Shown: positions 1 through 64,000 of the stretch, one piece after another
Numbering within the stretch: the stretch's first letter is position 1
Layout of the letters: each line of letters opens with the position of its first letter
Assembly: GCA_964654025.1 (NCBI GenBank)
Contig: CAZZIF010000002.1
Span: 883 to 64,882, forward strand
From: an uncultured bacterium
GTDB lineage: Bacteria > Eisenbacteria > RBG-16-71-46 > CAIMUX01 > WJJG01
Length of the DNA stretch: 64,000 nt
Direction of reading: 5' to 3'
Program-made: the position numbers and the translations under genes
Notes under the pieces: generated by a model
Seen by the model: the letters and a program-made list of their open reading frames with translations, nothing else
Told to the model about the DNA's origin: nothing
Database searches by the model: none

Positions 1-510
1 GATCCAGTGTTGCCGTGCGGTTCGTCGAGATAGCTCTCGATGCCTTGATACTAAACTAAGTTCGGCGTCCGAATCAAGTCCTCTCGCGAAGTTTTCGTCA
101 GATTTTCGACGGCCGCTCACCGGGGCGTTGCGCCGGTCGGCTAGGGCACGGCGCCGTCTCCGATAACTAACCTATTTTCAATGGATTGGCGATTTGGACC
201 GCCACAAGGGACATGTCGATCTGCGGGCAGCGGACCGCCCTCTCAGGGCCGCCGCCTCCTCCTCCCCGTGGACACCCGACCTGCTCCCGAGGGGGTGGGG
301 GGACGGGATTGTCACGAGCAGAGCGAGATCTGGGCCACGCGTCGGGTTGACAAGCCGCAGTATCAATGAGTAATTTGTGCATAGTTCGTTCGGTGTCCGC
401 ACAAAGATGAGCATAGAGCACCAGCTGCTATCTCGCGCATGAGACGACTGCCGGTCAGTGTCATGCGAGCGGCTTGAGACGAACCGTCGCAGGTGAGAGG
501 GAGGGATCGG

Positions 511-1587
511 ATGACCTGGATGAGAATGATCTACTCGGTCTGGGCCGCCCTGCTGGTCGGTCTCGTCCCTCTTTTCGGTACAACGCAGGCCCTGGAGGGG
601 CGCGCCGGGGTAGAGCAGGGTTTGACCGGTGGTGGTGCGGCCGGTGACACGCATGCTGTCGAGCGGAGGCCGATGGTATCAGGCCGCGACGGCCACGGGT
701 TGGGGAAGGCCATCTGTTACGGGCCATACCGGGATGGACAGCGTCCGGGTGGCCCCACACCCACGGCGGCTCAGATCGCCGAGGACCTGCGCTTGATGCA
801 GCCTCATTGGCGCCTGATTCGTCTCTATGGGTCGAGTGAGTTCGGACGTCGCGTTCTCGAAGGGATTCACCTGAATGACCTCGACATGGAGGTGATGCTC
901 GGAGTCTGGATCGCGCCGGAGAGGACGCGGGATGAAGGTGACGCCGAGTCTCAAACCGATGCCGAGGCTGTCGCCGCCAACCGCCGCGAAATCGATGCGG
1001 CCATTGCCTTGGCGAAGGAGTATCCCCATCTGGTCGTGGCGGTCTGCGTGGGCAACGAGACGCAGGTGTCGTGGTCGGCCCATCGGCTCCCGGTTGACGA
1101 TCTCATCCGCGCCATCCGTGAGGTACGTGCCAAGGTGATGGTTCCTGTGACCACGGCGGACGACTACCAGTACTGGCTGACACCGGAGAGTCGAAGGCTG
1201 ACGCGGGAGATCGACTTCATCACCCTTCACGCTCATCCGCTCTGGAATGGCCAGCAGCTAGACGAAGCTCTACCCTGGTTGGACAGACAGGTGGCCGCCG
1301 TGCAGGCGGTGCATCCTGAAACGGCATTGATCATCGGCGAGACCGGCTGGGCCACCGACAAATCTGGCGAAGGAGAACAGGCCCGCCTCATGCGCGGCGA
1401 GACTGGGGAGGCCGAGCAGGCCAGGTTCTATGCGGCGGCACAGGTCTGGGCCTCGCAAGCGGGCCTTCTCACCTTCTACTTCGAAGCCTTTGACGAGAAC
1501 TGGAAGGGTGGCGCCGATCCGCACGATGCGGAGAAGCACTGGGGCTTCTTCCGCGCCGACCGAACGCCCAAGCTCGCTCTTCAGTGA
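511..1587 (+). CDS. Secreted glycoside hydrolase, GH17-like (beta-1,3-glucanase/glucosidase fold)
   Basis: ORF track 493..1587 (GTG). The ATG at 511 has a GGGAGGG RBS 6 nt upstream and is followed by a signal-peptide-like hydrophobic N-terminus. The protein has an ICYGPY...RLYG...VCVGNET motif (the VGNE catalytic Glu of GH17) and a second acidic motif LIIGETGW. Confidence 0.65.
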   Translation: MTWMRMIYSVWAALLVGLVPLFGTTQALEGRAGVEQGLTGGGAAGDTHAVERRPMVSGRDGHGLGKAICYGPYRDGQRPGGPTPTAAQIAEDLRLMQPHWRLIRLYGSSEFGRRVLEGIHLNDLDMEVMLGVWIAPERTRDEGDAESQTDAEAVAANRREIDAAIALAKEYPHLVVAVCVGNETQVSWSAHRLPVDDLIRAIREVRAKVMVPVTTADDYQYWLTPESRRLTREIDFITLHAHPLWNGQQLDEALPWLDRQVAAVQAVHPETALIIGETGWATDKSGEGEQARLMRGETGEAEQARFYAAAQVWASQAGLLTFYFEAFDENWKGGADPHDAEKHWGFFRADRTPKLALQ

Positions 1588-1690
1588 GCGGAAGAACGCG
1601 ATCCACGGGGGGAATCGGCGGCCCGATCGCGACGCCGCACACCCCGATGCGGACCGCGCCGTAGCCAGGCTGTCCATCGCGGGCGCACGG

Positions 1691-3178
1691 CTATCGCAGC
1701 CACCCGCGTCCGGATGCGTCCCGGCGCAGAAGGAGGCACGAGCCTTCGGTGAAGGCGGCGATCCGGCGTTCGAGGCCGTCGCCCATCCCGCTGTCGCCCG
1801 TCGAGCTGTTGCCGTAATCGTCAGCGACTGACGCCGGCACAGAGAGCGGACTGTCGTTGTGTACGACCAGACGGGCGCGGGCCTCCTGTTGTGTCAGCAG
1901 CACCTTGCGGACGTCCTGCGAGAAGATCGATACCACGCCGCCCGGGGGATGCGCGTTGAGACGCTCCAACCCCCGCAACACGCCCCGATAGGTTTCCAGA
2001 ACGACAACCGGGCCGAAGGCTTCCCGGGTGAGGAGCGGATGGTCGTCGGGCACCTTCGCCAAGACGGCGGGTGACAAGAGACTGCCGTTACGGTCTGGGG
2101 GGATCAGGACACGTGCCTCGAGCGCGCTGGCCCGCTCAATCCACTCGAGCACACGATCCGCCTGGGCGGCATCGATGAGTGGACCACTGTGCACGGCTTC
2201 GCCGGCAGGGTCACCGGTGGCCATCTCGCTCGCGACGACCTGCAAGAAGCGGTCGTAGAACCGGCTCGCGATGCGCTCATGGATGAGAATCCGTTGCACG
2301 GATGCGTGAAGCTGCCCGGCGCAGGCGAAGGCGGACGGGGCCAGGGCCGTGGCGGCCGCCTCGGCATCCGCGTCGGATTCGACGAGAGCTGAGGGAAGGC
2401 CGCCCAACGATGCGACCAGTCGACGGCCGGCCTGACGGCGGAGCATCCGGCCGACCTCCACACTCCCGTTGAACGAGACCACTCCCGGGCGCTGGTCCTC
2501 CACCAGGACGGCGGCATCCTCGGCCTGGGCCGGGGTGACCACCACCGTCCCGGGCGGTACGCCGGCCGCCAGCGCGATCCGGCCCAGTTGAAGCGCTGAA
2601 ATGGGGGTCTTGCTGGACGGCTTGACCAAGATCGAGCAGCCGGCCGCCAGCGCCGAAGCGAGTTCGCGTGCGGGAACTCCCAGAGGCTCGCTGAATGGAC
2701 AGATCGACACAACCGGTCCCAGGGGGCGGCGCTGCGCGAGTCCGAGCCGGTGTTCGGTCTGCAGCGTACCGTCGAGTTGACGAAGTCCGCCCGGACGGGA
2801 TGCTGCCAACTCGCCGGCTCTGCGCAGCGTCGCCACGGTCTGGATGACTTCCTCGCGCGCGTAGCGTAGCGGCTTGCCGGCCTCCTCGACCAGAGTGTGC
2901 ACCAGCGCATCGAAGCGATCCTCGACGCCGCTTGCCATGGCGCGCAGCCAGCCCGCGCGCTTGTGGCCCGGCTGGCGCGCAAAGGCCGGGAACGCCCGGT
3001 GCACAATATCCAGTCCATGTTCGAGAAGCCGGGGGTCGGCATGGTGGATCTCAGCCACGATGTGCTGATCGAACGGACTGCGGACCACCTTCGGTTCTCC
3101 GGCGCCCGGGCGCTCATCGTCGAGGATGAGCCCGAAGCACGTGGGGCCAGGGCTGAAATCCGAAGTGGTCTGTTGCAC
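1691..3178 (-). CDS. Aldehyde dehydrogenase family protein (NAD(P)+-dependent)
   Basis: The ORF track extends to 3307. ALDH homology begins near a GTG at 3178..3176, which has an AGGAGG RBS 6 nt upstream. ALDH family-like motifs EEAGKP, FSEPLG, VSFNGS and EAFGPV are present. The ORF-track N-terminal extension runs through an intergenic tandem-repeat array and is not supported. Confidence 0.85.
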   Translation of the reverse strand: MQQTTSDFSPGPTCFGLILDDERPGAGEPKVVRSPFDQHIVAEIHHADPRLLEHGLDIVHRAFPAFARQPGHKRAGWLRAMASGVEDRFDALVHTLVEEAGKPLRYAREEVIQTVATLRRAGELAASRPGGLRQLDGTLQTEHRLGLAQRRPLGPVVSICPFSEPLGVPARELASALAAGCSILVKPSSKTPISALQLGRIALAAGVPPGTVVVTPAQAEDAAVLVEDQRPGVVSFNGSVEVGRMLRRQAGRRLVASLGGLPSALVESDADAEAAATALAPSAFACAGQLHASVQRILIHERIASRFYDRFLQVVASEMATGDPAGEAVHSGPLIDAAQADRVLEWIERASALEARVLIPPDRNGSLLSPAVLAKVPDDHPLLTREAFGPVVVLETYRGVLRGLERLNAHPPGGVVSIFSQDVRKVLLTQQEARARLVVHNDSPLSVPASVADDYGNSSTGDSGMGDGLERRIAAFTEGSCLLLRRDASGRGWLR

Positions 3179-3266
3179 GGGGAGCCTCCTAGGTGAGGTT
3201 TCGGCTGCTGGGCGGTCTCTCCCCAACGCAAATGCGCGTGCGCAGGTGAAGCCGCCCGCAGCCCCG

Positions 3267-3410
3267 TACGCCGGCATGCCGCTGCATGCGGCTGCGTACG
3301 CCGGCATGCGGCTGCGTGCAGCGGCGTGTGGCGGTCTACGGCGGCGTGCAGCGGCGTGTGGTGGCCTACGGCGGTGTGTGGCGGTCTACGGCGGCGTGCA
3401 GCGGCGTGCG
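3267..3410. repeat. Tandem repeat array, ~30-bp unit (GTACGCCGGCATGCSGCTGCRTGCRGCKGC-like) x ~5 with internal 15-bp sub-repeat
   Basis: Direct reading of 3267-3410, immediately 5' of the ALDH start on the minus strand. Confidence 0.8.
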
Positions 3411-3751
3411 GCCAAGCTGCTAACGGCCGGAGGTGGTGTAGATTGAGCGGCGGGTTGCCGATGCATGGCGTAGGTGGTTCGCTCGAGCATCAGAAGGAGC
3501 TTTCCAGGCGAGTGATCGGCATTGCGGAGCCAGGTGCGCAGGGCGTACCCTTGTTCTCTTGCGCTGAAGTTCGAGCGATGCTCGGACACAGCGAGCGATG
3601 GAGCCGGCTTCCCGGGCGAGCGGTTCGGGCGACGCTGTCAGGATGGACGAAGATGGACAAAGATGGACGATGATCGATGATGATCGACGGAGCTTGGATG
3701 TGCCCAGGGAACCTGAGCTGAGCATAGAGAGCCCTATTAAGGAGTAGGTCG

Positions 3752-4705
3752 ATGGGATTCTTAGATCAGTTGTTTGGCAGAAAGAGTTCAGAGCCAGCGA
3801 AGCGGCCCATCATTCGGCCGACGGGTGTGGGGGCGCCGCATCCGAAGCCGCCGTTCGATGAACTCAATAACTACATCATCGTGATCCTCGATAGCTGCCG
3901 GTACGACTCCTTCATGGCAGCCAAGCCGAAGGTCATCACGAAGCTCGGCGAGGTCGAGCAACGCTGGAGCTACGCCTCCTGGACCGGTCCGTCCCACTAC
4001 AATCTGCTCATGGGATTGCTGCCGCATACCAGTCCGGCACACGTCTACGCATCCGACTACTACAAGGAAGATTTCTTGCGATTCAATGAGCGTCTTGGGG
4101 CCGCGGGAATCGAGTTCAGCAGCTTCGTGCCGCATCTGTTCTTTCCAACCTACCTGCGCAACACACTGGGCTACTTCACCCACGCGAAGGTGTCGCTCCC
4201 GGTGCTCAATCCCAAGACCGCTATCAACAAGGACTTCGACTCCTTCAAGTTGATGGACAAGCACAACGACATGAACGCGATGCTCGATGAGTTGACCTTC
4301 TCCACCGAGCGGCCGTCGTTCTACCTCCTGAATGTGGGTGAGACGCACTATCCATATGCCCGGCCCACCGAACCGAAGAACGAGTGGCCCCGCCTGAGTG
4401 GTGTTCACGGCGTCTTCAAGCATCTGGACGACGCGGTGATCGACGGTCAGCTCAAAGAAGACCAGAAGACCGAGCCGTTCTTCGATCAGGAGAAGCTCGA
4501 TATCCTTCGCGGCCGTCAGATCGATACGGTGCAGTACCTCGAAAGCGTTTTCGAGCGCCTCTACGACATGGTGCCGAAGAACACCTACATCACCGTGACC
4601 GCCGACCACGGCGAACTCTTTGGTGAGAAAGGCTACTTCGGACACGGCCCGATCCAGCACGACAAGGTGTTCGAGGTCCCGTTCTTGGAAGGGAAGATCC
4701 GTTAG
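3752..4705 (+). CDS. Alkaline-phosphatase-superfamily metalloenzyme (sulfatase/phosphodiesterase-like), cytoplasmic, function unknown
   Basis: AAGGAG RBS before the ATG at 3752. IIVILDSCRYDSF (metal-ligand Asp/Ser region) and TVTADHGELFGEKGYFGHG (AP-superfamily DHG motif). GC content is visibly lower (~55%) than neighbours. No signal peptide. Confidence 0.5.
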   Translation: MGFLDQLFGRKSSEPAKRPIIRPTGVGAPHPKPPFDELNNYIIVILDSCRYDSFMAAKPKVITKLGEVEQRWSYASWTGPSHYNLLMGLLPHTSPAHVYASDYYKEDFLRFNERLGAAGIEFSSFVPHLFFPTYLRNTLGYFTHAKVSLPVLNPKTAINKDFDSFKLMDKHNDMNAMLDELTFSTERPSFYLLNVGETHYPYARPTEPKNEWPRLSGVHGVFKHLDDAVIDGQLKEDQKTEPFFDQEKLDILRGRQIDTVQYLESVFERLYDMVPKNTYITVTADHGELFGEKGYFGHGPIQHDKVFEVPFLEGKIR

Positions 4706-4766
4706 AGAAGACAACGACTAGAGAAAGCACCGACTAGAGACGGCAACGGCTAGAGAAAGCAACGAC
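4703..4766. repeat. 16-bp tandem repeat x4 (TAGAGAARSCAMCGRC); first unit contains the TAG stop of the upstream gene
   Basis: Direct reading; units at 4703, 4719, 4735, 4751. Confidence 0.85.
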
Positions 4767-4844
4767 CTGTCTCACCAGGGGTCCCGGGATCTTACTGGAC
4801 CATCCTGCCTCACCAGCTCAGTTTGGCGATCGCACGGGATTGTC

Positions 4845-6785
4845 CTATCGCACCACGGCGACCTTGGTCGTGGCTGATCGTCCCTCCGCGTTCCGGGCCA
4901 GTATCAGGTAGGTGCCGGCGGGAACGTCGTGAGCTTCGATCCGGAAAGCAGTGTCCGTGCCGGCTCGCGGCTGACAATGTGTCGAGCGCAACAACCTTCC
5001 CGACGCATCCAGCAGCATGAGCTGGACCCGGCCAGCAGAGTGCGATGCCCCGGACTCCAGAACGCCTTGGATCCAGTTCGTGGAAGGGCCGCAGGATGCG
5101 GCGCGAAGCGTGAAGGTGGCGGGGTCAGCAACGGATACCTGTTCAGAGCGGATCCCCGGAGCCGAACTCATCGAACTGCCGGTACCCTCGATGAGCGTGA
5201 CCCACTGATCGACCAGCCCTCCCCAGGTAGAGGCGTTCCAGTACTCGATGGAGCCGCACGGCCAGCGGACCTCGACTTCCGCTACCTCCTCACGGGAACC
5301 GAGGCCGAAGTGCACCGGATGCATGTTCATCGTTTGGTCCGACGAGGTCGTTTCGACCTGCCGGATGCCCGACCGCCCATCGGGATAGATGAGACTGACC
5401 TGTGCGCCGGCCGCCGTCAGACCGCAGCTCACACCATCACCGCGCAACTCGACCACCATCCAGTGGTGCTCGCTGCTCAACTCGTCCAGATCGTTGCGGA
5501 ACAGATGCTTGCCGTTGTATTCGCCCGACCCGCCGGCGAAGAAGAGGTCGACATCGCCGTCGCGGTCGTAGTCGGCGACCCCAAACCCCTCGATGTTGCG
5601 AAACACCGTGCTCGTGGTGAGACCGTATTCGTCATTGGCGTAGTGGAAACGCCCGTAGTTCTCGGGTCCCTCATTGATATAGAGCCAGGCCGGTCCCCCG
5701 TACCAGGTGGAGCCGAAGAGATCCAGGTCGCCGTCGTTGTCGATATCCGCCCAAAGGGTGTTATGCCATTCCATCCGATTGCCCCAGATGCCGGTCTGGC
5801 CTTCGTCGAAGCCGTTGATCAACTCGACGAATGTGCCATCCCCCTCATTCCGGTAGATCGCGAGCCAGCCGTGGATGTTCGCGACGGCGAGATCGAAGTC
5901 GCCATCGTTGTCAAAATCTCCCCAGGACGCGCCGCTTGCCAAGCCGATCCCGTACTCGCCGTGAGGCTCGATGGCCACGCCCGCCGCGGTGGCAACGTCG
6001 GTGAAGTGACCGGTGCCATCGTTCTGCCAAAGAAAGTTCTCCCAGGACGGATCGGCCCAGTCGACACCGTAGCAAGGCACGAAGATATCCATATCGAAGT
6101 CCTGGTCGTAGTCACAGGCAACGACGGATCGTGAATGACGCTCACCCGCCGGCTCGAGCAACTCGGGAATGGTCCCGCCCGTCACATCCGTGAATACCTC
6201 GCCGCCGTCGGCCTCGAAGAGATGGTCATGGGTGCGTCCGTATTCCGGCGCCCAGTTGCCGAAGGTGGCTTGGTAGACCTCGCAGTAGGCATCACCGTCG
6301 GTATCGACAAAGACCGGCATCGTCGCGCGGGTGTATTCGGGCGCGGTGTAGTAGGCATGATGGGAGAAGGTGAAGTCGGGCGCGCCCGAGTTCTCGAAGT
6401 AGTAGGAGGTGCGTGGGTTGCCTGGTGTGGAATGGGGATCGGCTCCCTGGATACAATCCAGATCGCCATCGTTGTCCGCGTCCGCCCACGACGCACGCAG
6501 AAAATTCGTACCCTCCGGTGGTAGGAGCCCATTGCCCGTCGTGAGTGAGAAGGTCCCGTCGCCGTTGTTCTTGAAAAGAACATCGCGGCTGATGTGAATG
6601 TCAGGCCAACCGTCGTTGTTGTAGTCCGGCCACGAAACACCGTTCGATCCGCCGATGTGCGCGGGCTGCATGCCGAGCGCTTCTTCGGTGACCTCCGTGA
6701 AGATCGCCTTCGCGGTCGTGGTCAGCAAGAAGGTCGCCAGGCAACCCAGGCAGATGGTTGACAGGGAACGAGACATGCATTTCAT
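4845..6785 (-). CDS. Secreted FG-GAP/VCBS-repeat protein with ASPIC/UnbV domain and C-terminal T9SS (Por) sorting domain
   Basis: ATG at 6785 with a GGAGAGG RBS; signal peptide MKCMSRSLSTICLGCLATFLLTTTAKA. Multiple DxDxDGxxD FG-GAP motifs and EVRWPCGSIEYW (UnbV/ASPIC). C-terminal ~80 aa end in GTYLILARNAEGRSATTKVAVVR, typical of a T9SS CTD. Confidence 0.7.
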   Translation of the reverse strand: MKCMSRSLSTICLGCLATFLLTTTAKAIFTEVTEEALGMQPAHIGGSNGVSWPDYNNDGWPDIHISRDVLFKNNGDGTFSLTTGNGLLPPEGTNFLRASWADADNDGDLDCIQGADPHSTPGNPRTSYYFENSGAPDFTFSHHAYYTAPEYTRATMPVFVDTDGDAYCEVYQATFGNWAPEYGRTHDHLFEADGGEVFTDVTGGTIPELLEPAGERHSRSVVACDYDQDFDMDIFVPCYGVDWADPSWENFLWQNDGTGHFTDVATAAGVAIEPHGEYGIGLASGASWGDFDNDGDFDLAVANIHGWLAIYRNEGDGTFVELINGFDEGQTGIWGNRMEWHNTLWADIDNDGDLDLFGSTWYGGPAWLYINEGPENYGRFHYANDEYGLTTSTVFRNIEGFGVADYDRDGDVDLFFAGGSGEYNGKHLFRNDLDELSSEHHWMVVELRGDGVSCGLTAAGAQVSLIYPDGRSGIRQVETTSSDQTMNMHPVHFGLGSREEVAEVEVRWPCGSIEYWNASTWGGLVDQWVTLIEGTGSSMSSAPGIRSEQVSVADPATFTLRAASCGPSTNWIQGVLESGASHSAGRVQLMLLDASGRLLRSTHCQPRAGTDTAFRIEAHDVPAGTYLILARNAEGRSATTKVAVVR

Positions 6786-6953
6786 GATGTCCTCTCCTCG
6801 GAAGCTGTCCGGTCGCCATTTCCCACGATGATGACAGTGGGATTCTAGCACAGATGACTACCAGGGTGGAGAGGAGAGCCGGTCGCCTGCAGCGGCAGAG
6901 CGGTTGTGCTGCTGCCGATGCCGGTACGGTCCGCTACTGGCTCCTGCCGCCGG

Positions 6954-7127
6954 TTACGGACCCCGGGATCGCGTTGCCAAGCCGGCGATGAGCGAGACAA
7001 TGAAGACCACCAGGAAGATGAAGAAGAGGACCTTGGCAATGGCCGCCGCGCCTGCTGCAATGCCGGTGAAGCCGAACAGGGCGGCGATCAGAGCAACGAT
7101 GAAGAAGATCAAAGCCCAACGTAGCAT
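6954..7127 (-). CDS. UPF0391/DUF1328 family small membrane protein (57 aa)
   Basis: Not in the ORF track (<60 aa). Minus-strand translation [50 protein letters not shown]... matches the conserved UPF0391 pattern. AAAGGAG RBS upstream of the ATG at 7127. Confidence 0.6.
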
Positions 7128-7225
7128 CCTAGGCTCCTTTCGTGATCACGCAGTTTTTCCAGCCCAGATGTGTTCACGCGTCGCGATCTCAAAACCGGCG
7201 CTCGGCCAGGGGGGGGGAAGAGCCG

Positions 7226-7666
7226 TCATGGCTGGACGGCTTTCTCCAGATTCGTGATGCCGGATTCGATCTTGGCCATTTCCTCGAACAGCTGCGTCCG
7301 GAGCGGGTCGCGGCTCTCCACTGTCACCCTCCGGAGTTGGGCATAGCGGCTCTCGCTCAGTTTGTACTGACGCTCCAGTTCATCGAGCATCTCCCGCCAC
7401 GCATCCGCCTGAGGAAGGTCGCCCTGCTGCCGGATCTGGTCCCTCAGCTCCTCGATCCGCTCCGCCATTCGGTCGAGTTGATCCTGGAGATCCTGCACTT
7501 GCACGGGATGGACGGAGGGGCTCGATGGGTCATCCGAAGGTTCGTCTACTTGTCCCGCGGACTGGCCGGCGGTGTCGTTGTCGTCACCGCCGCATCCCAC
7601 GCCGAGGTGGGCGAACACAACGACCGCCAGGGCGTGAAGCACAACAACCATGTGAGCCTTGTTCAT
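7226..7666 (-). CDS. Lipoprotein, coiled-coil, unknown function
   Basis: Signal peptide plus lipobox (HLGVGCGG). The C-terminal half is charged and helical. GAGGTG RBS. Confidence 0.5.
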   Translation of the reverse strand: MNKAHMVVVLHALAVVVFAHLGVGCGGDDNDTAGQSAGQVDEPSDDPSSPSVHPVQVQDLQDQLDRMAERIEELRDQIRQQGDLPQADAWREMLDELERQYKLSESRYAQLRRVTVESRDPLRTQLFEEMAKIESGITNLEKAVQP

Positions 7667-7935
7667 AACAGCACCTCTAGCAGTAAAAACGCATGCACCT
7701 GTAACACCTGAAGTACCTGAGGCATTTGAAGCACCAGAAGCATTCGCGGTTCACCCCGATCACGGGGCTTCCTCGGTGTCCCGGGTGCGACTGTGCCTAC
7801 GGGGCCCGATGCGCCGAAGACACGCTAGGACCGTAGTGGCCGGCGCGAGCGCGCGGCATAGGGGATGTCCCGGTGTGGTCGTGGGGACCACATCGCTGCC
7901 AGGTCTGGGGCGGAGCGTTCGCTATCGTCAGCATT

Positions 7936-8024
7936 CGGAGCCAGCCGGAGCCATCTGGGACCATCCGGAGCCATCCGGAGTCATCCGGAGTCATCCGGAG
8001 TCATTCAGAGTCATTCAGAGTACG
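7936..8024. repeat. 10-bp tandem repeat (GGAGYCATYC) x ~9
   Basis: Direct reading. Overlaps the 3' end/stop of the NlpC/P60 gene on the minus strand. Confidence 0.85.
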
Positions 8025-8518
8025 CGGCGAGCCATCCAGAAGACCTCGCGCCAATAGGGAGTGTCGATGTTGGAGATCGTGACCCCGCGTTGCCCGCTCG
8101 AATGCACGAACTCTCGTTGACCGAGGTAGATGCCTACGTGGCGACTGCCCGAGCGCCGCTTGAAGAAGACCAGATCGCCGGGAAGCAGATCCGGTCGACT
8201 GATCTTCATGCCGACCTCCACCTGTGTCTTGGTCGTCCGGGGCAGACGGCGGCCGAAGTGGTCGGCGAATACGCGCACCACCAGACCGGAGCAATCGACG
8301 CCACCGCGGCTCATCCCGCCCAAGCGGTAGGCTGTGCCCAGCCAGGGGACGACCGCCTCGCGGAGTTTCTTCTCGACCGCGCTGGCAGTTGCGGCGACCG
8401 CCGGATCACTGGCGGGGTGGCGGGGGGGCGGTGCGCTGGGTCCACAGCCGTTCATCAACAGGCCTCCTGACAAGGTCAAGGCCAGTATGAAGAGAAGTCG
8501 ACTTCGGGCTCGATTCAT
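8015..8518 (-). CDS. NlpC/P60 (C40) family cell-wall peptidase lipoprotein
   Basis: Lipoprotein signal (LLMNGCG). Conserved GTAYRLGG...GVDCSGLV catalytic-Cys motif and downstream His. Confidence 0.75.
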   Translation of the reverse strand: MNRARSRLLFILALTLSGGLLMNGCGPSAPPPRHPASDPAVAATASAVEKKLREAVVPWLGTAYRLGGMSRGGVDCSGLVVRVFADHFGRRLPRTTKTQVEVGMKISRPDLLPGDLVFFKRRSGSRHVGIYLGQREFVHSSGQRGVTISNIDTPYWREVFWMARRVL

Positions 8519-8591
8519 GGGCTTGATCCGGTTTCATCGTGGCCGCCGAGGCTACGCCACACGTGCTCTCTCCAATCCTAGTCCATTCGAC

Positions 8592-11500
8592 CTACCGGGG
8601 TATAGGGGGGTAGGGCGGCGCCTCGGGCATGGGCCTCGGGTCGTCTTCGATGAGCCTGCGCAGATGCTCGATCGCCCGATCCAGCTGCGCGTCTTCCCCT
8701 TCGAATGCCGCGTGGGGCAGGTTGTCCACCACGATGTCCGGTTCCACGCCGTGCCCCTCGATGAGCCACTCACCCTCCGGTCCATACACCCCGAACTCGG
8801 CCGCGGTGACAATCCCATGGTCGACCAGCCGGTTGCTGCTCGTGAGCCAAACCTCACCACCCCACGTGCGCGTCCCAATGATCTTGCCCAGCCCCAGGCG
8901 GCGGAACCCTTCGGCCAGCGCTTCGCCATCAGATTGCGTGTACTCGTCCACCAGGATCACCATGTGGCCCCGGAAGGCGTACTGCATGTTCGAATAGGGT
9001 TCTCCCGTTCGCGGCTGCCAGTACATCCATGCCCGCCGAAGCAGCTTCCCCAGGATCCAGCTGTCAATGTTGCCGCCGGTATTGTGGCGAGCATCGATGA
9101 TGAGCCCCTGGCGGTTGAAGACCGGGTAGAACTCCCTCACCCAGTCGCCCATGTCCTGGCGGCCCATCGAGCGCAGGTGGACATAGCCGATCGTTCCCTC
9201 ACCAGCCTCCTCTACCCTCTCGCGACGCGTCAGCTCCCACTCGTCGTAGCGCAAGTCCCATTCCGAGCGCACCGGAATGGGCTCGACAATGACGTCACGG
9301 ATCGTGCGATCGCCGGGAGAGCGAACCTGGAGCCGCACGTCGCGCCCGGCCTGGTTGTGAAGTAGAGCCCCCACATGAGGCGCCTCGAGCGTCGGGACAC
9401 CATTGAGCGTGAGGATCACATCGCCTTCCGCAATGCCCACGCCCGGACGCGTGAGCGGTCCCCGTTCATCGGGCCGGTCGGGATCGGTTCGGTAGATGCG
9501 CTCGACGCGATAGCCTCCCTCCTGGGGCGAGCGGACCAAGACGGCGCCGAGCGAGCCCAACGGTGGTGGGTTGTCCGCTTCGCGATGATCGCCACCGTAG
9601 ACCCACGTGTGCAGCGTGCCGAGTTCGCTGGCCATCGCGGCCTGCAGATCACTCAGCTCTTCCCGGGTCGTGACCCGGGCGACCAAGGGCAGGTACTTCT
9701 CGAGAGTGGCGTTCCAGTCGAGACCGCGCATTTCCGGGTCCCAGAAGTAGTCGCGTTGGAGGCGCCAGGACTCGATGAACATCTGCTTCCACAGCTCGTG
9801 CGGCCGGATTGTAAAGGTGAGATCGGTCAAGTCCACACGATCCGCGGAGCGATCGGGCTCTTGGCCGGCCTGCGCATCCGTGACGAAGAACGCATCGTCC
9901 TCCCGGATCATGATTCGCTTGCCATCGCTCGACAAAACGTAGCCGGTGGCAGCCGGGGAGAGCACGGTCTTGGCCGTGTCCGGGTCTCCGATCTCCATGG
10001 TGACGAGCGCGCCCTTACCCCAGGAAGGCCCAGCATGTCTCATCCAGAAGAGGCGGGAGCCGGCGACGGAGAGCCGGGAGTAGTTGCCGGGCGGTACGGG
10101 CACCTTCTGCAGATGGGCCTCGATTGCCTCGAGTTCGATCGCGATCGGCCCCGGGGCGGCGTCGGGTTTGGCGTTGGCTCTAGCGGTGCGTTCCTCCGAC
10201 CCGCTACCCGACCCACTACGCATCCGGCTGCCCATCCGGCTGCCCGTTCCGTTGCGCGCTCCGTTGCCCGTTCCACAGCCTGCTCCGCCGTCCGTTCCGC
10301 CGTCTGCCGTGCCGGCCGCGCTGCCGACGGACAGCTCGTCCGGTTCCCGGAACGGTGAGCGAAGATCGGATTGGAGTGGCAGCATGTAGATCTCGGTTTG
10401 ATCGGGGAAGTAAGGGTCCGGCTGGCGGCTTCCCCACGGGCCGTAGACCTCCGAGACGAAATGCCGGTTCGATAAGAAGTAGATCCACTCACCCTTGGGG
10501 TCGAACCGGCCGCTCCAGCTGTCGTAGCGATCCGTCGTGATGGGCCGGGTCTCGCCGCGCTCCACGCTGTAGAGGTGGATCTGGCCAAACGAAGTCTCGG
10601 CGTTCTTCGAGTAGACGAGCCAGCGGCTATCCGGCGACCAGCTCGCCTCTTCCAGACCAGCGTGGGGAGCGCTGTCGATCAGGGTGTTCTCGCCGGTCTC
10701 GAGATCGTGAAGCCAGATCTGTCGGTCGTGATCGGTATAGGCGAGGTAGCGTCCGTCTGGTGAGACGGTGCCGCGCAGGCGCAGGACTTCCCCATCATCG
10801 GTCAACTGCTCCGGTTCTTCCATGCCATCGGCCGCATAGCGCCACCATTCCACCTCGCCGCTGGCGTCCGAGAGCGTGAAAATGTGCCGGCCATCGGGAC
10901 CGAACATGGCCTGCCGGCAGCGGATGTCCTTGCGCCGGGTCACCTCGACGAGGCGGCCCGGTCCGGTGGGAACGACGAACACCTGGCCATAGATCGTGAG
11001 CACCAGACGGTCTCCATCCGGCGAAATGGCGGCATGGGACAGGTGCTCGAGCGGCTCTTCCACCCAGCGTTCGCGTTTCTGATCGAAGTCACTGCTGAGC
11101 ACGATCGGAAGCCGGCGCGTGGCATCCTCGGCGATGTCGTACAGGTACAGGTCCGCTCCGAGCTGGTAGGCAATGCGACCGCTGGAGAGCGAAGGGGACT
11201 TGACCTCCCAGCCGTCATGATGGGTGTGTTGGCGGAGATCGCGCCCGTCTGGAAGCATCGACCAGATGTTCAGGGTAGCGTCCCGATCGGAGACGAAATA
11301 GACCCGGCCCTCCCAGCACATGGGGTCGCGACTCGTTCCCGGGTAGGAAGCGGTGAGCGCAAGCGCTTCTTCATCGCCCAAGCGATAGCGCCACAGATTC
11401 TGCGCGGTCCCGCCGCGGTAGTACTTCGTGTGGCTGCCGTGAAAGGCGAGTCGTGTGAAGAAGAGCACCTCCCCATCGGGGTCGAAGCAGCCTTGGGCGG

Positions 11501-12059
11501 CCTGCGCCAGCGGAATCCGTTCCACATCATGGGATGCCAGGTCCAGGAGGGCGAGCTGGGTGTTCGGAAGACACGAGAACTTGCGTGTGCTGTAGAGCAG
11601 GCGCCCGTCGGGGGCCCAGCCCTGTACTCTGGCTCGTTCGCCCTCGAAGGTCCGCCGAACCGGCAGGCCCCCCGCGAGCGGCATGGTGTAGACCTCCGAG
11701 GCGCCCTCATAGCGTCCAGTGAAGGCCAAGGTGCTGCCATCGGGCGAGATTGCCGGATGGGATTCCTCTTCCAGGTGAGTGGTCATACGCCGGGCGGGCG
11801 CCGAAGAGTCGATCTGCCACTGCCACAGGTCACCCTCGGCAGCGAAGACCAAGGTGTCGCCGTACAGGGCCGGGTAGCGGTAATACCCGGTGGGGGCGGC
11901 CATCGGGACGGTGGCGGTGCCACAGACGGCCAGAAGAAGGACCACGGCGACAACCGTCATGGCCGGCCAAGAGCCAGCCGGCGACCATGGGCGTTCCGCG
12001 CGGCATCGTAACTGGTATCCGTGGCGCCAGGGTGCTCGATCTTGGCGGGTAGCGGACAT
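8592..12059 (-). CDS. Tricorn protease homolog (beta-propellers + PDZ + S41 peptidase domain), with an internal Gly/Ser/Thr-rich insertion
   Basis: 1155 aa. N-terminus YRYPALYGDTLVFAAEGDLWQ and HPAISPDGSTLAF (tricorn beta-propeller). C-terminal RHNTGGNID and GHGVEPD (S41). AAGGAG RBS 6 nt before the ATG at 12059. Low-complexity insert GSAAGTADGGTDGGAGCGTGNGARNGTGSRMGSRMRSGSGSGS maps to ~10180-10330. Confidence 0.8.
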   Translation of the reverse strand: MSATRQDRAPWRHGYQLRCRAERPWSPAGSWPAMTVVAVVLLLAVCGTATVPMAAPTGYYRYPALYGDTLVFAAEGDLWQWQIDSSAPARRMTTHLEEESHPAISPDGSTLAFTGRYEGASEVYTMPLAGGLPVRRTFEGERARVQGWAPDGRLLYSTRKFSCLPNTQLALLDLASHDVERIPLAQAAQGCFDPDGEVLFFTRLAFHGSHTKYYRGGTAQNLWRYRLGDEEALALTASYPGTSRDPMCWEGRVYFVSDRDATLNIWSMLPDGRDLRQHTHHDGWEVKSPSLSSGRIAYQLGADLYLYDIAEDATRRLPIVLSSDFDQKRERWVEEPLEHLSHAAISPDGDRLVLTIYGQVFVVPTGPGRLVEVTRRKDIRCRQAMFGPDGRHIFTLSDASGEVEWWRYAADGMEEPEQLTDDGEVLRLRGTVSPDGRYLAYTDHDRQIWLHDLETGENTLIDSAPHAGLEEASWSPDSRWLVYSKNAETSFGQIHLYSVERGETRPITTDRYDSWSGRFDPKGEWIYFLSNRHFVSEVYGPWGSRQPDPYFPDQTEIYMLPLQSDLRSPFREPDELSVGSAAGTADGGTDGGAGCGTGNGARNGTGSRMGSRMRSGSGSGSEERTARANAKPDAAPGPIAIELEAIEAHLQKVPVPPGNYSRLSVAGSRLFWMRHAGPSWGKGALVTMEIGDPDTAKTVLSPAATGYVLSSDGKRIMIREDDAFFVTDAQAGQEPDRSADRVDLTDLTFTIRPHELWKQMFIESWRLQRDYFWDPEMRGLDWNATLEKYLPLVARVTTREELSDLQAAMASELGTLHTWVYGGDHREADNPPPLGSLGAVLVRSPQEGGYRVERIYRTDPDRPDERGPLTRPGVGIAEGDVILTLNGVPTLEAPHVGALLHNQAGRDVRLQVRSPGDRTIRDVIVEPIPVRSEWDLRYDEWELTRRERVEEAGEGTIGYVHLRSMGRQDMGDWVREFYPVFNRQGLIIDARHNTGGNIDSWILGKLLRRAWMYWQPRTGEPYSNMQYAFRGHMVILVDEYTQSDGEALAEGFRRLGLGKIIGTRTWGGEVWLTSSNRLVDHGIVTAAEFGVYGPEGEWLIEGHGVEPDIVVDNLPHAAFEGEDAQLDRAIEHLRRLIEDDPRPMPEAPPYPPIPR

Positions 12060-12132
12060 GGACAGCTCCTTCTTGGGATCATGGAAGGTTCGGGTCGCCG
12101 GGGATTCTAACGCAGGACCGTAGAGCGGTCAT

Positions 12133-12210
12133 CTGCAGAGAGGCAGCCGGCGGAGAGGCCACCCGCAGTGAGGCAGCCCGCGGTGAGTCCCCCGCGGGGA
12201 GGCCCTCCGC
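12133..12210. repeat. Degenerate ~15-bp tandem repeat (GWGAGGCMSCCSGCG) x ~5 in divergent intergenic region
   Basis: Direct reading between the tricorn start (12059, -) and the MATE start (12350, +). Confidence 0.6.
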
Positions 12211-12349
12211 CGACGCCGGGCGGCTGCCCACCGGTCGTAGCCATGCCCCCCCGCGCATCCGGCTAGCCGTTGCCGGTACGGATTGCTATAGTGTGCCGGC
12301 TTTGCTTGATACGCACAGGCAATCCTCCAGGCAGAAGGAAGAACACCCC

Positions 12350-13735
12350 ATGGCCCGCGTCGCTGATCGCGTCGCTCCTCGCACCGCCAAAGCGTACGAT
12401 CACACGGAAGGTTCGATCATCGGATCGATTCTGCGTATGGGTGTTCCCTCGATGATCGGGTTCGCGTTGGGGAACATCTATGATCTGGTCGACATGTACT
12501 GGCTTTCGCGACTCGGGCCCGGACCGGTGGCGGCGATCACGATCCTGAGCCCACTCCTGTGGGTGGTTCATTCGGCCAACATGATCGTGGGCGCCGGATC
12601 GGTGGCGATCATCTCCCGCCGCTACGGCGAGAAGAACCCGTTGCAAACGGCGCTGGCCATCCGCGAGACGATCCTGCTCAAGTGGATCGCGGCGATCGCG
12701 TTCGGTCTGCTGGGCTATGCCAGCGCACCACTGGTGATGCGCTGGCTGGGCGCCGAAGGCAGTGTGCTCGACCAGGCGGTCATCTATGGACGGATCATCT
12801 TCCTGGGATTGGGCTTCAATTTCGCAACCTACTCGGTGTTCACCGCCATGCGCGGGATCGCCAATCCCAACCTCGCCATGGGGCTGATGATATCGTTGAA
12901 CGTGCTCAACATGCTGCTCGATCCGGTTCTCATCTTCGGGTGGTGGATCTTCCCCGCCCTGGGAGTGGCTGGCGCCGCGTGGGCTTCGGTCATCTCCTAC
13001 GCGCTCTCCTTTTCGGCGGGCATGCTGCTGCTCTCGTCGGGCCGGACGAACGTCCGGCTGAGCCAGACGAACCGCCGGCCCATTCAGTGGGCCATCATGG
13101 GCAGCATTCTGAAGATCGGGACCCCTTCGGCCATTGGATCAGTGTCCTTCTCTCTGGCACGCACGGTTGTGATGCCCCTGGTAGCCCTCTTCGGGACGGG
13201 CGTCCTGGCAGCCTACGGTGTGGTGACCCGCGTATCTGCCTTCGGCATCATGCTGCTGGTGGGCATTGGGCTCGGTCTGTCCGCTCTGATCGGCCACAAC
13301 CTGGGGGCCGGCAAACGTGAGCGCGCCGAGCGAACCGCCCACCAGGCGATTCTTCTCTCCGTCGGCATCATGATTGGAATGGGGCTGCTCTGTTTCGTCG
13401 GCGCCGAGTTCATCATGCGCCGTTTCTTCGATGAACCCGAGATCGTGGCCCACGGGGTCTCCTTCCTGCGCATTCTGGCCGTCGGCTTTCCCTTCCTGGG
13501 CATTCACTTGGCGGTGGAGAATGTCTACAGCGGGGTCGGGGAGAATCGACCCGCGATGACGGTGAACATTCTTCATTCCTGGGTGCTCGAGGTCCCGGTG
13601 ATCTATCTCTTCGTCAAGGTGTTCGAGTGGGGGCCGGACTCGATCTGGTGGGCCTTCACGGGAGCATCGATTGTCTCGGCGGCAGGCTACTACCTCTATT
13701 TCCGGCGGGGCCGCTGGCTCGATGTCAAGGTGTAG
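12350..13735 (+). CDS. MATE family efflux transporter
   Basis: 12 predicted TM helices. MATE N-terminal motif ILRMGVPSMIGFALGNIYDLVDMYWLSRLG. GAAGGAAG upstream of the ATG at 12350 (the ORF-track start at 12293 has no RBS). Confidence 0.85.
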   Translation: MARVADRVAPRTAKAYDHTEGSIIGSILRMGVPSMIGFALGNIYDLVDMYWLSRLGPGPVAAITILSPLLWVVHSANMIVGAGSVAIISRRYGEKNPLQTALAIRETILLKWIAAIAFGLLGYASAPLVMRWLGAEGSVLDQAVIYGRIIFLGLGFNFATYSVFTAMRGIANPNLAMGLMISLNVLNMLLDPVLIFGWWIFPALGVAGAAWASVISYALSFSAGMLLLSSGRTNVRLSQTNRRPIQWAIMGSILKIGTPSAIGSVSFSLARTVVMPLVALFGTGVLAAYGVVTRVSAFGIMLLVGIGLGLSALIGHNLGAGKRERAERTAHQAILLSVGIMIGMGLLCFVGAEFIMRRFFDEPEIVAHGVSFLRILAVGFPFLGIHLAVENVYSGVGENRPAMTVNILHSWVLEVPVIYLFVKVFEWGPDSIWWAFTGASIVSAAGYYLYFRRGRWLDVKV

Positions 13736-13763
13736 CCGGAAGGGGGCCCCCTGGGGCGGTACA

Positions 13764-14783
13764 TCAGATCACGTGGACTAAGGCCAGGTCCTCTTCCTCC
13801 ATCTCATCCGCAGAATCCGCAAACGCCGGTTGCTTGCCCAGCCTACGCAGCGTCTCCTCGATGCGGTCCGCGCGGCCCCAGTCGCACCACTCCATGCCGG
13901 TCAGGGGCAAGACGACGGTGCGCTGGTGGGCTCGCGCAAGGATGTGCCTCGAAAAGCAGTGTTGCGGCAAGGTCGTGTAGGCCTGCTGGAGGAAGCTGCG
14001 CGCCCGCCGCGCGGTACCGGGGCGTACATGGACGATCCGCAGCAGTCGGCGCAGCGTGTCGAATGGATCGATGAGGGTGGGATACCAGGCGCGCCCCAGC
14101 GACCAAAGCGTTCGGGCGGCCGTGATGGTGATCATCGTGTTCCACAGCGCTCCGTTGCGGTAGAGATCGCGGGCCTCTGATGGCGGCGGCTTCTCGATGA
14201 ACTGCCGGACTGCGCGCAGACTCCGCGTTCCACGCCGGGACACAACTTGGGAACCCGGCACGATCCAACCGTAGTCGCTCTCGGCGCGGTCGGCGGGAGC
14301 GCCGGCCAGGAGGATGCGGTCCGGTGCGGAATGGGCCGTCGCGATCGCTTCCCACATGGTGCGGACGAATGTGCCTTCGGGGTGGACGTAGTGGTCCGAT
14401 GGCATCAGGACCACGATCGCCTGGGGATCGCGCGCCAAGATGTGAGCCAGCGCGAGGTAGACGCCCGCGGCCGTGCCGCGATTGCGCGGTTGGCGGATCC
14501 AGTGCCCCGGTTTGGGCTGCCGGACTGCGTCGGACAGGTACCGTTCATGTTCTGGGGCGATGACGGTGACCATGCGCTCAGCGGGAACCATCTTCCGGGC
14601 CCGATCCAGGGTGTGCTGAAGCATCGAGCGCTTCCCCACGAAGGTACAGTACTGCTTGGGGCGTGGCTCGCCGAGCCAGGCCTCGATCGTGCTCGTCAAC
14701 CGCTGGCCGTCTCCGCCGGCCAGTACGACCGCCCACGTGCGCCGGCGCGCACGGTGGGTCCCGAGCTGGTGAAGCTGAATCAT
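13764..14783 (-). CDS. Sugar-phosphate nucleotidyltransferase (mannose-1-phosphate guanylyltransferase-like, no isomerase domain)
   Basis: VVLAGGDGQRLTS (the NTP_transferase G-rich loop) and PKQYCTFVGKRSMLQHTLDRA resemble ManC/GDP-mannose pyrophosphorylase. Confidence 0.6.
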   Translation of the reverse strand: MIQLHQLGTHRARRRTWAVVLAGGDGQRLTSTIEAWLGEPRPKQYCTFVGKRSMLQHTLDRARKMVPAERMVTVIAPEHERYLSDAVRQPKPGHWIRQPRNRGTAAGVYLALAHILARDPQAIVVLMPSDHYVHPEGTFVRTMWEAIATAHSAPDRILLAGAPADRAESDYGWIVPGSQVVSRRGTRSLRAVRQFIEKPPPSEARDLYRNGALWNTMITITAARTLWSLGRAWYPTLIDPFDTLRRLLRIVHVRPGTARRARSFLQQAYTTLPQHCFSRHILARAHQRTVVLPLTGMEWCDWGRADRIEETLRRLGKQPAFADSADEMEEEDLALVHVI

Positions 14784-14944
14784 CGGGGCTCCTCGCTGAA
14801 TGTGTTCTTCCTCGTCCTTGAGTCACATGCAGCCATGATGCGAGACCAGCTCGAAGGTCTCCATCGGGAGCGCGCGGTTGCGGTGCTCAGGTGATCCCCG
14901 ACCACGCTTTTTCGAGGAATAGCCCCCGCTGGTCAGCAGCCAGT

Positions 14945-15036
14945 GAGGTTCGCGGTGGTGAGCAAGCGAGGTGCGCGGTGGTGAGCAAGCGAGGTGCGCG
15001 GTGGTGAGCCAGCGAAGGTTCCCGGTGGTGAACCGG
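14945..15036. repeat. 23-bp tandem repeat (GAGGTGCGCGGTGGTGAGCAAGC) x4
   Basis: Direct reading in the divergent intergenic region between 14783 (-) and 15189 (+). Confidence 0.85.
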
Positions 15037-15188
15037 CCATGAGCCCGGGTCAAGAGCCAGCTGCGGATCGGAACTCCCCCGATTGTTCGTGCCCGTTTCC
15101 CTGGGCAGCCTGAGCAAGTGAAGCGTGGGGCGATTCGCGTCCCCTGGAAACGGAATGTGGTCGGGTGCCGACGGGTGGGAGGACTCGA

Positions 15189-16403
15189 ATGGACGTGCAC
15201 GATCTGGTCCGCAGTCTGCGTCAAGATGCCGAAACCAAGATCATCTTGCTCGTTTCCGACGGTTTGGGCGGCCTCTCCGAACGCCCGGAAGGAGGGCCGA
15301 CGGAGCTCGAAGCGGCCGAAACCCCGCACCTGGATGAGATGGCGGCCCAGGGAAGTTCGGGTCTGCTGCAACCGGTCTTGCCGGGCATCACGACCGGTAG
15401 CGGGCCGGGACACCTCGCGCTCTTCGGCTACGATCCCCTCCGCTACGTGATCGGACGCGGCGTGCTTTCCGCCCTGGGCGCCGGATTCGACCTTCGGCCA
15501 GGCGATGTCGCCGCCCGCGGAAATTTCTGCACCGTGGACGAGCAGGATGCGATCATAGACCGGCGGGCGGGGCGCATTTCTACCGAGGTAGCCAGGGAGC
15601 GCATCGAGCTACTGCGCACGTGCGAACTCGAGAATGTCGAGCTGTTTGTCGAGCCAGTGCGCGACTACCGGTTCACGCTGGTTCTGCGGGGTGAAGATCT
15701 GGGGGCGGAGATCAACGATACCGATCCCCAGAAGACCGGCCTGACACCGCGGGTGCCCGAGGGCCGAGACGATGCGTCGAAACGCACCGCCGAACACTTG
15801 AGAGGCTTCTTGCGACATGCGCGTGAGAAGCTGCACGATGACTCCCCGGCCAACATGGTCGTCCTGCGAGGCTTTTCGAAGCTGCCGGATTGGCCCACTT
15901 TCGGAGACATCTACGGGCTGAAGGCGTGCGCCATCGCAACCTACCCGATGTACCGGGGTCTCGCCCGATTGCTGGACATGCAGGTCGTCGTGGGCGAGGA
16001 TGCCGATCTGGGCGGCCAGGTCGATGCCCTCATCGAGGCCTGGCATTCGTTCGACTTCTTCTTTCTTCACTACAAGGATACCGATAGCCGGGGCGAAGAC
16101 GGAGACTTCCGGGCCAAGGTCGGGGAAATCGAGAAACTGGATGCGAGCATCGGCGCCGTCCGCTGCCTGGCCCCGGATGTCATGATGGTGACCGGGGATC
16201 ACAGCACGCCCAGCCGGCTGCGCAGTCACAGCTGGCATCCCGTGCCCCTCGTGATGACGAGTGAGGCTTGCCGTGTAGACGGCTGCACGCGCTTCGGCGA
16301 GACCGAATGTGGTGAACGGGGTGGTCTGGGACACTTCGAAGCGAAACACCTGATGACCCTGGCCATGGCGCATGCCGGGAGGCTGGCCAAGTACGGGGCT
16401 TGA
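15189..16403 (+). CDS. apgM: Cofactor-independent phosphoglycerate mutase, archaeal-type (ApgM family)
   Basis: GGGAGG RBS 6 nt before the ATG at 15189. ILLVSDGLGG metal/Ser region and DHSTP motif near the C-terminus, typical of the ApgM/phosphonopyruvate decarboxylase-related family. Confidence 0.8.
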   Translation: MDVHDLVRSLRQDAETKIILLVSDGLGGLSERPEGGPTELEAAETPHLDEMAAQGSSGLLQPVLPGITTGSGPGHLALFGYDPLRYVIGRGVLSALGAGFDLRPGDVAARGNFCTVDEQDAIIDRRAGRISTEVARERIELLRTCELENVELFVEPVRDYRFTLVLRGEDLGAEINDTDPQKTGLTPRVPEGRDDASKRTAEHLRGFLRHAREKLHDDSPANMVVLRGFSKLPDWPTFGDIYGLKACAIATYPMYRGLARLLDMQVVVGEDADLGGQVDALIEAWHSFDFFFLHYKDTDSRGEDGDFRAKVGEIEKLDASIGAVRCLAPDVMMVTGDHSTPSRLRSHSWHPVPLVMTSEACRVDGCTRFGETECGERGGLGHFEAKHLMTLAMAHAGRLAKYGA

Positions 16404-16662
16404 GATGCGCATGGGTGAGCACATGGATGTGGAGTCTCAGAGCAGAATCTCAGACCATTGGACGGAACGATCTTCTTCTGGATGAGGGAATCCCTTGGTG
16501 CGGTATGGGGTCCAACCCGGATTGCGTTACCCGCGTGAGACGTGTGGAGTACCGCATCTCGAGGGGCACCACGCGCGCCCGAGCGCACGGGGATACCGCC
16601 AGGCAACCGGAGACCTGGCCGCGAGTGTAGGCATGCCGCGTCACGGAGGTCCTGTGTATTCA

Positions 16663-17640
16663 ATGATGAAGGAGACAATCGAGCTTGCGCGCCCACGGCA
16701 GGTCGCGGTCGTGGGCGCCACGGGACCGACGGGCCGGCACCTCGTGGAGCATGTCCGCAAACGTGGCCACGCCGTGCTCGCGATCTCGCGCTCGGAGGGG
16801 AACCTGAAGCGTTGCTTTGGCGGCAGGAACGTCCGCACGGCCGTTTCGGACGCCGCCGACCGCTCGTCTCTAGGCCAGACGGTGGCAGGATCGGACATCG
16901 TCGTCGATTGCATCGGATTGCCACCGGATCGCATGCAAGACCACCCGAAGATCGCCCAGGCCATCGCCGAGGCGGCCGACGACGTCGGCGCCCGGGTGGT
17001 GCAGATCTCGAGCTTCTGGTCATTCCTGCCGCTCGAGCGCGAGCCTCTCGACGAGACCCATCCGCGCGTGGGGGGCAGCGAGTATTCGATGGCGCGCAGG
17101 GAAGCCGAAGATGTCATGCTCGAAGCCAAAGCGGCGGTTGTTCACCTTCCGGACTTCTTCGGGCCCTGGGTGCACTCGAGCACGTTGCAGCGAGCCCTGG
17201 AGGAAGCTGTCCAAGGCAAGCCGATCATGTGCATCGGGCCGAGCGAGAACCACCGGGAGTACATCTTCGTCCCCGATGCCATGAAACTGGTCACCGATCT
17301 CATGGAACATGACGAAGCCTATGGTGAATCATGGGTATTCCCGGGGTCAGGACCGCTGAGTATGAAAGATGCCGCCCGCATCGCGGGACGGCATCTGGGG
17401 CGCGATCTGAAGGTCCGCGCCGCACCCGGATGGCTGCTCAAGGCGATGAGTCCGTTCTCACAGGACTTGAAGGCCTTCCGTCCCATGCTTGATGACTACG
17501 TCCGGCCCATCACCTACAGCGGGCAGCGTCTTCGTGATCTACTCGGTGCGGTGGAGATCACACCCTACGACGAAGCGATCCGCATCACCCTGGACTGGCT
17601 GCGTGACCGGGAGACGGCCGACGAAGTCGCTGCGAGCTAG
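16663..17640 (+). CDS. NAD(P)-dependent epimerase/dehydratase (atypical SDR / NmrA-like)
   Basis: VAVVGATGPTGRHLV Rossmann motif. The ATG pair at 16663 with GGAGG upstream supports a shorter start than the ORF track. Confidence 0.7.
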   Translation: MMKETIELARPRQVAVVGATGPTGRHLVEHVRKRGHAVLAISRSEGNLKRCFGGRNVRTAVSDAADRSSLGQTVAGSDIVVDCIGLPPDRMQDHPKIAQAIAEAADDVGARVVQISSFWSFLPLEREPLDETHPRVGGSEYSMARREAEDVMLEAKAAVVHLPDFFGPWVHSSTLQRALEEAVQGKPIMCIGPSENHREYIFVPDAMKLVTDLMEHDEAYGESWVFPGSGPLSMKDAARIAGRHLGRDLKVRAAPGWLLKAMSPFSQDLKAFRPMLDDYVRPITYSGQRLRDLLGAVEITPYDEAIRITLDWLRDRETADEVAAS

Positions 17641-17695
17641 TTCCGGCATGCCGAGATGCGGCGCGATGCGACCCGGCCCGACGTCCACTGCTGGG

Positions 17696-18253
17696 TCACG
17701 ACTGCGTCACCCGTACGGTCGTGGCCTGGGGACCCTCCAGGGCCTGTGCTTCGGCGAACGCTACCGGTGTGCCAATGCTCAGCGCATCGAACTCTTCGTT
17801 GAGCACGCTATTGCGATGGAAGTAGATCTCCCGGCCGTCGACGGTCTTGATGAATCCGTAGTCCTTGTCCGGATAGATCTGGCTCACGAGGGCTTGGGCC
17901 TGCTGCTCCGGATGGACCTTGATCTCGCCCCGCTGCCGCTCGACGATCTCCGTGACCCGCCGGCGCGCCGTATCGAATGCCCGCCGAATGACGGTCTCGA
18001 CGGGTTCGTGCATCTGTCCCTGGCCGGGCTCGCGCGATACGACGATCTCGTGCCCCGGCGGGATTTGCATGTTCACACGGACGCGGTAGGAAGAACCGGC
18101 GTCCTGGTGGGCTTGCGGCTTTTCGATGGCCACCCTGCAACTGGTGAGGTAGTCACAAACCTGCTCGAGCTTGCCGACTTTCTCCTCGACGAGCGCGACC
18201 AGATGCGGATCTCGGCGGAGATTGCGGAAGCTGAGTTCCAGCGGGACCTGCAT
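17696..18253 (-). CDS. Ribosome-hibernation-factor-like (HPF/RaiA/YfiA) domain fused to a C-terminal cold-shock (CspA-like) domain
   Basis: AGGAGG RBS 6 nt upstream of the ATG at 18253. The N-terminus MQVPLELSFRNLRRDPHLVALVEEKVGKLEQ resembles the sigma-54 modulation/HPF fold. The C-terminus DYGFIKTVDGREIYFHRNSVLNEEFDALSIGTPVAFAEAQALEGPQATTV resembles the CSD RNP motifs. The ORF-track N-terminal extension runs into a repeat array. Confidence 0.55.
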   Translation of the reverse strand: MQVPLELSFRNLRRDPHLVALVEEKVGKLEQVCDYLTSCRVAIEKPQAHQDAGSSYRVRVNMQIPPGHEIVVSREPGQGQMHEPVETVIRRAFDTARRRVTEIVERQRGEIKVHPEQQAQALVSQIYPDKDYGFIKTVDGREIYFHRNSVLNEEFDALSIGTPVAFAEAQALEGPQATTVRVTQS

Positions 18254-18264
18254 GCGTGCCTCCT

Positions 18265-18360
18265 GTGGATTGTGGCTGTGGATTCGGGCAGTGGATTCGG
18301 GCGGTGGGTTCGGGTCCTCGGTTCGGGTCCTCGGTTCGGGTCGTGGGATCGCGTCGTGGG
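18265..18360. repeat. Degenerate 13-bp tandem repeat (GTGGRTTCGGGYS) x ~8 in the shared 5' region of the HPF-CSD gene and treZ
   Basis: Direct reading. Confidence 0.8.
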
Positions 18361-18740
18361 TTCGCACCGCGGGCCGAGGCCGGCAACGCGCTGGGCGGAT
18401 CGACCTGGCCGCCCTATCATTTCCCACCGCCAGAACATGACCTCAAGATAGCCTTGCCCATCGCGCGGCTCCCACGGGAGAAATCCCATCCGGAGCTTCC
18501 GGAGAATCCTTACTTTGGCCATTGGCGGGGTCGAAGCTCGTCCAGGTGACTAGGACGTTCGAAGGAACTGTCGTACGATGGAGCCGGCGACGGGCTGGAC
18601 GGCGACGGGCTGGACGACGCGGGTTGGTCGCCGGGTTGGTCGACGAGCGGTTCGACGATTTGTTCGGCGTGCTGGCTGGTAGGCCGGTCGATGCCAACAG
18701 AGACAGGGACAGGCCGAGGCTGAGAATAGGAAGACCAAGG

Positions 18741-20597
18741 ATGGTGGAAACGCAACACAAGCACAGTTCGCCTTTTGGTGCGGAGATTCGTCCTGACGGC
18801 CAGGTTCGGTTTCGACTGTGGGCACCCGATCTCACCTCCGTAACGCTCGTTCTCGAGCCGCGCGGCCGAGAGACCATCAGGCTTCCGCTCGACTCCGCTG
18901 GCGAGGGGTGGTTCGAGGTCCTGAGTTCGGTGGTGGGTGCCGGCGATCGCTATCGCTTTCGCCTCCCAGACGGGCTGGAGGTTCCCGACCCGGCGTCTCG
19001 ATGGCAGCCCGAGGGAGTCCATGGACCGAGCGAGATCGTCGATCCCCTGGCCTACCGATGGACCGCCACGAACTGGCAAGGTCGCCCTTGGGAAGAGCTC
19101 GTTCTGTACGAACTGCACGTCGGGACCTTCACGCCGCAAGGCACCTTCGCCGCCGCGGCCGAGCAGCTACCCCGGCTCGCCGATCTTGGCGTGACCGGAA
19201 TCGAGCTGATGCCGGTGGCCGCGTTTCCGGGAAAGCGGAACTGGGGCTACGATGGAGTGCAACCGTTCGCTCCGGCCGATTCCTACGGAACTCCCGACGA
19301 CCTCAAGGCCCTGGTCGACGCCATCCATGCACACGGCATGGCCGCCATGCTCGACGTGGTCTACAACCACTTCGGACCCGAGGGCAATTATCTGCACTGC
19401 TACGCGAAGCCCTTCTTCACGTCGCGCTATGAGACCCCGTGGGGAGCGGCCATCGACTTCGAAGGTCCGCAGAGCGAAGTGGTGCGGCAATTCTTCATCC
19501 AGAACGCTCTCTTCTGGCTGGAGGAGTACCGGTTCGATGGCCTGCGGCTCGATGCAGTCCACGCCATCACGGACCACTCCCGGCCGGACATCCTCGAGGA
19601 ACTGGCCGCGCGAGTCCATCGCGGGCCCGGCGCCGAGCGGGAGGTGCATCTGGTTCTGGAGAACGACAACAACGAGTCGCACTATCTGAAGCGCGCGGCC
19701 GACGGCCGGCCCCTCCAGTTCGTAGCGCAGTGGAACGACGACATCCACCACGCCTTTCACTGTCTGTTGACCAGCGAGAAGGAGGGATACTACCAGGACT
19801 ACGCCTCCGATCCCCTCAGCCATCTGGGACGTTGTCTTAGCGAGGGGTTTGCGTATCAGGGCGAGGCCTCTGCCTTCCGAGACGGCGAGACGCGCGGTGA
19901 GAGAAGCGGGCATCTCCCGGCCTCGGCATTCGTCTCCTTCGTACAGAACCATGACCAGATCGGCAATCGAGTCTTCGGCGAACGGCTGACGACCTTGTGT
20001 GAGCCGCGAGCGCTTCAGGCAGCCACGGTCGTTCTTCTGCTGGCCCCATCGGTGCCGCTGATTTTCATGGGAGAGGAGATTGGTTGCCGCCGGCCGTTCC
20101 TGTTCTTCTCCGACTTCGGCCCCGACCTGGCCGGCCGCGTGACGGAGGGCCGTCGCCGTGAGTTCGCCTCGTTTCCAGAGTTCGCTGATCCGGAAGCGGT
20201 CGGGCGGATTCCCGACCCCCAAGATCCGGCCGTGTTCGGGCAGGTAGTGATCGATTGGCGGCAATCCGGGCGGGGAGTGGCGGCGCACTGGGAAGCGTTC
20301 TACAAACACTATCTGGAGATCCGTCGACGCGACCTGGTGCCGCGGCTGCCGAACATGCCGGGCGACCGATCCGAGTGGCGCCGACTCGGTGACCGGGCGC
20401 TGGAAGCCAAGTGGACGCTCGGCGATGGGAGCCGACTGTGCCTGCTCGCCAATCTGGGCGAAGAGGCCGTCGATGGCCAGCAGCCCTCGGGCAGGTTGAT
20501 CGCCGACTTCCACCTGCAATCGGCTCCCAGCGAATCGACCGTCCGGCTCCCCGGATGGTCGGTCGGTGTGTATCTGGACGAGCGGGAGACACCGTAG
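18741..20597 (+). CDS. treZ: Malto-oligosyltrehalose trehalohydrolase (GH13)
   Basis: N-terminal FGAEIRPDGQVRFRLWAPDLTSVTLVL (TreZ CBM48 start). GH13 catalytic regions GYDGV, GLRLDAVHAI, ENHDQ. The ATG at 18741 is preferred over the ORF-track start. Confidence 0.85.
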   Translation: MVETQHKHSSPFGAEIRPDGQVRFRLWAPDLTSVTLVLEPRGRETIRLPLDSAGEGWFEVLSSVVGAGDRYRFRLPDGLEVPDPASRWQPEGVHGPSEIVDPLAYRWTATNWQGRPWEELVLYELHVGTFTPQGTFAAAAEQLPRLADLGVTGIELMPVAAFPGKRNWGYDGVQPFAPADSYGTPDDLKALVDAIHAHGMAAMLDVVYNHFGPEGNYLHCYAKPFFTSRYETPWGAAIDFEGPQSEVVRQFFIQNALFWLEEYRFDGLRLDAVHAITDHSRPDILEELAARVHRGPGAEREVHLVLENDNNESHYLKRAADGRPLQFVAQWNDDIHHAFHCLLTSEKEGYYQDYASDPLSHLGRCLSEGFAYQGEASAFRDGETRGERSGHLPASAFVSFVQNHDQIGNRVFGERLTTLCEPRALQAATVVLLLAPSVPLIFMGEEIGCRRPFLFFSDFGPDLAGRVTEGRRREFASFPEFADPEAVGRIPDPQDPAVFGQVVIDWRQSGRGVAAHWEAFYKHYLEIRRRDLVPRLPNMPGDRSEWRRLGDRALEAKWTLGDGSRLCLLANLGEEAVDGQQPSGRLIADFHLQSAPSESTVRLPGWSVGVYLDERETP

Positions 20598-20663
20598 ACG
20601 AGTGGGAAACATCGCCGACGAGCGGGAGACGGAGACACCGTAGACGAGCGGGAAGCACCGTGG
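20578..20663. repeat. ~20-bp tandem repeat (GACGAGCGGGAGACACCGTA) x4 spanning the treZ stop codon and the treZ-malQ/treY spacer
   Basis: Direct reading. Confidence 0.85.
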
Positions 20664-20675
20664 AGAGGAGCGCAC

Positions 20676-23600
20676 ATGGACCGAGAAGCACTCGCGGCAC
20701 TGGCCGATCGGGCCGGGATCGAGCCGGAGTACTGGGACATCCGTGGTCAAAGGCACCAGATCACCGATGGAACGAAGCTCACCTTGTTGCGGGCCATGGG
20801 GCTTCCGGTCGCTGATGAGGGTGACCTGCGCCGGGTGCTGACGGAATGGGATGATGCGATCTGGCTTCGCGGGATCCAACCGGTGCTCGTCAAGACGGGC
20901 GGTGATGCCCCGATCGAGGTGGATCTGCACTGGCCGGTGGAAGCGCTGGAGCAGACCGTCGTCTGGACATTACAAGAGGAAGGCGGCATCCGCCATCAGG
21001 ATCGATTCGTACCGGCCGGGTTGGAAATGGTCGCGGAACGCACGATCCGTGGACGACCGTTCGTCCGATTGAGGCTACGCATCCACGCCAGCACGGCACT
21101 TGGGTATCACACCCTGTGGATTGAACCCGAGGAAGCGTCTGAAGCGTCCAATGCAACGTACGACGATCCTCCGGCAGGCGCATCAGAACGGCCTCCCAAG
21201 AGCGCTGCCGAGAGTGTCCAGAGCATGCGGCTCATCGTCGCCCCGACAGCTTGTTACATTCCCCCGGGCATGAGCGACGAGGATCGGGTGTGGGGACCGG
21301 CGGTGCAGCTCTATGCCCTGCGATCGGTGCGCAACTGGGGTGCCGGCGATTTCAGCGACCTGACCGTCCTTCTCGAACTCGCGGCCGAGCAAGGGGCTGG
21401 AATGGTCGGTCTCAATCCCCTACACGCCCTCTTCCCTCACGATCACACCCGGCGTAGTCCGTATAGTCCCTCCAGCCGGCGTTTCCTGAATACATTCTAC
21501 ATCGACGTCGAAGCGGTACCGGAGTTCAGGGAGTGCGAAGCCGCTCGCCGTCTGGTCGGCGAGCCTCGCTTCCAGGCACAGCTGCTCTCCCTTCGCGAGG
21601 CCGAGTTCGTGGACTTCGCGGCGGTGTCGAGCGCGAAGCGTTCCGTCTTGGAACGTCTCTACGAGGAGTTTCGCAACCGGCACGTGGCCAACAGCACCGC
21701 CCGTGCGGAAGCCTTCCGCGCCTATCAAGTCCGCGGGGGACACCGTCTCTGGCAGCACGCGGTCTATGAGGCCTTGTCCGAACACCTTCACGCGAAGGAT
21801 CCACACCTCTGGGGGTGGCCGGTATGGCCCGAGGCATACCGTGACCCGGACGGCGCCGCGGTACTGGCCTTCGCCCAGGAAAATCACGCCCGCGTGGAGT
21901 TCTTCCAGTACCTGCAGTGGGTCGCCCAGGAGCAGTTCGCCGGCGCGGGACGGCGATCCTTGGATTTGGGACTGAAGGTCGGGTTGTATGAGGATCTCGC
22001 GATCGGGGTCGACATCGGTGGGCTCGATACCTGGTTGGATCAGAGCCTGTATGCGCTCGATGCCCGCATCGGGGCCCCCGCGGATGACTTCAACCCGGAA
22101 GGGCAGGAGTGGGGTTTGCCGCCGATGATCCCGCATCGGCTGCGTGCGACCGGGTACCAGCCGTTCATCGAGGTGCTGCGCGCCAACATGCAGCACGGCG
22201 GCGTGCTCCGAATCGATCACGTCATGGGTTTGATGCGCCTGTTCTGGGTTCCGTCGGGCGAGAAGCCGACTCACGGCGCCTACGTGCGCTACGCGCTATC
22301 CGACCTGCTCGCGGTCCTGGCGCTGGAAAGCCAACGGAACCACTGCATGGTGGTGGGGGAGGACCTCGGCACCGTCGATGATCGCGTGCGAGATGCGATG
22401 GGGCCGGCGCAGATCCACGCCTACCGGGTCTTCTACTTTACGAAGGGCGAAGACGGGGCCTTCCGGCTTCCGGAGAATTATCCTTCTCAGGCGCTGGTCA
22501 CGGTGAGTACCCATGACTTGCCCACCCTTCCCGGCTACTGGGAGGGCCGCGACATCCATGTGCGCGGGGAGCTGGATCTCTATCCGGACCCGGCCACCGA
22601 AGAGGAACAGGTTCTCACGCGCGGGCAGGACCGCACCCGCATCATGGTGTCCTTGTCGAAAGCGGGATTGTTGCCCAAGGGCACCGGACTCGACGCCGCG
22701 CTTCTGCCGGACCTGCCCGACAGCTTGATCCAGGCCATCCATGCCTATCTGGCGCGAACACCGTCTCGCATGATGACCTTCCAGTTCGAGGATGTGATGG
22801 GTCAGCTCGACCAGGTGAACTTCCCCGGAACCGTCGACGAGCATCCGAACTGGTGCCGGAAGCTCCCGATCACCCTCGAGGCGATTGGTGAGGACCCACG
22901 CTGGACGGGGCTCACCGAGGTCCTCCGGCGGGAGAGGGGCATGGGACGCGTGGCCGCGGACCGGGAAGATGAGGTCCAGCGAACGGGACCGGATGCCCTG
23001 GTCCCCCGCGCGACCTACCGTTTGCAAATGAACCGGCGCTTCACCTTCGACGATGCCGCGCGCCTGGTTCCGTACTTGAAGCGGCTCGGCATTAGCCACT
23101 GCTATCTGTCGCCGGTGTTGAAAGCGCGCCCGGGCAGTCTGCACGGCTACGACATCATCGACCACAACGAACTCAATCCCGAGATCGGCGGACGGGGGGC
23201 CTTCGATCATCTGGTGCACGTGCTTCATCAGCATCAGATGGGCCTGATCCTGGACATGGTGCCGAACCACATGGGCATCGGCTGGGACAATCCATGGTGG
23301 TACAACGTGCTCGAGAACGGACCCGCCTCACCCTACGCCGGTTTCTTCGACATCGACTGGCAGCCGGTCAAGCCGGAACTGCATGGCAAGGTGCTGCTGC
23401 CCGTTCTGGAAGATCACTATGGGCTGGTCTTGGAGCGGGGCCTCCTGAAGGTGATTTTCGACGCCGGAACCGGTGAGTTCACCCTGGGCTACCATGACCA
23501 TCGATTTCCGCTGGATCCGCGAACCTATCCCACCCTCTTGACCCATGGGATCGAGCGATTGCAGCAGGAGCTGGGAGCCGAAGATCCGAACCTTCACGAG

Positions 23601-25988
23601 CTGCAGACGCTCATCGATGCTCTCACCAACCTGCCGGACCGACATGAGACCGAGAGCGAGAAGATTGCCGTCCGCCTGCGCGATCAAGAGGTCCTCAAGC
23701 GTCACCTCGTTCGAATCTGCGCGGTGAATGAAAGCATTCTCCGATTCGTGCATGCGGTGGTGGAGGTCTTCAACGGGCGGAAAGGGCACCCGGGCAGCTT
23801 CGACCGGTTGGACGCGTTGCTGGCCCACCAAGCCTATCGCCTGGCGTTCTGGCGCGTCGCTTCTGACGAGATCAACTACCGGCGCTTCTTCGATATCAAC
23901 GATCTGGCCGGGCTGTCGATGGACAATCCGGAGGTTTTCGACCGAACCCACCGGCTGGTGATGGAATGGATCAGCCAGGGGAAGGTCCAGGGACTCCGCA
24001 TCGATCACCCCGATGGACTGCGGGATCCGTTGGACTACTGTCGCCGGCTACAGGAGGCGGCCCGTGTGGCGCGCGGACCCCGCGGAGGACGGAGAACCAT
24101 AAACCCATCCACCGGGTGTGACAATCCTTCGTGCGAGCCCGAAGCGGTCTACATTGCCCTCGAGAAGATCCTGATCGGGGACGAGCAGTTGCCCCAGGAC
24201 TGGCCCGTGCATGGAACCACCGGGTACGAGTACGCGTCTGCGGCGACCGGAATGCTGATCGATCAGAGTGCCGAAGCAGCTCTGGAGCGCATCTACAATC
24301 GGTTCGTTGGCCGCAAGACCGAGTTCGCCGAGTTGCTCTACCGCTGCAAGAAGATGATCGTTCACGGGCCTCTGGCCAGTGAACTCAACGTCCTTGCCAC
24401 GGATCTGAACCGGATCGCAGAGTCCGATCGTCACACGCGCGATTTCACGCTCAGCCGCATCAAGGAGGCGTTGGCGGAAGTCGTCGCCTGCTTCCCCGTT
24501 TACCGAACCTATGTCACCGGACGGGGCGTGAGCCCAGAGGATCGCCGGTACGTCGACCAGGCCATCGCCGAGGCCCGGATGCGTTCTCAAGCGATCGATG
24601 TCAGTATCTACGACTTCATCGCCCGCATGCTGCTGCTCGACTTCACCGAGCGCACACCCGAAAGCGTGCGATCTTCGGCGACGCGCTTTGCGATGAGTTT
24701 TCAGCAGTACACGGGACCGGTCATGGCCAAGGGCATGGAGGACACCGCATTCTACGTCTTCTACCGGCTTCTCTCGCTCAATGATGTGGGGAACGATCCC
24801 ACACGGTTCGGGCGGTCGGTGGCCGAATTCCACGAGCGCAACCGGGATCGGGCTCAAGATCGGCCCCATGCCCTCTTGAGCAACTCGACACACGATCATA
24901 AGCGCAGTGCGGACGTGCGGGCGCGAATCAATGTCCTCTCGGAAGTCCCCGACCGCTGGCAAGCGTGCGTGTCTGGCTGGAATCGAATGAACCGCAGTCA
25001 CAAGCGCCGAGTGGCGGGCCTGTTCGCGCCGACGAAGAATGACGAGTACGCCTTCTATCAGACGCTGATCGGCGTCCATCCCGCGGGCGCCCTCACCGGA
25101 GATCAGATCGACACATTCCGTGAACGTATCGAGCGCACCATGATCAAGTCCGTGCGTGAGGCGAAGGTGCACAGCAGCTGGATCAATGTCAATCCGGCCT
25201 ATGAGGATGCAACGTTATCCTTCGTCCGCGCAGTTCTGGCCGATGATCGCGAGGACGGCTTCCTGGCTGACTTCAGAAGGTTCCAAAGCAAGGTTGCGTT
25301 TTTCGGTATGCTGAATGGTCTGGCCCTCACGTTGCTCCAGCTCACTGTCCCCGGCGTGCCGGACATCTATCAAGGAGACGAACTGTGGCGCTACTCCCTG
25401 GTCGATCCCGACAATCGGCGCCCGGTGGACTTCGCGTTGCGCCAGCGGATGCTGCGAGAACTCGACCAGCAGCAACGCGAGCCGTCCCTTTCGCAAGACG
25501 AATCAAGTGGCGATTCGGAAGCCTCGGAAGCCGATGCCGCATCCGTCCCGGCACTCGCGCGAACGCAGGATCTCTTCTCGTCTTTGTCGGACGGACGGGC
25601 CAAACTATACGTGCTCAGCCGGGTGTTGAGGCTACGCGCTCAATTGCCGGAGCTGTTCAGCTCGAGCGAGTATGAGGCGCTCGCGGTTCGGGGGAGCCTG
25701 GCCGATCACGCCTGCGCCTATCTTCGGCGTCATGGAGAGCGGGCGATGATCGTCATTGTGCCGCGTCTGTGCGCCAAGCTCCTGGACTTCACACCGGGAC
25801 GGATGCCGGTCGGCGAAAAGGTGTGGGGTGATACGTGGATCGAGCTGGCGAGGCCTGAGGCCGGGCGCGTCCTTCGCCACGTCCTGACCCGTGAGACGCT
25901 GGAACCGGGTCAGGGTGACCAGTCGGGGAGGATTCCGATGGGTGAGGCCCTCCGGTCGATTCCGGTCGGCCTCTTCTTGTGCGAATAG
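20676..25988 (+). CDS. treY: Bifunctional 4-alpha-glucanotransferase (GH77, MalQ-like N-terminal half) / malto-oligosyltrehalose synthase (TreY, C-terminal half), 1770 aa
   Basis: Continuous ORF with a GGAGAGGAG RBS. Residues 1-~760 carry the MalQ N-terminus ALADRAGIEPEYWDIRGQ and the GH77 core. Residues ~770-1770 begin ATYRLQMNRRFTFDDAARLVPYLKRLGISHCYLSPVLKARPGSLHGYDIIDH, the TreY start and GH13. Confidence 0.85.
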   Translation: MDREALAALADRAGIEPEYWDIRGQRHQITDGTKLTLLRAMGLPVADEGDLRRVLTEWDDAIWLRGIQPVLVKTGGDAPIEVDLHWPVEALEQTVVWTLQEEGGIRHQDRFVPAGLEMVAERTIRGRPFVRLRLRIHASTALGYHTLWIEPEEASEASNATYDDPPAGASERPPKSAAESVQSMRLIVAPTACYIPPGMSDEDRVWGPAVQLYALRSVRNWGAGDFSDLTVLLELAAEQGAGMVGLNPLHALFPHDHTRRSPYSPSSRRFLNTFYIDVEAVPEFRECEAARRLVGEPRFQAQLLSLREAEFVDFAAVSSAKRSVLERLYEEFRNRHVANSTARAEAFRAYQVRGGHRLWQHAVYEALSEHLHAKDPHLWGWPVWPEAYRDPDGAAVLAFAQENHARVEFFQYLQWVAQEQFAGAGRRSLDLGLKVGLYEDLAIGVDIGGLDTWLDQSLYALDARIGAPADDFNPEGQEWGLPPMIPHRLRATGYQPFIEVLRANMQHGGVLRIDHVMGLMRLFWVPSGEKPTHGAYVRYALSDLLAVLALESQRNHCMVVGEDLGTVDDRVRDAMGPAQIHAYRVFYFTKGEDGAFRLPENYPSQALVTVSTHDLPTLPGYWEGRDIHVRGELDLYPDPATEEEQVLTRGQDRTRIMVSLSKAGLLPKGTGLDAALLPDLPDSLIQAIHAYLARTPSRMMTFQFEDVMGQLDQVNFPGTVDEHPNWCRKLPITLEAIGEDPRWTGLTEVLRRERGMGRVAADREDEVQRTGPDALVPRATYRLQMNRRFTFDDAARLVPYLKRLGISHCYLSPVLKARPGSLHGYDIIDHNELNPEIGGRGAFDHLVHVLHQHQMGLILDMVPNHMGIGWDNPWWYNVLENGPASPYAGFFDIDWQPVKPELHGKVLLPVLEDHYGLVLERGLLKVIFDAGTGEFTLGYHDHRFPLDPRTYPTLLTHGIERLQQELGAEDPNLHELQTLIDALTNLPDRHETESEKIAVRLRDQEVLKRHLVRICAVNESILRFVHAVVEVFNGRKGHPGSFDRLDALLAHQAYRLAFWRVASDEINYRRFFDINDLAGLSMDNPEVFDRTHRLVMEWISQGKVQGLRIDHPDGLRDPLDYCRRLQEAARVARGPRGGRRTINPSTGCDNPSCEPEAVYIALEKILIGDEQLPQDWPVHGTTGYEYASAATGMLIDQSAEAALERIYNRFVGRKTEFAELLYRCKKMIVHGPLASELNVLATDLNRIAESDRHTRDFTLSRIKEALAEVVACFPVYRTYVTGRGVSPEDRRYVDQAIAEARMRSQAIDVSIYDFIARMLLLDFTERTPESVRSSATRFAMSFQQYTGPVMAKGMEDTAFYVFYRLLSLNDVGNDPTRFGRSVAEFHERNRDRAQDRPHALLSNSTHDHKRSADVRARINVLSEVPDRWQACVSGWNRMNRSHKRRVAGLFAPTKNDEYAFYQTLIGVHPAGALTGDQIDTFRERIERTMIKSVREAKVHSSWINVNPAYEDATLSFVRAVLADDREDGFLADFRRFQSKVAFFGMLNGLALTLLQLTVPGVPDIYQGDELWRYSLVDPDNRRPVDFALRQRMLRELDQQQREPSLSQDESSGDSEASEADAASVPALARTQDLFSSLSDGRAKLYVLSRVLRLRAQLPELFSSSEYEALAVRGSLADHACAYLRRHGERAMIVIVPRLCAKLLDFTPGRMPVGEKVWGDTWIELARPEAGRVLRHVLTRETLEPGQGDQSGRIPMGEALRSIPVGLFLCE

Positions 25989-26115
25989 ACGGCCCGGCCC
26001 CTACTCGGGCTCCCCTCTGCGGCACTGTCCGCATGGGAAATTGTCGGCAACGATGTGCACCGCGGTGGAAGGAACCCCCCTGGGCGGAGGGAACTCCCTG
26101 AAAGGAAGGAGCTGC

Positions 26116-26886
26116 CTAACGGGAAGTGTACCCACCGTCGATGACCAGTTCGCTGCCGGTCACGAACTTGGCTTCATCCGAAGCCAGATAGACCACACCG
26201 TAGGCGATATCCTCCGGTTCGCCTACGTGGCCGATGGGGTGCTGAGCATCCAGGGTTTGCCGAAATTCCTCAACGCTCTGCGAGGACCTCTCGGCGAGAT
26301 CTTCTACCAATGGCGTCCAGATGTATCCCGGGTGCACCGAGTTCACGCGAATGTGTTCCTTGGCATAGAGCAATGCGTCGGTCTTGGTCATCAACCGCAC
26401 AGCCCCCTTGGAGGCATGGTAGGGCGGGATGTCGGGCGCCCCGATGATTCCGTAGATGGACGATAGGTTGATGATCGATCCGGCGCCTGCCGATCGCATG
26501 TGTGCGATCGCGTGTTTGGTGCACAGGAAGACGCCCTTGACGTTGACATCCAGAACCTTGTCCCAGTCTTCGACCGATAGTTCATCGGTGGGTTGATCGG
26601 CGCCGGCGATGCCCGCGTTGTTGACGAGAATGTGGAGGCCCCCGAACTGCTTCACAACGTCATCGGTGACGCTCTTCACGGAGTCTTCGGAGGCGACATT
26701 CATGTTCCAGAACTTCGCGGTGCCGCCGTTGGTGTTGATCGCCTCGGCCACCTTCTGGCCTTCATCATCAAGGATGTCGGTGACCGCCACCTTGGCGCCT
26801 TCTTTGGCCAGTTGTTCACAGCACGCCTTGCCGATTCCCAGCGCGCCCCCGGTGACCAAAGCGACCTTGCCTTCGAGCCTTTGCAT
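26116..26886 (-). CDS. Short-chain dehydrogenase/reductase (SDR; glucose-1-dehydrogenase/3-oxoacyl-ACP-reductase-like)
   Basis: GGGAGG RBS before the ATG at 26886. TGGALGIGK cofactor motif, NNAG, and a YxxxK active site. The 277-aa ORF-track N-terminal extension is unsupported. Confidence 0.85.
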   Translation of the reverse strand: MQRLEGKVALVTGGALGIGKACCEQLAKEGAKVAVTDILDDEGQKVAEAINTNGGTAKFWNMNVASEDSVKSVTDDVVKQFGGLHILVNNAGIAGADQPTDELSVEDWDKVLDVNVKGVFLCTKHAIAHMRSAGAGSIINLSSIYGIIGAPDIPPYHASKGAVRLMTKTDALLYAKEHIRVNSVHPGYIWTPLVEDLAERSSQSVEEFRQTLDAQHPIGHVGEPEDIAYGVVYLASDEAKFVTGSELVIDGGYTSR

Positions 26887-27211
26887 GAATGCCTCCCGTT
26901 TCCTTCTGCACGTGCAAGAAGTCATGTGATCGACGCACATCACTCTAAGACCACTGCGTGTCACCGGATACCAGGGAGATACTGGCGTGGCGACCGTTCG
27001 TTTCCGTCCTCGTGCGTGGGGGCACTCCCCAGGAGATCCCCGGTGGGATGCGATGCGGTAAGAGTGGATTGCCCGGTGTCCTCGTGAACGGTGATGCGCT
27101 ATTGAATGGAGTATCCGGTAGCCAGATAAGTGCCGCCGACAGGGCGGGTACAATCGATTTGTGGCCGACGAACACAATGGGGTGACGACCTTGAAGCGAC
27201 GCGAGGGACCA

Positions 27212-28795
27212 ATGGTGGAACGACGGATCGCAAAGAAGCGCGGACGAGAGGTCCAGTTGCTGGGCCTGCTTGTCATCGGCAGCCTCGGGCTTCTTGCCGG
27301 ACCAGCCCGAATCGGTGACCTCGGACCTGCGGCGAGTCTGGGGTTCGTGGCCACTGCGCAGACCGCAAACCAGCCAGAGCGCGCCAGCGCAGATCCCAGC
27401 TTGGACCAGCCTCTTGACGAGGTGGCTCCGGATCTGCGCATCCGCAGAAACGTCGAGCGCGCGTTGTCGGCAACCTGGGCGGTTCCCGCTGACAGCATCG
27501 CGACGGCGGTTGCGGATGGAATCGTGACGCTTTCGGGCTCGGTGCCCCATCTGCTGGCCAAGGACCAGGCGACACGGGCGGCCGAGGCCGTGCGTGGGGT
27601 TCGCGCCATCGTGAACCGCGTGGAGGTGCGGCCCCTTGCCCGCAGCGACGCCTTTTTGAGGGAACGGATTTCGAGGGCGTTGGCGGCGGATCCGGTGGTG
27701 GAGGCCGAGGACATCACGGTGGACGTCCTTCACGGTGAGGTCACCCTTTCTGGACCAGTGGGCTCCATAGTGGAGCAGCGCGCGGCGGTCCAGGCGGCCA
27801 AACGAATCGTAGGCGTGCTGGGTGTTCGCAATCTGCTTGACCTGGTCCCCGAACTGGATCGGCCCGATGAACGCATCGAGGAGGAAGTCAAACGCCGCCT
27901 GCGCTACGACGCGCTCGTGGTTGCCGATCGGATCGCGGTCGACGTCGAGGGCGGACATGTTCGTCTGTCGGGTCGGGTGCCCTGTGCTGCAGAGCGTAGG
28001 CGCGCCGAGACGGATGCCTCGGTCCCCGGCGTGCGATCCGTCCATGTAGAAGATCTGGTCGTGGATCCAGACATGGATCGCGCGTTCATGCACCGTGCGG
28101 ATCTGGTTGCCTCAGACTCTCCGAGTCTGGCAGAGGCCCCCAGTGACGAGGAGATCGAGCAGGCGATTGTCGCGTCGCTGTTTCAGGATCCACGGATCGG
28201 TGTGGATTTGATCGAAGTCGAGGTCGACGAAGGCGTCGCCTTTCTGCAGGGACAGGTCGAGCGACCGCGCGAAGTGCGTCTGGCTGAAGAGAACGCACGT
28301 CATACAGTGGGGGTCCTGGCGGTCAGGAATCACTTGAGCGTACGGCCGCCTCAGCGTCCCTCCGACCGGCAGCTCCAGGGCGCCGCCGAGGAAGCGCTCC
28401 AGGCGAATGCCTATGTGAACGGCGACTCGATCGAGGTGGCCGTCCATGGAGGGCTCATCTATCTGTTCGGCACAGTGGCCGATCATGGAACGGTTCGCGA
28501 GGCCATTGAAGTTCTGGAAAGCGTGCCCGGGGCGGTCGCGGTACTCAATAACCTGCGGGTTCTTCGCAACGGATCCGAGATGTCCGACGAAGAGCTGCGC
28601 AAGCGGGTGCAGTGGTTGATCGAGGGGTCGGCGCTGATCAAGGCGGATGAGGTCGTGGTCCTGTCCAATACCGGAACGGTCAGTCTCCGGGGTGATGTTC
28701 AGACCTGGACGGGGCGCGCCGTCGCGGAGGATCTGGCCTACCGGGCGGGTGCGCTCAGCGTCATCAACCGTCTGCAGGTGAGCGGTACCCGGTAA
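27212..28795 (+). CDS. Multi-BON-domain protein (OsmY-like), secreted/periplasmic
   Basis: Six or more BON repeats (pattern I..AL......V.V.V..G.V.LSG.V). N-terminal hydrophobic segment. The start at 27212 is uncertain. Confidence 0.65.
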   Translation: MVERRIAKKRGREVQLLGLLVIGSLGLLAGPARIGDLGPAASLGFVATAQTANQPERASADPSLDQPLDEVAPDLRIRRNVERALSATWAVPADSIATAVADGIVTLSGSVPHLLAKDQATRAAEAVRGVRAIVNRVEVRPLARSDAFLRERISRALAADPVVEAEDITVDVLHGEVTLSGPVGSIVEQRAAVQAAKRIVGVLGVRNLLDLVPELDRPDERIEEEVKRRLRYDALVVADRIAVDVEGGHVRLSGRVPCAAERRRAETDASVPGVRSVHVEDLVVDPDMDRAFMHRADLVASDSPSLAEAPSDEEIEQAIVASLFQDPRIGVDLIEVEVDEGVAFLQGQVERPREVRLAEENARHTVGVLAVRNHLSVRPPQRPSDRQLQGAAEEALQANAYVNGDSIEVAVHGGLIYLFGTVADHGTVREAIEVLESVPGAVAVLNNLRVLRNGSEMSDEELRKRVQWLIEGSALIKADEVVVLSNTGTVSLRGDVQTWTGRAVAEDLAYRAGALSVINRLQVSGTR

Positions 28796-28955
28796 GGGAA
28801 CTACCCCTTGACCCGCACCAGGGAATCCCCGATGGCGTGGTGGCCGGTGTGTGGCGCATGGTTGCTCGAGGTCGATCTTGGCATAGGTGCGGCGAAGCTG
28901 CCACTTCCGATTGGGGTGGGGGCGCCGTGCCGCCATCGAATGAGGAGAGTAGTCG

Positions 28956-29177
28956 ATGGATATAACAATTGATCGTGAGGAATGTACGTCGTGCGAAGTG
29001 TGTTGGAATGCGTGTCCTGAGGTGTTTCAACAGAACGACGACGACTCGTGGAGCGAGATCGTCGACAAACACCGCATGGATGGTGATCCGAGTCATGGTG
29101 AAGTAAGCGAGGATCTGGCCGATTGCGTTCGGGAGGCGGCCGAAGGCTGTCCGGTAGAGATCATCCATGTGTCCTAG
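28956..29177 (+). CDS. Small 4Fe-4S/3Fe-4S ferredoxin
   Basis: CTSCEVCWNACP...C cluster-binding pattern. GAGGAG RBS. Confidence 0.7.
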   Translation: MDITIDREECTSCEVCWNACPEVFQQNDDDSWSEIVDKHRMDGDPSHGEVSEDLADCVREAAEGCPVEIIHVS

Positions 29178-29327
29178 GGCACGGGTTCCAATGCACGGGT
29201 TCCAATGCACGGGTTCCAATGCACGGGTTCCAAAGTACGGCGTCGAGGAGGGGTATCGCAGGGTGCATGTCGGCCGACATGGGCTCCGTTCCCGATTCGA
29301 CATCCGTACATCTAGAGGGAGAAGGGG

Positions 29328-29714
29328 ATGACAGAATACCACGAGCCGTTTGATGTTCTGCCCGAAGGTGTGCGGAACATCCACCGGGCCCTGCGGAGCT
29401 TGATCGAAGAGGTGGAGGCCATCGACTGGTATCACCAGCGGGTCGCCGTCACGCAGGATGCGGCCCTGCGGGCGGTCTTGGCTCACAATCGCGACGAAGA
29501 GATCGAACATGCCTGCATGGCGCTGGAATGGCTGCGCCGGAACATGGATGGATGGGATGGAGAGTTGCGTGAGTATCTTTTCACCGACAAGGACATCGTC
29601 GCGACCGAGAGTGCCGGTGACGGCGGTCATGATGGTGAGAGCGCCGAAGCGGCCGATGACGACCGAGCCTCGCAGGATCTAGGCATTGGTGGCCATAGGA
29701 AGGAGAAGGATTGA
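29328..29714 (+). CDS. Encapsulated ferritin-like protein (EncFtn/Flp cargo) with C-terminal targeting peptide
   Basis: HEPFDVLPEGVRNIHRALRSLIEEVEAIDWYHQR...HNRDEEIEHACMALEWLRR matches the EncFtn metal-binding helices. C-terminal DLGIGGHRKEKD resembles the SLGIGSL cargo-loading motif. Confidence 0.75.
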   Translation: MTEYHEPFDVLPEGVRNIHRALRSLIEEVEAIDWYHQRVAVTQDAALRAVLAHNRDEEIEHACMALEWLRRNMDGWDGELREYLFTDKDIVATESAGDGGHDGESAEAADDDRASQDLGIGGHRKEKD

Positions 29715-30511
29715 TGGATCTGCTGAAACGCGCGCAGGCGCCCGTGACCGAGGAAGCCTGGGAACAGATCGAGGAAGAGACGCGGCGGACGCTCAAGGCC
29801 AACCTGTCCGCCCGGTGGCTCATGGACGTGGAAGGACCGCATGGGCCGGAGTTCGCTGCGCTGAACCTGGGCCGGATGGCTGTGCCGGAAAACCAGTCCA
29901 AGGAGGCCGTCCGTTACGGACTTCGGCAGGTCCAGCCGCTGATCGAGCTGCGGGCATCATTTACCCTCGATCAGTGGGAACTCGACAACGCGTCCCGTGG
30001 GGCGGAGGACGTCGATCTCGACCCCGCGGCCGACGCCGCCCGTGAGATGGCTCACTTCGAAGAACGAGCCATCTATGAAGGCTTACCGGAAGCCGGGATT
30101 ACCAGCCTGCGACAGGCCTCGGTGCATTCGGCGATCAAGCTCGGGGCCGAAGGCCTGAAGTATGCCGAGCCGATCAGCAAAGGGCTGGTGACGCTGCGTC
30201 AGGCGGGCATTGATGGCCCGTATGGTCTGGTGCTCGGGCCGAAGCCCTACGAGCGACTTGCTGCGGTCGGCCGGTCTTGCCCGACGATGCAGCACATCGA
30301 GCACTTGATTGGCGGCCCGCTTCTGCTCAGCCCAGTTCTCAAGGGCGGATTCCTGATATCCATGCGGGGAGGGGATTTCCAGCTGGTTCTGGGGCTGGAC
30401 GCATCACTGGGGTGGGAGTCGCACGAGGGCGGTTCGGTGACGCTGTTCTTGACCGAATCGTTCACCTTCCGGACCCTCGAGCCCCGCGCGGTGGTTCCCT
30501 TCGTGGAGTAG
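29714..30511 (+). CDS. Family 1 encapsulin nanocompartment shell protein (HK97-fold)
   Basis: The ATG overlaps the EncFtn stop (TGATG). MDLLKRAQAPVTEEAWEQIEEE...VEGPHG, LIELRASFTLDQWELDN and ERGGDFQLVLG...LTESFTF align along the full length with the Thermotoga maritima encapsulin (MEFLKR..., LIELRATFTLDLWELDN, ERGGDFKLILG..ITETFTF). Confidence 0.85.
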   Translation: MDLLKRAQAPVTEEAWEQIEEETRRTLKANLSARWLMDVEGPHGPEFAALNLGRMAVPENQSKEAVRYGLRQVQPLIELRASFTLDQWELDNASRGAEDVDLDPAADAAREMAHFEERAIYEGLPEAGITSLRQASVHSAIKLGAEGLKYAEPISKGLVTLRQAGIDGPYGLVLGPKPYERLAAVGRSCPTMQHIEHLIGGPLLLSPVLKGGFLISMRGGDFQLVLGLDASLGWESHEGGSVTLFLTESFTFRTLEPRAVVPFVE

Positions 30512-30599
30512 ACCCGGTCCCATGCCGTGACGTGGTCCGCGCTAGTGTCTGCCAGTTCCCGCTGGTCGCCACCAGTCCCCCCAGTCCCCCCAGTCCCCA

Positions 30600-31562
30600 C
30601 TAGTTCCCACCTGTGGAGGTCATATCGGCATGGATGCGTTCGACGTCCGAGCGCCGGCACAGCTCGGTGCCGGGCGTCATCACCGCTGCTGCGCCCGCTG
30701 CGATGCCGAAGCGGACGGCGGAGGACAGATCGTTGCCGCGGGCCAGCCCCAGAACGATGCCGCCTACCATGCTGTCACCCGCGCCCACCTTGCTCTGGAT
30801 CCGGACGGAAGGCGCCCCCATGCGTTCGGCCGCCCGCTCCGTCACGAGTAGCGCGCCCCCGCGTCCCAAGGAGACGACCACCACCACGGCCCGGGCCTCG
30901 CCGATGAGTTCGCGGGCCGCAGCCTCGATGGCCTTCTCATCGCCGAGCTCACGGCCGGCCAGCGCCTCGAGTTCGGCCAAGTTCGGCTTGATCAGATACG
31001 CGCCCTCCGCCAAGGCTTGACGCAAGGGCTCGCCCTTGGTATCGACCACGAAACGCGATCCCGGCGGCAACCCTTGGCTCAAGCGAGCATAGTAGTCGTC
31101 CGGGACGCCGGGCGGGAGACTCCCGCTGGCCACGACATAGCAGGTTTCATTCTCATCGAGTGCCTTCTTGACCTCGCCCAACGTTCCATCGAGCATCCGG
31201 CTGGCTTCCTCGGCCGAAACATCCGCTCCCGGCATCACCAGGCGATACTGTGAGCCACTGGATTCATCGAGCAGATGGATGTTCTCCCTGGTCGTGGCAT
31301 CGAGGGCCACGCGCCGGTGAGAGAGTCCCGCTCCCTCGAGCAGTTGGGCCAGCCGCGCGGCCGTATCCCCTCCGCCGGCCCAGACCGCACGCGCGGTTCC
31401 ACCAAGCTCGTGTACCACCCGGGCCACGTTGATCCCGCCTCCGCCCGGTTGCCGACGAACCGAATGACAGCGGAGCTTCTTCTCGGGAGTGACGTGGGCC
31501 GCCCGGCAACTGCGGTCCAAACTCGCATTGATCGTGCTCGTGACGATGATGGATCTGGGCAT
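30600..31562 (-). CDS. PfkB-family carbohydrate kinase (1-phosphofructokinase/tagatose-6-P kinase-like)
   Basis: AAGGAG RBS. GGKGINVARV-type N-terminal motif (GGGGINVARVV). C-terminal GAGDSMVGG ATP-binding motif. Confidence 0.8.
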   Translation of the reverse strand: MPRSIIVTSTINASLDRSCRAAHVTPEKKLRCHSVRRQPGGGGINVARVVHELGGTARAVWAGGGDTAARLAQLLEGAGLSHRRVALDATTRENIHLLDESSGSQYRLVMPGADVSAEEASRMLDGTLGEVKKALDENETCYVVASGSLPPGVPDDYYARLSQGLPPGSRFVVDTKGEPLRQALAEGAYLIKPNLAELEALAGRELGDEKAIEAAARELIGEARAVVVVVSLGRGGALLVTERAAERMGAPSVRIQSKVGAGDSMVGGIVLGLARGNDLSSAVRFGIAAGAAAVMTPGTELCRRSDVERIHADMTSTGGN

Positions 31563-31851
31563 CGCATTCTCCTTTCAGCGCGACAGTAGCGGGGCCGATG
31601 ACTGGGAGCCGTCGGGCAGTGGCAGGAGGAGGCGCCCGGGAAGGTGCCGGTCTGTGGGGGCGGGGTGGCCCCTAGCCGGCTCGGGGCCACCGTATGGGGA
31701 ATGGCCCCATGGAGATGACCGGGCTTGCCCCAACTGCTTCTCGTCCATCATCGCAAGCATTCGTCGCATCTCCTGTTTACAATCTTATTGAAACAATCAA
31801 AATGGAATCTCCGATATCGATTCCGGAGCCCGCGTCTTTCGGAGCCCCTAC

Positions 31852-33429
31852 ATGTATGACGACATTGGCGAACACCTCAAGCCCGCCGTCCTTTTGATCT
31901 CTGACAGGAGCCGAGCGAGCCGACCGGTCCACTCCGTGCTGGAGCATCGAGGAATCAATATCCACGAGTGCCGGTCCATGCAGGAACTCGTCGAACGGAT
32001 GGCCAGCGGTAGCGGTCCGGTGGTTCTATCGGTGCCCGAACTCAATGCCGAGGACGCCGAGCTTCTTCTCAAGGAGCTGCGATCACAGCCCTACTGGTCG
32101 GACGTTCCCGTGATCTTGCTAGAGTCGGGGGCGACTTCGGTCGTGCCGGAAGAACTACGGAGGCAGCGGGGCACCACATTCCTGAAGCAGCCGATCGAGG
32201 ACGAGGTTCTCACCGGGGTCGTGCAGACCGCGATCGAAACCCGTCTCCGCCAGCTTCAGGTCCGAGATTTGCTGCTTCATCTCGAAGACCTCCATCAGAA
32301 GGCCGCGGTCAGGGCTCGTCATCTCCAGCATCTCTCGATGAAGCTCGCCACGGCTGAACATGACGAGCGCACGCGCATTGCCGGGGTCATCCACGACGAG
32401 TTCCAGCAGCTCCTGGTCGCAGCCCGCATGCGATTGGGGAGCCTTCAGGGGATTCAGGATGGTGGCGGCATGGCCGAGATGGCCGAAGCTTGCCGCGAGG
32501 TCGACGAGCTCTTGCGGGAAGCGATTCAGTCGGCACGTGGCTTGACACGCCAGCTGTCGCCGCCCGTACTGCGTCATGGAGGTTTGAGGGCGGCACTGAG
32601 CTGGTTGATCCAGACGTCGCGGGACCGCCACGATCTTCGCATCGACGCCGAGATCGCCCCGGCGGCGGATGAACTCGACCGGTCGATTCAACTGTTCATG
32701 TTCGAAGCCGCGCGTGAGTTGATCTTCAACGTCGTCAAGCACGCCAATACGCTCCGGGCGAGTCTCGACCTCAAGGTGACCTGTGAGAATGCCCTCCTAT
32801 CGGTCAAGGATGATGGGAGCGGATTCGATCCGAGCATCGTCGGGAACGACGCGGAGGCGCCGCAGGGATTGGGTTTGTTCGGCATTTCCGAGCGCGCGGC
32901 GCTGCTGGGAGGAAACCTGCACGTCCAATCGCATCCTGGAGGTGGGTGCGAAGTCGACCTTGCGATCCCGTTGGCCGTGCAGCCCAAGGTGAGCAAGGGG
33001 ACCTTTGCGACAGCCATCGATCCGGAGTTCGACCCAGGTCAGGAAGATGATTCCAGCGCGGTCGATGGTCGCAAGCGGGTCCTCGTCGTCGATGATCACC
33101 GGATCGTCAGACAGGGCATTGCTTCGATGCTTGCCCACCACGAGGACATCTTGGTCATTGGTGAGGCGTCGGACGGGCAGGAAGCCCTCGAGAAGGCGCG
33201 CGCCCTCAAACCTGATGTCATCCTCATGGACGTATCCATGCCGGGAATGAACGGGATCGACGCCACCCGCGCCATCCGCAACGAGATGGACGAGATTGAC
33301 ATCATCGGCCTGTCCATGTTCGAGATGGAGGAAATCGGACAGCAGATGCTGGATGCGGGCGCGCGATGTTATCTACCGAAGAGCGGTCCCGCGCAGGCGT
33401 TGCTCGAGGAAATCCGCTTTGCACGCTAG
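31852..33429 (+). CDS. Hybrid sensor histidine kinase: N-terminal (pseudo)receiver, HisKA_3 dimerisation/phosphoacceptor, HATPase_c, C-terminal REC domain; no membrane or obvious sensor domain
   Basis: HDERTRIAGVIHDEFQQLL (HisKA_3 H-box, NarX/DosS type). GLGLFGISERAALLGGNL (G2 box). C-terminal RVLVVDDHRIVRQGIASML...DVILMDVSMPGMNGI (REC with D-MP motif). AT-rich promoter-like region upstream (31760-31850). Confidence 0.75.
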   Translation: MYDDIGEHLKPAVLLISDRSRASRPVHSVLEHRGINIHECRSMQELVERMASGSGPVVLSVPELNAEDAELLLKELRSQPYWSDVPVILLESGATSVVPEELRRQRGTTFLKQPIEDEVLTGVVQTAIETRLRQLQVRDLLLHLEDLHQKAAVRARHLQHLSMKLATAEHDERTRIAGVIHDEFQQLLVAARMRLGSLQGIQDGGGMAEMAEACREVDELLREAIQSARGLTRQLSPPVLRHGGLRAALSWLIQTSRDRHDLRIDAEIAPAADELDRSIQLFMFEAARELIFNVVKHANTLRASLDLKVTCENALLSVKDDGSGFDPSIVGNDAEAPQGLGLFGISERAALLGGNLHVQSHPGGGCEVDLAIPLAVQPKVSKGTFATAIDPEFDPGQEDDSSAVDGRKRVLVVDDHRIVRQGIASMLAHHEDILVIGEASDGQEALEKARALKPDVILMDVSMPGMNGIDATRAIRNEMDEIDIIGLSMFEMEEIGQQMLDAGARCYLPKSGPAQALLEEIRFAR

Positions 33430-33480
33430 AGGAAAGGGCGCCCAAGGGCGCCAAGGGGCGCCGAAGGACTCCAAAGGGCG

Positions 33481-34539
33481 CTAGACGGATGCTTCTTGGC
33501 GCTCATCACGTTGTGCCGAACCGGCGCCGCGCCGGCCCAGCATGTACTTGGCGAGATCGACCACCCGACACACATATCCCCACTCATTGTCGTACCAGGC
33601 GAGGACCTTGACGCTGTGCGAGCCTACCGTCTTGGTGGAAGGGAGGTCCACCAAAGCCGAGTACTCGCTGCCGACGATGTCAGCGGAGACCAGCTCGTCG
33701 CCGGTGGTGCCGAGGACCCCCCGAAGCTTGTCACGGCCCTCTCCCTCGAGAAACACCCGATGAACGGCATCGGTGTCGGTCTCGCGCCTCGTATGCACGA
33801 CAAGATCTACGATGGACCCATCGGCCACCGGCACCCGCATGGCCATCCCATCCATGCGCCCCTCGAGTTGAGGCAGGACATCAGCGATGGCTGTCGCTGC
33901 CCCGGTTGTGGTAGGGATGATCGAAATGGCGGCAGCGCGGCCTCGGCGATGTTTCTTGCTGGGGGAGTCGACCAGCGACTGGGAGTTCGTGTAGGCGTGG
34001 ACCGTCGTCATGAGGCCGCTCTCGATGCCAAAGGCCTCGTCCAAGAGCATGGCGACCGGGGCTAGACAATTGGTTGTGCAGGATCCATTCGAGACGATAT
34101 CGTGTTTCTCGTGATCGTAGATGTCCTCATTGACACCCATGCAAATCGTCGCATCCGGTTTGGGGCTCTTGCCGGGGGCCGTAATGACGACCTTTGTGGC
34201 GCCGGCTTCGAGATGCTGCGCCGCCTCGTCGCGGGTGCGGAAGATGCCGGTAGCTTCCACGACAAACTCCACCTCGAGTTGCGCCCAAGGTAACTCGGTG
34301 GGTTTGGCCTTGTTCAGGTAGGCGATCTTGCGGTCACCCCAATGCAACGTATCGCCCTTCCCATGAATCAGAACTTCAGGGTCAGGATAAATCGAGTCGT
34401 GTTTGCAGAGATAGGCGATTTCTTCAATTCCCGCGATGTCGTTGACGGCCACGACCTCGAGAGACTCTTGCGCCATCATCTGGCGCAGGGTGAGCCGACC
34501 CATGCGACCCATTCCGTTGATGGCAACTCGTGTACTCAC
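33481..34539 (-). CDS. gap: Type I glyceraldehyde-3-phosphate dehydrogenase
   Basis: GTG start at 34539 with an AGGGAGGA RBS 5 nt upstream, giving MSTRVAINGMGRMGR. NAD motif. SCTTNCLAP catalytic Cys. Confidence 0.85.
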   Translation of the reverse strand: MSTRVAINGMGRMGRLTLRQMMAQESLEVVAVNDIAGIEEIAYLCKHDSIYPDPEVLIHGKGDTLHWGDRKIAYLNKAKPTELPWAQLEVEFVVEATGIFRTRDEAAQHLEAGATKVVITAPGKSPKPDATICMGVNEDIYDHEKHDIVSNGSCTTNCLAPVAMLLDEAFGIESGLMTTVHAYTNSQSLVDSPSKKHRRGRAAAISIIPTTTGAATAIADVLPQLEGRMDGMAMRVPVADGSIVDLVVHTRRETDTDAVHRVFLEGEGRDKLRGVLGTTGDELVSADIVGSEYSALVDLPSTKTVGSHSVKVLAWYDNEWGYVCRVVDLAKYMLGRRGAGSAQRDERQEASV

Positions 34540-34877
34540 ATCGTCCTCCCTTGCGATGGATGGCGTACGATTGCGATCCATTCAGCCAATGTCTTGGGAC
34601 CGTAGATACCGATGGGCTCACGTTCCATCGGGCGATCGGTCGCACGCGCTTGGAGGCAATGGCCCTTGGGCGACTGGGGATGTTTCCGAGAGTCCGCCTG
34701 GAACAGGCACGATGGGGTGGTCTCCCCACGACGCATTGGCGGAAGAACCCACGCCGCAACGGCAGTCGACCGGGTGGGGTGGCGACGCGTCGGGTGATAA
34801 ACAGATTCTAGACAATCGTTGGCGGCCACGGACAACGAACGATGGAGAAGCAAATCCGCCCACCTGGAGGTTGACCA

Positions 34878-36068
34878 ATGACCATCATGGATCCAATTCC
34901 GGACCGAGAGGGTGTTCTCGATCTATTGCGCGACTCGGGCTGGCCGCGCCTGTCGATCTACATGCCGACCGGCCGACCCGGGTCGGAAGCGCAGAAGAAC
35001 CAGATTCGGTTCAAGAACCGCATCCAGGAGGCCGCTGGCGGCCTCATTGCCGGCGGCATGAGAACTCGCCAAGTCCAAGACTTCCTGGCGCCGATCCGCG
35101 CCATGATCGACGATCAGCGATTCTGGCGGTATCAGGCCGACGGTCTGTGCATGTTTCAAAGCCCGAACTCACTGCGCTACTTCCGTCTGCCGCGAAGAGT
35201 GCCCGAGTTGACCGTGGTTTCGAAGAGCTACCACATCAAGCCTCTCCTCCCGCTCTGGAGCGATCAGATGCGTTGCTACCTCCTGTCGGTGGACCTTCGC
35301 GAGGTCGATCTGTTCGAGGTCGATGCTCTTGGATTGCGGCAGGTCCAATCGAACGACGATCTGCCCGAGGGCATCGAGGAGTTCCGACCCGATGAAGGCG
35401 ACAATGGGGGCCTGCAATGGCACACCGGAGGGGAGGGTGAGCGTGCCACGGCGGGCACGCCCGGCGAAACCGGCCCCATCTACCATGGTCATGGTCGCGG
35501 CAAGGATGCCTCACTCGAGAAGGAACGCATCTTGGCCTACCTGCGAGAGGTCGAAGACGTGGTCACCCGGCGGGTGGCCGGCTCCGAGGTCCCGCTCATT
35601 CTAGCGGGCGTGGAGTATCTTCTCCCTCTATATCGAGAGGCGAATCACTATCCGCACGTGCTGCCGGCGGATCTGCCGGTCAATACCCGCGAGATGAGCG
35701 AGGACGATCTTCATCAGGAAGTCTTGAGGCTCATGCAACCACTTCAAGAGCAGCGGCGTGATGAGCTCCTCGAGCGCTACCGGACGATGCGACCACGGCA
35801 GCGAACCTCTCGTGGCATCAAGGATGTCCTGGTGGCCGCCACAGCCGGCAGGGTGGATACGCTCTGGGCTCAGGGAGAGGCCTACTGCTGGGGACGATAC
35901 GATCCCGCGACCACCCAGGTAGACATCCACGCACGTCAGCATCCATACGATGAGGACCTGGTCAACACGGCGGCGGTTGAGGCGCTCAAGACCCAGGCGC
36001 AGGTGCTATTGGCCGAACCGGAGCAGATGCCGGAAGAGGGCAAGGTGGCAGCTCTGCTGCGCTATTAG
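34878..36068 (+). CDS. Bacterial archaeo-eukaryotic release-factor-like (baeRF/Rv2629-like) family protein, putative
   Basis: N-terminal LDLLRDSGWPRLSIYMPT, then LCMFQSPNSLRYFRLP and CYLLSVDLREVDLFEV. These resemble the conserved N-terminal blocks of eRF1-like bacterial families (M. tuberculosis Rv2629 type). The call rests on pattern recognition only. Confidence 0.45.
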   Translation: MTIMDPIPDREGVLDLLRDSGWPRLSIYMPTGRPGSEAQKNQIRFKNRIQEAAGGLIAGGMRTRQVQDFLAPIRAMIDDQRFWRYQADGLCMFQSPNSLRYFRLPRRVPELTVVSKSYHIKPLLPLWSDQMRCYLLSVDLREVDLFEVDALGLRQVQSNDDLPEGIEEFRPDEGDNGGLQWHTGGEGERATAGTPGETGPIYHGHGRGKDASLEKERILAYLREVEDVVTRRVAGSEVPLILAGVEYLLPLYREANHYPHVLPADLPVNTREMSEDDLHQEVLRLMQPLQEQRRDELLERYRTMRPRQRTSRGIKDVLVAATAGRVDTLWAQGEAYCWGRYDPATTQVDIHARQHPYDEDLVNTAAVEALKTQAQVLLAEPEQMPEEGKVAALLRY

Positions 36069-36127
36069 CTCCGCTATTAGCTGCGCTACCAGCCGCGCTA
36101 CTCGCTGCCCACTAACTGTTCCGCCGG

Positions 36128-36439
36128 CTACTCCCAAGGCGCGGTGCGCTGCCGCGTCGCACCACGCAAGTGGGTGCGAAGCACGTTCTCTTCCCGAGGA
36201 TCGCCGACCACATGGAAGAGCTGGTCGGCGACATGGATGTCGGCTACGATCGTGCGCGTCGTATCCTTCGCCGGCGGCGATCGAAAGAGAATGCGTACCG
36301 GAGCCGAGGCGAGCGCGTCGGCTTCCAGCGAAGCCGACATCTCTTCATTGACGGGCAATCCGTCCGCGTCCACGACATCGAATCCCACTGTGCGTACCGA
36401 GTTCAGCAGCTCGATGAACTCCATGTTGGTTTCGGTCAT
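36128..36439 (-). CDS. Hypothetical small protein (103 aa)
   Basis: AAGGGGGA RBS 4-5 nt upstream of the ATG at 36439. No recognisable family. Confidence 0.35.
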   Translation of the reverse strand: MTETNMEFIELLNSVRTVGFDVVDADGLPVNEEMSASLEADALASAPVRILFRSPPAKDTTRTIVADIHVADQLFHVVGDPREENVLRTHLRGATRQRTAPWE

Positions 36440-36467
36440 CTAGTCCCCCTTCGAGTGCTGGATGGTG

Positions 36468-36836
36468 CTATGCGAGCCCCTCTAAGACCCATTGACGGGC
36501 GGCTTGCTTCTCGTCCATGTCATACCGTCGGCTTTCCGTGCCCGCCAGTGGCTGGACGAGCTGCGAAAGGTCTGGAAGCCAGTTCTGTTCGCTGACGACG
36601 GCGAGCCGCTCGATTTCACCGTAGTGGCGCAGCTCCAGTTTGAGTTCCTCCCAGAAGGCGCTGGCGGACCAGCCTTGGAAGTCATGCAGTTCCAACAAGA
36701 CACGGATGCGACCGTATCGCTTCACGAGGCGGCTGATCTGCGCTGCCAGGTGATCCAGGTCGGGCTTGGCGAGCTTTCCGTAGACGTGGATGCGCAGGAC
36801 CCGTCCGTGATTGAGTTCCTTCATCCAGAGGCTCAT
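36468..36836 (-). CDS. STAS/SpoIIAA-like domain protein
   Basis: GGGAGGG RBS before the ATG at 36836. LRIHVYGKLAKPDLDHLAAQISRLVKRYGRIRVLLELHDFQGW follows the STAS_2 (SpoIIAA-like) pattern. Confidence 0.5.
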   Translation of the reverse strand: MSLWMKELNHGRVLRIHVYGKLAKPDLDHLAAQISRLVKRYGRIRVLLELHDFQGWSASAFWEELKLELRHYGEIERLAVVSEQNWLPDLSQLVQPLAGTESRRYDMDEKQAARQWVLEGLA

Positions 36837-37054
36837 GGGTGTTCCCTCCCTCTCTTGCCGTGACGCACCTTGTCCCATCCGGGTGGGCACAGTCCCAAAG
36901 GCGAGGTCAGTCTAGAACGGCGGAGGAAGAGGGCAAATGGGAGCTGTTCTGAGGGCAGCGTGGGAGGGCTCCCGATATTCCGCGCCAGAGTGTGCTTCGT
37001 AGGCTGTGCATGAAGTTCAGGCCGCATGTGCATCGCCCTCCGATGCAACACGAT

Positions 37055-37110
37055 GGCCCCATGACGGTGGCCCGATGATGACGGCCCCATCACGATGGCT
37101 CCATGAAAGC
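37055..37110. repeat. ~15-bp degenerate tandem repeat (GATGGCCCCATSACG) x3 immediately upstream of ppsA
   Basis: Direct reading. Confidence 0.6.
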
Positions 37111-37123
37111 ACACGGAGCAGAT

Positions 37124-39559
37124 ATGCAGAAGAGCGAGGCAACCATGACCTCTACGAAGCAAGGCGGGAAGTCTCGTCGCCGGGAAGAAAGCTACGTTCG
37201 TTGGCTCCAGGACCTGAGCAATGACGACGTCGAACAAGTGGGCGGCAAGAACGCATCGCTTGGCGAGATGCTGCGGTCCTTGAAGAAAGAAGGCGTGCGG
37301 GTGCCGAACGGCTTCGCCACCACGGCGCACGCCTATCGAGAGTTCCTGACACACAACGACCTGGAGGAGGAGATTCGGTCACGGCTCGAGGGACTGGCTC
37401 CGGACGAGTCGGATCTCGTGAAGGTGGCGCGTGGGGTCCGCCGACTCTTCTCGCGTGCCGAGTTTCCGCAAGCAGTGCGTTCGGCCATCGAGCAAGCCTA
37501 CCAGGAGCTGTCAGAAACCTACGATACCAGCGATGTCGATGTCGCCGTTCGCAGCAGCGCCACCGCGGAGGATTTGCCTGAGGCGAGCTTCGCGGGACAG
37601 CAAGAGACCTACTTGAACGTCTCCGGAGCGGAGGATCTTCTCGATGCCTGCCGGGACTGCTACGCCTCCCTGTTCACCGCCCGGGCGATCGCCTACCGCG
37701 CCGAAAAAGGCTTCGATCACCTCGAGGTAGCCCTATCGGTGGGCGTGCAGAAGATGGTCCGGGCCGACCGCGCGGGGGCCGGCGTGATGTTCTCGATCGA
37801 CACCGAGACCGGCTTTCCGGATGTGGTCGTGATCAACGCGGCCTGGGGCCTCGGCGAAAACGTGGTTCAAGGAGCGATCACGCCGGACGAGTACCGCGTC
37901 TTCAAGCCCCCGCTGGAAGAAGACGGATTTGTGCCGATCATCGAGAAGAGCCTTGGAGAGAAGCAGAAGAAGATCATCTATGCGAGCGGCAACGGCCAGA
38001 CGATCAAGAATGTCGACACGCCCAAGAAGGAGCGACGCTCGTTTGTCCTCACGAATGAAGACATCCTCACCCTGGCGCGCTGGGCAGTCGCCGTCGAGAA
38101 GCACTATCAGAAGCCGATGGACATGGAGTGGGCCAAGGACGGGGACTCGGGCGATCTCTACATGGTGCAAGCCCGTCCCGAGACGGTTCAGTCGCAGCGG
38201 ACCGGACAGGCACTCAGCACCTACCGGCTCAAGGAACGAGGCGAGGTGCTCGTCACCGGACTGGCGATTGGGGAAGCGATTGCCGCCGGAAAGGTGTCGA
38301 ACATCGGCAACCCGCACGAGGCGGAGGGTTTCGAGGATGGCAGCATTCTGGTTACCGAGATGACCGATCCGGACTGGGTGCCCGTCATGAAGCGCGCCGC
38401 GGGGATCATTACCGACCATGGGGGGCGGACGAGCCATGCCGCCATTGTCAGCCGCGAGCTCGGTCTGCCAGCGCTGGTCGGATGCGAGAACGCGACCGAG
38501 CGGCTGGCTGACGATGACGAGGTCACGCTGTCGTGCGCAGAGGGGGAACGAGGCAAGGTGTTTCGCGGGAAGCTCGACTTCGAGGTCGAGGAACTCGACC
38601 TGTCCGACCTCCCGGAGGTGGGCCCGCGGATCATGATGAACATCGCCAGTCCCGCCGCGGCCTTGCGCTGGTGGCGCCTGCCGGCCAAGGGCGTGGGCCT
38701 GGCTCGCATGGAGTTCATCATCAACAACGTGATCAAGGCGCACCCGATGGCATTGCTGCACTACGACGAGCTCGAGGACAAACAAGCACGCCGGGACATT
38801 GCGGAGCTGACGAGCGCCTATGACGATCGTGGGGAGTACTTCATCGACAACCTCGCGCGCGGCATCGCCCGGCTGGCGGCTTCACAGTATCCCGAGCCCG
38901 TGATTGTGAGAATGAGCGATTTCAAGTCGAATGAGTACGCCGATCTGATCGGAGGGAAGCAGTTCGAACCCGACGAGGAGAATCCCATGTTGGGCCTGAG
39001 GGGTGCCGCACGGTACTACAGCGAGCAGTACCGCGAGGGATTCGCTCTGGAATGCCGGGCCATTCGCCGGGTACGTGAGGAGATCGGTCTGCGAAACGTA
39101 GTCATCATGATCCCTTTCTGCCGCACGCCGGAGGAAGCCGATCGCGTCCTCGAGGTCCTGGCCGAGAACGGACTCGAGCGGGGCAAGGACGGCCTCGAGA
39201 TTTACGTCATGATCGAGATCCCGTCGAACGTCGTGCTGGCCGAGGAGTTTGCCGAACGTTTCGACGGCTTCTCGATCGGCAGCAACGATCTCACGCAGCT
39301 CATCCTGGGCGTCGACCGAGACTCGGCTGCTCTCAGGGAGCTCTTCGACGAACGCCATCCGGCGGTCAAACGGTCCATCGCCGATCTCATCGAGCGTGCC
39401 CACCGAAAGGGCACTAAGGTCGGCATCTGCGGGCAAGCGCCCAGTGACCATCCGGGATTCGCCAGGTTCCTGGTGGAGTCGGGCATCGATTCGATCTCGT
39501 TGAATCCCGACAGCGTCGTGTCGGTGATCCGGGAAGTGGCCGAACTCGAAGGCAGGTAG
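37124..39559 (+). CDS. ppsA: Phosphoenolpyruvate synthase (pyruvate, water dikinase)
   Basis: VGGKNASLGEM ATP-grasp motif, phosphohistidine domain, PEP-utilising C-terminal domain. Start uncertain among the ATGs at 37103, 37124 and 37145. Confidence 0.85.
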   Translation: MQKSEATMTSTKQGGKSRRREESYVRWLQDLSNDDVEQVGGKNASLGEMLRSLKKEGVRVPNGFATTAHAYREFLTHNDLEEEIRSRLEGLAPDESDLVKVARGVRRLFSRAEFPQAVRSAIEQAYQELSETYDTSDVDVAVRSSATAEDLPEASFAGQQETYLNVSGAEDLLDACRDCYASLFTARAIAYRAEKGFDHLEVALSVGVQKMVRADRAGAGVMFSIDTETGFPDVVVINAAWGLGENVVQGAITPDEYRVFKPPLEEDGFVPIIEKSLGEKQKKIIYASGNGQTIKNVDTPKKERRSFVLTNEDILTLARWAVAVEKHYQKPMDMEWAKDGDSGDLYMVQARPETVQSQRTGQALSTYRLKERGEVLVTGLAIGEAIAAGKVSNIGNPHEAEGFEDGSILVTEMTDPDWVPVMKRAAGIITDHGGRTSHAAIVSRELGLPALVGCENATERLADDDEVTLSCAEGERGKVFRGKLDFEVEELDLSDLPEVGPRIMMNIASPAAALRWWRLPAKGVGLARMEFIINNVIKAHPMALLHYDELEDKQARRDIAELTSAYDDRGEYFIDNLARGIARLAASQYPEPVIVRMSDFKSNEYADLIGGKQFEPDEENPMLGLRGAARYYSEQYREGFALECRAIRRVREEIGLRNVVIMIPFCRTPEEADRVLEVLAENGLERGKDGLEIYVMIEIPSNVVLAEEFAERFDGFSIGSNDLTQLILGVDRDSAALRELFDERHPAVKRSIADLIERAHRKGTKVGICGQAPSDHPGFARFLVESGIDSISLNPDSVVSVIREVAELEGR

Positions 39560-39636
39560 CCCAGGTGAGTCGCGATCTCATCGATCCGATCGCTCGAAGA
39601 GACACTCTTAGAGAAACTCAAGGAAAGGGGGCCATC

Positions 39637-41169
39637 ATGCAGCTTCACTGCATTGCCAATTGGATATATCACCGAACCGTCGTCTTGACGGTCGCCACGC
39701 TGTTGCTGGCGCTTGCGGGGGCAGCTGGACCGGCTCGTGCGGAGCCGGCATTGACCGATCAGCAAATCACCGATGCGATCGAAGACGAGCTGGCGTATGA
39801 CAAAGCGGTGCCGCTCAATGACATCGATGTTCGCACCACCAACGGGATTGCCGCACTGAGCGGGACGGTTAGCACCCTCCTTGCCAAGGAACGCGCCGCG
39901 CAGCTAGCCGAAACCGTCAAGGGCGTACGATCCGTCGTCAATACGATCGATGTCAAGCCGTACTGGGGTCGCATGGATTGGGAGATCGAGTCCGACGTCG
40001 ACCAAGCCTTGGTCGGCGATCCGGCAACCGAATCCTGGGAGATCGCTGCCGAAGTGCAGAACAAGACGGTCTATCTGTCCGGAACCGTGGATTCGTGGCA
40101 CGAACGGGAATTGGCGGAACGCGTAGCCAAAGGGATCCGCGGAGTCGCGGCCGTCGAGAATGATCTAAGCATTTCGTATGACGAGGAACGTACGGACGCC
40201 GAGATTCGAGCTGAGGTCGAGCACGCTTTGCGCTGGGACGGCCTGGTCGATCACTCCCTGATCGAGGTGGACGTGTCGGCGGGCGAAGTCGAGCTGAGCG
40301 GTAAGGTCGGCAGCGCGGCCGAGAAGCGGCGGGCCGAACGTGATGCGTGGGTCTATGGCACTGAATCGGTCGAGGCCGAGGCGCTCACGGTCGATCCGGC
40401 CGTTCATGATGAAGCCCAGCGCGAACGCGAATACGTCGTGAAGTCCGAGGAGGAGGTTCGTGAGGCCATCAAGGATGCCCTCGTCTATGACCCTCGGGTC
40501 TACTCCTTTGACGTCGATGTCGATGTGACCGGCAGTGCCGTGACCTTGCGCGGGCGAGTCGACAACATGAAGGCCAAGCGGGCGGCGGCTCAGGTGGCAC
40601 GCCGGACGTGGGGAGTAGCGGCCGTCACCAATCGGATTCGCGTGCGCCCCGCAGCGGTTGAGGACACCGAGGTTGCCCGGGACATCGGCAACGCCATCGC
40701 CCGTGACCCTTACATTGAGCGCTACGAAATCGACGTTGATGTCACGAATGGCACGGCCCGGCTCTCCGGAACGGTCGACTCCTACTTCGAGAAGGCCCGA
40801 GCCGAGGATATTGCCGTCCGGACCAACGGGGTGTCCGAGGTGCGCAACGGTCTCGAGGTCGACTACCCGGAATCGTGGATTGCCTATGATCCGTATGTCT
40901 ACGATTACTATCCGTATGATTACACATGGTATGACTACGCGCCCTACGTGACGTTCAGGTCCGATCGCGAGATTCGGCAGGACATTGAAAACGAGTTCTG
41001 GTGGAGCCCTTTCGTCGACGGCGATGATGTGACCGTCACGGTCGAGGACGGCGTAGCGACATTGACCGGAGAGGTGGACAGCTGGTCTGAACGACTCGAC
41101 GCCACCGAGAACGCGTTCGAGGGTGGTGCGGTCTGGGTCGACAATAACCTGATGGTGGAATCGCGGTGA
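39637..41169 (+). CDS. Multi-BON-domain protein (second paralog), secreted
   Basis: AAGGGGG RBS. Signal peptide MQLHCIANWIYHRTVVLTVATLLLALAGAAGPARA. About 7 BON repeats. Probably co-transcribed with ppsA (the gap is under 80 bp). Confidence 0.7.
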   Translation: MQLHCIANWIYHRTVVLTVATLLLALAGAAGPARAEPALTDQQITDAIEDELAYDKAVPLNDIDVRTTNGIAALSGTVSTLLAKERAAQLAETVKGVRSVVNTIDVKPYWGRMDWEIESDVDQALVGDPATESWEIAAEVQNKTVYLSGTVDSWHERELAERVAKGIRGVAAVENDLSISYDEERTDAEIRAEVEHALRWDGLVDHSLIEVDVSAGEVELSGKVGSAAEKRRAERDAWVYGTESVEAEALTVDPAVHDEAQREREYVVKSEEEVREAIKDALVYDPRVYSFDVDVDVTGSAVTLRGRVDNMKAKRAAAQVARRTWGVAAVTNRIRVRPAAVEDTEVARDIGNAIARDPYIERYEIDVDVTNGTARLSGTVDSYFEKARAEDIAVRTNGVSEVRNGLEVDYPESWIAYDPYVYDYYPYDYTWYDYAPYVTFRSDREIRQDIENEFWWSPFVDGDDVTVTVEDGVATLTGEVDSWSERLDATENAFEGGAVWVDNNLMVESR

Positions 41170-41271
41170 GCCATCGCGGTGAGCCCGAACGTCGGGCGTC
41201 ACCGGAGTCCCGGCGAATCTGAGTGAGAAGGAGGGCGGACCCGAACGCGGTTCGGGTCCGCTATTAATGGG

Positions 41272-41781
41272 TCAGCCGAGAACTCGTAGCGCAGCGTCGA
41301 TGAACTCTGGAAGGTCATGCGGATTCCGGCTCGAAATCATGTTGCGATCGCGGACCACCGGCTGGTCCTTGACGATCGCACCTGCATTCTCCATGTCCTT
41401 CCGGATGGATGTATATCCAGTCACCGTTCGGCCGTTCAGCACATCAGCGGTAATCAAGAGCTGCGGAGCGTGGCAAATCAGGAAGACAGGCTTGTCGGCC
41501 TCCACGAACTCCCGCACGAAGGAGACGACCGGTTCATGAACCCGGAGCCGATCCGGTGAGTAGCCTCCGGGAATGAACAGGGCATCGTATTCGGTTGGAT
41601 CTGCGTCGGCGATGTTCAGATCGATCAGAACCGATTCTTGATTTCGCTTCCCGATGACTTTATCACCGGTCTTGAGTCCGATGTGGGTCAATGTGTGACC
41701 CGCCTCTCGGAAGCTGTTGGCGGGGCGGGTGTATTCAGAGTCTTCGAAGAGATGGTCGACAAGTACGGCGATAGTGGCCAT
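41272..41781 (-). CDS. DJ-1/PfpI family protein (class I glutamine amidotransferase-like; deglycase/protease)
   Basis: AGGAGG RBS 6 nt before the ATG at 41781. AIVKD...FLICHAPQLL nucleophile-elbow Cys and DALFIPGG motif. Confidence 0.8.
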   Translation of the reverse strand: MATIAVLVDHLFEDSEYTRPANSFREAGHTLTHIGLKTGDKVIGKRNQESVLIDLNIADADPTEYDALFIPGGYSPDRLRVHEPVVSFVREFVEADKPVFLICHAPQLLITADVLNGRTVTGYTSIRKDMENAGAIVKDQPVVRDRNMISSRNPHDLPEFIDAALRVLG

Positions 41782-41815
41782 GCGTGTCCTCCTGGTTCTG
41801 GTTCCACGGCGGCTA

Positions 41816-42217
41816 TCAGGCCACCGGCAAGGCCAGAGGCTTCGATGACTGCCACAGGCCGTGGATGTTGCAAAGACTGGTAGCAAAAAGCGTCCCCGGC
41901 TTGTCGGTCTTGAATGATACCTGGACCTCGTGATGCGTGTAGACCCCGCTCGTATCGGGACCGTCCACGGATTCGCCATGTGCCTGGAATGCCGTGTGGG
42001 CGATTTCATAGGGGAACGGAGCATCCTCGGGATGGAAGTACACCTTGATCCACCGAATGTGATGAGCGGTCTCGTTCGGATGCGCGACTTCTTTCCCAAG
42101 GGTGACCGTGATCGGGAAGTACTGCCCCTTCTCTACTTCCTCCGGTACTTCTATCACCGGCACGTGTTTCTCGGTCTTCCAGTCATCGGTTTGATAGAGC
42201 TTGCAGATGTCTGCCAT
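41816..42217 (-). CDS. Superoxide reductase (desulfoferrodoxin ferrous-iron-binding domain)
   Basis: KHVPVIEV, HHIRWI and CNIHGLWQS (the SOR iron ligands His/His/Cys/His). GGAGGAGG RBS. Confidence 0.8.
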   Translation of the reverse strand: MADICKLYQTDDWKTEKHVPVIEVPEEVEKGQYFPITVTLGKEVAHPNETAHHIRWIKVYFHPEDAPFPYEIAHTAFQAHGESVDGPDTSGVYTHHEVQVSFKTDKPGTLFATSLCNIHGLWQSSKPLALPVA

Positions 42218-42658
42218 GGGCTGGCCTCCTCCATGTCGTCTGTGTGTACTGCTCGGGTGAACCGCCTATTGCACGGAGCACCGGGTATTCGCACTGGTGG
42301 CAATCCGGGCCTGCCGGGGTGGGAGGGGCGGAACGGGAGTGATGGTGCACAGGGATCGAGTACTCCCGTTCCACCCCATGGGTTGGGGGATGAGCGTAGC
42401 AGAAGCGTAGGGCGTGCGGCCGGCGTGCGGAGCCAAACAGCCGCACGATCTACGAAACTACTTGATCGTGACGATGCTTCGATCGCGCGACCCCGCTTTC
42501 TTCATCGTGACCGCCCTTCTATGCCTATCGATGTCTTGCGCTTGGCGGCAGTATCCTCGATGGAGAATGCCGCTCGCCATCGGGGAACAGCCGGTCAGGG
42601 CTTCGGGTAGATCGCCAGGTCGGACCAGGGGTTGATTCCGTCTCTGGTGTGACGCGAG

Positions 42659-43816
42659 CTAGGCCGCTAGACCTCGTGGCAGCTCTGCGTCGCCCTCCAG
42701 GTCCAGCTTCACGGAGAGGAAGCGCAACAGGTCCTTCAACGCCAGCATCCCGAGCAACTTGTCACCCTCGGCGACGATCAGGCGGCCGGCTTGGTTACGG
42801 TTCATCTTCTCGAGTGCCTTGACCGCATCGGTGTGGGGCGCGATCGTATTGCTGTCCGAACAGGGTTGCGCCGCATCTCCAACCCGATAGCGACTCCACT
42901 CCTCGCGGGGGATCTCCTTGACGTTCCGGGTTGTGATGCAACCGACCAGACGTTCCTGATCCACTACCGGATATAGTTTGTAGTGATGGCGGTAGACGTA
43001 GTCCTCCACGAACTCTCCAATCGAAAGGGACGAGGATACGGACACGGGAGACCCTTTCATGAAGCGGCGTACCTCCTCGCCCTGCAATGCAATACGAATC
43101 AAGAGCTGCTGGTAGCTGTTCTTGGCGACCGAGCGGATGAAGAATCCGATCAGGATCCACCACAATCCCCCGATTGGGTTCATGAACAGCAGGTTGACTA
43201 CACCCAAGCCCACGAGCAATAGCCCGAAGCCGGCCCCAACGCGAGAGGCGATGCGGGTCGCCTCCCGTAGGTTGCCCTTCTTCTTCCAAATCAGGGCACG
43301 GAGCACCCGGCCTCCGTCGAGGGGATAGCCGGGAATCATATTGAAGACGACCAGCACACCATTGATGTATCCGATCCAGCGCAGCACGGCGGTCACCGGT
43401 TGGGACCATCCCCATGAGGTCCCGAGGGTGGCCAGCCCCAGGAAGACGCCCAGGACGAGGACACTGGCCAAGGGCCCGGCGATGGCCATCTTCAGCTCGG
43501 CCATCGCGCTAGGGGGTTCGTCAGACATCTCCGCCACCCCACCAAACAAAAACAGCGTGATGCCCTTCATGGGAAGGCCCGATCCGCGGGCCACCAAGGA
43601 GTGGGACATCTCATGGAAGACGATCGATAGGAACAAGCCGGCCGCGGCGGCCAGCCCCATGAGTCCATACTGCCACCCGCTCAGTCCTTCGACCTGCTGC
43701 GGAAACACTCCACCGGCCAGCGACCAGACAACGAGCGCGAGGATCAGAAGCCAGCTGAGATCAATGCGCACGGCGAAGTCGAACAGTGTGAATAGCGTGT
43801 ATCGCTTACCGAACAT
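42659..43816 (-). CDS. Site-2-protease-family M50 zinc metalloprotease with C-terminal CBS pair
   Basis: AGGAGG RBS before the ATG at 43816. HEMSHSLVAR (HExxH) with GGVAEM. Multiple TM helices. The C-terminus has 2 CBS domains (VSVSSSLSIGEFVEDY..., LVGCITTRNV...). Confidence 0.8.
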   Translation of the reverse strand: MFGKRYTLFTLFDFAVRIDLSWLLILALVVWSLAGGVFPQQVEGLSGWQYGLMGLAAAAGLFLSIVFHEMSHSLVARGSGLPMKGITLFLFGGVAEMSDEPPSAMAELKMAIAGPLASVLVLGVFLGLATLGTSWGWSQPVTAVLRWIGYINGVLVVFNMIPGYPLDGGRVLRALIWKKKGNLREATRIASRVGAGFGLLLVGLGVVNLLFMNPIGGLWWILIGFFIRSVAKNSYQQLLIRIALQGEEVRRFMKGSPVSVSSSLSIGEFVEDYVYRHHYKLYPVVDQERLVGCITTRNVKEIPREEWSRYRVGDAAQPCSDSNTIAPHTDAVKALEKMNRNQAGRLIVAEGDKLLGMLALKDLLRFLSVKLDLEGDAELPRGLAA

Positions 43817-44257
43817 GGGCGACCTCCTAGACTGGCCTCCTGGGCTGTCCTCTTGGCGGTGGTGAGTTGCGGACTCGCATACACAATCACGCACCGTGAG
43901 TGTCAGGAGCAACCGGGCGGCCTCCCGGCTGGCGTCTAGGATCTGGCCCGAGGGCAACCAGGTTCGAGAAGTGTGATGGTGGGGAGACGTCCTCGTGAAG
44001 TCGTTGGCGGTGGGGAAGTCCCGTGCCATGGGGGATTCCCCGAAATTTCCGTGTGCGGGTTGCTAAGTGCTGTAGTTTAGGCGCATTCATTGGCACCTCG
44101 CTTAGCTGTTCTTGGTTTGTTTGCAGTCACCGGCTATACTGCGGGCACTGACCAAGAGCATGGGCCGGGCGAGGCTGAGGGGTGTTCTGAGCAATGCGTT
44201 ATCAGATCCGGTAGACGTTCTTCAGCTCTTGCGGACTGCTCGGTAGGGGAGGAAAGC

Positions 44258-44920
44258 ATGACCACGAATATTCAGAACCGCACCAAGGTGTTACTCGTCG
44301 ACGATCATCCGATCGTTCGCCGGGGACTGGCGAAGCTGTTGGGAGAACGTCCCAATATCGACATCTGTGGCGAGGCCGACGGGGCCGCGCAGGCACTCGA
44401 TCATATCGCCAAGGACCGGCCGGACCTGATCATCATCGACATTTCGCTCAAGGATGTCGGCGGCATCGAGCTGATCAAACAGATCCGTGCCCTGGATAGC
44501 GAGATCAAGCTCATGGTGTGCTCTATGCACGACGAGAACCTGTATGCCGAAAGAGTGCTTCAAGCGGGCGCCCTGGGCTATGTCAACAAGGAGACTGCCA
44601 CCGAGCGCATCTTCGACGCCATCGAACAGGTCATGGCCGGCAGGGTCTATCTCAGCCCCGAGATGTCCGAGCAACTTCTCAGCCGCATGGTGGGCGGGGA
44701 GCCAAACACGGACAAGACCTCCATCGAAACACTGTCGGATCGTGAGCTCGAGGTGTTCGAGCTGATCGGGCGGGGATTGACGACGCGGCAGATCGCCGAG
44801 CGGCTGTGCCTGAGCGTCAAGACGATCGAGACCTACCGAGAGAACCTGAAGATCAAACTGAACCTTACGAACAGCCCCATGTTGATTCGTGCCGCGGTTC
44901 AGTGGCTCGAAACGCGCTAG
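44258..44920 (+). CDS. NarL/FixJ (LuxR)-family response regulator
   Basis: GGGGAGGA RBS. REC domain KVLLVDDHPIVRRGL...DLIIIDISL. C-terminal HTH LuxR domain LSDRELEVFELIGRGLTTRQIAERLCLSVKTIETYR. Confidence 0.85.
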   Translation: MTTNIQNRTKVLLVDDHPIVRRGLAKLLGERPNIDICGEADGAAQALDHIAKDRPDLIIIDISLKDVGGIELIKQIRALDSEIKLMVCSMHDENLYAERVLQAGALGYVNKETATERIFDAIEQVMAGRVYLSPEMSEQLLSRMVGGEPNTDKTSIETLSDRELEVFELIGRGLTTRQIAERLCLSVKTIETYRENLKIKLNLTNSPMLIRAAVQWLETR

Positions 44921-44975
44921 TGGCACGGCGGCCTCTCTCACGGCGTCTCAAGAGCCGGCTTCGAGATCTCCGGTG

Positions 44976-45179
44976 TCACTCACGGACATCGTGAACGAGA
45001 ATGGCCTGGCTCGGGCATTCGGCCGCCACCGCCACGCAATCGGTCTCGAGTTCGGCCGGCACCTTGTCGACCAAGACGGTGGCCTTCTTGCTGCCCTCCT
45101 GGAACCGGAAGATGCTCGGCAAGCGCATGACGCATATGCCGGCGCCTGTACATTTGACCTGATCTACTTCAACTCGCAT
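44976..45179 (-). CDS. Small ferredoxin (single [3Fe-4S]/[4Fe-4S] cluster, FdxA-like)
   Basis: AAGGA RBS before the ATG at 45179. MRVEVDQVKCTGAGICVMRLPSIF...DCVAVAAECPSQAI cluster-binding pattern. Confidence 0.65.
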   Translation of the reverse strand: MRVEVDQVKCTGAGICVMRLPSIFRFQEGSKKATVLVDKVPAELETDCVAVAAECPSQAILVHDVRE

Positions 45180-45246
45180 GGTTTGTTCCTTTCCAAGCAC
45201 ACGGCGTCTCCCAAGCACTCGTTCCTTCCCAAGCGGATGACCGCGG

Positions 45247-47706
45247 TCAGTCCGAGAGATGGGATACGGCAACCGTCTGCCCATGGCTATTGGTTTCATC
45301 CGGCCGCAGACTGAATTCCGCGGTGTCACCGGCACACAGCTCCGCTTCCTCCTGATGACACGCAACGCGGATCGTCCCGGTTCCCATCTCTCGCGCGGTG
45401 ATTCTCAGCTCGTCCCGAGACAGCACCACGACGAGGGAATGTTTTCGGTAGCGTAGGGTCATTCGCAGGCAATCGATGCCGATCGGCAGCGCCGGATTGA
45501 ACCACAGCGCGTCCCCTCGTGTTTCGAGCCCCGTGTAGTTGCGCTGCACGAGATCGACCGTGCCCGCCATGGCGCCGAGATGGATTCCCTCCGGTGTCGT
45601 TCCCCCCTGGATGTCGCTGAGATCGGCATCGAGCGCCTCGCTGAATAACTTCCAGGCCCGTTCACGATCCGACCGTGCCAGCACCCACGCATGAACCACG
45701 TGGCTGAGCGTGGAGCCATGCGGGGTCCGTTTCAAGTAGTACGTGACATTGGCGGGGATCATATCCGGGTGCCACGTGATGCCAAGCCGGGTGAACATCT
45801 CTTCGAGTTCCTCGGCCGAAAACAGATAGAAGAGCATGAGCACATCGGCCTGCTTGGAGACCTTGTAAGCATTGGGCGTGTCGCCTTCGGCCTCCAGAAT
45901 GCGGTCCAAGCGTTGGATGTTGCCGTACTTCTCCCGGTAGCCGTCCCAATCGAACTCCTTGAGGTCGAAGTATCCTTCGAACTGGCTGATGATCCCCTCC
46001 TCGGAAATCACGACGCGCAGTTTCCGGCTGATCTCATCCCAGGCCTCGATTTCGCTCTCGTCGATCCGAAGCAGCTCGCGCAGGGTCGAAAGGCGCTCCT
46101 CCGGAAGAATCTCCAGCAACTCCAGCGCTCGGCAGAGAACCCACGACGCCATGACATTGGTGTAGGCGTTGTTGTCGAGGCCGGGTTCGGGCGTATCCGG
46201 AAGCCGGTCGTGATACTCGTCCGGGCCCATGACCTTGCGAATTTCGTAACAGTCGAAGGTGCTGTTGTAGGTGGCCAAGCTGGCGAAGAGACGGGCGATC
46301 TCCAAGATCATCTCGGCGCCGATCCAGCTCAAGAACTCGCGGTCATCGGTGACCTGATAGTGCTGCCAGACGTTGTAGGCGATGGACGCGTTGACGTGCC
46401 TCTGGAGATGAGTATTGTCCGGCAGCCAGCGCATCGACCTCGGATTGAGGTGAAGCACCTGGCTCTCTTCGCGGCCGTCACTCCCGCTCTGCCAGGGATA
46501 GAGGGCGCCTTGGAAGCCTTCCCGCTGGGCCGCCGCCCGGGCTTCGGAGAGCCGCCGGTACCGGTAGCCGAGCAGCGCGCGCGTTATCTCCGGCATGCGA
46601 AGGTTGAGCGTAGGGAAGATGAACATCTCGTCCCAGAAAATGTGGCCTCGGTAAGCCTCCCCGTGAAGACCTCTGGCCGGGACACCCACATCGAGTCCCA
46701 TGATGTTGGGCGACGCCGTCTGAAGGATGTGAAACAAATGCAGGTGCAGAACCAGCGATGTGTGGGAGGCCTGTTCTTCATCAGGTCCTTCGAGAGCCAG
46801 GTCGAAGCGCTGCCACAGATGGTACCAGAGACCGGCATGCCGGCGCGCCAGCGACTCGAAGTGCTCGGCGCGATCGAGCTCCTTGACGGCAGCCAGACCG
46901 CATTCGGAGATGGCTGGATCCCGAGAGGTATAGAGCGCTACGGTCTTCTCGATCGTGATCGGATGGCCCTCGGCTGCCCGGCAGTCGAAGAACTGAGCAA
47001 CATAGGCATCTTCACCGGCTGCCGTGACGGGAGGGGGCACCTGGCGTCCCTGGCATTCCACGCGGGTGCGGGCCGCCTGGACGATCTCGATGTGGGACTG
47101 GTTCGTGCGTACCCGCAGGAGCATGCCGCCGTTGATGGCACGGGCCTCCAAGGGCTCCAGGTGGCGACTCTCCAGCGGCCGGTAACGAGCGACATTGTCG
47201 TTGATGACACGTCCATCGAGCGCTGATCGGATCTGAATCGTTCCCGACCAGTTTTCGGGAAGCAGCGTTGCCTCCAGAGCTGCCAGATGTGGGCTGTCCA
47301 TGTGGACGAGCCGCCGCGAGCGATACTGCGACACCCGCCCCTCCCGGTCGCGAAAGCGAATGTTCCGCTGCAGGATGCCGCGTTTGAGATCGAGTTGCTG
47401 GTGATAGTCCAGGAGTTCGACGCGGCGGAAGTCGATCCAGTCTTCTCCCGCTACCCGGAGAGAGAGGGGGAGCCAGTTGGGCATGTTGACCAGGTCTTCG
47501 TTTTCGACCTTGTGATGAGCGATTTCGGTTTCGCGCCGGTTGTAGCCGCCCGCCAAGTAGGTGCCGGGATAGTGCACATCGTCGGCTCGGGTCTCCTCCC
47601 CTGCGCCACGCGTTGCGAAGTAGCCATTGCCGAGGGTGCAGAGCGCTTCGCGTAAGCCCTCTTGCTCGGGGGCGAAGCCTTCATAGCTCAGATGCCAGAT
47701 TGACAA
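45247..47706 (-). CDS. Glycoside hydrolase family 65 phosphorylase (trehalose / trehalose-6-phosphate / kojibiose phosphorylase-like)
   Basis: TTG start at 47706 with a GGGAGG RBS, overlapping the stop of the upstream gene by 19 nt. N-terminus WHLSYEGFAPEQEGLREALCTLGNGYFATRGAGEE is the GH65 N-terminal signature. Central (alpha/alpha)6 domain. Confidence 0.8.
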   Translation of the reverse strand: MSIWHLSYEGFAPEQEGLREALCTLGNGYFATRGAGEETRADDVHYPGTYLAGGYNRRETEIAHHKVENEDLVNMPNWLPLSLRVAGEDWIDFRRVELLDYHQQLDLKRGILQRNIRFRDREGRVSQYRSRRLVHMDSPHLAALEATLLPENWSGTIQIRSALDGRVINDNVARYRPLESRHLEPLEARAINGGMLLRVRTNQSHIEIVQAARTRVECQGRQVPPPVTAAGEDAYVAQFFDCRAAEGHPITIEKTVALYTSRDPAISECGLAAVKELDRAEHFESLARRHAGLWYHLWQRFDLALEGPDEEQASHTSLVLHLHLFHILQTASPNIMGLDVGVPARGLHGEAYRGHIFWDEMFIFPTLNLRMPEITRALLGYRYRRLSEARAAAQREGFQGALYPWQSGSDGREESQVLHLNPRSMRWLPDNTHLQRHVNASIAYNVWQHYQVTDDREFLSWIGAEMILEIARLFASLATYNSTFDCYEIRKVMGPDEYHDRLPDTPEPGLDNNAYTNVMASWVLCRALELLEILPEERLSTLRELLRIDESEIEAWDEISRKLRVVISEEGIISQFEGYFDLKEFDWDGYREKYGNIQRLDRILEAEGDTPNAYKVSKQADVLMLFYLFSAEELEEMFTRLGITWHPDMIPANVTYYLKRTPHGSTLSHVVHAWVLARSDRERAWKLFSEALDADLSDIQGGTTPEGIHLGAMAGTVDLVQRNYTGLETRGDALWFNPALPIGIDCLRMTLRYRKHSLVVVLSRDELRITAREMGTGTIRVACHQEEAELCAGDTAEFSLRPDETNSHGQTVAVSHLSD

Positions 47707-49283
47707 AGATCTGCCTCCCTCATCGTCTTGTGCAATTCATCCAGGAAGTGGCGGACGGCGTAGGGATCCTGTAACAGATATTGGGCGTGGGTTTCATGAG
47801 GGCCACCCATGACGGCGATTGCGAGTCCCCTCTCCGAGAGAGCCCCGAAGGCGTCTTCGTCGGTGACGTCATCGCCGATGTAGAGGGGAACCGCCCGGGC
47901 CTCGTCCAGATGCTGCACATCGAGAATCCAGTGGACCGCGCGTCCCTTGTCCCACGGGATGTTGGGTCCGAGGTCGAAGACCTTGCGTCCCCGCGAGACC
48001 CGCAGTTGCGGAATCTCGTCGGTGATCGCGCTGACCTCGGCGGCGATGACCGGAATCAGGCCGGGATCGACCTGGCGCACATGGATTGCGATAGAGTAGC
48101 TCTTGCGCTCGAGTTCTGCGCCCGCCACGCGGCCTACGAGGCTGCGGAGTTTCTGCTCGGCCTCCTCGAGCTTCGGCAAGGTCGCCTGGGCATCGTCCTG
48201 GACGAAGGTCTCTCCCTTCGGCCCTTCGATCTCGAAGCCGTGGCTGCCGGCGTACCACAGGTTCTCGAGCCCGACGCGCCGCTTCACGTCTTGAAGGTCA
48301 CGGCCGCTGACCACGGCAGTGGGAACGCATTGCGCGAGGGTCGCCATGCTCCTGCGCGTCGCCTCGGGTAGGTCCGCCTGGTTGGGATCGTCCACAATCG
48401 GCGAAAGGGTGCCGTCGAAATCGAGAAAGACCGCCAGCTGGCGGTTCCCCAGCTTCTGGGGGAGTGAGTGCAGTAGACGTATCGCGTCCGGCAAAGCGGC
48501 TTTCCGCCGCTGGGGGCCCTGCTTCTTGGGATGGGTCATCTTCACGTCGCCCAGGTCATTGACGACGACATCCGCGCCACCATCGTGAAGATCCTGGTGA
48601 TTGGCATTGCGCGCCACGCCGAGCACGCAGCCGAATCCCCCCCGGTGGCCCGCCGCTACGCCCGACACGGCATCCTCAATCACGATAGCCCGGGCAGGCG
48701 AGACCGACAGGCGCCGAGCGGCCTCCAAGAAGGTGTCGGGTTGCGGCTTGCCGGCCAGACTCTGGCGTTCGGCTTCGACACCATCGACGATGACCTCGAA
48801 GAGGTGATCGAGGTGGGCCGCCTCGAGCAGGGCCCGGGCGTTCTTGCTTGACGAGACCAGGCCGAGGTGGATGCCCCGTTTCTTGGCCTCGTTGAAGAAG
48901 TCGACGGAACTATCGTAGCGCTCCACCCCATCGCGCTGAATTCGCTCGCGGAACTTGCGGTTCTTGTCGTTGCCGATCCCGCAGACCGTCTCACGATCCG
49001 GTAGATCCTCCGGCGAACCCCAGGGCAGCTTGATACCGCGGGAGTCCAGGAAGGACTTGACACCCTCGTAGCGGGGCAGTCCGTCCACGTAGCGCAAGTA
49101 GTCGTGGCGGGGATCGAAGGGATCCTGCGCCTCACCGGTCTTGCCTGAATACTTCGCCAGGAACTCATCGAAGGCGTCCTTCCAGGCCGCCGCGTGGACC
49201 GTCGCCGAACGGGTGACGACGCCGTCGAGATCGCTGATGATGGCATCATAGCGATCCGGCAGGACGATCATCTCTGCAATCAT
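47688..49283 (-). CDS. otsB: Fusion protein: beta-phosphoglucomutase-like HAD domain (N-terminal) + trehalose-6-phosphate phosphatase OtsB domain (C-terminal)
   Basis: AAGGGGG RBS before the ATG at 49283. N-terminal DAIISDLDGVV...GKPQPD (HAD motifs I-III, PgmB-like). C-terminal AVFLDFDGTLSPIVDDP...YIGDDVTDEDAF (T6PP motifs). An in-frame His-rich repeat region upstream (to 49493) leaves an alternative longer start open. Confidence 0.75.
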   Translation of the reverse strand: MIAEMIVLPDRYDAIISDLDGVVTRSATVHAAAWKDAFDEFLAKYSGKTGEAQDPFDPRHDYLRYVDGLPRYEGVKSFLDSRGIKLPWGSPEDLPDRETVCGIGNDKNRKFRERIQRDGVERYDSSVDFFNEAKKRGIHLGLVSSSKNARALLEAAHLDHLFEVIVDGVEAERQSLAGKPQPDTFLEAARRLSVSPARAIVIEDAVSGVAAGHRGGFGCVLGVARNANHQDLHDGGADVVVNDLGDVKMTHPKKQGPQRRKAALPDAIRLLHSLPQKLGNRQLAVFLDFDGTLSPIVDDPNQADLPEATRRSMATLAQCVPTAVVSGRDLQDVKRRVGLENLWYAGSHGFEIEGPKGETFVQDDAQATLPKLEEAEQKLRSLVGRVAGAELERKSYSIAIHVRQVDPGLIPVIAAEVSAITDEIPQLRVSRGRKVFDLGPNIPWDKGRAVHWILDVQHLDEARAVPLYIGDDVTDEDAFGALSERGLAIAVMGGPHETHAQYLLQDPYAVRHFLDELHKTMREADLCQSGI

Positions 49284-49295
49284 GATGGGACCCCC

Positions 49296-49379
49296 TTCAT
49301 GGGCGCCTTGATGGGTGCCTTCATGGGCGCCTTCATGGACGCCTCCATGGGCGCCTCCATGGGCGCCTCCATGCGCGGC
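49296..49379. repeat. 12-bp tandem repeat (TTCATGGGCGCC) x7; in frame with the downstream (minus-strand) otsB-like ORF it would encode (H/A)xGA His-rich repeats
   Basis: Direct reading. Confidence 0.85.
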
Positions 49380-49698
49380 CGGTCGGATCCTCCCGCGCTT
49401 GTTCGAAGAAAGATCCAGCCCCCGCGATCGGGTAGTCGATGCGTTGACGCTAAGCCCAGTCCAGGCAGGCAACAACGGGGGGCGGCCTTGCATGGCACTG
49501 GGGGATCACCCCACCCGTGGGATCGGGAGTGGTGGGAGAGGGAATCGGTTCATCTCGTATGGGCTACCCGAACGAGAGCGCGCATCCTGGGTGTGACGCA
49601 TCGTTGGCCGGCCATGAAGACGCAGCCCGAAGACGCAGTCCGAAGACGCAGTCCCATGTCCGACCATGATCCATGGACGTGAACCAAAGGAGGCCAAG

Positions 49699-50136
49699 GT
49701 GAGCAAGCGCAAGGCGACTGCCCGGTGGCAGGGTAACCTTCGAGATGGTCAGGGGACGATCAGCCTGCAGAGCGGTGCCTTCGAGGGGACCTACGACTTC
49801 CCCTCCCGATTCGAGTCGGGTCCGAATACCAATCCGGAAGAACTGATCGGCGCCGCTCTCGCCGGATGCTATGCCATGGCCTTCACCGGAGTGGCCGAAC
49901 AGCACGGACACTCGCCCCGTGATGTCAACGTGGAGGCCGAGGTCACACTCGAGCGGGGTGAGGAAGGATTCGCGGTTTCGTCGATTCGCTTGTATGTGAA
50001 TGCGGTGGTTCCGGACCTCGAGAAGAAGGATTTCGAGCGGTTTGCAGGCCAGGCCAAGGACTCGTGTGTGATTGCCAAGGCCCTGCGAGGGGTGGAGATT
50101 GAACTCCGAACGTCGTTGAAGGAATCGGCGCAGTAG
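49699..50136 (+). CDS. osmC: OsmC-family peroxiredoxin
   Basis: GTG start with an AAAGGAGG RBS 5 nt upstream. ARWQGNLRDGQGTIS...NPEELIGAALAGCYAMAF aligns with E. coli OsmC, including the conserved Cys pair. Confidence 0.8.
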   Translation: MSKRKATARWQGNLRDGQGTISLQSGAFEGTYDFPSRFESGPNTNPEELIGAALAGCYAMAFTGVAEQHGHSPRDVNVEAEVTLERGEEGFAVSSIRLYVNAVVPDLEKKDFERFAGQAKDSCVIAKALRGVEIELRTSLKESAQ

Positions 50137-50188
50137 TCAGGTGGCGGCTGTGTTCCTAAGATTCGTGCCGCCCTTCGCGGGCCCGCGG

Positions 50189-51133
50189 CTAGTCTTCCAG
50201 AACCACCCGGCCTGAAACCAAGTCCAACAGCTCTCCGGTGATGGCCTGTTGGCGTTGCTGGTTGTGCTGCTGGGTGAGATCGTCCAAACGGTCCTCGATG
50301 TCTTGCTCGGCCGCCTGCATCGACGTCAACCGACTCGCCTGCTCACTGGCCGCCGACTCGGCCAGTGCGCGGAACATGGTGACGAACAGGTACTGCCGGA
50401 TGAGACCTGCGAGAAGCCGGTCCCGGTTCATGCGTGCGATCGGAAGTGAACGAGAGTGCCACGGACGGTTGACGAGATGCCGCAGATGAGACAGGTCCAG
50501 GGGCCAGAGGGTCGTCTCCTCCGGGCGGTATCGGGAGGCCGAGAGGCGCCGGTTGTGGAAGAGGCGAATGCGCTGGATGGCGTGTTCGCTTCGCCATCGT
50601 TCGGCCTGGACGAGAGCCTCGCCGGCTTGCCGGGCGATGCCCTCGGCCTGCGGGGGCACGTCGACGCGGCGGCTCACCCTCAGGCCGGCATCTTGGAGTC
50701 GGGCGGCGACCCGCTCTCCGATCGCCAAGATCCTCGGGCGGGTATCGTCGGTATCTTCGGGTTCGGAGGGACCACCGCCGCCGTCGCCGGCCTTCGGATT
50801 CCCGGCCGTCGACTCAGCATCGCGAGCCAGCTTCTCGATAGCCAGCGAGGCGATATCGTCATTGAACTGCCCGCACATTCCCTGATCCGATCCGATCACG
50901 ATCGCGGCCGTCTCCCGGCCGAGGGGAGTCAGCACTTCCTTCAGTTTCGCGTCCGAGTTTCGCAGCGCAACCTGAAGGGCCAGATCAATCGCCTGCCCCC
51001 ACTCCCCCACGGCGTCGGCCGCGTGCTCGTATTGCCGGATACTGGCGGCAGCGAGGGCCTTCATGCTCTTGACGACCGAATGGAGGTCCTTCGTGCGCTC
51101 GATGCGTCGCTGAAGTGCTCCGAGGGTTTGCAT
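50189..51133 (-). CDS. atpG: N-ATPase (F-type) gamma subunit
   Basis: Gamma N- and C-terminal coiled-coil motifs (RRIERTKDLHSVVKSMKALAAAS, ...ITGELLDLVSG). Contains an acidic ~35-aa insertion (GNPKAGDGGGGPSEPEDTDD). Confidence 0.8.
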   Translation of the reverse strand: MQTLGALQRRIERTKDLHSVVKSMKALAAASIRQYEHAADAVGEWGQAIDLALQVALRNSDAKLKEVLTPLGRETAAIVIGSDQGMCGQFNDDIASLAIEKLARDAESTAGNPKAGDGGGGPSEPEDTDDTRPRILAIGERVAARLQDAGLRVSRRVDVPPQAEGIARQAGEALVQAERWRSEHAIQRIRLFHNRRLSASRYRPEETTLWPLDLSHLRHLVNRPWHSRSLPIARMNRDRLLAGLIRQYLFVTMFRALAESAASEQASRLTSMQAAEQDIEDRLDDLTQQHNQQRQQAITGELLDLVSGRVVLED

Positions 51134-51142
51134 GGACGTACC

Positions 51143-52741
51143 TCATCCACGTTTCTTCAGGATCGACCGGGCCGCGTCCAAGAACGCCTGGCGGTCCTCA
51201 TCCAAGAGCTTCTCCCCGTCCCGGATGCGTTGACTCTGGTCTGCGAGCTTCCCGGGAACCGTGTCTTGGATCTCGCCCAGGACCTCACCCACCTGCTCGG
51301 TGGGCACCGAGTCGAAGAGCCCCTCGTTGAGGGACAGTAAGACGGCGATCTGCTCCGGGACGGTGCGTGGGTGATACTGTGGTTGCTTGAGCACTTCACG
51401 CACCCGGCGGCCTCGCGCCAACGTGGCCTTGGTTTCCTCGTCGAGTCGTGTTCCGAACCGGGCGAAGGACTCCAGCTCTTCGAACTGCGAATACGCCAGG
51501 CGGAGATCTCCCGCAACGGCCCGGTACGCGTCCAGCTGGGCCTTGCCGCCCACGCGTGAGACCGACTTGCCGACATCGACCGCCGGCAAGACGCCTCGTT
51601 GCTGTAGGGTGGGCGAGAGGTAGATCTGCCCATCAGTGATCGAGATCAGGTTCGTGGGGATGTAGGCCGAGATGTTCTGCGCTTGCGTCTCGATGATCGG
51701 CAGGGCCGTTACCGAACCACCGCCCTCCCGATCGCGGAGATGGGTGGCACGTTCGAGCAATCGCGCGTGGACGTAGAAGATATCACCGGGATAGGCTTCA
51801 CGAGCCGGCGGTCGACGCAGAAGCAGGGAGAGTTCCCGGTAGGCCCGGGCGTGCCGGGTGAGATCGTCGAAGACCACCAGTGCATCTTGGCCTTGATCCA
51901 TGTAGTACTCAGCCATGCTCATCGCCGCGTAGGGCGCCACGTACTTGAGACCGGGGGGCTCGTCGCCACCTGCGAAGACGACCGTGCAGGTGTCGAACGC
52001 TCCGTGGGATCGCAAATCGTCGACGACTCGGGCCACGGCCGTGCCGCGCAGGCCGATGGCGCAGTAGATGCATCGAACCTGGGTATCCCGCTGATTGAGG
52101 ATCGCATCGATCGCGATGGCGGTCTTGCCGGTGCGGCGATCCCCGAGAATCAGCTCCCGTTGTCCACGGCCAACCGGAATGAGCGCATCCACGACCCTCA
52201 GTCCAGTCTGCAGCGGAACCGAGACGGGCGCGCGATCGAGGATCTCCGGCGCCGATCGTTCGATTGGACGCCGCTCCTCGGTCTCCACGGGCCCCTGGCG
52301 GTCGAGCGGCCGCCCGGTTGGATCGATGACGCGCCCCAACAGCTTATCGCCCACGGGTACATCCACAACACGGCCCGTCCGCCGAACGATCGATCGCGAC
52401 CCAATCTCGTCCCAGGCATCCAGGAGGGCAATGCCGACCCGGTTGGGCTTCAGCGTGAGGGCCATGCCGCGGAAGCCGCCCTCGAAATGAAGCAGCTCCT
52501 GGGAGCCCACGTGGGGAAGCCCGTCGGCATCGGCGACGCCACGTCCCACCTGCAGAACGGTGCCGACCTCCTCGATGTCCAGCCGGGCAGGCTGGTCCTG
52601 CAGGGTTTGCTCTACCGCGGAGGCCACATCTTCAAGCACGCCTTCGAGCACGCCTTCGAGCGCGCCTTCAAGCGTGCCTTCAGGCACGGCTTCAGGCACG
52701 TCTGCAAGACCGTGCCGGTTGGTGCTGTTTGGGGCCGTCAT
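51143..52741 (-). CDS. atpA: N-ATPase (F-type) alpha subunit; N-terminus carries an in-frame 12-bp x7 tandem repeat encoding (VPEA/TLEG/VLEG) repeats
   Basis: P-loop [15 protein letters not shown]. Repeat at 52631-52714 inside the CDS. Confidence 0.85.
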
Positions 52742-53628
52742 CGGACTTGCTCCCGCTGCTTCTCCGGCGCGCTTGGCTCGTCTTGCTCGCCCGATTCCCC
52801 TTCTCCTTCCTCACGGTCAGGGTTACCGCGGGTCGCCGGGTGATCCAAGAGTCCCACGAGGTTCTCCTCGAGTCGATCCAGGTGATGATCGAGACTCCAG
52901 GCCAACCGATGTCCGCCCGCCGATAGCTCGAGACCGCAGAGGAGATCGTCGTCCTCGGTCGCGTGGATCTCGACCTGCATGTCGAGGCGCCCTTCGACCG
53001 CCTCCTGAAGTCTCTTGCCAGCATCATCCGATAGAGCGTGCGAGCTTCGAACATGGAGTGTCCCGTCGTTGTCGCGCACCGCCTTGGCAAGAGGCTTCGT
53101 CTTCTCCTCGTCGAGAGCCTCGAGTTTCTCGATCAAGGTGGAGACGATCTGAGCATGGAGTTCCTGGTCGGCGAGCTCGTGCAGCGCGTGACGACTCACG
53201 GCGCAGACCTGCCGGCCCGACTCTCTCCGGAGAGCCTTCAGGAAGTCGCCGCGCTCGCGCTCGAGGCTTTGGACCCAACGCTGCCGTCGGGCCTGGATGT
53301 CATCGCGCAGTCGGCGCGATTCTTCCGCATGCTGCTTCTCAGCCTTCTCCCGAGCGGATCGGAGGATTGCCTGCCGTTCGCCTTCGAGCTCCTCCTTCTG
53401 TCGCCGCAACTCCGCCTGGCGCCGTTCGGCCGCTTTCTCCTTCTCCTGGGCTTCGTCGAGGTGTTCGGCGATGCGCCGTTCGCGCGCATCCATGGCGGCG
53501 ACGATGCGGTCGTACAGGAAGTGCTTCAAGAGCAGCACCAGGATCACGAAGTTGACAATCTGGGCTCCGAATGTGAACCAATCAATCTGCACGGCAAGCC
53601 GTCCTATTGTTGAGTGAAGTGACTCCAA
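52738..53628 (-). CDS. atpF: N-ATPase subunit b (long, 296 aa; possibly b/delta-like)
   Basis: Single N-terminal TM helix, then a long charged coiled-coil ([28 protein letters not shown]). Start uncertain; as called it overlaps the 3' end of atpE by ~25 nt. Confidence 0.55.
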
Positions 53629-53873
53629 AATGGATTGGCGAAGATCAGGATGATCGCCACCACGAAGCAGTAGATGGCGGTCGACTCGATCATCGCCATC
53701 CCTACGAAGAGGGTTCGCGTGATCGTGTTCGATTCATCCGGTTGCTGTGCGATGGCGGCGAGCGCCCGAGCGAGTGCACGCCCCTCACCGAGGGCCGGAC
53801 CGATCGATCCGATCGCGATCGTGAGTCCGGAGATGATGATCGATCCGAGAGCTACGAGGTCCGCGCTTTCCAT
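53604..53873 (-). CDS. atpE: N-ATPase subunit c with complete Na+-binding signature
   Basis: 89 aa, two TM helices. Helix 1 has Q (AQQPDE). Helix 2 has [23 protein letters not shown], matching the Ilyobacter tartaricus E65-S66-T67...Y70 Na+ ligands ([21 protein letters not shown]). Confidence 0.8.
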   Translation of the reverse strand: MESADLVALGSIIISGLTIAIGSIGPALGEGRALARALAAIAQQPDESNTITRTLFVGMAMIESTAIYCFVVAIILIFANPFWSHFTQQ

Positions 53874-53933
53874 GAGTCCTTCTCCTGATTGGCCATTCGG
53901 TGGTAGCGGCGCCCGGTGCCGGCCACGCCGTGG

Positions 53934-54605
53934 CTAGTTGTCCTGTATTCTCGAGGCCGAGGCGATGTAGACCATCGCGAGCACGGCGAAGATGTAAGCG
54001 TGAATCTGTCCAATGAGCAGTTGCAGGGCCTGCATCACCGCCGGGAAGATGACCGGCACGACGGTCAGCAAGACGGCCACGATCAGCGTGCCGCTCATGA
54101 CGTTGCCGAACAGACGCACGGCCAGCGCGAGCGTTCGCGATAGCTCCCCGATCACGTGGAAGGGGAGCATCAGGGCAGAGGGCCTCACGTAGTGTGCCAG
54201 GTACCCTCTGAGGCCGCTGCGAGCAATGCCATAGGCCGGCACTGCCACGAATACGCACGCCGCCAGCGCACCGGTCGTCGACAGGGAGCCGGTCGGGGCA
54301 TGGTAGCCGGGAACGATGCTCAGGAAATTGGCCAGTGAGATGAACAGGAAGAGCGTACCCAGGAAAGGGAGATACCGAGCCGTCTTGCCACTGGTCACCT
54401 CCCGGATCTGATCCTGCATGTAGCTCACCACGGCCTCGAGCATCATCTGCCAGCGCGAGTAAGGTGGTTGCGAGGTGATTCGCCGGGTGACCAGCTGGGC
54501 CATCCCGACCAGCAGGAGCATCACGACCCAGGTGAAGACCAGGGTCGCATTGAGCGCAACCGGCCCCAGCTGGACGATGACGATACTGTCTGGGTTGATT
54601 TCCAT
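53934..54605 (-). CDS. atpB: N-ATPase subunit a
   Basis: Five TM helices. Conserved stator Arg in LAVRLFGNVMSG. Confidence 0.8.
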   Translation of the reverse strand: MEINPDSIVIVQLGPVALNATLVFTWVVMLLLVGMAQLVTRRITSQPPYSRWQMMLEAVVSYMQDQIREVTSGKTARYLPFLGTLFLFISLANFLSIVPGYHAPTGSLSTTGALAACVFVAVPAYGIARSGLRGYLAHYVRPSALMLPFHVIGELSRTLALAVRLFGNVMSGTLIVAVLLTVVPVIFPAVMQALQLLIGQIHAYIFAVLAMVYIASASRIQDN

Positions 54606-54644
54606 ACCATACCCTTTGGGTGTTGTTTGCGAACTGGATGACGA

Positions 54645-54941
54645 TCAGAGCCTTCCCACGAGGATGCCCTTCTTGGGGCCCAGGCGGCGGATCAGAATCG
54701 TTCGCGCGGCGATGAACCCAGCCAATGACGCCAGGACCGCCGGCCAGCCCCAGTGGATCGCCAGCAGCGAAATCACATAGATCGCAACCGAGAAACGCAC
54801 GAGCAGGGCCAGGACCGTCAGTGCGGTCGGCCAACGGGTGTGAGGCAGGCGGTGCGTCATCCACCACAGGACGCTGAAGTAGAATGCGCCCAGGGCTAGC
54901 CCCGCGATCAGCGACAGAATGACTTGGCCGACTACAGACAT
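54645..54941 (-). CDS. atpR: N-ATPase accessory membrane protein AtpR
   Basis: 98 aa, 3 TM helices with a conserved Arg. Positioned between atpQ and atpB as in N-ATPase operons. Confidence 0.55.
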   Translation of the reverse strand: MSVVGQVILSLIAGLALGAFYFSVLWWMTHRLPHTRWPTALTVLALLVRFSVAIYVISLLAIHWGWPAVLASLAGFIAARTILIRRLGPKKGILVGRL

Positions 54942-55020
54942 GATGGTCTGCGTACTCCCTTCTCCGAAATGCGTTCGGCGCGGCCGCCCTCGCCGACCCG
55001 GTGCGATCTGCGGACTCGCG

Positions 55021-55423
55021 CTACCGTGATTCCTGACGGTTCTGGATGCGTTCGGCTTCGCCTCCGCCTTCCGATGGGGGCGGTCCCTGCCCGGTTGCGG
55101 GCGAATCGTCCCGATGGATCTGTTCTCGTTCGCGGCGCACCCAGAACCATGCGTTTAGGCAGCCCAGGGTCACGCCGATGATCATGAACGTCAGCGTCCA
55201 GGAAACGGAGGTGCCTGAATGGCCTTGTTGGGCATCGAGCCAGAGTCCTACCACGATGCCGATCACCGTAGGGATGGCCACGGACCAGCCGACGATGCCG
55301 AAGGTCCCCAACCCGAACCACAGGCTGTGCTCCTTCTGCTTTGCGGCGCGCATTTTGCGCCGACGTTTCCGCTCGGCGGCCTGGCGGAAGCGCTTGGCCC
55401 CGGGCTCCATTCGGGGAGCGGGC

Positions 55424-55431
<8 letters not shown>
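55021..55431 (-). CDS. atpQ: N-ATPase accessory membrane protein AtpQ (AtpZ/AtpI-like)
   Basis: 136 aa. Basic N-terminus then 2-3 TM helices. Position after atpC is characteristic of atpDCQRBEFAG. Confidence 0.5.
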
Positions 55432-59194
<3,763 letters not shown>

Positions 59195-59277
59195 GACCGG
59201 CACTCGGGGCGGAGAGGTCCCCGAAGAAGGACAGGGAGCGAAGGATGGCGGTAGATGCGGATGGCTGAGGAGGAATC

Positions 59278-61332
59278 ATGCCCGGGCAGAAGACGACCAA
59301 GGGGGAGCGTGTAAATGAGATGACGAAGAAGGAGGCCCAAAAGCGAGCCAAAGAGCTTCGCGAGGAGGTCTCCCATCATGATTTCCTCTACTACGTCAAG
59401 AATGATCCGGAGATCTCCGATGCCGCCTACGACCGGCTCAAGGGCGAGTTGGAGAAGATCGAAGAACGATTCCCGGATCTGGTGACTGCGGACAGCCCAA
59501 TGCAGCGAACCGGGGGGGAACCGCAAGAGCAGTTCGGGACCGTCACGCACGAGACACCGATGTTGAGCTTGCAGGCGGTTCCGGACCGGGAGGGGTTCGA
59601 GTCCTTCTACGAGCGCACTTGTGACGATCTGGGCGAGGAGAAGGTGACGCTGGTCGGGGAGCCGAAGTACGACGGCGTGAGCGTGGAGCTGATCTACGAA
59701 AACGGCCAACTCGAAACGGGATCCACGCGTGGAGATGGTCGGGAAGGGGAGGACATCACCCCGAACGTCAAGACGATTCCGCAGGTCTTGTTGAATCTGA
59801 GGCAACCCAAGAACGCTTCCCGCCCACGACACCTCGTCGTCCGGGGCGAAGTGTACATGGAGAAGGAGGCGTTCCGCGACTTCAACGACCGACAGGAGGA
59901 GGCCGGAAAGAAGACATTTGCCAATCCACGAAATGCAGCGGCCGGAAGCCTGAGGCAGCTGGATCCCAAGATCACTTCGGAACGTCCCCTGCAGGTCTAC
60001 TTCTGGGAGATTGCCGCCTCTTCGAGTTCCCGGCCGGCGACCCATTGGGAATGTCTCGACCTGCTCGCTCGCCTCGGACTGCGAACCAACGAGTACGCCC
60101 AGCGATGTGAAGATCAGCAAGAAGCCATCGACTGGCAGGCGGACATGGCGAACCGGCGCCAGGGGCTGCCCTTCGAGATCGATGGCTGCGTTTTCAAGGT
60201 CGACCGGCTGAAGGCCTACGACTCCCTTGGTACGCGAGCCGCCAATCCCCGCTGGGCGGTGGCGTGGAAGTTCCCGCCCGCGCGGGAGTCCAGCCGCATC
60301 AAGGAGATCGAGGTCCAGGTGGGCCGAACCGGAGCGCTGACACCGGTGGCGGTTCTCGAGCCGATCTCGATTGGCGGCGTGAAGGTGAGTCATGTCTCGT
60401 TGCACAATCAGGATGAGATCGATCGGCTGGATGTCGCCGAGGGCGACACCGTGTTGGTCGAACGGGCTGGGGATGTCATTCCCCACGTCGTCAAGGTGAC
60501 GAAACGCAAGGGCGGGAAACGCAGTACGTATCGGTTGCCCAAGAAGTGCCCGGTTTGCCATGGCGACGTCGTCAGGCCCGAAGGCGATGCGATTGCCCGG
60601 TGCACCAATCCCTCGTGCCCTGCGCGGATCGAGCAGAGCCTGTTGCATTTCGCTTCCTCCGAAGCACTCGACATCGATGGTCTGGGCGAGAAGGTTGTGC
60701 ATCAACTCCTGGAAGCCGGATTGGTGTCGGATCTGAGCGAGCTATTCAGTCTGAAGAGCAAGGACCTCGAGAAGCTCGAACGAATGGGACCCAAACGGGC
60801 GGAGAATGTGATTCAGTCGATCGAGGAGGCCCGGACGAAGGCCACCTTGCCTCGGTTGATCTACGGTCTGGGCATCCCGCATGTGGGACGGGCGTTCGCC
60901 GGCGATCTGGCGGCTGCCTTCGGGTCACTCGAGGCGCTGGCGGAGGCCTCGGAAGAAGACCTGCTCGAGCAGGAAGGCATGGGACCGACCAGGGCGCAGG
61001 CCATCGCGGGTTGGTTCGATAACAAACAGAATCACAAACTCGTTCACAAGCTGAAGAAACAGGGCCTCGATCCCCGGTTCTCCCAGAAGAAGGGCGCCCT
61101 CGCCGGGAAGGTCGTCGTCTTCACCGGCGGCCTCGATGCGATGTCCCGGGATGAGGCGAAAGAGGCGGTACTCGAACAAGGGGGCAAGGCGACCGGCAGT
61201 GTATCAGGGAACACCGATCTGCTCGTGGCCGGCGCCGATCCGGGCGACACCAAGATGGAGAAGGCCCGCGACGAGGATGTCAAGGTCATCGGTGAGGGAG
61301 AGTTCCTCGATCTGATCGGAGAGGAGCGGTAG
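59278..61332 (+). CDS. ligA: NAD+-dependent DNA ligase
   Basis: GAGGAGG RBS 5 nt before the ATG at 59278. KYDGVSVELIYENG adenylation Lys. OB fold, Zn finger (CPVCHGDV...C..PSCPA), HhH and C-terminal BRCT. Confidence 0.9.
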   Translation: MPGQKTTKGERVNEMTKKEAQKRAKELREEVSHHDFLYYVKNDPEISDAAYDRLKGELEKIEERFPDLVTADSPMQRTGGEPQEQFGTVTHETPMLSLQAVPDREGFESFYERTCDDLGEEKVTLVGEPKYDGVSVELIYENGQLETGSTRGDGREGEDITPNVKTIPQVLLNLRQPKNASRPRHLVVRGEVYMEKEAFRDFNDRQEEAGKKTFANPRNAAAGSLRQLDPKITSERPLQVYFWEIAASSSSRPATHWECLDLLARLGLRTNEYAQRCEDQQEAIDWQADMANRRQGLPFEIDGCVFKVDRLKAYDSLGTRAANPRWAVAWKFPPARESSRIKEIEVQVGRTGALTPVAVLEPISIGGVKVSHVSLHNQDEIDRLDVAEGDTVLVERAGDVIPHVVKVTKRKGGKRSTYRLPKKCPVCHGDVVRPEGDAIARCTNPSCPARIEQSLLHFASSEALDIDGLGEKVVHQLLEAGLVSDLSELFSLKSKDLEKLERMGPKRAENVIQSIEEARTKATLPRLIYGLGIPHVGRAFAGDLAAAFGSLEALAEASEEDLLEQEGMGPTRAQAIAGWFDNKQNHKLVHKLKKQGLDPRFSQKKGALAGKVVVFTGGLDAMSRDEAKEAVLEQGGKATGSVSGNTDLLVAGADPGDTKMEKARDEDVKVIGEGEFLDLIGEER

Positions 61333-61441
61333 CTACCGAAGACATGCGCCCCCCGGTGCCATCGGCTGGTCCGAGGGACAGGAACAGCTGAGGACAAGAC
61401 GCAACCTTCAAGAGGGTTGCACGATCACAGGAGTTGACCGT

Positions 61442-62569
61442 ATGAAGACAAATGCTCTGCAGGAGCTTCGCAAGCTGGGCCAGGGTATCTGGCTGGATTA
61501 TTGGCACCGCGGGATGCTGGAGGATGGTGAGTTTCAGCGGCTGCTGACCGAAGATGGCATCACCGGCGTGACGACAAACGCGAGCTTGTTTCAGCAGGCG
61601 TTGGCCGAAGGCGAGGTCTATGGAGCTGCCATGGACGGCCTGGCGGCTCTGGATCTGCCGGCCGAGGAGATCTACCGCCGGCTGGTGGTCGAAGACGCGC
61701 AAGCGGCAGCCGACCTTCTGGAACCGATCCACGCGCAAAGCGATGGACGGGATGGCTATGTGTGCCTGGCGGTGAATCCGCAGCTGACACATGACAGCGA
61801 CGCGACGACCGCGGATGCTCTCGATCTGTGGACGCGTGTGAAACGGCCGAATCTCATGATCAAGGTTCCCGCGACCGATGCCGGCCTGCTCGCGATTCGT
61901 CATCTCACGGCCGAAGGAGTGAATACGAACGCAACCCTGATTTTCGATCCCGATCGCTACGAACAAGCCGCCGAAGCGTACGTGAGCGGCTTGCAGGCCC
62001 GCTTGCAGCGGAGCGAGTCGATCCGGGGAATCACCGGCGCCGCCAGCGTGTTGGTTGGCCGGATCGACCTGCGAATCGATGCCATGATACGTGAAGGGAT
62101 CGGACAGAACCCCGATCGGACTGAGCTGGCCGGCAAGCTTGAAGGGAGTGTCGGCATCGCCGTTGCCCGGCAGAGTCTCTTGTTTCACAAGCGCATCTTC
62201 GACGAGGAGCCCTTCCGCCGGCCGGCCAGTGCGGGTGCCACCCCCCAGCGCTTGGTGTGGGCCAGCACGGGGCCCAAGTCTGCCCGGTACGACGAGCACA
62301 AGTATGTCGATGCGCTGGTGGGGGCCGACACGATCGTGGCGATGCACCCGGCCACACTCGATTCCTATCGCGAGCGGGGCAAGCCCGCGCGTCGCCTGGA
62401 GGAGACCCTTGACCAGGCGCGTTATTGCCTCGATCAGATGCCGGCGGCCGACATCGACTTGTCGGCCGTCGGCCGGAGTCTGGAGAACGAGGGCATCCGC
62501 GCGTTTGCGACGGCGCGCCAGGTCACCTTGCAGCAGATCGAGGCCCGGCGGGAATCGGCCGCCCGGTGA
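61442..62569 (+). CDS. tal: Transaldolase (long actinobacterial/cyanobacterial-type)
   Basis: GIWLDYWHRGML...GVTTNASLF and the Schiff-base Lys in NLMIKVPAT. Confidence 0.8.
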   Translation: MKTNALQELRKLGQGIWLDYWHRGMLEDGEFQRLLTEDGITGVTTNASLFQQALAEGEVYGAAMDGLAALDLPAEEIYRRLVVEDAQAAADLLEPIHAQSDGRDGYVCLAVNPQLTHDSDATTADALDLWTRVKRPNLMIKVPATDAGLLAIRHLTAEGVNTNATLIFDPDRYEQAAEAYVSGLQARLQRSESIRGITGAASVLVGRIDLRIDAMIREGIGQNPDRTELAGKLEGSVGIAVARQSLLFHKRIFDEEPFRRPASAGATPQRLVWASTGPKSARYDEHKYVDALVGADTIVAMHPATLDSYRERGKPARRLEETLDQARYCLDQMPAADIDLSAVGRSLENEGIRAFATARQVTLQQIEARRESAAR

Positions 62570-62666
62570 TGTTCGCGCCCGTCATCTCGCGCGGCCTGCG
62601 TGGTGTGTGGCTGGCATGATCGGGTGGCCGTCCCGCTGCTGGTCGGGTTGTGGATCTCTGCCGGAC

Positions 62667-63218
62667 CTAGGAGTCGTTCATGAAGAGCTGGTCTCCTCCC
62701 TCGGCCTTGGCATGACAGGGCATGCACCCGGTGTCCGAGTCCTTTCCGACCAGCCCCGCGAGCGGCACGCCCTGCTCGTTCGTGTCGAGTGTGCCGTCGG
62801 CCTGATACTTGACATAGAACCAGTCGGGGCCCTGCAGATTGTAATGTTCGTCGCGCTGAACCATTACGGTGACGGCCATGAGGAATTCGTCGGGGCGGTT
62901 CGACACGGTCTGGATCGAGGCGTTCTCGCCGCCGAAGTTGTCCTTCACGATGACGTGATAAGCGTCATCACCAACGTGGACGTAGTTGTAGTACATACGA
63001 AGAAACTGCCCGTGAGGCGAGGTCCCGGGATAGACGTCCGAGGCGAGCGGCCAATCCTGATAGCCCTGCATGGCCTCCCACAAGTTCTCGGCGAAGCTGA
63101 TGCTCTTGGCGTCGCCATAAGCCTCCTCTTCCTGCGTGCAAGCGACGCCAATCGTGATTGCCAACGCAATCACCAGCAGCACGCTCGGACAGTAGACTTT
63201 TCGAAGTCTCGCTTGCAT
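62667..63218 (-). CDS. Putative cytochrome P460 / cytochrome c'-beta family protein (single CxxCH haem c)
   Basis: AAGGAGG RBS 6 nt before the ATG at 63218. Signal or lipoprotein-like N-terminus. CMPCH haem-binding motif close to the C-terminus and ~180-aa size are typical of P460. Confidence 0.45.
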   Translation of the reverse strand: MQARLRKVYCPSVLLVIALAITIGVACTQEEEAYGDAKSISFAENLWEAMQGYQDWPLASDVYPGTSPHGQFLRMYYNYVHVGDDAYHVIVKDNFGGENASIQTVSNRPDEFLMAVTVMVQRDEHYNLQGPDWFYVKYQADGTLDTNEQGVPLAGLVGKDSDTGCMPCHAKAEGGDQLFMNDS

Positions 63219-63884
63219 ACCAACCTCCTTCTGGCACTGGGGCGTGTGGCGGTGGGGACTCAAGGTGGATGGCTTCGTCATGTGCGCGCCCATCACCCAG
63301 ATCCACCGCACGGCCTTTGTCGTCCTCTTACTTTGCAGAGGTTTTCCGCACGGGCAATCAGGGTATGTCCCCGTCGAGGGTTCGGGAAGAATTTGGGTGG
63401 GGGAACTCCCGAGGCAGGGAACCGCAGGGATCCCGATTGTGCCCGGCCGGCTCCTCCCGCACGATGCGCCTGTCATGGACGCCACAAGCCATGGCGCATC
63501 GGATCCTCGAGAGGGAAACGGGAGTTCCTCCGTGACGCACACAGGGCGCCTGCCCTGGCCCCGACTCACGTTTCCTGAGGAAGCGGCGCAATGCCGCAAC
63601 GCGTGCCCGGCCGGTTCGATAAGAGATCGCACCCGAATGCTCTCTCGCTGACCACCCGACCGGCCGGGCCCCGCCCCCCTTCCTCAGACGACGGGCTCAG
63701 TCCGCCTCCAGGTCCTTCTCCGCTGCCCGGTCCGGAAAGAGGTGGATTCGTTCCAGGTCGAGGTTCAAGCCGACCGGGACCTCCCCGGGATCACGGTCCG
63801 CCAGCACCAGCAAGCCCTGTCTACCGATATCCACGTGCAGGAGAAAGCCAGTTCCCAAGTTCTCCACAACGCGGACCTTCCCCC

Positions 63885-63968
63885 GAATCTTGCCTCGCTC
63901 GGGCGGAATCTTGCCTCGCTCGGGCGGAATCTCGGCTCGCTCGGGCGGAATCTCGCCTCGCTCGGGCG
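63885..63968. repeat. 21-bp tandem repeat (GAATCTYGSCTCGCTCGGGCG) x4
   Basis: Direct reading near the window end. Confidence 0.85.
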
Positions 63969-64000
63969 CGAGTACACGGATGTGTTCCGGACGGATGCCG

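Follow-up and report, generated by a model that had tools for sequence, protein, structure and literature searches.

Does a small ferredoxin gene, found directly upstream of an EncFtn-encapsulin operon, belong to the nanocompartment that the operon encodes, or is it simply a neighbor? The question matters because the release of iron from encapsulin stores is an unsolved problem for which reviews have speculated about a cytoplasmic ferredoxin as electron donor (PMC11202242); an EncFtn operon into which a ferredoxin was truly integrated would offer a handy case for testing that idea. The comparative evidence presented here weakens this hope. With a probability that we put at roughly 70%, the window (the whole 64,000-nt stretch of DNA analyzed) carries a standard Family 1 EncFtn encapsulin beside a ferredoxin that is a general electron carrier and not a part of the nanocompartment. 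The system is a known one with a lineage-specific neighbor, a ferredoxin that is probably cotranscribed and of general purpose; in other respects the locus adds one more ordinary member to an EncFtn family of thousands.

The cargo gene (29328-29714, plus strand) encodes a 128-aa encapsulated ferritin-like ferroxidase, identified by Pfam PF22277 (E 1.6e-40) and NCBIfam TIGR04535 (145.1 bits against a cut-off of 125), with matches to PDB entries 33bf, 7oe2, and 5da5 (E 1e-29 to 1e-32) and 4371 homologues found. Among 33 homologues there is no variation at residues E27, E28, E30, W34, Y35, E57, E58, E60, and H61. They include the ferroxidase-center set E28/E58/H61 together with Y35 and W34, at an offset of +4 to the 5da5 chain numbering; in R. 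rubrum EncFtn we take the ferroxidase-center residues to be E32, E62, and H65, with Y39 and W38 nearby. The C-terminal GIGG targeting peptide that had been proposed for this protein is upheld: DLGIGGHRKEKD (29676-29711, plus strand; residues D117-LGIGGHRKEKD-128) aligns with the LGIGxLK tail of the family, with the tails of 32 homologues, among which L118 is nearly invariant, and with the localization sequence SLGIGSLRQE of H. ochraceum EncFtn (7oe2), and it has His after GIGx, where Leu is usual. A cargo gene that adjoins the shell gene and carries a C-terminal targeting peptide is what defines a Family 1 system, and both features are present.

The shell gene (29714-30511, plus strand, 265 aa) is matched from end to end by PF04454 (Linocin_M18; E 8.7e-82, model positions 1-253 of 253) and by NF041155 ("family 1 encapsulin shell"), the latter scoring 273.7 bits over positions 1-261 of 261 where its cut-off is 100, so that the Pfam and NCBIfam models bear out the classic two-gene Family 1 operon, EncFtn plus shell, described in the initial annotation. 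The reading frame is open to 30511 from either a TTG at 29711 or an ATG at 29714; since homologues begin MDLLKR or MEFLKR, we place the start at the ATG, which preserves the TGATG overlap described earlier (EncFtn TGA 29712-29714, shell ATG 29714-29716). Entries 7odw, 8u50, 3dkt, and Cfp29 match the protein over its full length (E 1e-52 to 2e-61), and EncA and 6nj8 match it much more weakly (E 1e-7 to 1e-11). The assignment of these entries to T=1, T=3, or T=4 is one that we presume, and on the strength of the resemblance the shell is probably a T=1 60-mer. The Trp in its FTLDQWELDN segment aligns with that of LDLWELDN in the T. maritima shell, the residue reported to bind flavin.

The ferredoxin gene (28956-29177, plus strand), with a GAGGAG Shine-Dalgarno sequence 8 nt before its start, encodes a 73-aa protein with the N-terminus MDITIDREEC. 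Its naming as a 4Fe-4S ferredoxin is confirmed by Pfam Fer4_13 (E 3.3e-15; 57 bits against a cut-off of 24.5) and Fer4_15 (E 4.4e-15; 56.6 bits against 22.4), and its PDB matches, with cysteines aligned, are P. furiosus Fd 2z8q (E 7e-8) and T. maritima Fd 1rof/1vjw. The predicted ligands of its single [4Fe-4S] cluster, C10, C13, C16, and C65, align with C11, (D/C)14, C17, and C56 of the P. furiosus protein, and C20 and C57 occupy the positions of the disulfide there; the pattern C-x2-C-x2-C-x3-CP...CP is kept in all 25 homologues. Only Fer4-type families are matched, and Pfam gives no match to Fer2_BFD at E <= 0.01. As had been noticed at the outset, neither end of the protein bears an LGIG/GSL-type targeting motif; nor does its 73-residue sequence, or that of any of the 25 homologues, contain a TVGSL- or LGIG-like motif. 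Having no targeting peptide, the ferredoxin is not expected to be a cargo.

It might nevertheless serve the compartment from outside. By analogy, it could be a dedicated, nonencapsulated redox partner that reduces and releases stored Fe3+, much as Bfd acts with bacterioferritin, with electrons entering by way of the pores or being handed to the shell itself, for instance to a flavin that stacks against the conserved Trp. We consider this unlikely, and are just as doubtful that a [4Fe-4S] ferredoxin was recruited as the first gene of an EncFtn-encapsulin operon, mobilizing stored iron from outside the shell; if true, it would be a 4Fe-4S counterpart of Bfd and IMEF-Fdx and a natural handle on how iron leaves encapsulins. 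The IMEF operons offer a precedent (PMC8346489), and a cytoplasmic ferredoxin as the missing donor for iron release is just what reviews have proposed (PMC11202242). The shell also keeps the Trp aligned to the flavin-binding Trp of T. maritima, but so do L103 and L076, counted as ferredoxin-less systems. Alignment of the 25 ferredoxin homologues revealed no residues specific to the encapsulin-linked members, which, with the lack of any targeting-peptide-like motif, speaks against a dedicated partner. For a role of the ferredoxin in mineralization or release, as first suggested, adjacency is the sole support.

How far that adjacency extends was judged from a sample of 80 EncFtn loci drawn from different GTDB species. 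None has a small ferredoxin upstream, in keeping with the earlier remark that the gene is not a standard component, and one (L076) has a small ferredoxin downstream, about 1 kb from the shell gene, with a fumarylacetoacetate hydrolase-like gene in between. Upstream neighbors of 77 of the loci represent 94 Pfam families, each in three loci or fewer. EncFtn and shell behave as a two-gene module, complete in itself, that has settled in many kinds of neighborhood, and the ferredoxin is one lineage-specific neighbor among many. Just three related contigs (L102, L011, and L005) repeat the order ferredoxin-EncFtn-shell, and all of them share the whole neighborhood with the window (SDR-BON-Fd-EncFtn-Enc-PfkB). 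L005 keeps the adjacency at 68% shell, 60% PfkB, and 50% BON identity, with its flanks partly changed: there is an extra BON gene upstream, and Metal_resist and P-type ATPase genes replace a histidine kinase downstream. The ferredoxin is absent at the next shell relatives, L108 (68% identity), L107 (57%), and L022 (49%), and ferredoxin-less L107 has the same island gene set (BON, GAPDH, iPGM, SDR, and P-type ATPase). In a scan of metagenome contigs the shell protein matched a single locus, 46% identical and without a ferredoxin, which gave no help in delimiting the clade. Named relatives of cargo and shell are confined to MAGs labeled Ca. Eisenbacteria, Latescibacteria, and Thermoanaerobaculia. 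Conservation of the arrangement in relatives thus holds only in part: it is kept in L102, L011, and L005, where everything around it is shared, and absent from L108, L107, and L022. That four contigs keep order and strand, two of them with spacers of 24 to 54 nt, favors a redox partner; that the upstream ferredoxin is missing from 80 of 80 EncFtn operons, and from the nearest nonsyntenic shell relatives too, argues against one. The adjacency is found in a single syntenic lineage and does not recur across independent lineages of EncFtn operons.

The company kept by related ferredoxins points the same way, for the closest homologues have other partners and no encapsulins. One (P0002, 85% identity) adjoins an APS kinase gene and nests within the encapsulin-linked ferredoxin clade in a neighbor-joining tree; P0006 (68%) and P0017 (55%) precede a Rieske/FAD reductase, P0009 (63%) comes after the alpha and beta genes of POR (pyruvate:ferredoxin oxidoreductase), and P0010 (63%) comes after superoxide reductase (SOR). 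A second lineage offers the redox-partner reading some encouragement, the same ferredoxin family (54-57% identity) lying in an SOR-Flp-encapsulin cluster 1.6 kb downstream of an Flp-type encapsulin in L008-L010 and L018-L019. There, however, two genes (Ldh and an 80-aa gene) separate ferredoxin and shell, and in L018 the ferredoxin overlaps an FTR-like/rubredoxin gene, a likelier partner than the encapsulin. Even so, encapsulins and this ferredoxin family meet more frequently than would be expected of a ferredoxin at random, which, like the survival of the adjacency in L005 at such divergence, counts against the reading of a general carrier.

A further explanation, which we hold to be no more probable than the redox partner, makes the ferredoxin an independent, separately transcribed housekeeping gene kept in place by neutral synteny in one lineage. 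Since the arrangement is always found with the wider neighborhood, its conservation may reflect shared ancestry alone; an 85%-identical ferredoxin lies away from any encapsulin in L001, as independence would allow. The spacer also bears on the matter. The initial annotation had given 63 nt to the next ribosome-binding site, but the ferredoxin stop ends at 29177 and the EncFtn ATG is at 29328, a gap of 150 nt; the EncFtn Shine-Dalgarno sequence GGGAGAAGGGG begins about 139 nt past the stop, and EncFtn cannot begin any earlier, its frame being closed by a TAG at 29313-29315. The tight linkage once claimed is therefore not a property of the window, although two relatives do have it: the corresponding spacers measure 135 nt in L102, 54 nt in L011, and 24 nt in L005. 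Part of the spacer is a 14-nt tandem repeat, GCACGGGTTCCAAT, in four copies (29179-29234, assigned to neither strand; TRF, 3.9 copies, 100% matches) that went unmentioned at first reading. No further copy occurs in the window, and 0 of 100 shuffles reached four matches; L102 has about three degenerate copies, and L011 and L005 have none. The repeat is a recent expansion of variable copy number, and the spacer containing it leaves room for an EncFtn promoter.

Against separate transcription, the spacers of L005 (24 nt) and L011 (54 nt) could hardly accommodate a promoter and leader, no terminator-like site or significant hairpin follows the ferredoxin gene, and a noncoding block is conserved upstream of the ferredoxin and not of EncFtn. 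This block (28796-28872, plus strand), which lies between the stop of the BON gene and the ferredoxin, is conserved in all four syntenic contigs, whereas the ferredoxin-EncFtn spacer is not. Because of the short spacers in L005 and L011, the missing terminator-like site, and this pattern of conservation, the ferredoxin is probably cotranscribed, heading a single transcript that runs on through EncFtn and shell; the 150-nt spacer could hold a promoter of its own, so that for the window itself we can only infer cotranscription. Its conservation makes the block a candidate for the promoter or operator that controls the ferredoxin-EncFtn-shell unit. It is missing upstream of the unlinked ferredoxins of L001 and L104 and upstream of EncFtn in L107, L108, and L022, whose operons have no ferredoxin; since it travels neither with the ferredoxin nor with ferredoxin-less EncFtn operons, it does not indicate which gene it serves.

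Searches for regulatory signals were largely negative. Covariation within the block was not convincing across its four sequences, scans for sigma-70 promoters and intrinsic terminators found no sites in 28400-30900, and Rfam at gathering thresholds gave no match anywhere in the window. Predicted RNA folds were no more stable than shuffled sequences in the ferredoxin-EncFtn spacer (z = -1.35), upstream of the ferredoxin (z = -1.27), or downstream of the shell gene (z = -0.72). We set aside a sigma-54-like TGGCGC-N5-TGC motif in the upstream block, as its GG-to-GC spacing is one base under consensus and its GC element is also not conserved in L005 when the block is aligned, and a 16-nt palindrome (29266-29281), which is imperfect in L102 and at chance level (about one expected per 64 kb). 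A long minus-strand ORF (28764-29630) that overlaps ferredoxin and EncFtn is read as a high-GC artifact, because the plus-strand genes match their families strongly.

We therefore return to a standard EncFtn encapsulin with a probable general electron carrier for a neighbor. In such a system, as predicted from the proteins' sequences, EncFtn subunits would assemble as ring-shaped ferroxidase oligomers that dock to the shell interior through the C-terminal DLGIGG peptide, within a shell that self-assembles, probably from 60 subunits (T=1). Fe2+ would come in through the shell pores and be oxidized at a di-iron site between subunits (E28/E58/H61 with Y35), and the resulting ferric mineral would be retained inside, providing iron storage and protection against iron- and oxygen-driven damage. 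The surroundings of the operon form a stress-type island, with two 6xBON proteins, DJ-1/PfpI, M50-CBS, and baeRF. The ferredoxin, a soluble single-cluster protein of the Pyrococcus/Thermotoga type whose gene in this lineage is flanked by a BON-domain gene and EncFtn, would be a low-potential electron carrier for general use that came to lie in this stress-response island, and it probably has no dedicated interaction with the shell.

The nearest known systems are Rhodospirillum rubrum Rru_A0973/A0974 and the Haliangium ochraceum EncFtn with its T=1 shell (7odw/7oe2), which have the same cargo-then-shell two-gene operon, the same Pfam and NCBIfam families, the same ferroxidase residues, an LGIG-type C-terminal targeting peptide, and, as in the window, a shell of this length whose best structural matches are of the T=1 type. 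The differences are a targeting peptide that reads LGIGG-H-RK against the LGIGxLK of the EncFtn family, the His being Arg or Tyr in the nearest relatives, and the same-strand ferredoxin directly upstream, which neither system nor any of the 80 sampled loci has. The IMEF encapsulin operons of Firmicutes resemble the window in joining an iron-mineralizing Family 1 encapsulin to a small ferredoxin gene in the cluster; theirs is a 2Fe-2S Bfd-like ferredoxin (Fdx) with an N-terminal, targeting-peptide-like TVGSL motif (PMC8346489), and its proposed role is reductive iron release (PMC8346489; PMC11202242). In the window, by contrast, the ferredoxin is of the [4Fe-4S] Fer4_13/15 type, has no TVGSL-like motif at its N-terminus, and is not conserved across the system type; the cargo is EncFtn instead of IMEF, and the shell is probably of the T=1 and not the T=4 type.

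A further comparison is with the oxidative-stress clusters of anaerobes (L008-L010 and L018-L019), which combine superoxide reductase, an encapsulin with Flp/rubrerythrin-type cargo, and ferredoxins. Like the window, they place this ferredoxin family within a few kilobases of a Family 1 encapsulin whose cargo is ferritin-like; they differ in their Flp cargo with a TIGSLKE tail, in the downstream position of the ferredoxin, and in the presence of SOR, OsmC, and DJ-1, no SOR being found near the operon in the window. The protein itself is best compared with the ferredoxins of P. furiosus and T. maritima (2z8q/1sj1, 1vjw). Similarity to these amounts to only about 30-35 bits, and some 10 extra residues (36-49), common to all 25 close homologues, set it apart from P. 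furiosus Fd, but it shares with them the C-x2-C-x2-C...CP ligands, the second cysteine pair, and a small, acidic character.

At its core this locus encodes an ordinary Family 1 EncFtn encapsulin, and the ferredoxin gene that precedes it is a genuine neighbour, limited to one uncultured lineage. The three plus-strand ORFs lie exactly where the initial annotation had placed them: ferredoxin at 28956-29177 (73 aa), EncFtn cargo at 29328-29714 (128 aa), and shell from 29711 (TTG) or 29714 (ATG) to 30511, all preceded, on inspection, by strong Shine-Dalgarno sequences (GAGGAG, GGGAGAAGGGG, GGAAGGAGAAGG). Since homologous shells open with MDLLKR or MEFLKR, the start is the ATG, whose A is shared with the EncFtn stop (TGA, 29712-29714) in the TGATG overlap already described. 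Pfam matches for the ferredoxin (Fer4_13 and Fer4_15, E ~4e-15), the cargo (EncFtn-like PF22277, E 1.6e-40) and the shell (Linocin_M18 PF04454, E 8.7e-82) are far beyond chance. The two-gene Family 1 EncFtn reading holds, cargo and shell both exceeding curated NCBIfam cut-offs: 145.1 bits to TIGR04535, "encapsulin-associated ferritin-like protein" (cut-off 125), and 273.7 bits to NF041155, "family 1 encapsulin nanocompartment shell protein" (cut-off 100).

The cargo aligns full-length to the solved encapsulated ferritins 33bf, 7oe2 and 5da5 (E 1e-29 to 1e-32). Residues E27, E28, E30, W34, Y35, E57, E58, E60 and H61 are invariant across 33 aligned EncFtn homologues; adding 4 gives the 5da5 numbering (structure alignment), and with that offset they correspond to the ferroxidase-centre and entry-site residues of R. 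rubrum (E31, E32, E34, W38, Y39, E62, H65). Beyond an acidic, poorly conserved linker, the C-terminal tail D117-LGIGGHRKEKD-128 (29676-29711) aligns to the family LGIGxLK tail and to the H. ochraceum localisation sequence, in agreement with the GIGG targeting peptide proposed initially. The residue after GIGx is Leu in most family members, His in the window (LGIGG-H-RKEK), and Arg and Tyr in the syntenic contigs L102 and L011, substitutions that may change how EncFtn docks in the shell pocket.

End-to-end shell matches include H. ochraceum 7odw (2e-61), K. pneumoniae 8u50, T. maritima 3dkt and M. tuberculosis Cfp29, all T=1 shells, whereas M. xanthus EncA and 6nj8 match far more weakly, at just 1e-7 to 1e-11; we infer that the window shell is a T=1 60-mer. 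The Trp of FTLDQWELDN is retained, aligning with T. maritima LDLWELDN, and we take it to be the flavin-stacking Trp named W90 in a review (PMC11202242). The shell and PfkB kinase genes converge, and the intergenic stretch that separates them contains a 9-nt tandem repeat, CCAGTCCCC x3 (30572-30598), inside a looser 10-nt array (30554-30610).

The suggestion that the ferredoxin is a non-standard component is well founded. When one genome per GTDB species was scanned with an EncFtn profile, 80 loci spread over many phyla were obtained, and searches with an HMM of the ferredoxin family and with cysteine motifs found a small ferredoxin upstream of EncFtn in none of them; at one (L076), a ferredoxin follows the shell at a distance of ~1 kb, separated from it by a fumarylacetoacetate hydrolase-like gene. 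At 77 loci the neighbouring genes upstream belong to 94 Pfam families, each present in at most three loci, a heterogeneity that marks EncFtn plus shell as a self-contained module in variable surroundings. An adjacent shell was not seen at ~16 of the 80 sampled loci. Two loci in gammaproteobacterial MAGs (L079, 3565-4962; L095, 3612-4976) have an EncFtn-like gene with no shell gene detectable within the locus, directly preceded by a gene for a ~460-aa protein with an iron-sulfur CCG-type cysteine motif.

Conservation of the ferredoxin-EncFtn-shell order among relatives, which the initial annotation proposed to check, stands for one lineage and fails beyond it. Three contigs, L102, L011 and L005, have the entire SDR-BON-Fd-EncFtn-Enc-PfkB neighbourhood in common with the window (ferredoxins 95%, 81% and 73% identical; shells 98%, 91% and 68%). 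The closest cargo and shell relatives outside this lineage are without the ferredoxin: L108, labelled Latescibacteria (shell 68% identical), L107, labelled Ca. Eisenbacteria (57%), and L022, Thermoanaerobaculia (49%). The island on L107, a MAG contig, has a gene set resembling that of the window (GH65, GAPDH, BON, P-type ATPase, iPGM, SDR).

The gap from the ferredoxin to the next RBS had been put at 63 nt and requires correction: from the end of the ferredoxin stop (29177) to the EncFtn ATG (29328) the gap is 150 nt (~139 nt to the Shine-Dalgarno), and a start further upstream is barred by an in-frame TAG at 29313-29315. One base past the stop begins a perfect 14-nt tandem repeat, GCACGGGTTCCAAT x4 (29179-29234), with no further copies in the 64-kb window; ~3 degenerate copies are present in L102, the closest relative, and none in L011 and L005, which are more distant. 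On these sequence comparisons the array is a recent expansion of variable copy number and, with relatives' spacers shorter (24 nt in L005, 54 in L011, 135 in L102), accounts for at least part of the window's long spacer. The spacer also contains a perfect 16-nt palindrome, CATGTCGGCCGACATG (29266-29281), imperfect in L102; chance alone predicts about one per 64 kb.

Unlike this spacer, a ~75-nt non-coding block directly upstream of the ferredoxin, past the BON gene (28796-28872; CCCTTGA ... GATGGCGTG ... GGCGCATG), is conserved in each of the four syntenic contigs. It was not found upstream of the unlinked ferredoxins or ferredoxin-less EncFtn operons examined, has no Rfam match and shows no clear covariation; it may serve as a promoter or operator. 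After the ferredoxin, a terminator scan revealed no terminator-like site, and RNA folding no hairpin of unusual stability. Given these features and the short spacers in relatives, we infer a regulatory region upstream of the ferredoxin and co-transcription of all three genes in this lineage; the ferredoxin is probably co-expressed with EncFtn and shell. A purely neutral adjacency with separate transcription is unlikely.

We read the ferredoxin (confidence roughly 0.7) as an all-purpose low-potential electron carrier that shares its location with stress genes, because the same family serves various redox partners elsewhere and the island is stress-like. A word-indexed protein search gave 25 close homologues; genomic context was viewed for nine, and a tenth ferredoxin context, that of L102, was reached via its EncFtn (P0027). 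Outside the syntenic contigs, P0002 (85%) stands alone, with an APS kinase gene alongside on the opposite strand, and falls within the linked-ferredoxin clade of a neighbour-joining tree; P0006 (68%) and P0017 (55%) precede a Rieske/FAD-type reductase; P0009 (63%) follows pyruvate:ferredoxin oxidoreductase alpha/beta; P0010 (63%) follows superoxide reductase (SOR); and P0018 (54%) and P0020 (57%) lie in SOR-Flp-encapsulin-Ldh-Fd clusters with an 80-aa (P0018) or 81-aa (P0020) protein before the ferredoxin and a cargo ending in TIGSLKE. At L104 (257-1738) and L007 (5001-6854), family ferredoxins (68%, 55%) directly precede a Rieske-domain/FAD pyridine-nucleotide oxidoreductase fusion, likely a dedicated ferredoxin reductase, which may be the family's usual partner. 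In a different lineage, L008 (621-5225; also L009, L010, L018, L019) carries an oxidative-stress supercluster with one encapsulin and two ferredoxins: OsmC, a 68-aa three-Cys ferredoxin, DJ-1, superoxide reductase, Flp cargo (TIGSLKE), encapsulin, Ldh, an 80-aa protein and a 74-aa ferredoxin. In L018 the ferredoxin of the window's family overlaps an FTR-like/rubredoxin gene.

The operon is part of an island (18522-44029) that looks to be of stress or dormancy type, with glycogen and trehalose enzymes, two six-repeat BON-domain proteins (27161-28795, 39565-41169), DJ-1/PfpI (41272-42099, minus strand), an M50 protease-CBS protein (42659-44029, minus strand), a baeRF-family protein (34878-36068), a HisKA_3 kinase-receiver hybrid (31852-33429), a PEP-utilising enzyme (37103-39559) and a 1770-aa MalQ-alpha-amylase fusion (20676-25988).

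The ferredoxin itself aligns to those of P. furiosus (2z8q, 1sj1) and T. maritima (1rof/1vjw), with C10, C13, C16 and C65 at cluster-ligand positions and C20 and C57 matching the second P. furiosus cysteine pair, which forms a disulfide in that protein. As first noted, it has no obvious targeting peptide: neither end carries an LGIG-, GSL- or TVGSL-like motif, and in this it is unlike cargo.

The encapsulin system is already known; its lineage-specific ferredoxin neighbour is the sole unusual aspect of the locus and could give a cheap experimental test of proposed ferredoxin-driven iron release. That the ferredoxin is a reductant driving such release, like the Bfd of bacterioferritin, we consider unlikely. 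There is precedent in the iron-mineralising IMEF operons, which carry a ferredoxin, Fdx (PMC8346489), and agreement with the speculation that a cytoplasmic ferredoxin acts on shell-bound flavin (PMC11202242), but the adjacency does not recur among EncFtn systems. The IMEF Fdx, moreover, is of the 2Fe-2S type with an N-terminal TVGSL motif (PMC8346489), and the window ferredoxin differs from it in both hallmarks.

Follow-up and report, generated by a model that had tools for sequence, protein, structure and literature searches.

A Balon-family ribosome hibernation factor homologue from a distinct subfamily, encoded in a stress-gene neighbourhood of an uncultured bacterium

Balon homologues are encountered in about a fifth of bacteria. 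The locus discussed here raises the question of whether one of their distant relatives, encoded by an uncultured bacterium, acts as a ribosome hibernation factor, as a rescue or release factor, or as one component of a system formed with its neighbours. The window, that is the whole stretch of 64,000 nucleotides analysed, carries on its forward strand a gene of 396 codons (34878..36068) whose product was assigned, by ORF calling and homology, to the Balon family (baeRF-1 clade). The original prediction had described this product as an eRF1-like bacterial protein (baeRF) of the Rv2629 type, from a poorly characterised group implicated in ribosome rescue or translational conflict. The description of the group is out of date: Rv2629, Msmeg1130 and the Balon protein of Psychrobacter were shown in 2024 to be hibernation factors of the ribosomal A site (PMC10901736).

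Family assignment and predicted fold

The start codon at 34878 is preceded, at a distance of 7 nt, by a Shine-Dalgarno sequence GGAGG (34866..34870, forward strand) that is kept in two close relatives (L004 and L001). The translation contains the blocks LSIYMPT, LCMFQSPNSLRYFRLP and LLSVDLREVDLFEV on which the eRF1-like reading had been founded. Two Pfam profiles match the protein far above their gathering thresholds, baeRF_family3 (PF18845; E 5.6e-33, 115.1 bits against 31.5, residues 134-325) and baeRF_family7 (PF18849; E 3.1e-32, 112.2 bits against 27.2, residues 134-288), and the choice between them is ambiguous because their scores are nearly equal. NCBIfam NF052287, which describes the Balon-type AOC03_06830 family, matches over the full length (E 3.7e-31). 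The equivalog cut-offs, expressed in bits for the whole protein, are 330 for NF052287, 320 for NF052289 (Rv2629 family) and 480 for NF052288 (MSMEG_1130 family); the protein reaches 108.9, 26.3 and 17.9 bits, respectively. Since it attains the cut-off of neither NF052287 nor NF052289, it is placed in a separate subfamily. The label "Rv2629-type" is valid for the wider family; judged from these scores, the protein is closer to the Psychrobacter type than to Rv2629.

Direct comparison of the protein with Psychrobacter Balon (8rd8_B) by phmmer gave an E-value of 1.1e-5, and a profile built from the subfamily recovered the same protein at E 4.8e-39 over residues 2-369. Identity to the characterised Balon proteins amounts to 15-18%. 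Members of the subfamily number in the hundreds and come from Chloroflexota, Desulfobacterota, cyanobacteria, KSB1 and further phyla. Databases name them hypothetical or "baeRF7 domain-containing", and the locus thus illustrates how automated naming leaves a large Balon subfamily unrecognised. As the role of the family was established in 2024, the gene simply adds one more ordinary member to a family already known; its novelty is low and, in itself, it matters little.

The predicted structure is confident for all three domains (pLDDT 84.8, pTM 0.77) and displays the three-domain aeRF1-like architecture expected within 360-420 amino acids. Foldseek ranked Balon, Msmeg1130 and Rv2629 as the best matches, followed by aRF1, eRF1 and Pelota. 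The eRF1-like assignment was therefore borne out twice, by significant baeRF profile matches and by an eRF1-like fold.

Motifs and proposed mode of action

Neither NIKS nor NIKL is found in the protein or in any of 120 relatives. The GGQ tripeptide, whose presence had been put forward as a point to verify, is missing from the protein as well; the topological site of the GGQ loop carries instead the conserved motif F-H-G-(H/Q)-G. In P0002, a relative of 79% identity, a chance GGQ stands at the position of GGE in the window protein, and this site is therefore not conserved. Judging from these motifs, the protein is a three-domain bacterial descendant of aeRF1 that apparently neither reads stop codons any longer, as NIKS is missing, nor releases peptides, as GGQ is missing.

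In the N domain, residues 30-42 (PTGRPGSEAQKNQ; 34965..35003, forward strand) align without gaps and at the same length with KTHREHPANDQDP, the HP-motif loop of Psychrobacter Balon that lies at the decoding centre; model confidence is lower in this region. The subfamily consensus of the loop is PTHRxGxExQQDP. The window protein has Gly at position 32, occupied by His in 88 of 120 relatives, and G-S at the H-P position of Psychrobacter Balon.

The middle domain carries a long flexible loop (residues 170-207; 35385..35498, forward strand) where, in topological terms, aeRF1 has its GGQ loop and Balon its lasso loop. Its residues 174-207 have a pLDDT below 50, and in the model it immediately precedes a long helix (208-233). 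It contains LQWHT and YHGHG, and bears a lineage-specific insertion of four residues at 189-192. Y-H-G-H-G (residues 202-206; 35481..35495, forward strand) is the window protein's version of F-H-G-(H/Q)-G, the motif of the subfamily in the alignment of 120 relatives, in which F202 is found in 100, H203 in 108, G204 in 119 and G206 in 109; position 205 is His in 63, as in the window protein, and Gln in 48. According to the alignment, in which Psychrobacter Balon is represented by a copy of its sequence read off an HMMER alignment, the motif is not present in that protein and its loop is shorter. Loop length varies within the subfamily. Counting back from the helix, the register of the loop differs between the window protein and typical subfamily members, and consequently no residue-level equivalence to the eRF1 GGQ is claimed.

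The C-terminal, Pelota-like domain contains a beta-hairpin (residues 338-350; 35889..35927, forward strand) modelled as strands 338-342 and 347-350, with W338 in 118 and G339 in all of the 120 relatives. This region aligns without gaps with Balon. Its counterparts are the two-strand insert described in the C domain of baeRF-1 (PMC6514570) and the beta-hairpin that Balon exposes on the EF-Tu side (PMC10901736).

Several features speak against a Balon assignment, namely the low NF052287 score, the identity of 15-18% to characterised members, the replacement of H-P by G-S, Gly32, the long middle-domain loop with its F-H-G-(H/Q)-G motif and the lack of an adjacent RaiA gene.

The gene probably encodes a Balon-family ribosome hibernation factor, most likely a non-catalytic A-site factor belonging to a distinct and widespread subfamily. 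We infer ribosome binding, partnership with EF-Tu and induction by stress from analogy with the solved complexes of Balon, Msmeg1130 and Rv2629. According to this mechanism, the protein would enter the A site of 70S ribosomes under stress. The N domain would contact the decoding centre at a distance from the mRNA channel, the loop of the middle domain would rest against the peptidyl-transferase centre (PTC) and the C domain would be directed toward the factor-binding site, which EF-Tu occupies in Psychrobacter. Translation would be blocked and the ribosome protected until better conditions return.

Because the loop on the PTC side is longer than that of Psychrobacter Balon and carries F-H-G-(H/Q)-G, the protein may make other contacts close to the catalytic centre. 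A bolder proposal, which we consider unlikely, would make the subfamily a mechanistically distinct branch of Balon, in which the LQFHT...F-H-G-(H/Q)-G loop, placed where GGQ once was, engages the PTC or the CCA end of tRNA as in neither Psychrobacter nor mycobacterial Balon; such a branch might keep an activity, for example peptidyl-tRNA hydrolysis, and in this lineage might be modulated by the neighbouring STAS and small proteins. The conserved motif, which is not in the best-studied Balon, constitutes in any case a set of residues worth mutating or inspecting in the cyanobacterial structure.

That the protein is an outright rescue or release factor, its loop reaching the PTC at the place of GGQ and promoting peptidyl-tRNA hydrolysis on stalled ribosomes, appears to us highly improbable. 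The position of the motif directly before the long middle-domain helix, as for GGQ in aeRF1, the near-invariance of G204 and the alternation of His and Gln at position 205 would all suit such a factor, and a few baeRF-1 families with a conserved glutamine have been suggested to be possible hydrolases (Burroughs and Aravind, PMC6514570). The Synechocystis homologue, too, contacts the PTC extensively, and does so with residues that differ from those of Psychrobacter Balon (bioRxiv 10.64898/2026.07.03.736309). However, the window protein has no GGQ and carries His rather than Gln at position 205, and variable loop length together with lineage-specific insertions is the pattern of inactive families (PMC6514570). 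The register of the loop relative to eRF1 is also not fixed: hhalign against an approximate human eRF1 sequence aligned residues 80-141 only, at a probability of 1.1%. Moreover, the four Balon homologues whose structures on the ribosome have been solved are, without exception, hibernation factors with no catalytic role (PMC10901736; bioRxiv 10.64898/2026.07.03.736309).

Genomic context and neighbouring genes

The Balon gene is transcribed divergently from gap, as had been noted at the outset. This gene (33481..34581, reverse strand) encodes a type I glyceraldehyde-3-phosphate dehydrogenase (Pfam Gp_dh_N and Gp_dh_C; TIGR01534 at 390 bits, over its cut-off) and lies about 296 bp away. GAPDH is also found near subfamily members at four other loci (L009, L017, L019 and L028), and just a remnant persists in L004. 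Between gap and the Balon gene, a single stretch is well conserved among the window, L004 and L001. It is a non-coding block located about 95-145 nt before the start codon (34733..34785, forward strand), which occurs once in the window and possibly represents a promoter or operator region.

Two other regulatory candidates were discarded. For an RNA element upstream of the Balon gene, Rfam yielded no family, whether at its gathering threshold or with E relaxed to 1, and folding of the 181-nt leader does not surpass that of shuffled sequences (z 0.40). The DosR-type operator GGGACNNNNGTCCC, with at most 2 mismatches, gave 29 matches in the window against 66 expected, and none in the relevant intergenic regions. 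As to a shared regulatory motif, the conserved upstream words occur once in the window or no more often than by chance, the palindrome CCATCNNGATGG, derived from a 14-nt repeat, is weakly enriched and mostly located within genes, and a scan of 34400-37300 revealed neither sigma-70 promoters nor intrinsic terminators. At the other end of the gene, a 12-nt tandem repeat (GCTGCGCTATTA, 4.4 copies; 36056..36108, forward strand; Tandem Repeats Finder score 64) spans the stop codon, so that the final codons LLRY-stop are repeated downstream. This repeat is partly present in L004 and missing in L001.

The window also encodes two OsmY-like proteins with six BON domains each, OsmC, encapsulin, DJ-1/PfpI, an M50-CBS protease, PfkB, a two-component system composed of a HisKA_3 kinase and a NarL-type regulator (44090-44920), a GH65 protein with trehalose phosphatase, TreZ and, 16 kb from the Balon gene, a chimera of HPF and a cold-shock domain (HPF-CSD). 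Chimeric HPFs are often located near Balon genes (bioRxiv 10.1101/2025.11.04.686544). Across 83 subfamily loci, the genes found near Balon homologues include two-component systems (18 loci), PfkB (7), the Na/H exchanger (6), USP (5) and, at 4 loci each, HPF, M50-CBS, P-type ATPase and DJ-1. The locus resembles an island of the dormancy type. Its gene families, although the uncultured bacterium is unrelated to mycobacteria, parallel those of their DosR regulon, and this parallel supports the view that the gene set travels together.

Downstream of the Balon gene lie the two genes singled out by the original prediction, a STAS gene and an orphan of 103 codons. Both are real and under selection, but only close relatives have them beside the Balon gene. 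The first (36468..36836, reverse strand) encodes a STAS-fold protein of 122 amino acids that matches the SpoIIAA-like family PF11964 end to end (Pfam E 1.5e-23); its ORF extends from 36468 to 36890, and the start supported by a ribosome-binding site is the ATG at 36836. Its closest solved structures are the uncharacterised 2ook (1.2e-6) and 2q3l. The second gene of the unit (36128..36439, reverse strand) encodes a small protein of unassigned function. The strong ribosome-binding sites reported for this pair were recovered, GGGAGGG 8 nt before the STAS ATG and AGGGGG 5 nt before that of the small gene. The two genes are 28 bp apart, and the stop codon of the small gene is separated by 59 bp from that of the Balon gene, with which the unit converges.

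In comparison with L004 and L001, purifying selection on the Balon, small and STAS genes is far beyond chance. The dN/dS is 0.05 for STAS; the small gene gives 0.10 in its coding frame and 0.22-4.8 in the other frames. The small gene is thus real and belongs to a rare, unnamed family: besides syntenic relatives of 91% and 83% identity, about 17 distant homologues of 89-138 amino acids were found among 1.8 billion representative proteins, none of them with a Pfam family. Matches of the 103-amino acid query to large repeat proteins (P0143, P0147 and P0149, by HMMER) were rejected as repeat artefacts with unrelated Pfam content. The structure model of the small protein is poor (pLDDT 57.8), and Foldseek returned nothing below E 1 for its fold.

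Could the three genes constitute one system, in which the STAS and small proteins regulate the eRF1-like protein, for instance by partner switching, or form with it a conflict or defence module? They occur together in the window, L001, L002 and L004 (79-94% Balon identity), all three are under purifying selection, and in L079, one of the distant loci, a PF11964 gene lies at 3.7 kb from the Balon homologue. We nevertheless give this proposal very little credence. The STAS unit lies on the opposite strand, converges with the Balon gene and is therefore not co-transcribed with it. In 79 more distant loci, STAS is found only in L079 and the small gene in none, while the distant homologues of the small protein adjoin Hsp20 and Lon, a LuxR-type regulator or a CBS protein, and never Balon or STAS. 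The two genes are therefore neighbours of the Balon gene and not demonstrated partners. A partner-switching module (SpoIIAA with SpoIIAB/RsbW and PP2C) found no support: the scanned set of called ORFs in the window contained neither a SpoIIAB/RsbW-type kinase domain nor a PP2C phosphatase domain. The suggestion of a translational conflict system fares no better: none of the three proteins matches PADLOC-DB at E 0.01 or better, and the locus, which has LigA, PolX and ATP synthase in its vicinity, is part of the chromosome. The STAS and small-protein genes most likely form an independent, lineage-specific unit.

Finally, the idea of a decaying or functionless baeRF paralogue, suggested by a divergent lineage in which identity steps from 79% down to about 40% for the next relatives, His32 is lost and the loop has gained extra insertions, is scarcely credible against a dN/dS of 0.10 for the Balon gene across three genomes (window, L004 and L001), an intact ORF with a strong ribosome-binding site, a confident three-domain model and the retention of most subfamily-invariant residues; the paralogue search revealed no second Balon-type gene within the window.

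Comparison with characterised systems

The STAS protein is a member of the PF11964 SpoIIAA-like family (2OOK, 2Q3L) and not of the canonical STAS family. As for the Balon-family protein, it differs from aeRF1, aRF1 and eRF1 by lacking NIKS and GGQ, by the two-strand insert in its C domain and by its occurrence in a bacterium, where it coexists with termination of the RF1/RF2 type; structural similarity of the model to aeRF1-type proteins is far below that to Balon (Foldseek). Its likeness to Pelota/Dom34 is likewise much weaker than to Balon, and the Pelota loop that probes the mRNA channel is missing in Balon-type proteins as a group (PMC10901736).

Among hibernation factors, the mycobacterial Balon homologues Msmeg_1130 and Rv2629 (PDB 8V9J, 8V9K and 8V9L) belong to the DosR hypoxia regulon. 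They have larger C-domain insertions, and the subfamily profile recognises Msmeg1130 at just E 1.4e-6, over the N-terminal half only. Balon of Psychrobacter urativorans (AOC03_06830; PDB 8RD8, 8RDV and 8RDW; Helena-Bueno et al. 2024, PMC10901736) shares 18% identity with the window protein. The PTC-side loop of the latter is about 20 residues longer and bears LQ(F/W)HT and F/Y-H-G-(H/Q)-G, both missing from Psychrobacter Balon. Balon genes reside in stress operons beside RaiA, OsmC and OsmY (PMC10901736); unlike Psychrobacter Balon, the window gene has no RaiA alongside.

The Balon homologue of Synechocystis (PDB pdb_000031TX) was found on native hibernating ribosomes, where it contacts both the PTC and the decoding centre via residues unlike those of Psychrobacter Balon, and where neither EF-Tu contact nor binding to translating ribosomes was seen (bioRxiv 10.64898/2026.07.03.736309). 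Cyanobacterial proteins belong to the same subfamily as the window protein, of which the Synechocystis homologue is itself a candidate member, and its contacts fit the subfamily-specific motifs described here.

The 396-residue protein and its middle-domain loop

The gene at 34878-36068 (plus strand) encodes a 396-residue protein that carries the peptide blocks on which the original prediction of a bacterial eRF1-like (baeRF) protein was founded. This homology is borne out by profile searches, in which residues 134-325 match the Pfam models baeRF_family3 (5.6e-33, the best baeRF match) and baeRF_family7 (3.1e-32), with weaker matches to families 6, 8 and 11, and residues 20-396 match the NCBIfam model NF052287 for the AOC03_06830-family ribosome hibernation factor (3.7e-31). 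AOC03_06830 is Balon of Psychrobacter urativorans (PDB chain 8rd8_B); this chain was the sole PDB sequence match of the single protein (1.1e-5) and was recovered at 4.8e-39 over residues 2-369 by a 44-homologue profile, which also reached Msmeg1130 (1.4e-6). The NF052287 score of 108.9 bits lies far under the 330-bit equivalog cut-off, and the NCBIfam models for Rv2629 and MSMEG_1130 score 26 and 18 bits. The fold predicted by AlphaFold2 on the 44-homologue alignment (pLDDT 84.8, pTM 0.77) is confident apart from loop 174-207. The protein occurs unnamed in public collections and adds a new, unannotated member to a family that is already known and widespread. Its relatives at 94% and 79% identity both come from uncultured bacteria; the next, which number in the hundreds and span Anaerolineae, Desulfobacterota, cyanobacteria, KSB1, Acidobacteriota, Planctomycetota and other groups, share about 40% identity or less.

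Motif loss is evident, as GGQ, NIKS and NIKL were searched in the protein and none was found. The N-domain loop (residues 30-42), reading PTGRPGSEAQKNQ, aligns gap-free with KTHREHPANDQDP of Psychrobacter Balon, whose H-P is replaced by G-S; residue 32, Gly here, is His in 88 of the 120 aligned subfamily relatives. The predicted model includes the C-domain hairpin (residues 338-350), with W338 kept in 118 relatives and G339 in all 120. Judged by sequence comparison, the main departure from the characterised members is the stretch leading into the long helix of the middle domain, a loop that exceeds its Psychrobacter Balon counterpart by about 20 residues and holds two subfamily motifs that Balon lacks, LQ(F/W)HT and F/Y-H-G-(H/Q)-G (of the 120 relatives, 119 have G204, and residue 205 is H in 63 and Q in 48). 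Because this loop sets it apart, the protein is assigned here to the Balon family in a broad sense, but to a separate subfamily. In the 79% relative (P0002, the closest non-identical protein), the loop reads WHTGGQGER instead of WHTGGEGER; this GGQ is a chance occurrence at a site unconserved in the subfamily. Alignment by hhalign to an approximate eRF1 query gave no residue-level register of the loop against the eRF1 GGQ.

By analogy with its solved relatives, the protein most probably works as they do, as a hibernation factor of the A site without catalytic activity, which is the best-supported reading. What the analysis shows for it is homology, predicted fold, motif loss, purifying selection and gene context. 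The check initially proposed for a conserved GGQ-like or catalytic loop found no GGQ and a conserved F/Y-H-G-(H/Q)-G motif. A catalytically active rescue factor using this conserved loop is unlikely.

The adjacent STAS and small genes

All three genes originally described are found in the ORF list. The small gene (103 aa; 36128-36439) and the STAS ORF (36468-36890, with an RBS-supported ATG at 36836 giving 122 aa) both lie on the minus strand, 28 bp apart; the strong RBSs claimed for these two are purine-rich sites at normal spacing, of which the 396-residue gene has one as well, and gap, the gene divergent from the latter, encodes GAPDH (33481-34581, minus strand). Being opposite-strand and convergent with the Balon gene, with stop codons separated by 59 bp, the pair are neighbours not co-transcribed with it; a terminator scan of this gap detected none. 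The STAS assignment was upheld (PF11964 SpoIIAA-like, Pfam 1.5e-23); the closest solved relatives are uncharacterised structural-genomics proteins, and no SpoIIAB/RsbW-type kinase or PP2C phosphatase domain was found among the scanned called ORFs of the window. The small protein, already listed as unknown, drew no match from Pfam, NCBIfam or PADLOC. Its structure model is poor and found no counterpart in a fold search, and an exhaustive HMMER search through 1.8 billion representatives gave only about 17 small homologues. For three of these the context could be read: one is beside Hsp20 and Lon, another near a LuxR-type regulator and the third beside a CBS protein.

The adjacency of these genes might suggest a three-gene regulatory or conflict module, which is decidedly improbable: in a survey of 83 subfamily loci (ORFs called, neighbours clustered), the STAS and small genes were not found as Balon companions outside the immediate lineage. 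They are therefore treated as an independent, lineage-specific pair, possibly stress-related, with no function assigned. All three genes are under strong purifying selection against the loci of the two close relatives (L004, 94%; L001, 79%), with dN/dS of 0.10 (Balon gene), 0.10 (small gene, the signal confined to its own reading frame) and 0.05 (STAS), and a decaying paralogue is hardly credible.

Genomic context

The window contains a second hibernation factor, a chimera of HPF/RaiA (Ribosomal_S30AE) with a C-terminal cold-shock domain (17696-18427, minus strand, probable start near 18253), 16 kb upstream of the Balon homologue. From an internal Met it matches PDB 9t0z_9, 'Ribosome hibernation promoting factor' (183 aa), over its full length (4.9e-34). 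Such chimeras are known, often near Balon genes (bioRxiv 10.1101/2025.11.04.686544). Recurrent neighbours in the 83 loci are two-component proteins (18), PfkB kinase (7), Na/H exchanger (6), USP, GAPDH and BrkB (5 each), and PEP synthase, P-type ATPase, M50-CBS protease, HPF/S30AE and DJ-1 (4 each).

Stress-related genes of the window comprise two six-BON proteins, encapsulin, PfkB, a HisKA_3 hybrid kinase, GAPDH, PEP synthase, DJ-1/PfpI, an M50-CBS protease, a NarL-type regulator, GH65 with trehalose phosphatase, OsmC, TreZ and a MalQ-amylase fusion. The six-BON (OsmY-like) paralogues, about 540 aa each and 34% identical (27161-28795 and 39565-41169, both plus strand), flank the Balon region. 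Many genes at 41272-49493 and 29711-33429 belong to families also found in the DosR dormancy regulon: an M50-CBS protease beside a NarL/LuxR-type regulator, PfkB, HisKA_3 kinase, and GH65 with a trehalose-phosphatase/HAD protein, a pairing that parallels the domains of mycobacterial Rv2006/OtsB1. A DosR-box-like palindrome is not enriched in the window. The mycobacterial regulon includes Rv2629 and several families found here (PMC5309233). The housekeeping genes LigA, PolX and ATP synthase mark the region as chromosomal.

A TreZ-like gene (Alpha-amylase, CBM48, DUF3459) and, following it, a 1770-aa protein with MalQ N-terminal, 4-alpha-glucanotransferase and alpha-amylase domains (18522-25988) probably form a trehalose or glycogen remodelling cluster. 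The unusual ATP-synthase set at 50189-57461, which may be a second, non-canonical ATPase operon, has a fused b-delta subunit followed by alpha, gamma and c subunits, a separate alpha/beta-family protein with a V/A-type C-terminal domain, and two ORFs with no Pfam match.

Upstream of the Balon gene, a block of about 55 nt (34733-34785), occurring once in the window, stands out as shared with L004 and L001 in an otherwise divergent intergenic region; it has no Rfam match or folding signal. A TGATA(A/T) element lies about 15 nt downstream of it in all three sequences. In L004 (2981-3160), only a short C-terminal piece is left of the divergent GAPDH gene, with a long (CT)n microsatellite after it, reflecting either recent gene loss or mis-assembly. 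A 12-nt tandem repeat (GCTGCGCTATTA, 4.4 copies, 36056-36108) straddles the Balon stop codon and so repeats the last codons (LLRY-stop) further downstream; L004 has part of it and L001 lacks it. Between the divergent STAS and PEP synthase genes, directly next to the called start of the latter, lies a 14-nt tandem repeat (ACGATGGCCCCATG, 4.1 copies, 37050-37106). It includes the perfect palindrome CCATCACGATGG (37087-37098) and is a possible regulator-binding array.

Comparison with known hibernation factors

Burroughs and Aravind defined the baeRF-1 clade and predicted non-catalytic A-site blockers, since most of its families have lost the catalytic glutamine, their Pelota-like domain carries a two-strand insert and their genes show neighbourhood linkage to HPF (PMC6514570). 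Helena-Bueno et al. demonstrated A-site blocking experimentally (PMC10901736), and the family is thus better characterised than first supposed: Balon, Msmeg1130 and Rv2629, which lack NIKS and GGQ, bind vacant ribosomes in the A site, which Psychrobacter Balon takes up on translating ribosomes as well. In the N domain an extended loop (Balon's HP motif) projects to the decoding centre and leaves the mRNA untouched, a lasso loop and bL27 trap lie at the peptidyl-transferase centre, and the C domain with its β-hairpin is turned towards EF-Tu. About 20% of bacteria have a homologue, as a rule among stress genes such as RaiA, OsmC, OsmY, Hsp20 and RtcB (PMC10901736). The protein described here would likewise bind the ribosome, may use EF-Tu and would presumably be induced by stress. 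Of remaining note are the rare small-protein family, the occurrence of a DosR-like gene set in a bacterium that is uncultured and unrelated, and a conserved loop motif with no counterpart in the best-studied Balon. A Synechocystis Balon homologue carried by native hibernating ribosomes makes peptidyl-transferase and decoding-centre contacts unlike those of Psychrobacter Balon (2026 preprint, bioRxiv 10.64898/2026.07.03.736309).

Follow-up and report, generated by a model that had tools for sequence, protein, structure and literature searches.

What do a β-phosphoglucomutase-like domain, a trehalose-6-phosphate (T6P) phosphatase domain and a GH65 glycoside phosphorylase do together, when two overlapping genes encode all three and a small ferredoxin gene lies beside them? 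This question is raised by an operon in the window, by which we mean the whole 64,000-nt stretch of DNA analysed here, from an uncultured bacterium. The first-pass annotation had read these genes as a split version of M. tuberculosis OtsB1 (Rv2006), with the ferredoxin adjacency mirroring that of Rv2006 and Rv2007c. The features that matter for what follows are:

47688-49283, minus strand: HAD/phosphatase gene, 531 aa, with a β-phosphoglucomutase-like HAD domain (residues ~9-250) and a T6P phosphatase domain (~280-525)
45247-47706, minus strand: GH65 glycoside phosphorylase gene, 819 aa, TTG start; predicted T6P phosphorylase
47688-47706, minus strand: 19-nt gene overlap, from the phosphatase stop codon to the GH65 TTG start
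44976-45179, minus strand: ferredoxin gene, 67 aa, Fer4_15/Fer4_13 (Pfam)
44258-44920, plus strand: NarL/LuxR-family response regulator (Response_reg and GerE domains), convergent with the operon; candidate regulator
49294-49377, minus strand: 12-nt tandem repeat in seven copies (TRF score 119), ending 10 nt upstream of the mutase-phosphatase start codon
49499-49513, strand not applicable: candidate operator, a 15-bp palindrome (TGGGGTGATCCCCCA on the operon strand) within the promoter region from which the operon and osmC diverge

Organisation of the operon

The two genes, the 19-nt overlap, the TTG start and the adjacent ferredoxin were all recovered as first described, and public gene calls give identical products of 531, 819 and 67 aa. 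TTG is the earliest possible start in the GH65 frame, with a GGGAGG Shine-Dalgarno sequence ~8 nt 5' of it. The overlap likely reflects translational coupling of the phosphatase and GH65 genes. As the same overlap, together with the TTG start, recurs in the independent assemblies L001 (75% identity), L082 and L083, a frameshift or assembly artefact was ruled out as the cause of the two-gene split.

A 601-aa ORF from the ATG at 49493 provides an alternative, longer start for the HAD/phosphatase gene. The 12-nt repeat is in frame with this ORF, where it would read (A-H-G/E-G)n, while in another frame it yields a short upstream ORF that ends in a TGA overlapping the ATG of the 531-aa gene. Only three copies of the repeat are present in L082 and L083, versus seven in the window; the LigA proteins of these two assemblies are ~93% identical to that of the window. 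An Rfam scan of 41-56 kb gave no meaningful match, and promoter and terminator scans gave hits at chance level only.

Enzyme types of the three domains

Pfam searches bore out the domain content proposed by the first-pass annotation. In the 531-aa protein, Hydrolase/HAD_2 covers residues 12-218 and Trehalose_PPase residues 286-505 (E 3e-48), and in the GH65 protein Glyco_hydro_65N (E 1.5e-72), 65m (E 1.9e-127) and 65C (E 5e-13) all score far above their cut-offs. The phosphatase domain has complete motifs (DFDGTL, SGRD, WDKG and GDDVTDEDAF) and scores 162.4 against the cut-off of 68 for the NCBIfam T6P phosphatase equivalog TIGR00685. Its closest solved structure is the trehalose-phosphate phosphatase 5gvx (E 1e-70), which we take to be M. 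tuberculosis OtsB2 (Rv3372). In its N-terminal region, the 5gvx protein also aligns with the window mutase domain, over the C-terminal half of the latter. However, this mutase-like region lacks the acidic motif, having SAHSAG where the window has EDAxSG, whereas both domains are intact in the window protein.

The mutase domain also has complete motifs (DLDGV, SSSKN and EDAVSG). It passes the PGMB-YQAB-SF model (158.3 against a cut-off of 153.35) but falls below the strict β-phosphoglucomutase (β-PGM) equivalog TIGR01990 (93.3 bits against 189.4). Within the wider subfamily its place is in the Rv3400-like branch, not with the Lactococcus-type equivalog. The closest solved structure is the β-PGM 8h5s (E 3e-58), probably M. 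tuberculosis Rv3400 itself, given the position of its DxD motif. Unlike the window mutase domain, which is fused to the phosphatase, Rv3400 forms a protein of its own.

Among solved structures, the GH65 protein is closest to 9lb6 (E 7e-136, <50% identity), deposited as 'Trehalose-6-phosphate hydrolase', with CsKP (3wiq) second; a literature search for PDB 9lb6 found no paper describing it. A published list of phosphorylase residues (PMC11442529) includes a phosphate site, formed by K330, Y337, S631, S632 and H675 in CsKP numbering, which replaces the catalytic base of the hydrolases. The window enzyme has R345, Y352, S665, T666 and H709 at this site, E497 as the catalytic acid, and F357/W358/D359 and K618/Q619 in the -1 subsite. 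All of the listed residues are kept, and they are invariant or conservatively substituted across 82 sequences. By its active-site residues, the GH65 enzyme belongs with the phosphorylases and not with the hydrolases.

Which phosphorylase it is can be judged from a fingerprint of six positions (CsKP 64, 392, 394, 402, 416 and 585) and from loop lengths. The fingerprint of the window enzyme, DQGQWE, matches the DQGQDE of a Caldithrix enzyme at five of six positions, as mapped by pairwise alignment and not from the authors' own alignment, the exception being position 416 (W in the window, D in Caldithrix). The Caldithrix enzyme has been shown to make T6P from β-glucose-1-phosphate (βG1P) and glucose-6-phosphate (G6P) (PMC8537180). 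Read by eye from the alignment, 9lb6 has the same six residues as the window enzyme. The fingerprints of trehalose phosphorylase (TRIGPP), kojibiose phosphorylase (EEAPWS) and maltose phosphorylase (KV[MF]NES) are different, and so is the oligoNP motif. Loop 3 has the CsKP length and exceeds that of LbMP by 11 residues, loop 7 is longer than its CsKP counterpart, and the insertion of BsGGP is missing from loop 11. Long loops 3 and 7 with a short loop 11 are the pattern of T6P and kojibiose phosphorylases, not of trehalose phosphorylase.

Fingerprint, loop lengths and phosphate-site residues together rule out trehalose phosphorylase, kojibiose phosphorylase and hydrolase as identities for the GH65 protein. 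With 9lb6 as its closest structure, the DQGQWE fingerprint and this loop pattern, it looks like a T6P phosphorylase, one of the two activities that the first-pass annotation had suggested, and we predict it to be one. The T6P phosphorylases (EC 2.4.1.216) of Lactococcus lactis, Ca. Kuenenia stuttgartiensis and Caldithrix abyssi (subgroup 22; De Beul et al., 2021, PMC8537180; including 9lb6/9lb7) have in common with it the three-domain GH65 fold, the catalytic acid, the phosphate site in place of the base, DQGQxE, long loops 3 and 7 and a short loop 11. In contrast to the window, where the GH65 gene is coupled to a T6P phosphatase, the catabolic pathway of Lactococcus uses no such phosphatase. 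R412 and R426, in loop 3, are conserved in the clade of the window enzyme and are Asp and Glu in 9lb6, and therefore the +1 subsite may differ. In GH65, specificity can change at about 40-50% identity (PMC11442529).

Related loci, OtsB1 and the ferredoxin

The operon was compared with 81 related loci from many phyla, L001 being the closest outgroup. Its layout, with mutase and phosphatase fused and GH65 separate, is the commonest among them (33/81); the three genes are all separate in 15 loci, and in 7 all three domains are fused as in OtsB1. The idea that the window carries an unusual, split derivative of OtsB1 is not supported by these counts. Where junctions in the relatives could be scored, 26 of 40 overlap, most frequently by 4 nt. 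The mutase is fused or directly upstream in 71 loci, and in three more the upstream region is lost at a contig end or the mutase alone is missing; 58 loci also have the phosphatase domain. The GH65 fingerprint is uniform in all seven fused and all 15 three-gene loci, and varies more at loci without the phosphatase. No strongly conserved neighbours were found beyond the three domains, the commonest occurring in at most eight of the 81 loci. OtsA adjoins the module in eight loci, every one of which has the phosphatase domain, and in other genomes PpsA, glucokinase and PGI are repeatedly encoded close to the module. These comparisons show a closely linked module of mutase, T6P phosphatase and T6P-phosphorylase-type GH65 that recurs in many phyla, archaeal as well as bacterial. 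The enzyme types are already known, and the gene layout in the window is ordinary for its family.

The three domains stand in OtsB1 order, and the two window proteins are collinear with the single fused 1325-aa protein P0116 (47% and 60% identity). Fused homologues were found at 1324-1353 aa. OtsB1 (Rv2006, 1327 aa), judged from fused homologues of 1325-1337 aa, has the same three domains in the same order, and it resembles the window module in its stress-regulon setting and NarL-family regulator. It is one polypeptide, whereas the window has two genes in different frames with the 19-nt overlap. The host of the window module appears to belong to an uncultured lineage, with a LigA that is most similar to those of Planctomycetota-type MAGs. 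The domain order and length of OtsB1 suggest that this protein is the rarer fused form of the module. It is a DosR-regulon protein whose function is listed as unknown in published reviews.

The window ferredoxin gene follows GH65 on the same strand after a gap of 67 nt, in which our scan found no terminator-like site, and it probably closes the operon, though in this lineage alone. The protein is of the single-cluster class with a CxxAxxC...CP motif, and is predicted to carry a [3Fe-4S] cluster on C10, C16 and C56, with Ala at the fourth ligand position. Its closest solved structures are P. furiosus- and T. maritima-type ferredoxins and P450-partner ferredoxins. In M. tuberculosis a ferredoxin gene presumably adjoins otsB1, and we take its product, Rv2007c FdxA, to be a two-cluster 7Fe ferredoxin of ~114 aa, that is, of another type than the one beside the window module.

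A role for the ferredoxin in the module, as a working redox partner or as a regulator, would fit its position on the same strand close behind GH65, its retention in the close relatives L082 and L083, and the ferredoxin gene presumed to lie beside otsB1, for which the literature confirms only that Rv2003c-Rv2007c form one DosR-regulon block (PMC5309233). We nevertheless regard such a role as highly improbable. No ferredoxin was found within 8 kb in any of the 81 loci, either by tblastn (E≤1e-4 and E≤10) or by a scan for the CxxXxxC...CP motif; the best tblastn match is weak (E 0.05) and lies 6 kb away in L056. These loci include the 75%-identical L001, where the response regulator directly follows GH65. 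None of the three module reactions involves electron transfer, and the class differs from that assumed for FdxA. The ferredoxin is therefore ruled out as a conserved partner of the module, and because it is absent from the 81 loci and belongs to a different class, the apparent mirror of Rv2006-Rv2007c is not a conserved pairing. On the reading favoured below, it would be a lineage-specific passenger, not a catalytic partner.

The stress island and the proposed route

The operon lies in an island with stress-type neighbours, namely TreYZ, OsmC, two BON-repeat proteins, DJ-1/PfpI and a hibernation-factor homologue. The island also encodes the gluconeogenic enzymes PpsA, GAPDH and ApgM, which could supply the module with G6P. 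The TreYZ pathway that had been noted upstream is indeed there, as TreZ (18522-20597) and a MalQ-TreY fusion (20676-25988), both above NCBIfam equivalog cut-offs, and a phosphorolytic route apart from TreYZ, as originally suggested, is a reasonable reading. The response regulator has DevR/DosR (3c3w, E 9e-32) as its closest solved structure, and in L001 a copy of 85% identity lies directly beside GH65. We infer that the operon is probably under the control of this DevR-like regulator.

The pattern TGGGG-N5-CCCCA is a candidate for a shared operator in the island. It arose only from the cross-locus comparison and is partly post hoc. There are three exact matches in the window (27017, 31695 and 49499) versus 0.06 expected, for a pattern derived in part from the same data; sites with one mismatch, at 44029 and 57371, are likewise in divergent promoter regions. 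Exact copies also precede the regulator in L001 and the operon in L082. A search for exact palindromic half-sites common to at least three intergenic regions found none. The M. tuberculosis DosR box, GGGAC-N4-GTCCC, has no exact match in the 64 kb and a single one-mismatch match (13193, away from the operon) versus 5.9 expected.

At the domain level only, the island resembles the DosR regulon, with a DevR-like regulator, a HisKA_3 kinase, a ferredoxin, the OtsB1-like module, a PfkB kinase (cf. Rv2029c), an M50 peptidase with a CBS domain (cf. Rv2625c) and the hibernation-factor homologue (cf. Rv2629). Read from the alignment, however, the window regulator has E and T at K182 and N183 of DosR, presumably DNA-contacting residues, and the candidate operator of the island is TGGGG-N5-CCCCA, not GGGAC-N4-GTCCC. 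Membership of both in a shared stress or dormancy gene set accounts better for the likeness to the M. tuberculosis locus.

What would these enzymes do together? Their identities are well supported by the sequence comparisons, and on a modest balance of probability we favour a T6P-centred route from two G6P to trehalose without nucleotide sugars, of which we infer the substrates, biosynthetic direction and regulation. The N-terminal HAD domain, as a β-PGM, would interconvert G6P and βG1P, and GH65, as an inverting T6P phosphorylase, would interconvert T6P plus Pi with βG1P plus G6P. The C-terminal HAD-IIB domain, as T6P phosphatase, would irreversibly release trehalose and so draw both reversible steps forward. 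The net reaction would be 2 G6P to trehalose plus 2 Pi, with neither UDP- nor ADP-glucose needed. Translational coupling of the overlapping genes would hold the enzymes in proportion, in an operon placed in a stress island next to a DevR-like regulator. Several observations run counter to this reading: the fingerprint agrees with that of the characterised T6P phosphorylase at five and not six positions, GH65 is less than 50% identical to its nearest solved enzyme and R412/R426 differ in 9lb6, the mutase is under the strict β-PGM equivalog cut-off (93 versus 189), and phosphorylase and mutase run catabolically in Lactococcus. At the eight OtsA-adjacent loci the phosphatase could be a plain OtsB, with the GH65-mutase arm draining or buffering T6P, and deletion of otsB1 in M. 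tuberculosis gave no obvious phenotype (PMC11046441).

The same enzymes could form a T6P buffering or catabolic valve, in which OtsA, from a gene elsewhere, makes T6P, the phosphatase acts as OtsB, and GH65 and mutase return excess or imported T6P to two G6P; this would stop toxic T6P from accumulating or let trehalose carbon be reused. Such a valve seems unlikely to us, though far from negligible. In the Lactococcus pathway that has been characterised, phosphorylase and β-PGM run catabolically (cited in PMC8537180 and PMC7608592), growth on trehalose needs the M. tuberculosis β-PGM Rv3400 (bioRxiv 10.1101/2025.11.20.689507), and OtsA does lie directly beside the module in 8/81 loci, with the phosphatase domain in 8/8. 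However, adjacent OtsA is missing from most loci, and the window has no PTS or trehalose kinase that would provide T6P from trehalose. It would also be an odd catabolic design to join a T6P-destroying phosphatase to an enzyme meant to save the phosphate bond of T6P, and the three activities are consecutive in the synthetic direction only. Less likely still, and improbable in our view, is that GH65 uses another phosphorylated or acidic acceptor and the "T6P phosphatase" dephosphorylates the product, to give a compatible solute other than trehalose. R412 and R426, clade-specific and invariant but acidic in 9lb6, would fit this, as would the one fingerprint position unlike the characterised T6P phosphorylase and the specificity shifts known in GH65 at about 40-50% identity (PMC11442529). 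Against it, the phosphatase domain is well above the T6P phosphatase equivalog cut-off and matches 5gvx at E 1e-70, and the fingerprint residues are those of the experimentally confirmed T6P enzyme at five of six positions and, by eye, those of the T6P-named solved structure at all six.

Whether the synthetic route extends beyond this operon is a more tentative matter. It is possible, although we would put it below an even chance, that the widespread module, and by extension OtsB1, constitutes a sixth trehalose biosynthesis route without nucleotide sugar (2 G6P to βG1P plus G6P, to T6P, to trehalose). If so, bacteria and archaea would turn to this route under shortage of nucleotide sugars or energy, as part of dormancy-type stress programmes, and OtsB1, so far of unknown function in reviews, would have one. 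The value of the comparison lies in the linked module in many phyla, the uniform fingerprint and OtsB1 as the rarer fused form. It takes the ferredoxin off the list of leads and leaves a concrete hypothesis for OtsB1, which under dormancy-type stress may make trehalose from G6P without UDP- or ADP-glucose, or may buffer T6P.

Layout of the operon

ORF reading and a Pfam domain search showed that the first-pass annotation had described the operon genes accurately, in both position and features.

Genes of the operon and the adjoining ferredoxin (ORF reading)
47688-49493, minus strand: mutase-phosphatase gene, a 601-aa ORF whose conserved part, from the ATG at 49283, is 531 aa
45247-47706, minus strand: GH65 gene, 819 aa, with TTG as the first possible start in frame
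44976-45179, minus strand: ferredoxin, 67 conserved aa within a short ORF

The mutase-phosphatase protein carries Hydrolase/HAD_2 (residues 12-218) and Trehalose_PPase (286-505), the 819-aa protein Glyco_hydro_65N, 65m and 65C, and the 67-aa protein Fer4_15/Fer4_13. The mutase-phosphatase and GH65 genes share 19 nt, and ~8 nt ahead of the GH65 TTG start is a GGGAGG Shine-Dalgarno sequence. Public gene calls on record give identical product lengths for the operon proteins. Both overlap and TTG start are repeated in independent assemblies, namely L001, an outgroup locus (75% GH65 identity to the window), and the close relatives L082 and L083 (~93% LigA identity). The split is therefore real, and a frameshift error as its origin is ruled out.

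A 12-nt tandem repeat of seven copies (49294-49377) ends 10 nt 5' of the mutase-phosphatase start codon; it keeps frame and has just three copies in L082 and L083. Read as part of the 601-aa ORF, it could give the protein a His-rich (A-H-G/E-G)n extension at the N-terminus; alternatively, it could form a short upstream ORF (MEAPMEAP...) with a TGA that overlaps the mutase-phosphatase ATG. Two further repeats are an imperfect 18-nt repeat (2.8 copies, 45185-45234) between the GH65 stop and the ferredoxin start, and a 13-nt repeat (three copies, 49616-49654) close to the osmC start.

Predicted activities and pathway

The top solved relative of the mutase domain is the beta-phosphoglucomutase 8h5s (E 3e-58), whose DxD motif position fits M. 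tuberculosis Rv3400, for which a D29A mutant and beta-phosphoglucomutase function have been reported (bioRxiv 10.1101/2025.11.20.689507). The DLDGV and EDAVSG motifs are intact, and the domain scores above the PGMB-YQAB subfamily cut-off and below the strict bPGM equivalog cut-off. The phosphatase domain exceeds the T6PP equivalog cut-off (162 vs 68), has intact DFDGTL, SGRD, WDKG and GDDVTDEDAF motifs, and aligns with the trehalose-phosphate phosphatase 5gvx (E 1e-70), which we take to be M. tuberculosis OtsB2. At its N-terminus, the 5gvx protein has a region that aligns to the end of the window mutase domain and in which the acidic motif is lost; the protein looks like a decayed form of the two-domain arrangement.

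For the GH65 protein, the top solved match is 9lb6 (E 7e-136), whose deposited name is "Trehalose-6-phosphate hydrolase", with kojibiose phosphorylase second. Scored against the residue table of a GH65 review (PMC11442529), it retains E497 as the catalytic acid, F357, W358, D359, K618 and Q619 at the -1 subsite, and R345, Y352, S665, T666 and H709 at the phosphate site, all invariant or conservatively substituted across 82 aligned relatives, and it has no hydrolase catalytic base. These residues mark it as a phosphorylase. De Beul et al. described six correlated specificity positions, reading TRIGPP in trehalose phosphorylase, EEAPWS in kojibiose phosphorylase, KV[MF]NES in maltose phosphorylase, and DQGQDE in a Caldithrix enzyme shown to form trehalose-6-phosphate (T6P) from beta-glucose-1-phosphate and glucose-6-phosphate (G6P) (PMC8537180). 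The window fingerprint is DQGQWE, a motif shared by 66 of the 82 relatives and, read by eye, by 9lb6. The combination of long loops 3 and 7 with a short loop 11 matches T6P and kojibiose phosphorylases; in trehalose phosphorylases all three are short. Glu392 of kojibiose phosphorylase, crucial for kojibiose recognition, is replaced by Gln. T6P phosphorylase is the best assignment, with the caveats that one fingerprint position differs from the Caldithrix enzyme and that R412 and R426, basic and conserved in the window clade, are acidic in 9lb6.

In the proposed pathway, the mutase would convert G6P to beta-glucose-1-phosphate, the GH65 enzyme, working in reverse, would join this to G6P to give T6P and Pi, and the phosphatase would release trehalose and Pi. 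The three activities are consecutive in one direction only, from G6P to trehalose. At equilibrium, G6P is favoured in the mutase reaction about as strongly as T6P is in the phosphorylase reaction; given these equilibria, net flux would be driven by the irreversible phosphatase step. A supply of G6P would be consistent with the gluconeogenic genes of the surrounding island and with the PpsA, glucokinase and PGI genes that other genomes carry close to the module. As the leading alternative, the module may buffer or catabolize T6P alongside OtsA, which adjoins it in eight loci. The first-pass proposal of a phosphorolytic trehalose route is largely supported in its enzymatic part.

That annotation had set this route apart from TreYZ, and both upstream genes are present: TreZ (18522-20597) adjoins a 1770-aa MalQ (GH77)-TreY fusion (20676-25988, above the NF011077 cut-off), a second, glucan-based trehalose route within the window.

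The module across genomes

Relatives of the window GH65 protein number in the thousands at ~60% identity. A scan of species-representative genomes gave 80 related loci, 81 with L001. Hosts of the 80 include Desulfobacterales, Nitrospirota, Binatia, Planctomycetota, Bacteroidota, Actinomycetes, Alpha-, Beta- and Gammaproteobacteria, and ethane-oxidising archaea.

Module layouts among the 81 loci
33/81: mutase-phosphatase fused, GH65 separate (the window layout)
15/81: three separate genes
10/81: mutase and GH65 as separate genes, phosphatase absent
7/81: full fusion, OtsB1-like
7/81: GH65 with no mutase or phosphatase immediately upstream
6/81: mutase-GH65 fusion
3/81: phosphatase and GH65 (two truncated by the end of the contig, one without a mutase hit)

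Overlap is the usual state of the module's gene junctions: among 40 scorable ones, 18 overlap by 4 nt, four by 8 nt, two by 19 nt and two by 1 nt. The two proteins of the window map one after the other onto a single 1325-aa Chloroflexota protein, covering its residues 8-519 and 531-1324. The first-pass emphasis on a "split" OtsB1, the M. tuberculosis protein (Rv2006) with all three domains, is not supported, the window layout being found in 33 loci and the full fusion in seven. DQGQWE occurs in 7/7 fused, 15/15 three-gene and 29/33 mutase-phosphatase-fused loci and the fingerprint is more variable where the phosphatase is absent, which ties GH65 specificity to T6P. Three Rhodospirillales-type loci (L064, L067, L072) have mutase, phosphatase, GH65, OtsA and glucokinase in a row, uniting both possible T6P sources in what may be one operon.

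Nor is the supposed mirror of Rv2006 and its adjoining ferredoxin, Rv2007c, supported. No ferredoxin was found within 8 kb of the module in any of the 81 loci, L001 has a response regulator directly 3' of GH65 instead, and the gene is kept only in the close relatives L082 and L083. This distribution marks it as a lineage-specific addition, and redox chemistry is absent from all three module reactions. The protein is of the single-cluster P. furiosus type and carries CxxAxxC...CP, so its cluster is probably [3Fe-4S]. It is probably co-transcribed with the operon in the window, since it lies on the same strand as GH65 across a 67-nt gap in which no terminator-like site was found.

Stress island, candidate operator and OtsB1

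The operon lies inside a stress island that also encodes encapsulin, a PfkB kinase, a HisKA_3 hybrid kinase, GAPDH, PEP synthase, DJ-1/PfpI, an M50 peptidase with a CBS domain, OsmC, PolX, LigA, two proteins of six BON domains each, a ribosome hibernation factor homologue of the Balon/Rv2629 superfamily (PMC10901736), a NarL-type regulator whose top solved match is DevR, and an N-type ATPase operon. Within ~29700-57500, M. tuberculosis DosR-regulon families have counterparts at the domain level (the DevR-like regulator, HisKA_3 kinase, PfkB, M50-CBS peptidase, Balon/Rv2629-type homologue and ferredoxin), and several of the island families are also present in the M. tuberculosis DosR regulon blocks (PMC5309233). 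These common families suggest that membership of a shared stress gene set is a better reason for a ferredoxin near the module in both genomes.

The N-type ATP synthase operon, a second one (50189-57461; L082 439-7501, where gene calls include AtpR and ATPase_gene1 markers), adjoins the trehalose module and osmC. L082 gene calls place a desulfoferrodoxin-type superoxide reductase (15251-15652) between the M50 peptidase and DJ-1, which suggests an anaerobic or microaerophilic host; the gene is absent from the ORFs picked in the corresponding window region (about 41900-42650). The nearest matches of the window LigA are uncultured Planctomycetota-type MAGs (~58% identity).

No DosR box is present in the window. 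A TGGGG-N5-CCCCA palindrome has three exact copies there vs 0.06 expected, a pattern that is partly post hoc, as it was derived in part from the data in which it was counted.

Copies of TGGGG-N5-CCCCA
27017-27031, 31695-31709, 49499-49513: exact, all upstream of island genes
44029-44043, 57371-57385: one mismatch, in divergent promoter regions
L001 13180-13194: exact, upstream of the regulator
L082 8242-8256: exact, upstream of the operon

The copies fall in promoter regions of the BON, PfkB/kinase, operon/OsmC, M50/regulator and N-ATPase/PolX genes, one exact copy being 216 nt upstream of the operon, and the palindrome is a candidate operator of the DevR-like regulator. Between the window and L082, identity is ~98% over the block at 49440-49590, which lies ~150-300 nt 5' of the operon, and ~88% over the leader nearer the start codon; the former, which includes the palindrome, may contain the promoter.

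The function of OtsB1 is still given as unknown (PMC11046441), and the protein is without biochemical characterisation to date (bioRxiv 10.1101/2024.11.12.623260). The window locus is a further member of an already known kind of module, and its interest, which is moderate, lies in the bearing of the family comparison on OtsB1.

Follow-up and report, generated by a model that had tools for sequence, protein, structure and literature searches.

Tandem repeats that vary in copy number between strains (VNTRs) are known from bacterial coding sequences. Their units are arranged head to tail and have a length divisible by three, strains gain or lose whole units, and the protein changes in length without a frameshift; such changes are attributed to strand slippage or recombination, and the best-known examples lie in surface and virulence proteins (PMC3899988). 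In the phase-variable loci of Neisseria and Haemophilus, repeats with units of 1–7 bp act as on/off switches, through a frameshift or through altered promoter spacing (PMC3899988). The N-type ATPases, in turn, are always a second, accessory copy in complete genomes; they share a characteristic operon order, the AtpQ and AtpR proteins, a long b subunit with a delta-like end, the lack of a separate delta gene, and a c subunit with Glu in helix 1 and an ESTxxY motif (Dibrova et al., 2010, PMC2881411). In the F-type ATP synthase of E. coli, cryo-EM revealed that the peripheral stalk contacts the N-terminal helices of the alpha subunits (PMC5214741).

Here we describe a 12-bp tandem array at the 5' end of the alpha subunit gene of an N-type ATPase, found in a 64-kb stretch of DNA (the window) from an uncultured bacterium. 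The features of the host operon are as follows:

50189–57242, minus strand: N-ATPase operon atpD-C-Q-R-B-E-F-A-G, assigned from gene order and profiles, with the beta start at ATG 57242
51143–52741, minus strand: atpA, alpha subunit of an N-type (alternate F1Fo) ATPase, 532 aa (TIGR03324)
52738–53628, minus strand: atpF, long b subunit of 296 aa, delta-like in its C-terminal region, that carries a ~40-residue acidic tail (TIGR03321)
52622–52705, minus strand: 12-bp × 7 in-frame tandem array in atpA, codons 13–40
52738–52741, minus strand: ATGA in which the start of atpA (ATG) overlaps the stop of atpF (TGA), a translational-coupling junction
52750–52754, minus strand: GGGAG Shine-Dalgarno-like motif 8 nt upstream of the atpA ATG (anti-SD duplex)

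The identity of the host gene is demonstrated by its profile scores: the alpha subunit reached 773.7 bits with the curated N-type model TIGR03324 (cut-off 750.5) and 615.8 bits with TIGR00962. The 'alternate' models of the a, c and epsilon subunits also scored above their cut-offs, while those of beta, gamma and b fell 2–11 bits below theirs (beta, TIGR03305, 750.1 bits, 2 bits under; b, TIGR03321, 222.5 bits, slightly below the cut-off of 224.7). For every subunit the alternate model outscored the generic TIGR F-type model, and all of them thus group with the N-type enzymes. The gene order is that of N-ATPase operons and is also seen in two related loci, L002 and L083. AtpQ and AtpR are both present (TIGR02230, 113.5 bits; TIGR03165, 57.8 bits; both above cut-off), and their orthologues are annotated with PF09527 and PF12966. 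The c subunit (89 aa; TIGR03322, 153.4 bits) has GEG (residue 29) and ESTAIY (residue 63); it carries the full set of Na+ ligands, and the enzyme is predicted to translocate Na+. The atpF and atpA genes overlap at ATGA, with no delta (atpH) ORF in between. Residues 181–257 of b match positions 101–177 of the delta profile NF004402, and nothing of delta beyond this C-terminal part could be recognized in the fused subunit. A second atp operon was not found within the window. Judged by these sequence features, atpA belongs to an N-type ATPase, which is presumably accessory. As N-ATPases are always accessory in complete genomes (PMC2881411), the placing of the repeat in an essential ATPase subunit, proposed in a preliminary description of this DNA, is unsupported.

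The array itself was delimited with TRF at 52630–52708 (period 12, 6.6 copies, 83% matches, score 88). Its units, taken in codon phase along the minus strand, read GCAGACGTGCCT / GAAGCCGTGCCT / GAAGGCACGCTT / GAAGGCGCGCTC / GAAGGCGTGCTC / GAAGGCGTGCTT / GAAGATGTGGCC and encode 28 residues, the last two units overlapping the N-terminal helix conserved in the family. As a chance control, the window was shuffled 30 times with its dinucleotide composition preserved, and arrays with a TRF score of at least 50 were counted. There were 0.33 on average, with a top score of 63, and both 12-bp arrays of the window (score 88 for that in atpA and 119 for a second one, described below) are well above this level. 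The array and its reading frame are thus demonstrated: the units follow head to tail beyond chance, and their length of 12 bp, a multiple of three, keeps the frame within what is, judged from sequence, a real CDS. The preliminary description had reported just such an in-frame 12-bp × 7 repeat, and TRF and the codon-phase units bear it out; the peptide that it quoted is exact, while its coordinates (52631–52714) are off by ~9 nt.

Comparison with relatives, all of them metagenome assemblies and some covered only ~5x, directly revealed copy-number alleles: (i) the window alpha has seven units, and a protein-identical entry (P0122) is present in the protein collection; (ii) an independent assembly with a 99.2% identical alpha (P0001, locus L001) has five units, through an exact 24-bp deletion; (iii) the 96.7% identical alpha of P0124 (locus L083) has about three; and (iv) the 75.5% identical alpha of P0002 (locus L002) has no repeat. 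Whole-unit differences between strains, as had been anticipated, are therefore present, and the array behaves as a slippage-type length polymorphism of the alpha N-terminus. In total, 123 N-ATPase alpha N-termini were compared, and the tandem peptide repeat occurs in this lineage only; it was sought in ~119 other N-ATPase alphas and found in none. A scan of contigs with the alpha sequence recovered 80 N-ATPase loci, none closer than 67% identity. Scans of JGI metagenomes with an exact 23-mer from the 3' side of the array and with a codon-degenerate pattern of an 11-residue peptide gave no matches, and the run and assembly accessions could not be traced in the literature.

Two other readings of the atpA data have to be weighed at this point. 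It could be suspected that assembly created the repeats or the differences in copy number, since all sequences come from metagenome assemblies and two contigs have a coverage of only ~5x. This is extremely improbable, because the arrays (84 bp) are shorter than a typical read and their units can be told apart, the same array structure is present in independent assemblies (ENA, NCBI, Logan), the differences are exact whole units between otherwise near-identical flanks, and the more distant L083 has its own diverged short version. It is also conceivable that the array is not translated at all, the alpha subunit starting at an internal GTG (V31 in the seven-unit allele) and the array forming a variable atpF/atpA spacer that alters coupling. 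V31 stands directly before the conserved helix and would give a tail of 27 residues, the minimum in the family; the NCBIfam alpha profile begins at residue 34; most arrays in this genome are non-coding, several of them just upstream of starts; and the leader before the array is poorly conserved. We nevertheless consider such an internal start quite unlikely. The internal GTGs of atpA have anti-SD energies of -0.5 to -3.8 kcal/mol, those of V31, V35 and V39 being -3.5 to -3.8 kcal/mol at 10-nt spacing, close to the mean of random positions (-3.7), whereas ATG 52741, whose duplex has -6.6 kcal/mol with 7 nt between the scored 9-nt segment and the start, ranks first among six candidate starts. 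In L001 and L083 the atpA start overlaps the atpF stop as ATGA, as in the window; in L002 the overlap is 8 nt long, so an overlapping start is conserved in all four lineages. The five-unit allele has Thr (ACG) just before the conserved helix, which leaves no start between repeat and helix and places the start within or upstream of the repeat. The repeat-free 75% relative also has a 12-residue leader read from the overlapping ATG, and independent gene callers picked the same atpA start. The overlap of ATG 52741 with the atpF stop, together with its having the best Shine-Dalgarno sequence among the candidates, argues that the repeat is most likely translated from this ATG.

Read in this way, the alpha subunit has an N-terminal tail of 57 residues before the E-V-G column of the beta-barrel, compared with a median of 33 in the N-ATPase family, and its tetrapeptide repeat is absent from the ~119 relatives examined. 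The helix motif of the family, L-x-x-x-L-D, begins inside the array. In an AlphaFold2 model of the subunit (pTM 0.75), residues 1–21 have a pLDDT of ~40 and a helix extends over residues 24–49, so that the N-terminal helix, which in F-ATPases binds the stalk, is extended through the LEGx units. According to this model, the stalk-facing helix would gain length at its free end from the LEGx units, and disorder is predicted for the two units with Pro and for the 12-residue leader. Window residue 37 aligns to residue 6 of the alpha subunit of Bacillus PS3 (PDB 4xd7/6n2y). Residues from about 32 onwards thus correspond to PS3 alpha from residue 1 onwards, which places the last two units in the helix that contacts the stalk in F-ATPases (PMC5214741), and the suggestion that the repeat lies at the stalk-contact region agrees with this alignment to solved F1 alphas, in which it abuts and overlaps the helix. 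The N-type enzyme differs from the F-type enzyme with its alpha/delta (OSCP) interface in that N-ATPases have no separate delta, and only its C-terminal part is detectable here in the fused b. No structure of an N-ATPase F1 or stalk was found in the PDB copy searched. It should be mentioned that the leader of ~11–12 residues before the array diverges fast between the window and L083, as expected of an unconstrained tail and equally of non-coding DNA.

Taken together, the array is probably a lineage-specific coding minisatellite (VNTR) that is translated and lies where the alpha gene of a presumably accessory N-type ATPase begins. It is an ordinary slippage polymorphism and not a new kind of element. 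It probably arose by whole-unit tandem duplication, through replication slippage or unequal recombination, of a 12-bp segment encoding one E-x-V-L turn of the N-terminal amphipathic helix. From the one turn of the 75% relative it would have grown to about three, five and seven units in progressively closer strains, each step adding or removing tetrapeptides while keeping the frame. Several features could explain why such steps are tolerated: the unit is four codons long, the N-terminal tail of N-ATPase alphas naturally varies in length, these enzymes have no separate delta (here only its C-terminal part, fused in b), and the enzyme is presumably a second, non-essential ATPase. Variation in copy number is probably near-neutral. 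The difference from the best-known coding VNTRs of surface and virulence proteins is that the array sits in the N-terminal tail of a cytoplasmic subunit, in the catalytic sector of a rotary ATPase, and that its variation bears no sign of selection.

The importance of this finding is modest. It provides a clean coding minisatellite in a catalytic subunit of a rotary ATPase, for which a growth series of one, three, five and seven units could be reconstructed from relatives. Tolerance of 8-residue steps by the N-terminal tail of an N-ATPase alpha may be a useful hint for engineering the stator of a delta-less enzyme or for solving its structure.

We further analyzed the second 12-bp array, which lies 3.3 kb away, together with two other arrays near gene starts:

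47688–49283, minus strand: fusion of a HAD (beta-PGM family) domain and trehalose-6-phosphate phosphatase (HAD-T6PP), 531 aa (TIGR00685, TIGR02009)
49290–49373, minus strand: 12-bp × 7 array (CATGGAGGCGCC type) in the 5' leader of the HAD-T6PP gene (TRF and alignment)
49280–49372, minus strand: nested uORF in a different frame, hypothetical translation (MEAP)2-MEAS-(MKAP)2-IKAP-MKGVPS and stop
49616–49654, plus strand: 13-bp × 3 array ~45 nt upstream of the OsmC start (TRF)
57259–57298, minus strand: 17-bp × 2.4 array ending 17 nt upstream of the start of atpD and of the operon (TRF)

TRF placed the HAD leader array at 49294–49377 (period 12, 7.0 copies, 88% matches, score 119). It stops 6 nt before the start codon and its copy number is polymorphic (7/6/5/~3/~1/0). 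The OsmC-upstream array also varies, with one unit fewer in L085 and more in L083. A promoter and terminator scan of the HAD/OsmC intergenic region found no sites, and no sigma-70-like hexamers flank the 5' arrays; Rfam gave no matches in the whole window at the gathering threshold or in the HAD/OsmC intergenic region at E ≤ 1.

The atpA array is one instance of a habit of the whole genome. The window contains 26 tandem arrays against 0.33 expected from the shuffles, and the enrichment is demonstrated by their density, 0.41/kb in the window, 0.14/kb in the sister lineage L083 and 0.10/kb in 1.26 Mb of unrelated loci; short arrays are thus about four times more frequent than in comparable loci, and nearly all of them are intergenic. 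They are spread over all 64 kb beside unrelated genes. A second in-frame array (21 bp × 4, encoding PPERGxI) was found in another ORF. Only one of the indels of at least 3 nt that separate close strains is something other than a gain or loss of whole array units.

Several more elaborate interpretations of these arrays were considered. According to the preliminary description, the HAD-T6PP protein would carry a translated His-rich (AHGG/AHEG)n extension at its N-terminus. Such an extension would start at ATG 49493, from which the frame is open for 70 codons, and in four close strains it is open too, including across an in-frame 27-nt deletion. The real start, however, is ATG 49283 (M71 of the 601-aa ORF). 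It has a Shine-Dalgarno duplex of -11.4 kcal/mol at 6-nt spacing, in the top 1%, against -6.0 kcal/mol at 13 nt for ATG 49493; the four closest homologues (99% to 61% identity) are each 531 aa long, exactly the length from M71; and among the listed matches none covers the His-rich extension and none spans more than 90% of the 601-aa ORF. In L087, an 84% relative, a stop interrupts the extension frame and the upstream ATG reads in a different one, and 9 of 10 substitutions in the extension between the window and L083 are nonsynonymous, many at second codon positions (alignment read by eye). The array therefore lies upstream of the real start, the His-rich tail is unsupported, and we hold it to be highly unlikely. 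Thus two appealing ideas, an essential ATP synthase varied by a repeat and a natural His-tag on a trehalose phosphatase, have been corrected. Also highly unlikely is a common origin of the two 12-bp arrays as copies of one dispersed repeat family. Both have a period of 12 and about seven copies, and their units share GAAGGCG on the same strand. They had been called a near-identical 12-mer family, a view that does not hold: with the rotation optimized, the units agree at 8 of 12 positions, a level reached by random 12-mers of the window with P ~0.10–0.13. The shared 7-mer has P ~0.02 per pair, yet there are 325 array pairs, several unrelated ones sharing 7–8-mers, and GAAGGCG occurs 24 more times in the window outside arrays. 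In addition, the two arrays go back to separate local proto-repeats, seen in the relatives L083, L087 and L002.

The widest alternative is that the arrays are adaptive tuning elements, that in the alpha N-terminus tuning stator attachment and those in the atpD, HAD-T6PP and OsmC leaders tuning the expression of a salt/osmotic-stress island, with the HAD array as a set of SD-AUG modules acting by uORF termination-reinitiation. Four arrays do lie in one osmotic-stress neighbourhood, three of them shown to vary between strains, and for other bacteria it is well documented that repeats in promoters and leaders affect regulation (PMC3899988). Units 1–3 of the HAD array give GGAGG-N4/5-ATG with -9.3 kcal/mol, in the top 5% of random positions, so that three uORF ATGs have GGAGG 4–5 nt upstream; the uORF stop (TGA) overlaps the HAD ATG, and shorter uORFs exist in L083 (MKAPIKTPMKGIPS and stop) and L087 (MERAPP and stop). 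Like phase-variable loci, these arrays lie just upstream of starts (HAD-T6PP, OsmC, atpD) and change by whole units between strains. We nevertheless regard the tuning reading as unlikely. Since arrays occur over the whole window beside unrelated genes, a cluster of them at stress genes is nothing special; the TGA overlap is automatic, the second HAD codon being ATT; and the 5' array of ppsA (37050–37106) has no SD pattern. The units are 12–17 bp, not 1–7 bp, and no promoter hexamers flank them. The atpA array, whose 12-bp units keep the frame in every allele, cannot frameshift and cannot switch the gene on or off. It is very unlikely that the arrays at the alpha N-terminus and in the atpD, HAD-T6PP and OsmC leaders are selected 'tuning knobs' and not neutral products of slippage. 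If they were, the number of alpha units would set the grip of the stator on the catalytic head of a delta-less N-ATPase, the HAD array would be an SD-AUG battery loading ribosomes onto a uORF that is AUGA-coupled to the trehalose-phosphatase gene, and strains could set their Na+ extrusion and trehalose synthesis in a heritable and rapidly reversible way.

Near-neutral slippage thus remains the preferred reading for these arrays, and in an uncultured lineage whose strain-level indels are dominated by them they could serve as strain-typing markers. A general rule by which 5' arrays duplicate SD-ATG modules was considered and rejected, since the pattern is true of the HAD array and not of the ppsA array. 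The arrays also need to be heeded when gene starts are called in MAGs of this lineage. In the beta gene, the HAD-T6PP gene and others, taking the longest ORF pushes the start through an array and extends the gene spuriously.

Tandem Repeats Finder reported an array of period 12 in the alpha-subunit gene at 52630–52708 (6.6 copies, 83% matches, score 88) and another at 49294–49377 (7.0 copies, 88% matches, score 119), next to the gene of the fusion of HAD and trehalose-6-phosphate phosphatase (HAD-T6PP). Both arrays are real: in 30 dinucleotide-preserving shuffles of the window, the mean number of arrays with a score of at least 50 was 0.33 and the top score was 63. In codon phase, the atpA array consists of seven units on the minus strand (52622–52705), corresponding to codons 13–40 of the ORF 51143–52741(-) and encoding 28 residues. 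Thus, both the program and the shuffles confirm the repeat noticed in the atpA N-terminus in the preliminary description; the peptide quoted there is exact, while its positions were about 9 nt off.

The nearest database protein, P0001 (ENA assembly ERZ10759785), is 99.2% identical to the window alpha and eight residues shorter; alignment of the DNA of the two loci revealed a single clean 24-bp gap inside the array, with near-identical flanks. In the 90%-identity cluster, P0122 is identical to the window protein, and P0124 from the sister lineage L083 (GCA_964573295.1; 516 aa, 96.7% identity) has about three units. In the fully syntenic L002 (GCA_964585945.1), with an alpha 75.5% identical, ALERVLPPVAAS is present with no repeat. 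No tandem peptide repeat was found outside this lineage among 123 N-ATPase alpha N-termini. Sequence comparison across the relatives gives the unit series 1, about 3, 5 and 7, growing from the natural i/i+4 periodicity of the amphipathic helix. The whole-unit alleles (7, 5 and about 3) found when copy number was compared across relatives bear out the earlier suggestion of strain variation at this site, and they support slippage-type length polymorphism at the stalk-facing alpha N-terminus.

The choice of start codon matters, since the alpha family profile begins at residue 34 (most relatives align from residue 32) and the tail ahead of the beta-barrel E-V-G column is 57 residues long, whereas 119 relatives have a median of 33 and a minimum of 27. 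ATG 52741 overlaps the atpF stop as ATGA, as also in L001 (the locus of P0001) and L083; the overlap is 8 nt in L002. Its anti-SD pairing (-6.6 kcal/mol, 7-nt spacing) is the strongest among the six in-frame candidates; internal GTGs range from -0.5 to -3.8 kcal/mol at 9–10 nt, around the mean of -3.7 for random positions. In the window alpha, the helix conserved across the family, L-x-x-x-L-D-x-(T)-(F), is L32-E-G-V-L-E-D-V-A and therefore begins inside the array. In the 5-unit allele the codon ahead of the helix Leu is ACG, so that this allele has no start codon between the repeat and the helix. A start at the internal GTG V31 would give the 7-unit allele a tail equal to the family minimum, and the leader ahead of the array diverges fast between the window and L083, which speaks against a start at ATG 52741. 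However, five lines of evidence favor ATG 52741: the atpF overlap, the SD, the helix beginning inside the array, the 12-residue leader that the repeat-free L002 also carries ahead of the helix, and independent gene calls that picked the same ATG. The array is very probably translated from ATG 52741.

On the minus strand, from 57242 to 50189, the genes run in the order beta, epsilon, AtpQ, AtpR, a, c, long b, alpha, gamma, with no delta gene among them. In the NCBIfam comparison, the 'alternate F1F0 ATPase' model ranks first or second for each subunit. Alpha scores 773.7 bits against TIGR03324 (cut-off 750.5), the scores of the a, c, epsilon, AtpQ (TIGR02230) and AtpR (TIGR03165) models exceed the cut-offs, and those of the beta, gamma and b models lie within 2–11 bits of them. 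The c subunit contains GEG in helix 1 and ESTAIY in helix 2, and residues 181–257 of the 296-aa b subunit align with the C-terminal portion of a delta profile. The gene set, long b and c motifs are features defining the N-ATPase of Dibrova et al. (PMC2881411), which is thought to extrude Na+ and in complete genomes is always a second copy next to a normal ATP synthase (PMC2881411). By these features the array-bearing operon encodes an N-ATPase; given this and the second-copy status of such enzymes in complete genomes, alpha is not established as the essential ATPase subunit it had been taken for. Past the family profile, the b subunit has an acidic, Gly/Pro-rich tail of about 40 residues (52738–52860), which varies between relatives and whose coding DNA directly adjoins the alpha repeat.

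N-ATPase alpha was not found in the PDB copy, where ordinary F1 alphas were the best matches. Residue 37 of the window alpha aligns with residue 6 of the Bacillus PS3 alpha, which places the canonical N-terminus at about window residue 32. By this alignment, the last two array units lie in the alpha N-terminal helix, which in E. coli is in contact with the peripheral stalk (PMC5214741). In an AlphaFold2 model built with 52 family sequences (pTM 0.75), residues 1–21 (the leader and two Pro-containing units) are disordered, with pLDDT of about 40, and residues 24–49 form one helix with confidence climbing from 56 to 80. From this helix, the LEGx units are predicted to prolong it at its free N-terminal end. 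Of delta, the C-terminal part alone is detectable in N-ATPases, within b (PMC2881411), with which the profile match here agrees. We infer that the alpha tail is free to vary.

In total, the window contains 26 arrays with a score of at least 50 (0.41 per kb). The density is lower both in L083 (0.14 per kb) and in unrelated N-ATPase loci, of which 1.26 Mb gave 0.10 per kb. The majority of the window arrays lie between genes, with periods of 9–30 bp. Those with at least three copies sit, with few exceptions, between genes or at gene boundaries, and most of their periods are not divisible by three. The arrays examined inside long 'ORFs' (at 3258 and 18585) fall in 5' extensions that are spurious.

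Other tandem arrays in the window
57259–57298: 17-bp unit, 2.4 copies, ending 17 nt before the true atpD start (ATG 57242, 485 aa)
49616–49654: 13-bp unit (GAAGACGCAGTCC), 3 copies, about 45 nt ahead of the probable GTG start of OsmC (SD AAGGAGG)
37050–37106: 14-bp unit (ACGATGGCCCCATG), 4 copies, directly upstream of a PEP-synthase-like 818-aa ORF
63885–63968: 21-bp unit, 4 copies, 95% matches, in-frame in the partial ORF 63697–63999 (minus strand) running off the window end

The longest atpD ORF (558 aa) was rejected as a spurious extension of the 485-aa protein through the 17-bp array. The 14-bp units contain ATG and no SD-like motif. The 21-bp array, the second coding in-frame array of the window, encodes PPERGEI-PPERAEI-PPERGKI-PPERGKI (PPERGxI); by eye, the ORF that contains it resembles the C-terminal regulatory domain of a MalK/UgpC-type ABC ATPase.

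Among near-identical strains, all indels of at least 3 nt are whole-unit array changes, except one 27-nt deletion.

Whole-unit indels between near-identical strains
atpA array: 2 units fewer
HAD array: 1 unit fewer in one case, 2 fewer in another
13-bp array of the OsmC leader: 1 unit fewer

The OsmC-leader array is one unit shorter in L085 and has additional units in L083. In view of the array enrichment and the whole-unit indels, the atpA repeat is one instance of a lineage-wide propensity, and it has probably been kept inside the gene owing to its four-codon unit and its position in a tolerant tail.

The HAD array (units at 49290–49373; coding-strand unit CATGGAGGCGCC) reads in frame with the HAD-T6PP ORF and varies likewise.

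Units of the HAD array
Window: 7
L085: 6
L084: 5
L083: about 3
L087 (84% relative): about 1
L002: 0

The His-rich tail proposed for HAD-T6PP is not credible on four counts. Each of the four closest homologues, which range from 99% to 61% in identity, has 531 aa, the length from M71, and none of the matches listed covers the extension. M71 (ATG 49283) has an SD of -11.4 kcal/mol at 6-nt spacing (top 1% of positions), versus -6.0 kcal/mol at 13 nt for the upstream ATG 49493. L087 has a stop in the extension frame, its upstream ATG being in a different frame, and substitutions in the extension between the window and L083, read from the alignment, are almost all non-synonymous.

In units 1–3 of the HAD array, GGAGG precedes an out-of-frame ATG by 4–5 nt (-9.3 kcal/mol). 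The nested uORF reads (MEAP)2-MEAS-(MKAP)2-IKAP-MKGVPS*, and short versions are present in L083 and L087. Its TGA overlaps the HAD ATG, an automatic consequence of the ATG-ATT start. It possibly serves ribosome loading. An intergenic block with a CCCACGGGTGGGG hairpin (about 49400–49560, minus strand) is conserved in L083 and L087, apparently at least as well as the flanking genes; it has no Rfam match, even at E<=1, and could be a regulatory leader or promoter region. In L084, a 27-nt deletion between GGATC direct repeats (window 49385–49411) removes a hairpin of the HAD leader (GGATCyTyC...GGGAGGATCC), in which the two C-to-T differences of the window relative to L083 would retain G.U pairing in RNA.

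The two 12-bp arrays had been described as a near-identical 12-mer family. Their units, GAAGGCGCCCAT and GAAGGCGTGCTC, agree at 8/12 positions, a level reached by random window 12-mers with P of about 0.10–0.13. A shared 7-mer has P of about 0.02 per pair, the window holds 325 array pairs, and several unrelated pairs have 7–8-mers in common. Comparison of relatives showed that each array derives from its own local proto-repeat. A common repeat family was therefore rejected.

The phenomenon seen here, variable-number tandem repeats in coding and leader sequences, is well known (PMC3899988). It seems very improbable that selection maintains the arrays, including the tandem SD-AUG uORF, as tuning elements of a salt-stress island. 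The neighborhood (about 18500–26000 and 45247–62569) looks like an osmotic/salt-stress island, with the N-ATPase and its Na+-motif c subunit, OsmC, HAD-T6PP, a GH65 phosphorylase, an MscS channel and a TreZ-like amylase; its synteny is common to L002 and L083. In L084 (1742–4201), two ORFs (357 + 459 aa) are called where the window has a single GH65 ORF of 819 aa; the split is a frameshift/pseudogene or, at about 5x coverage, an assembly error.
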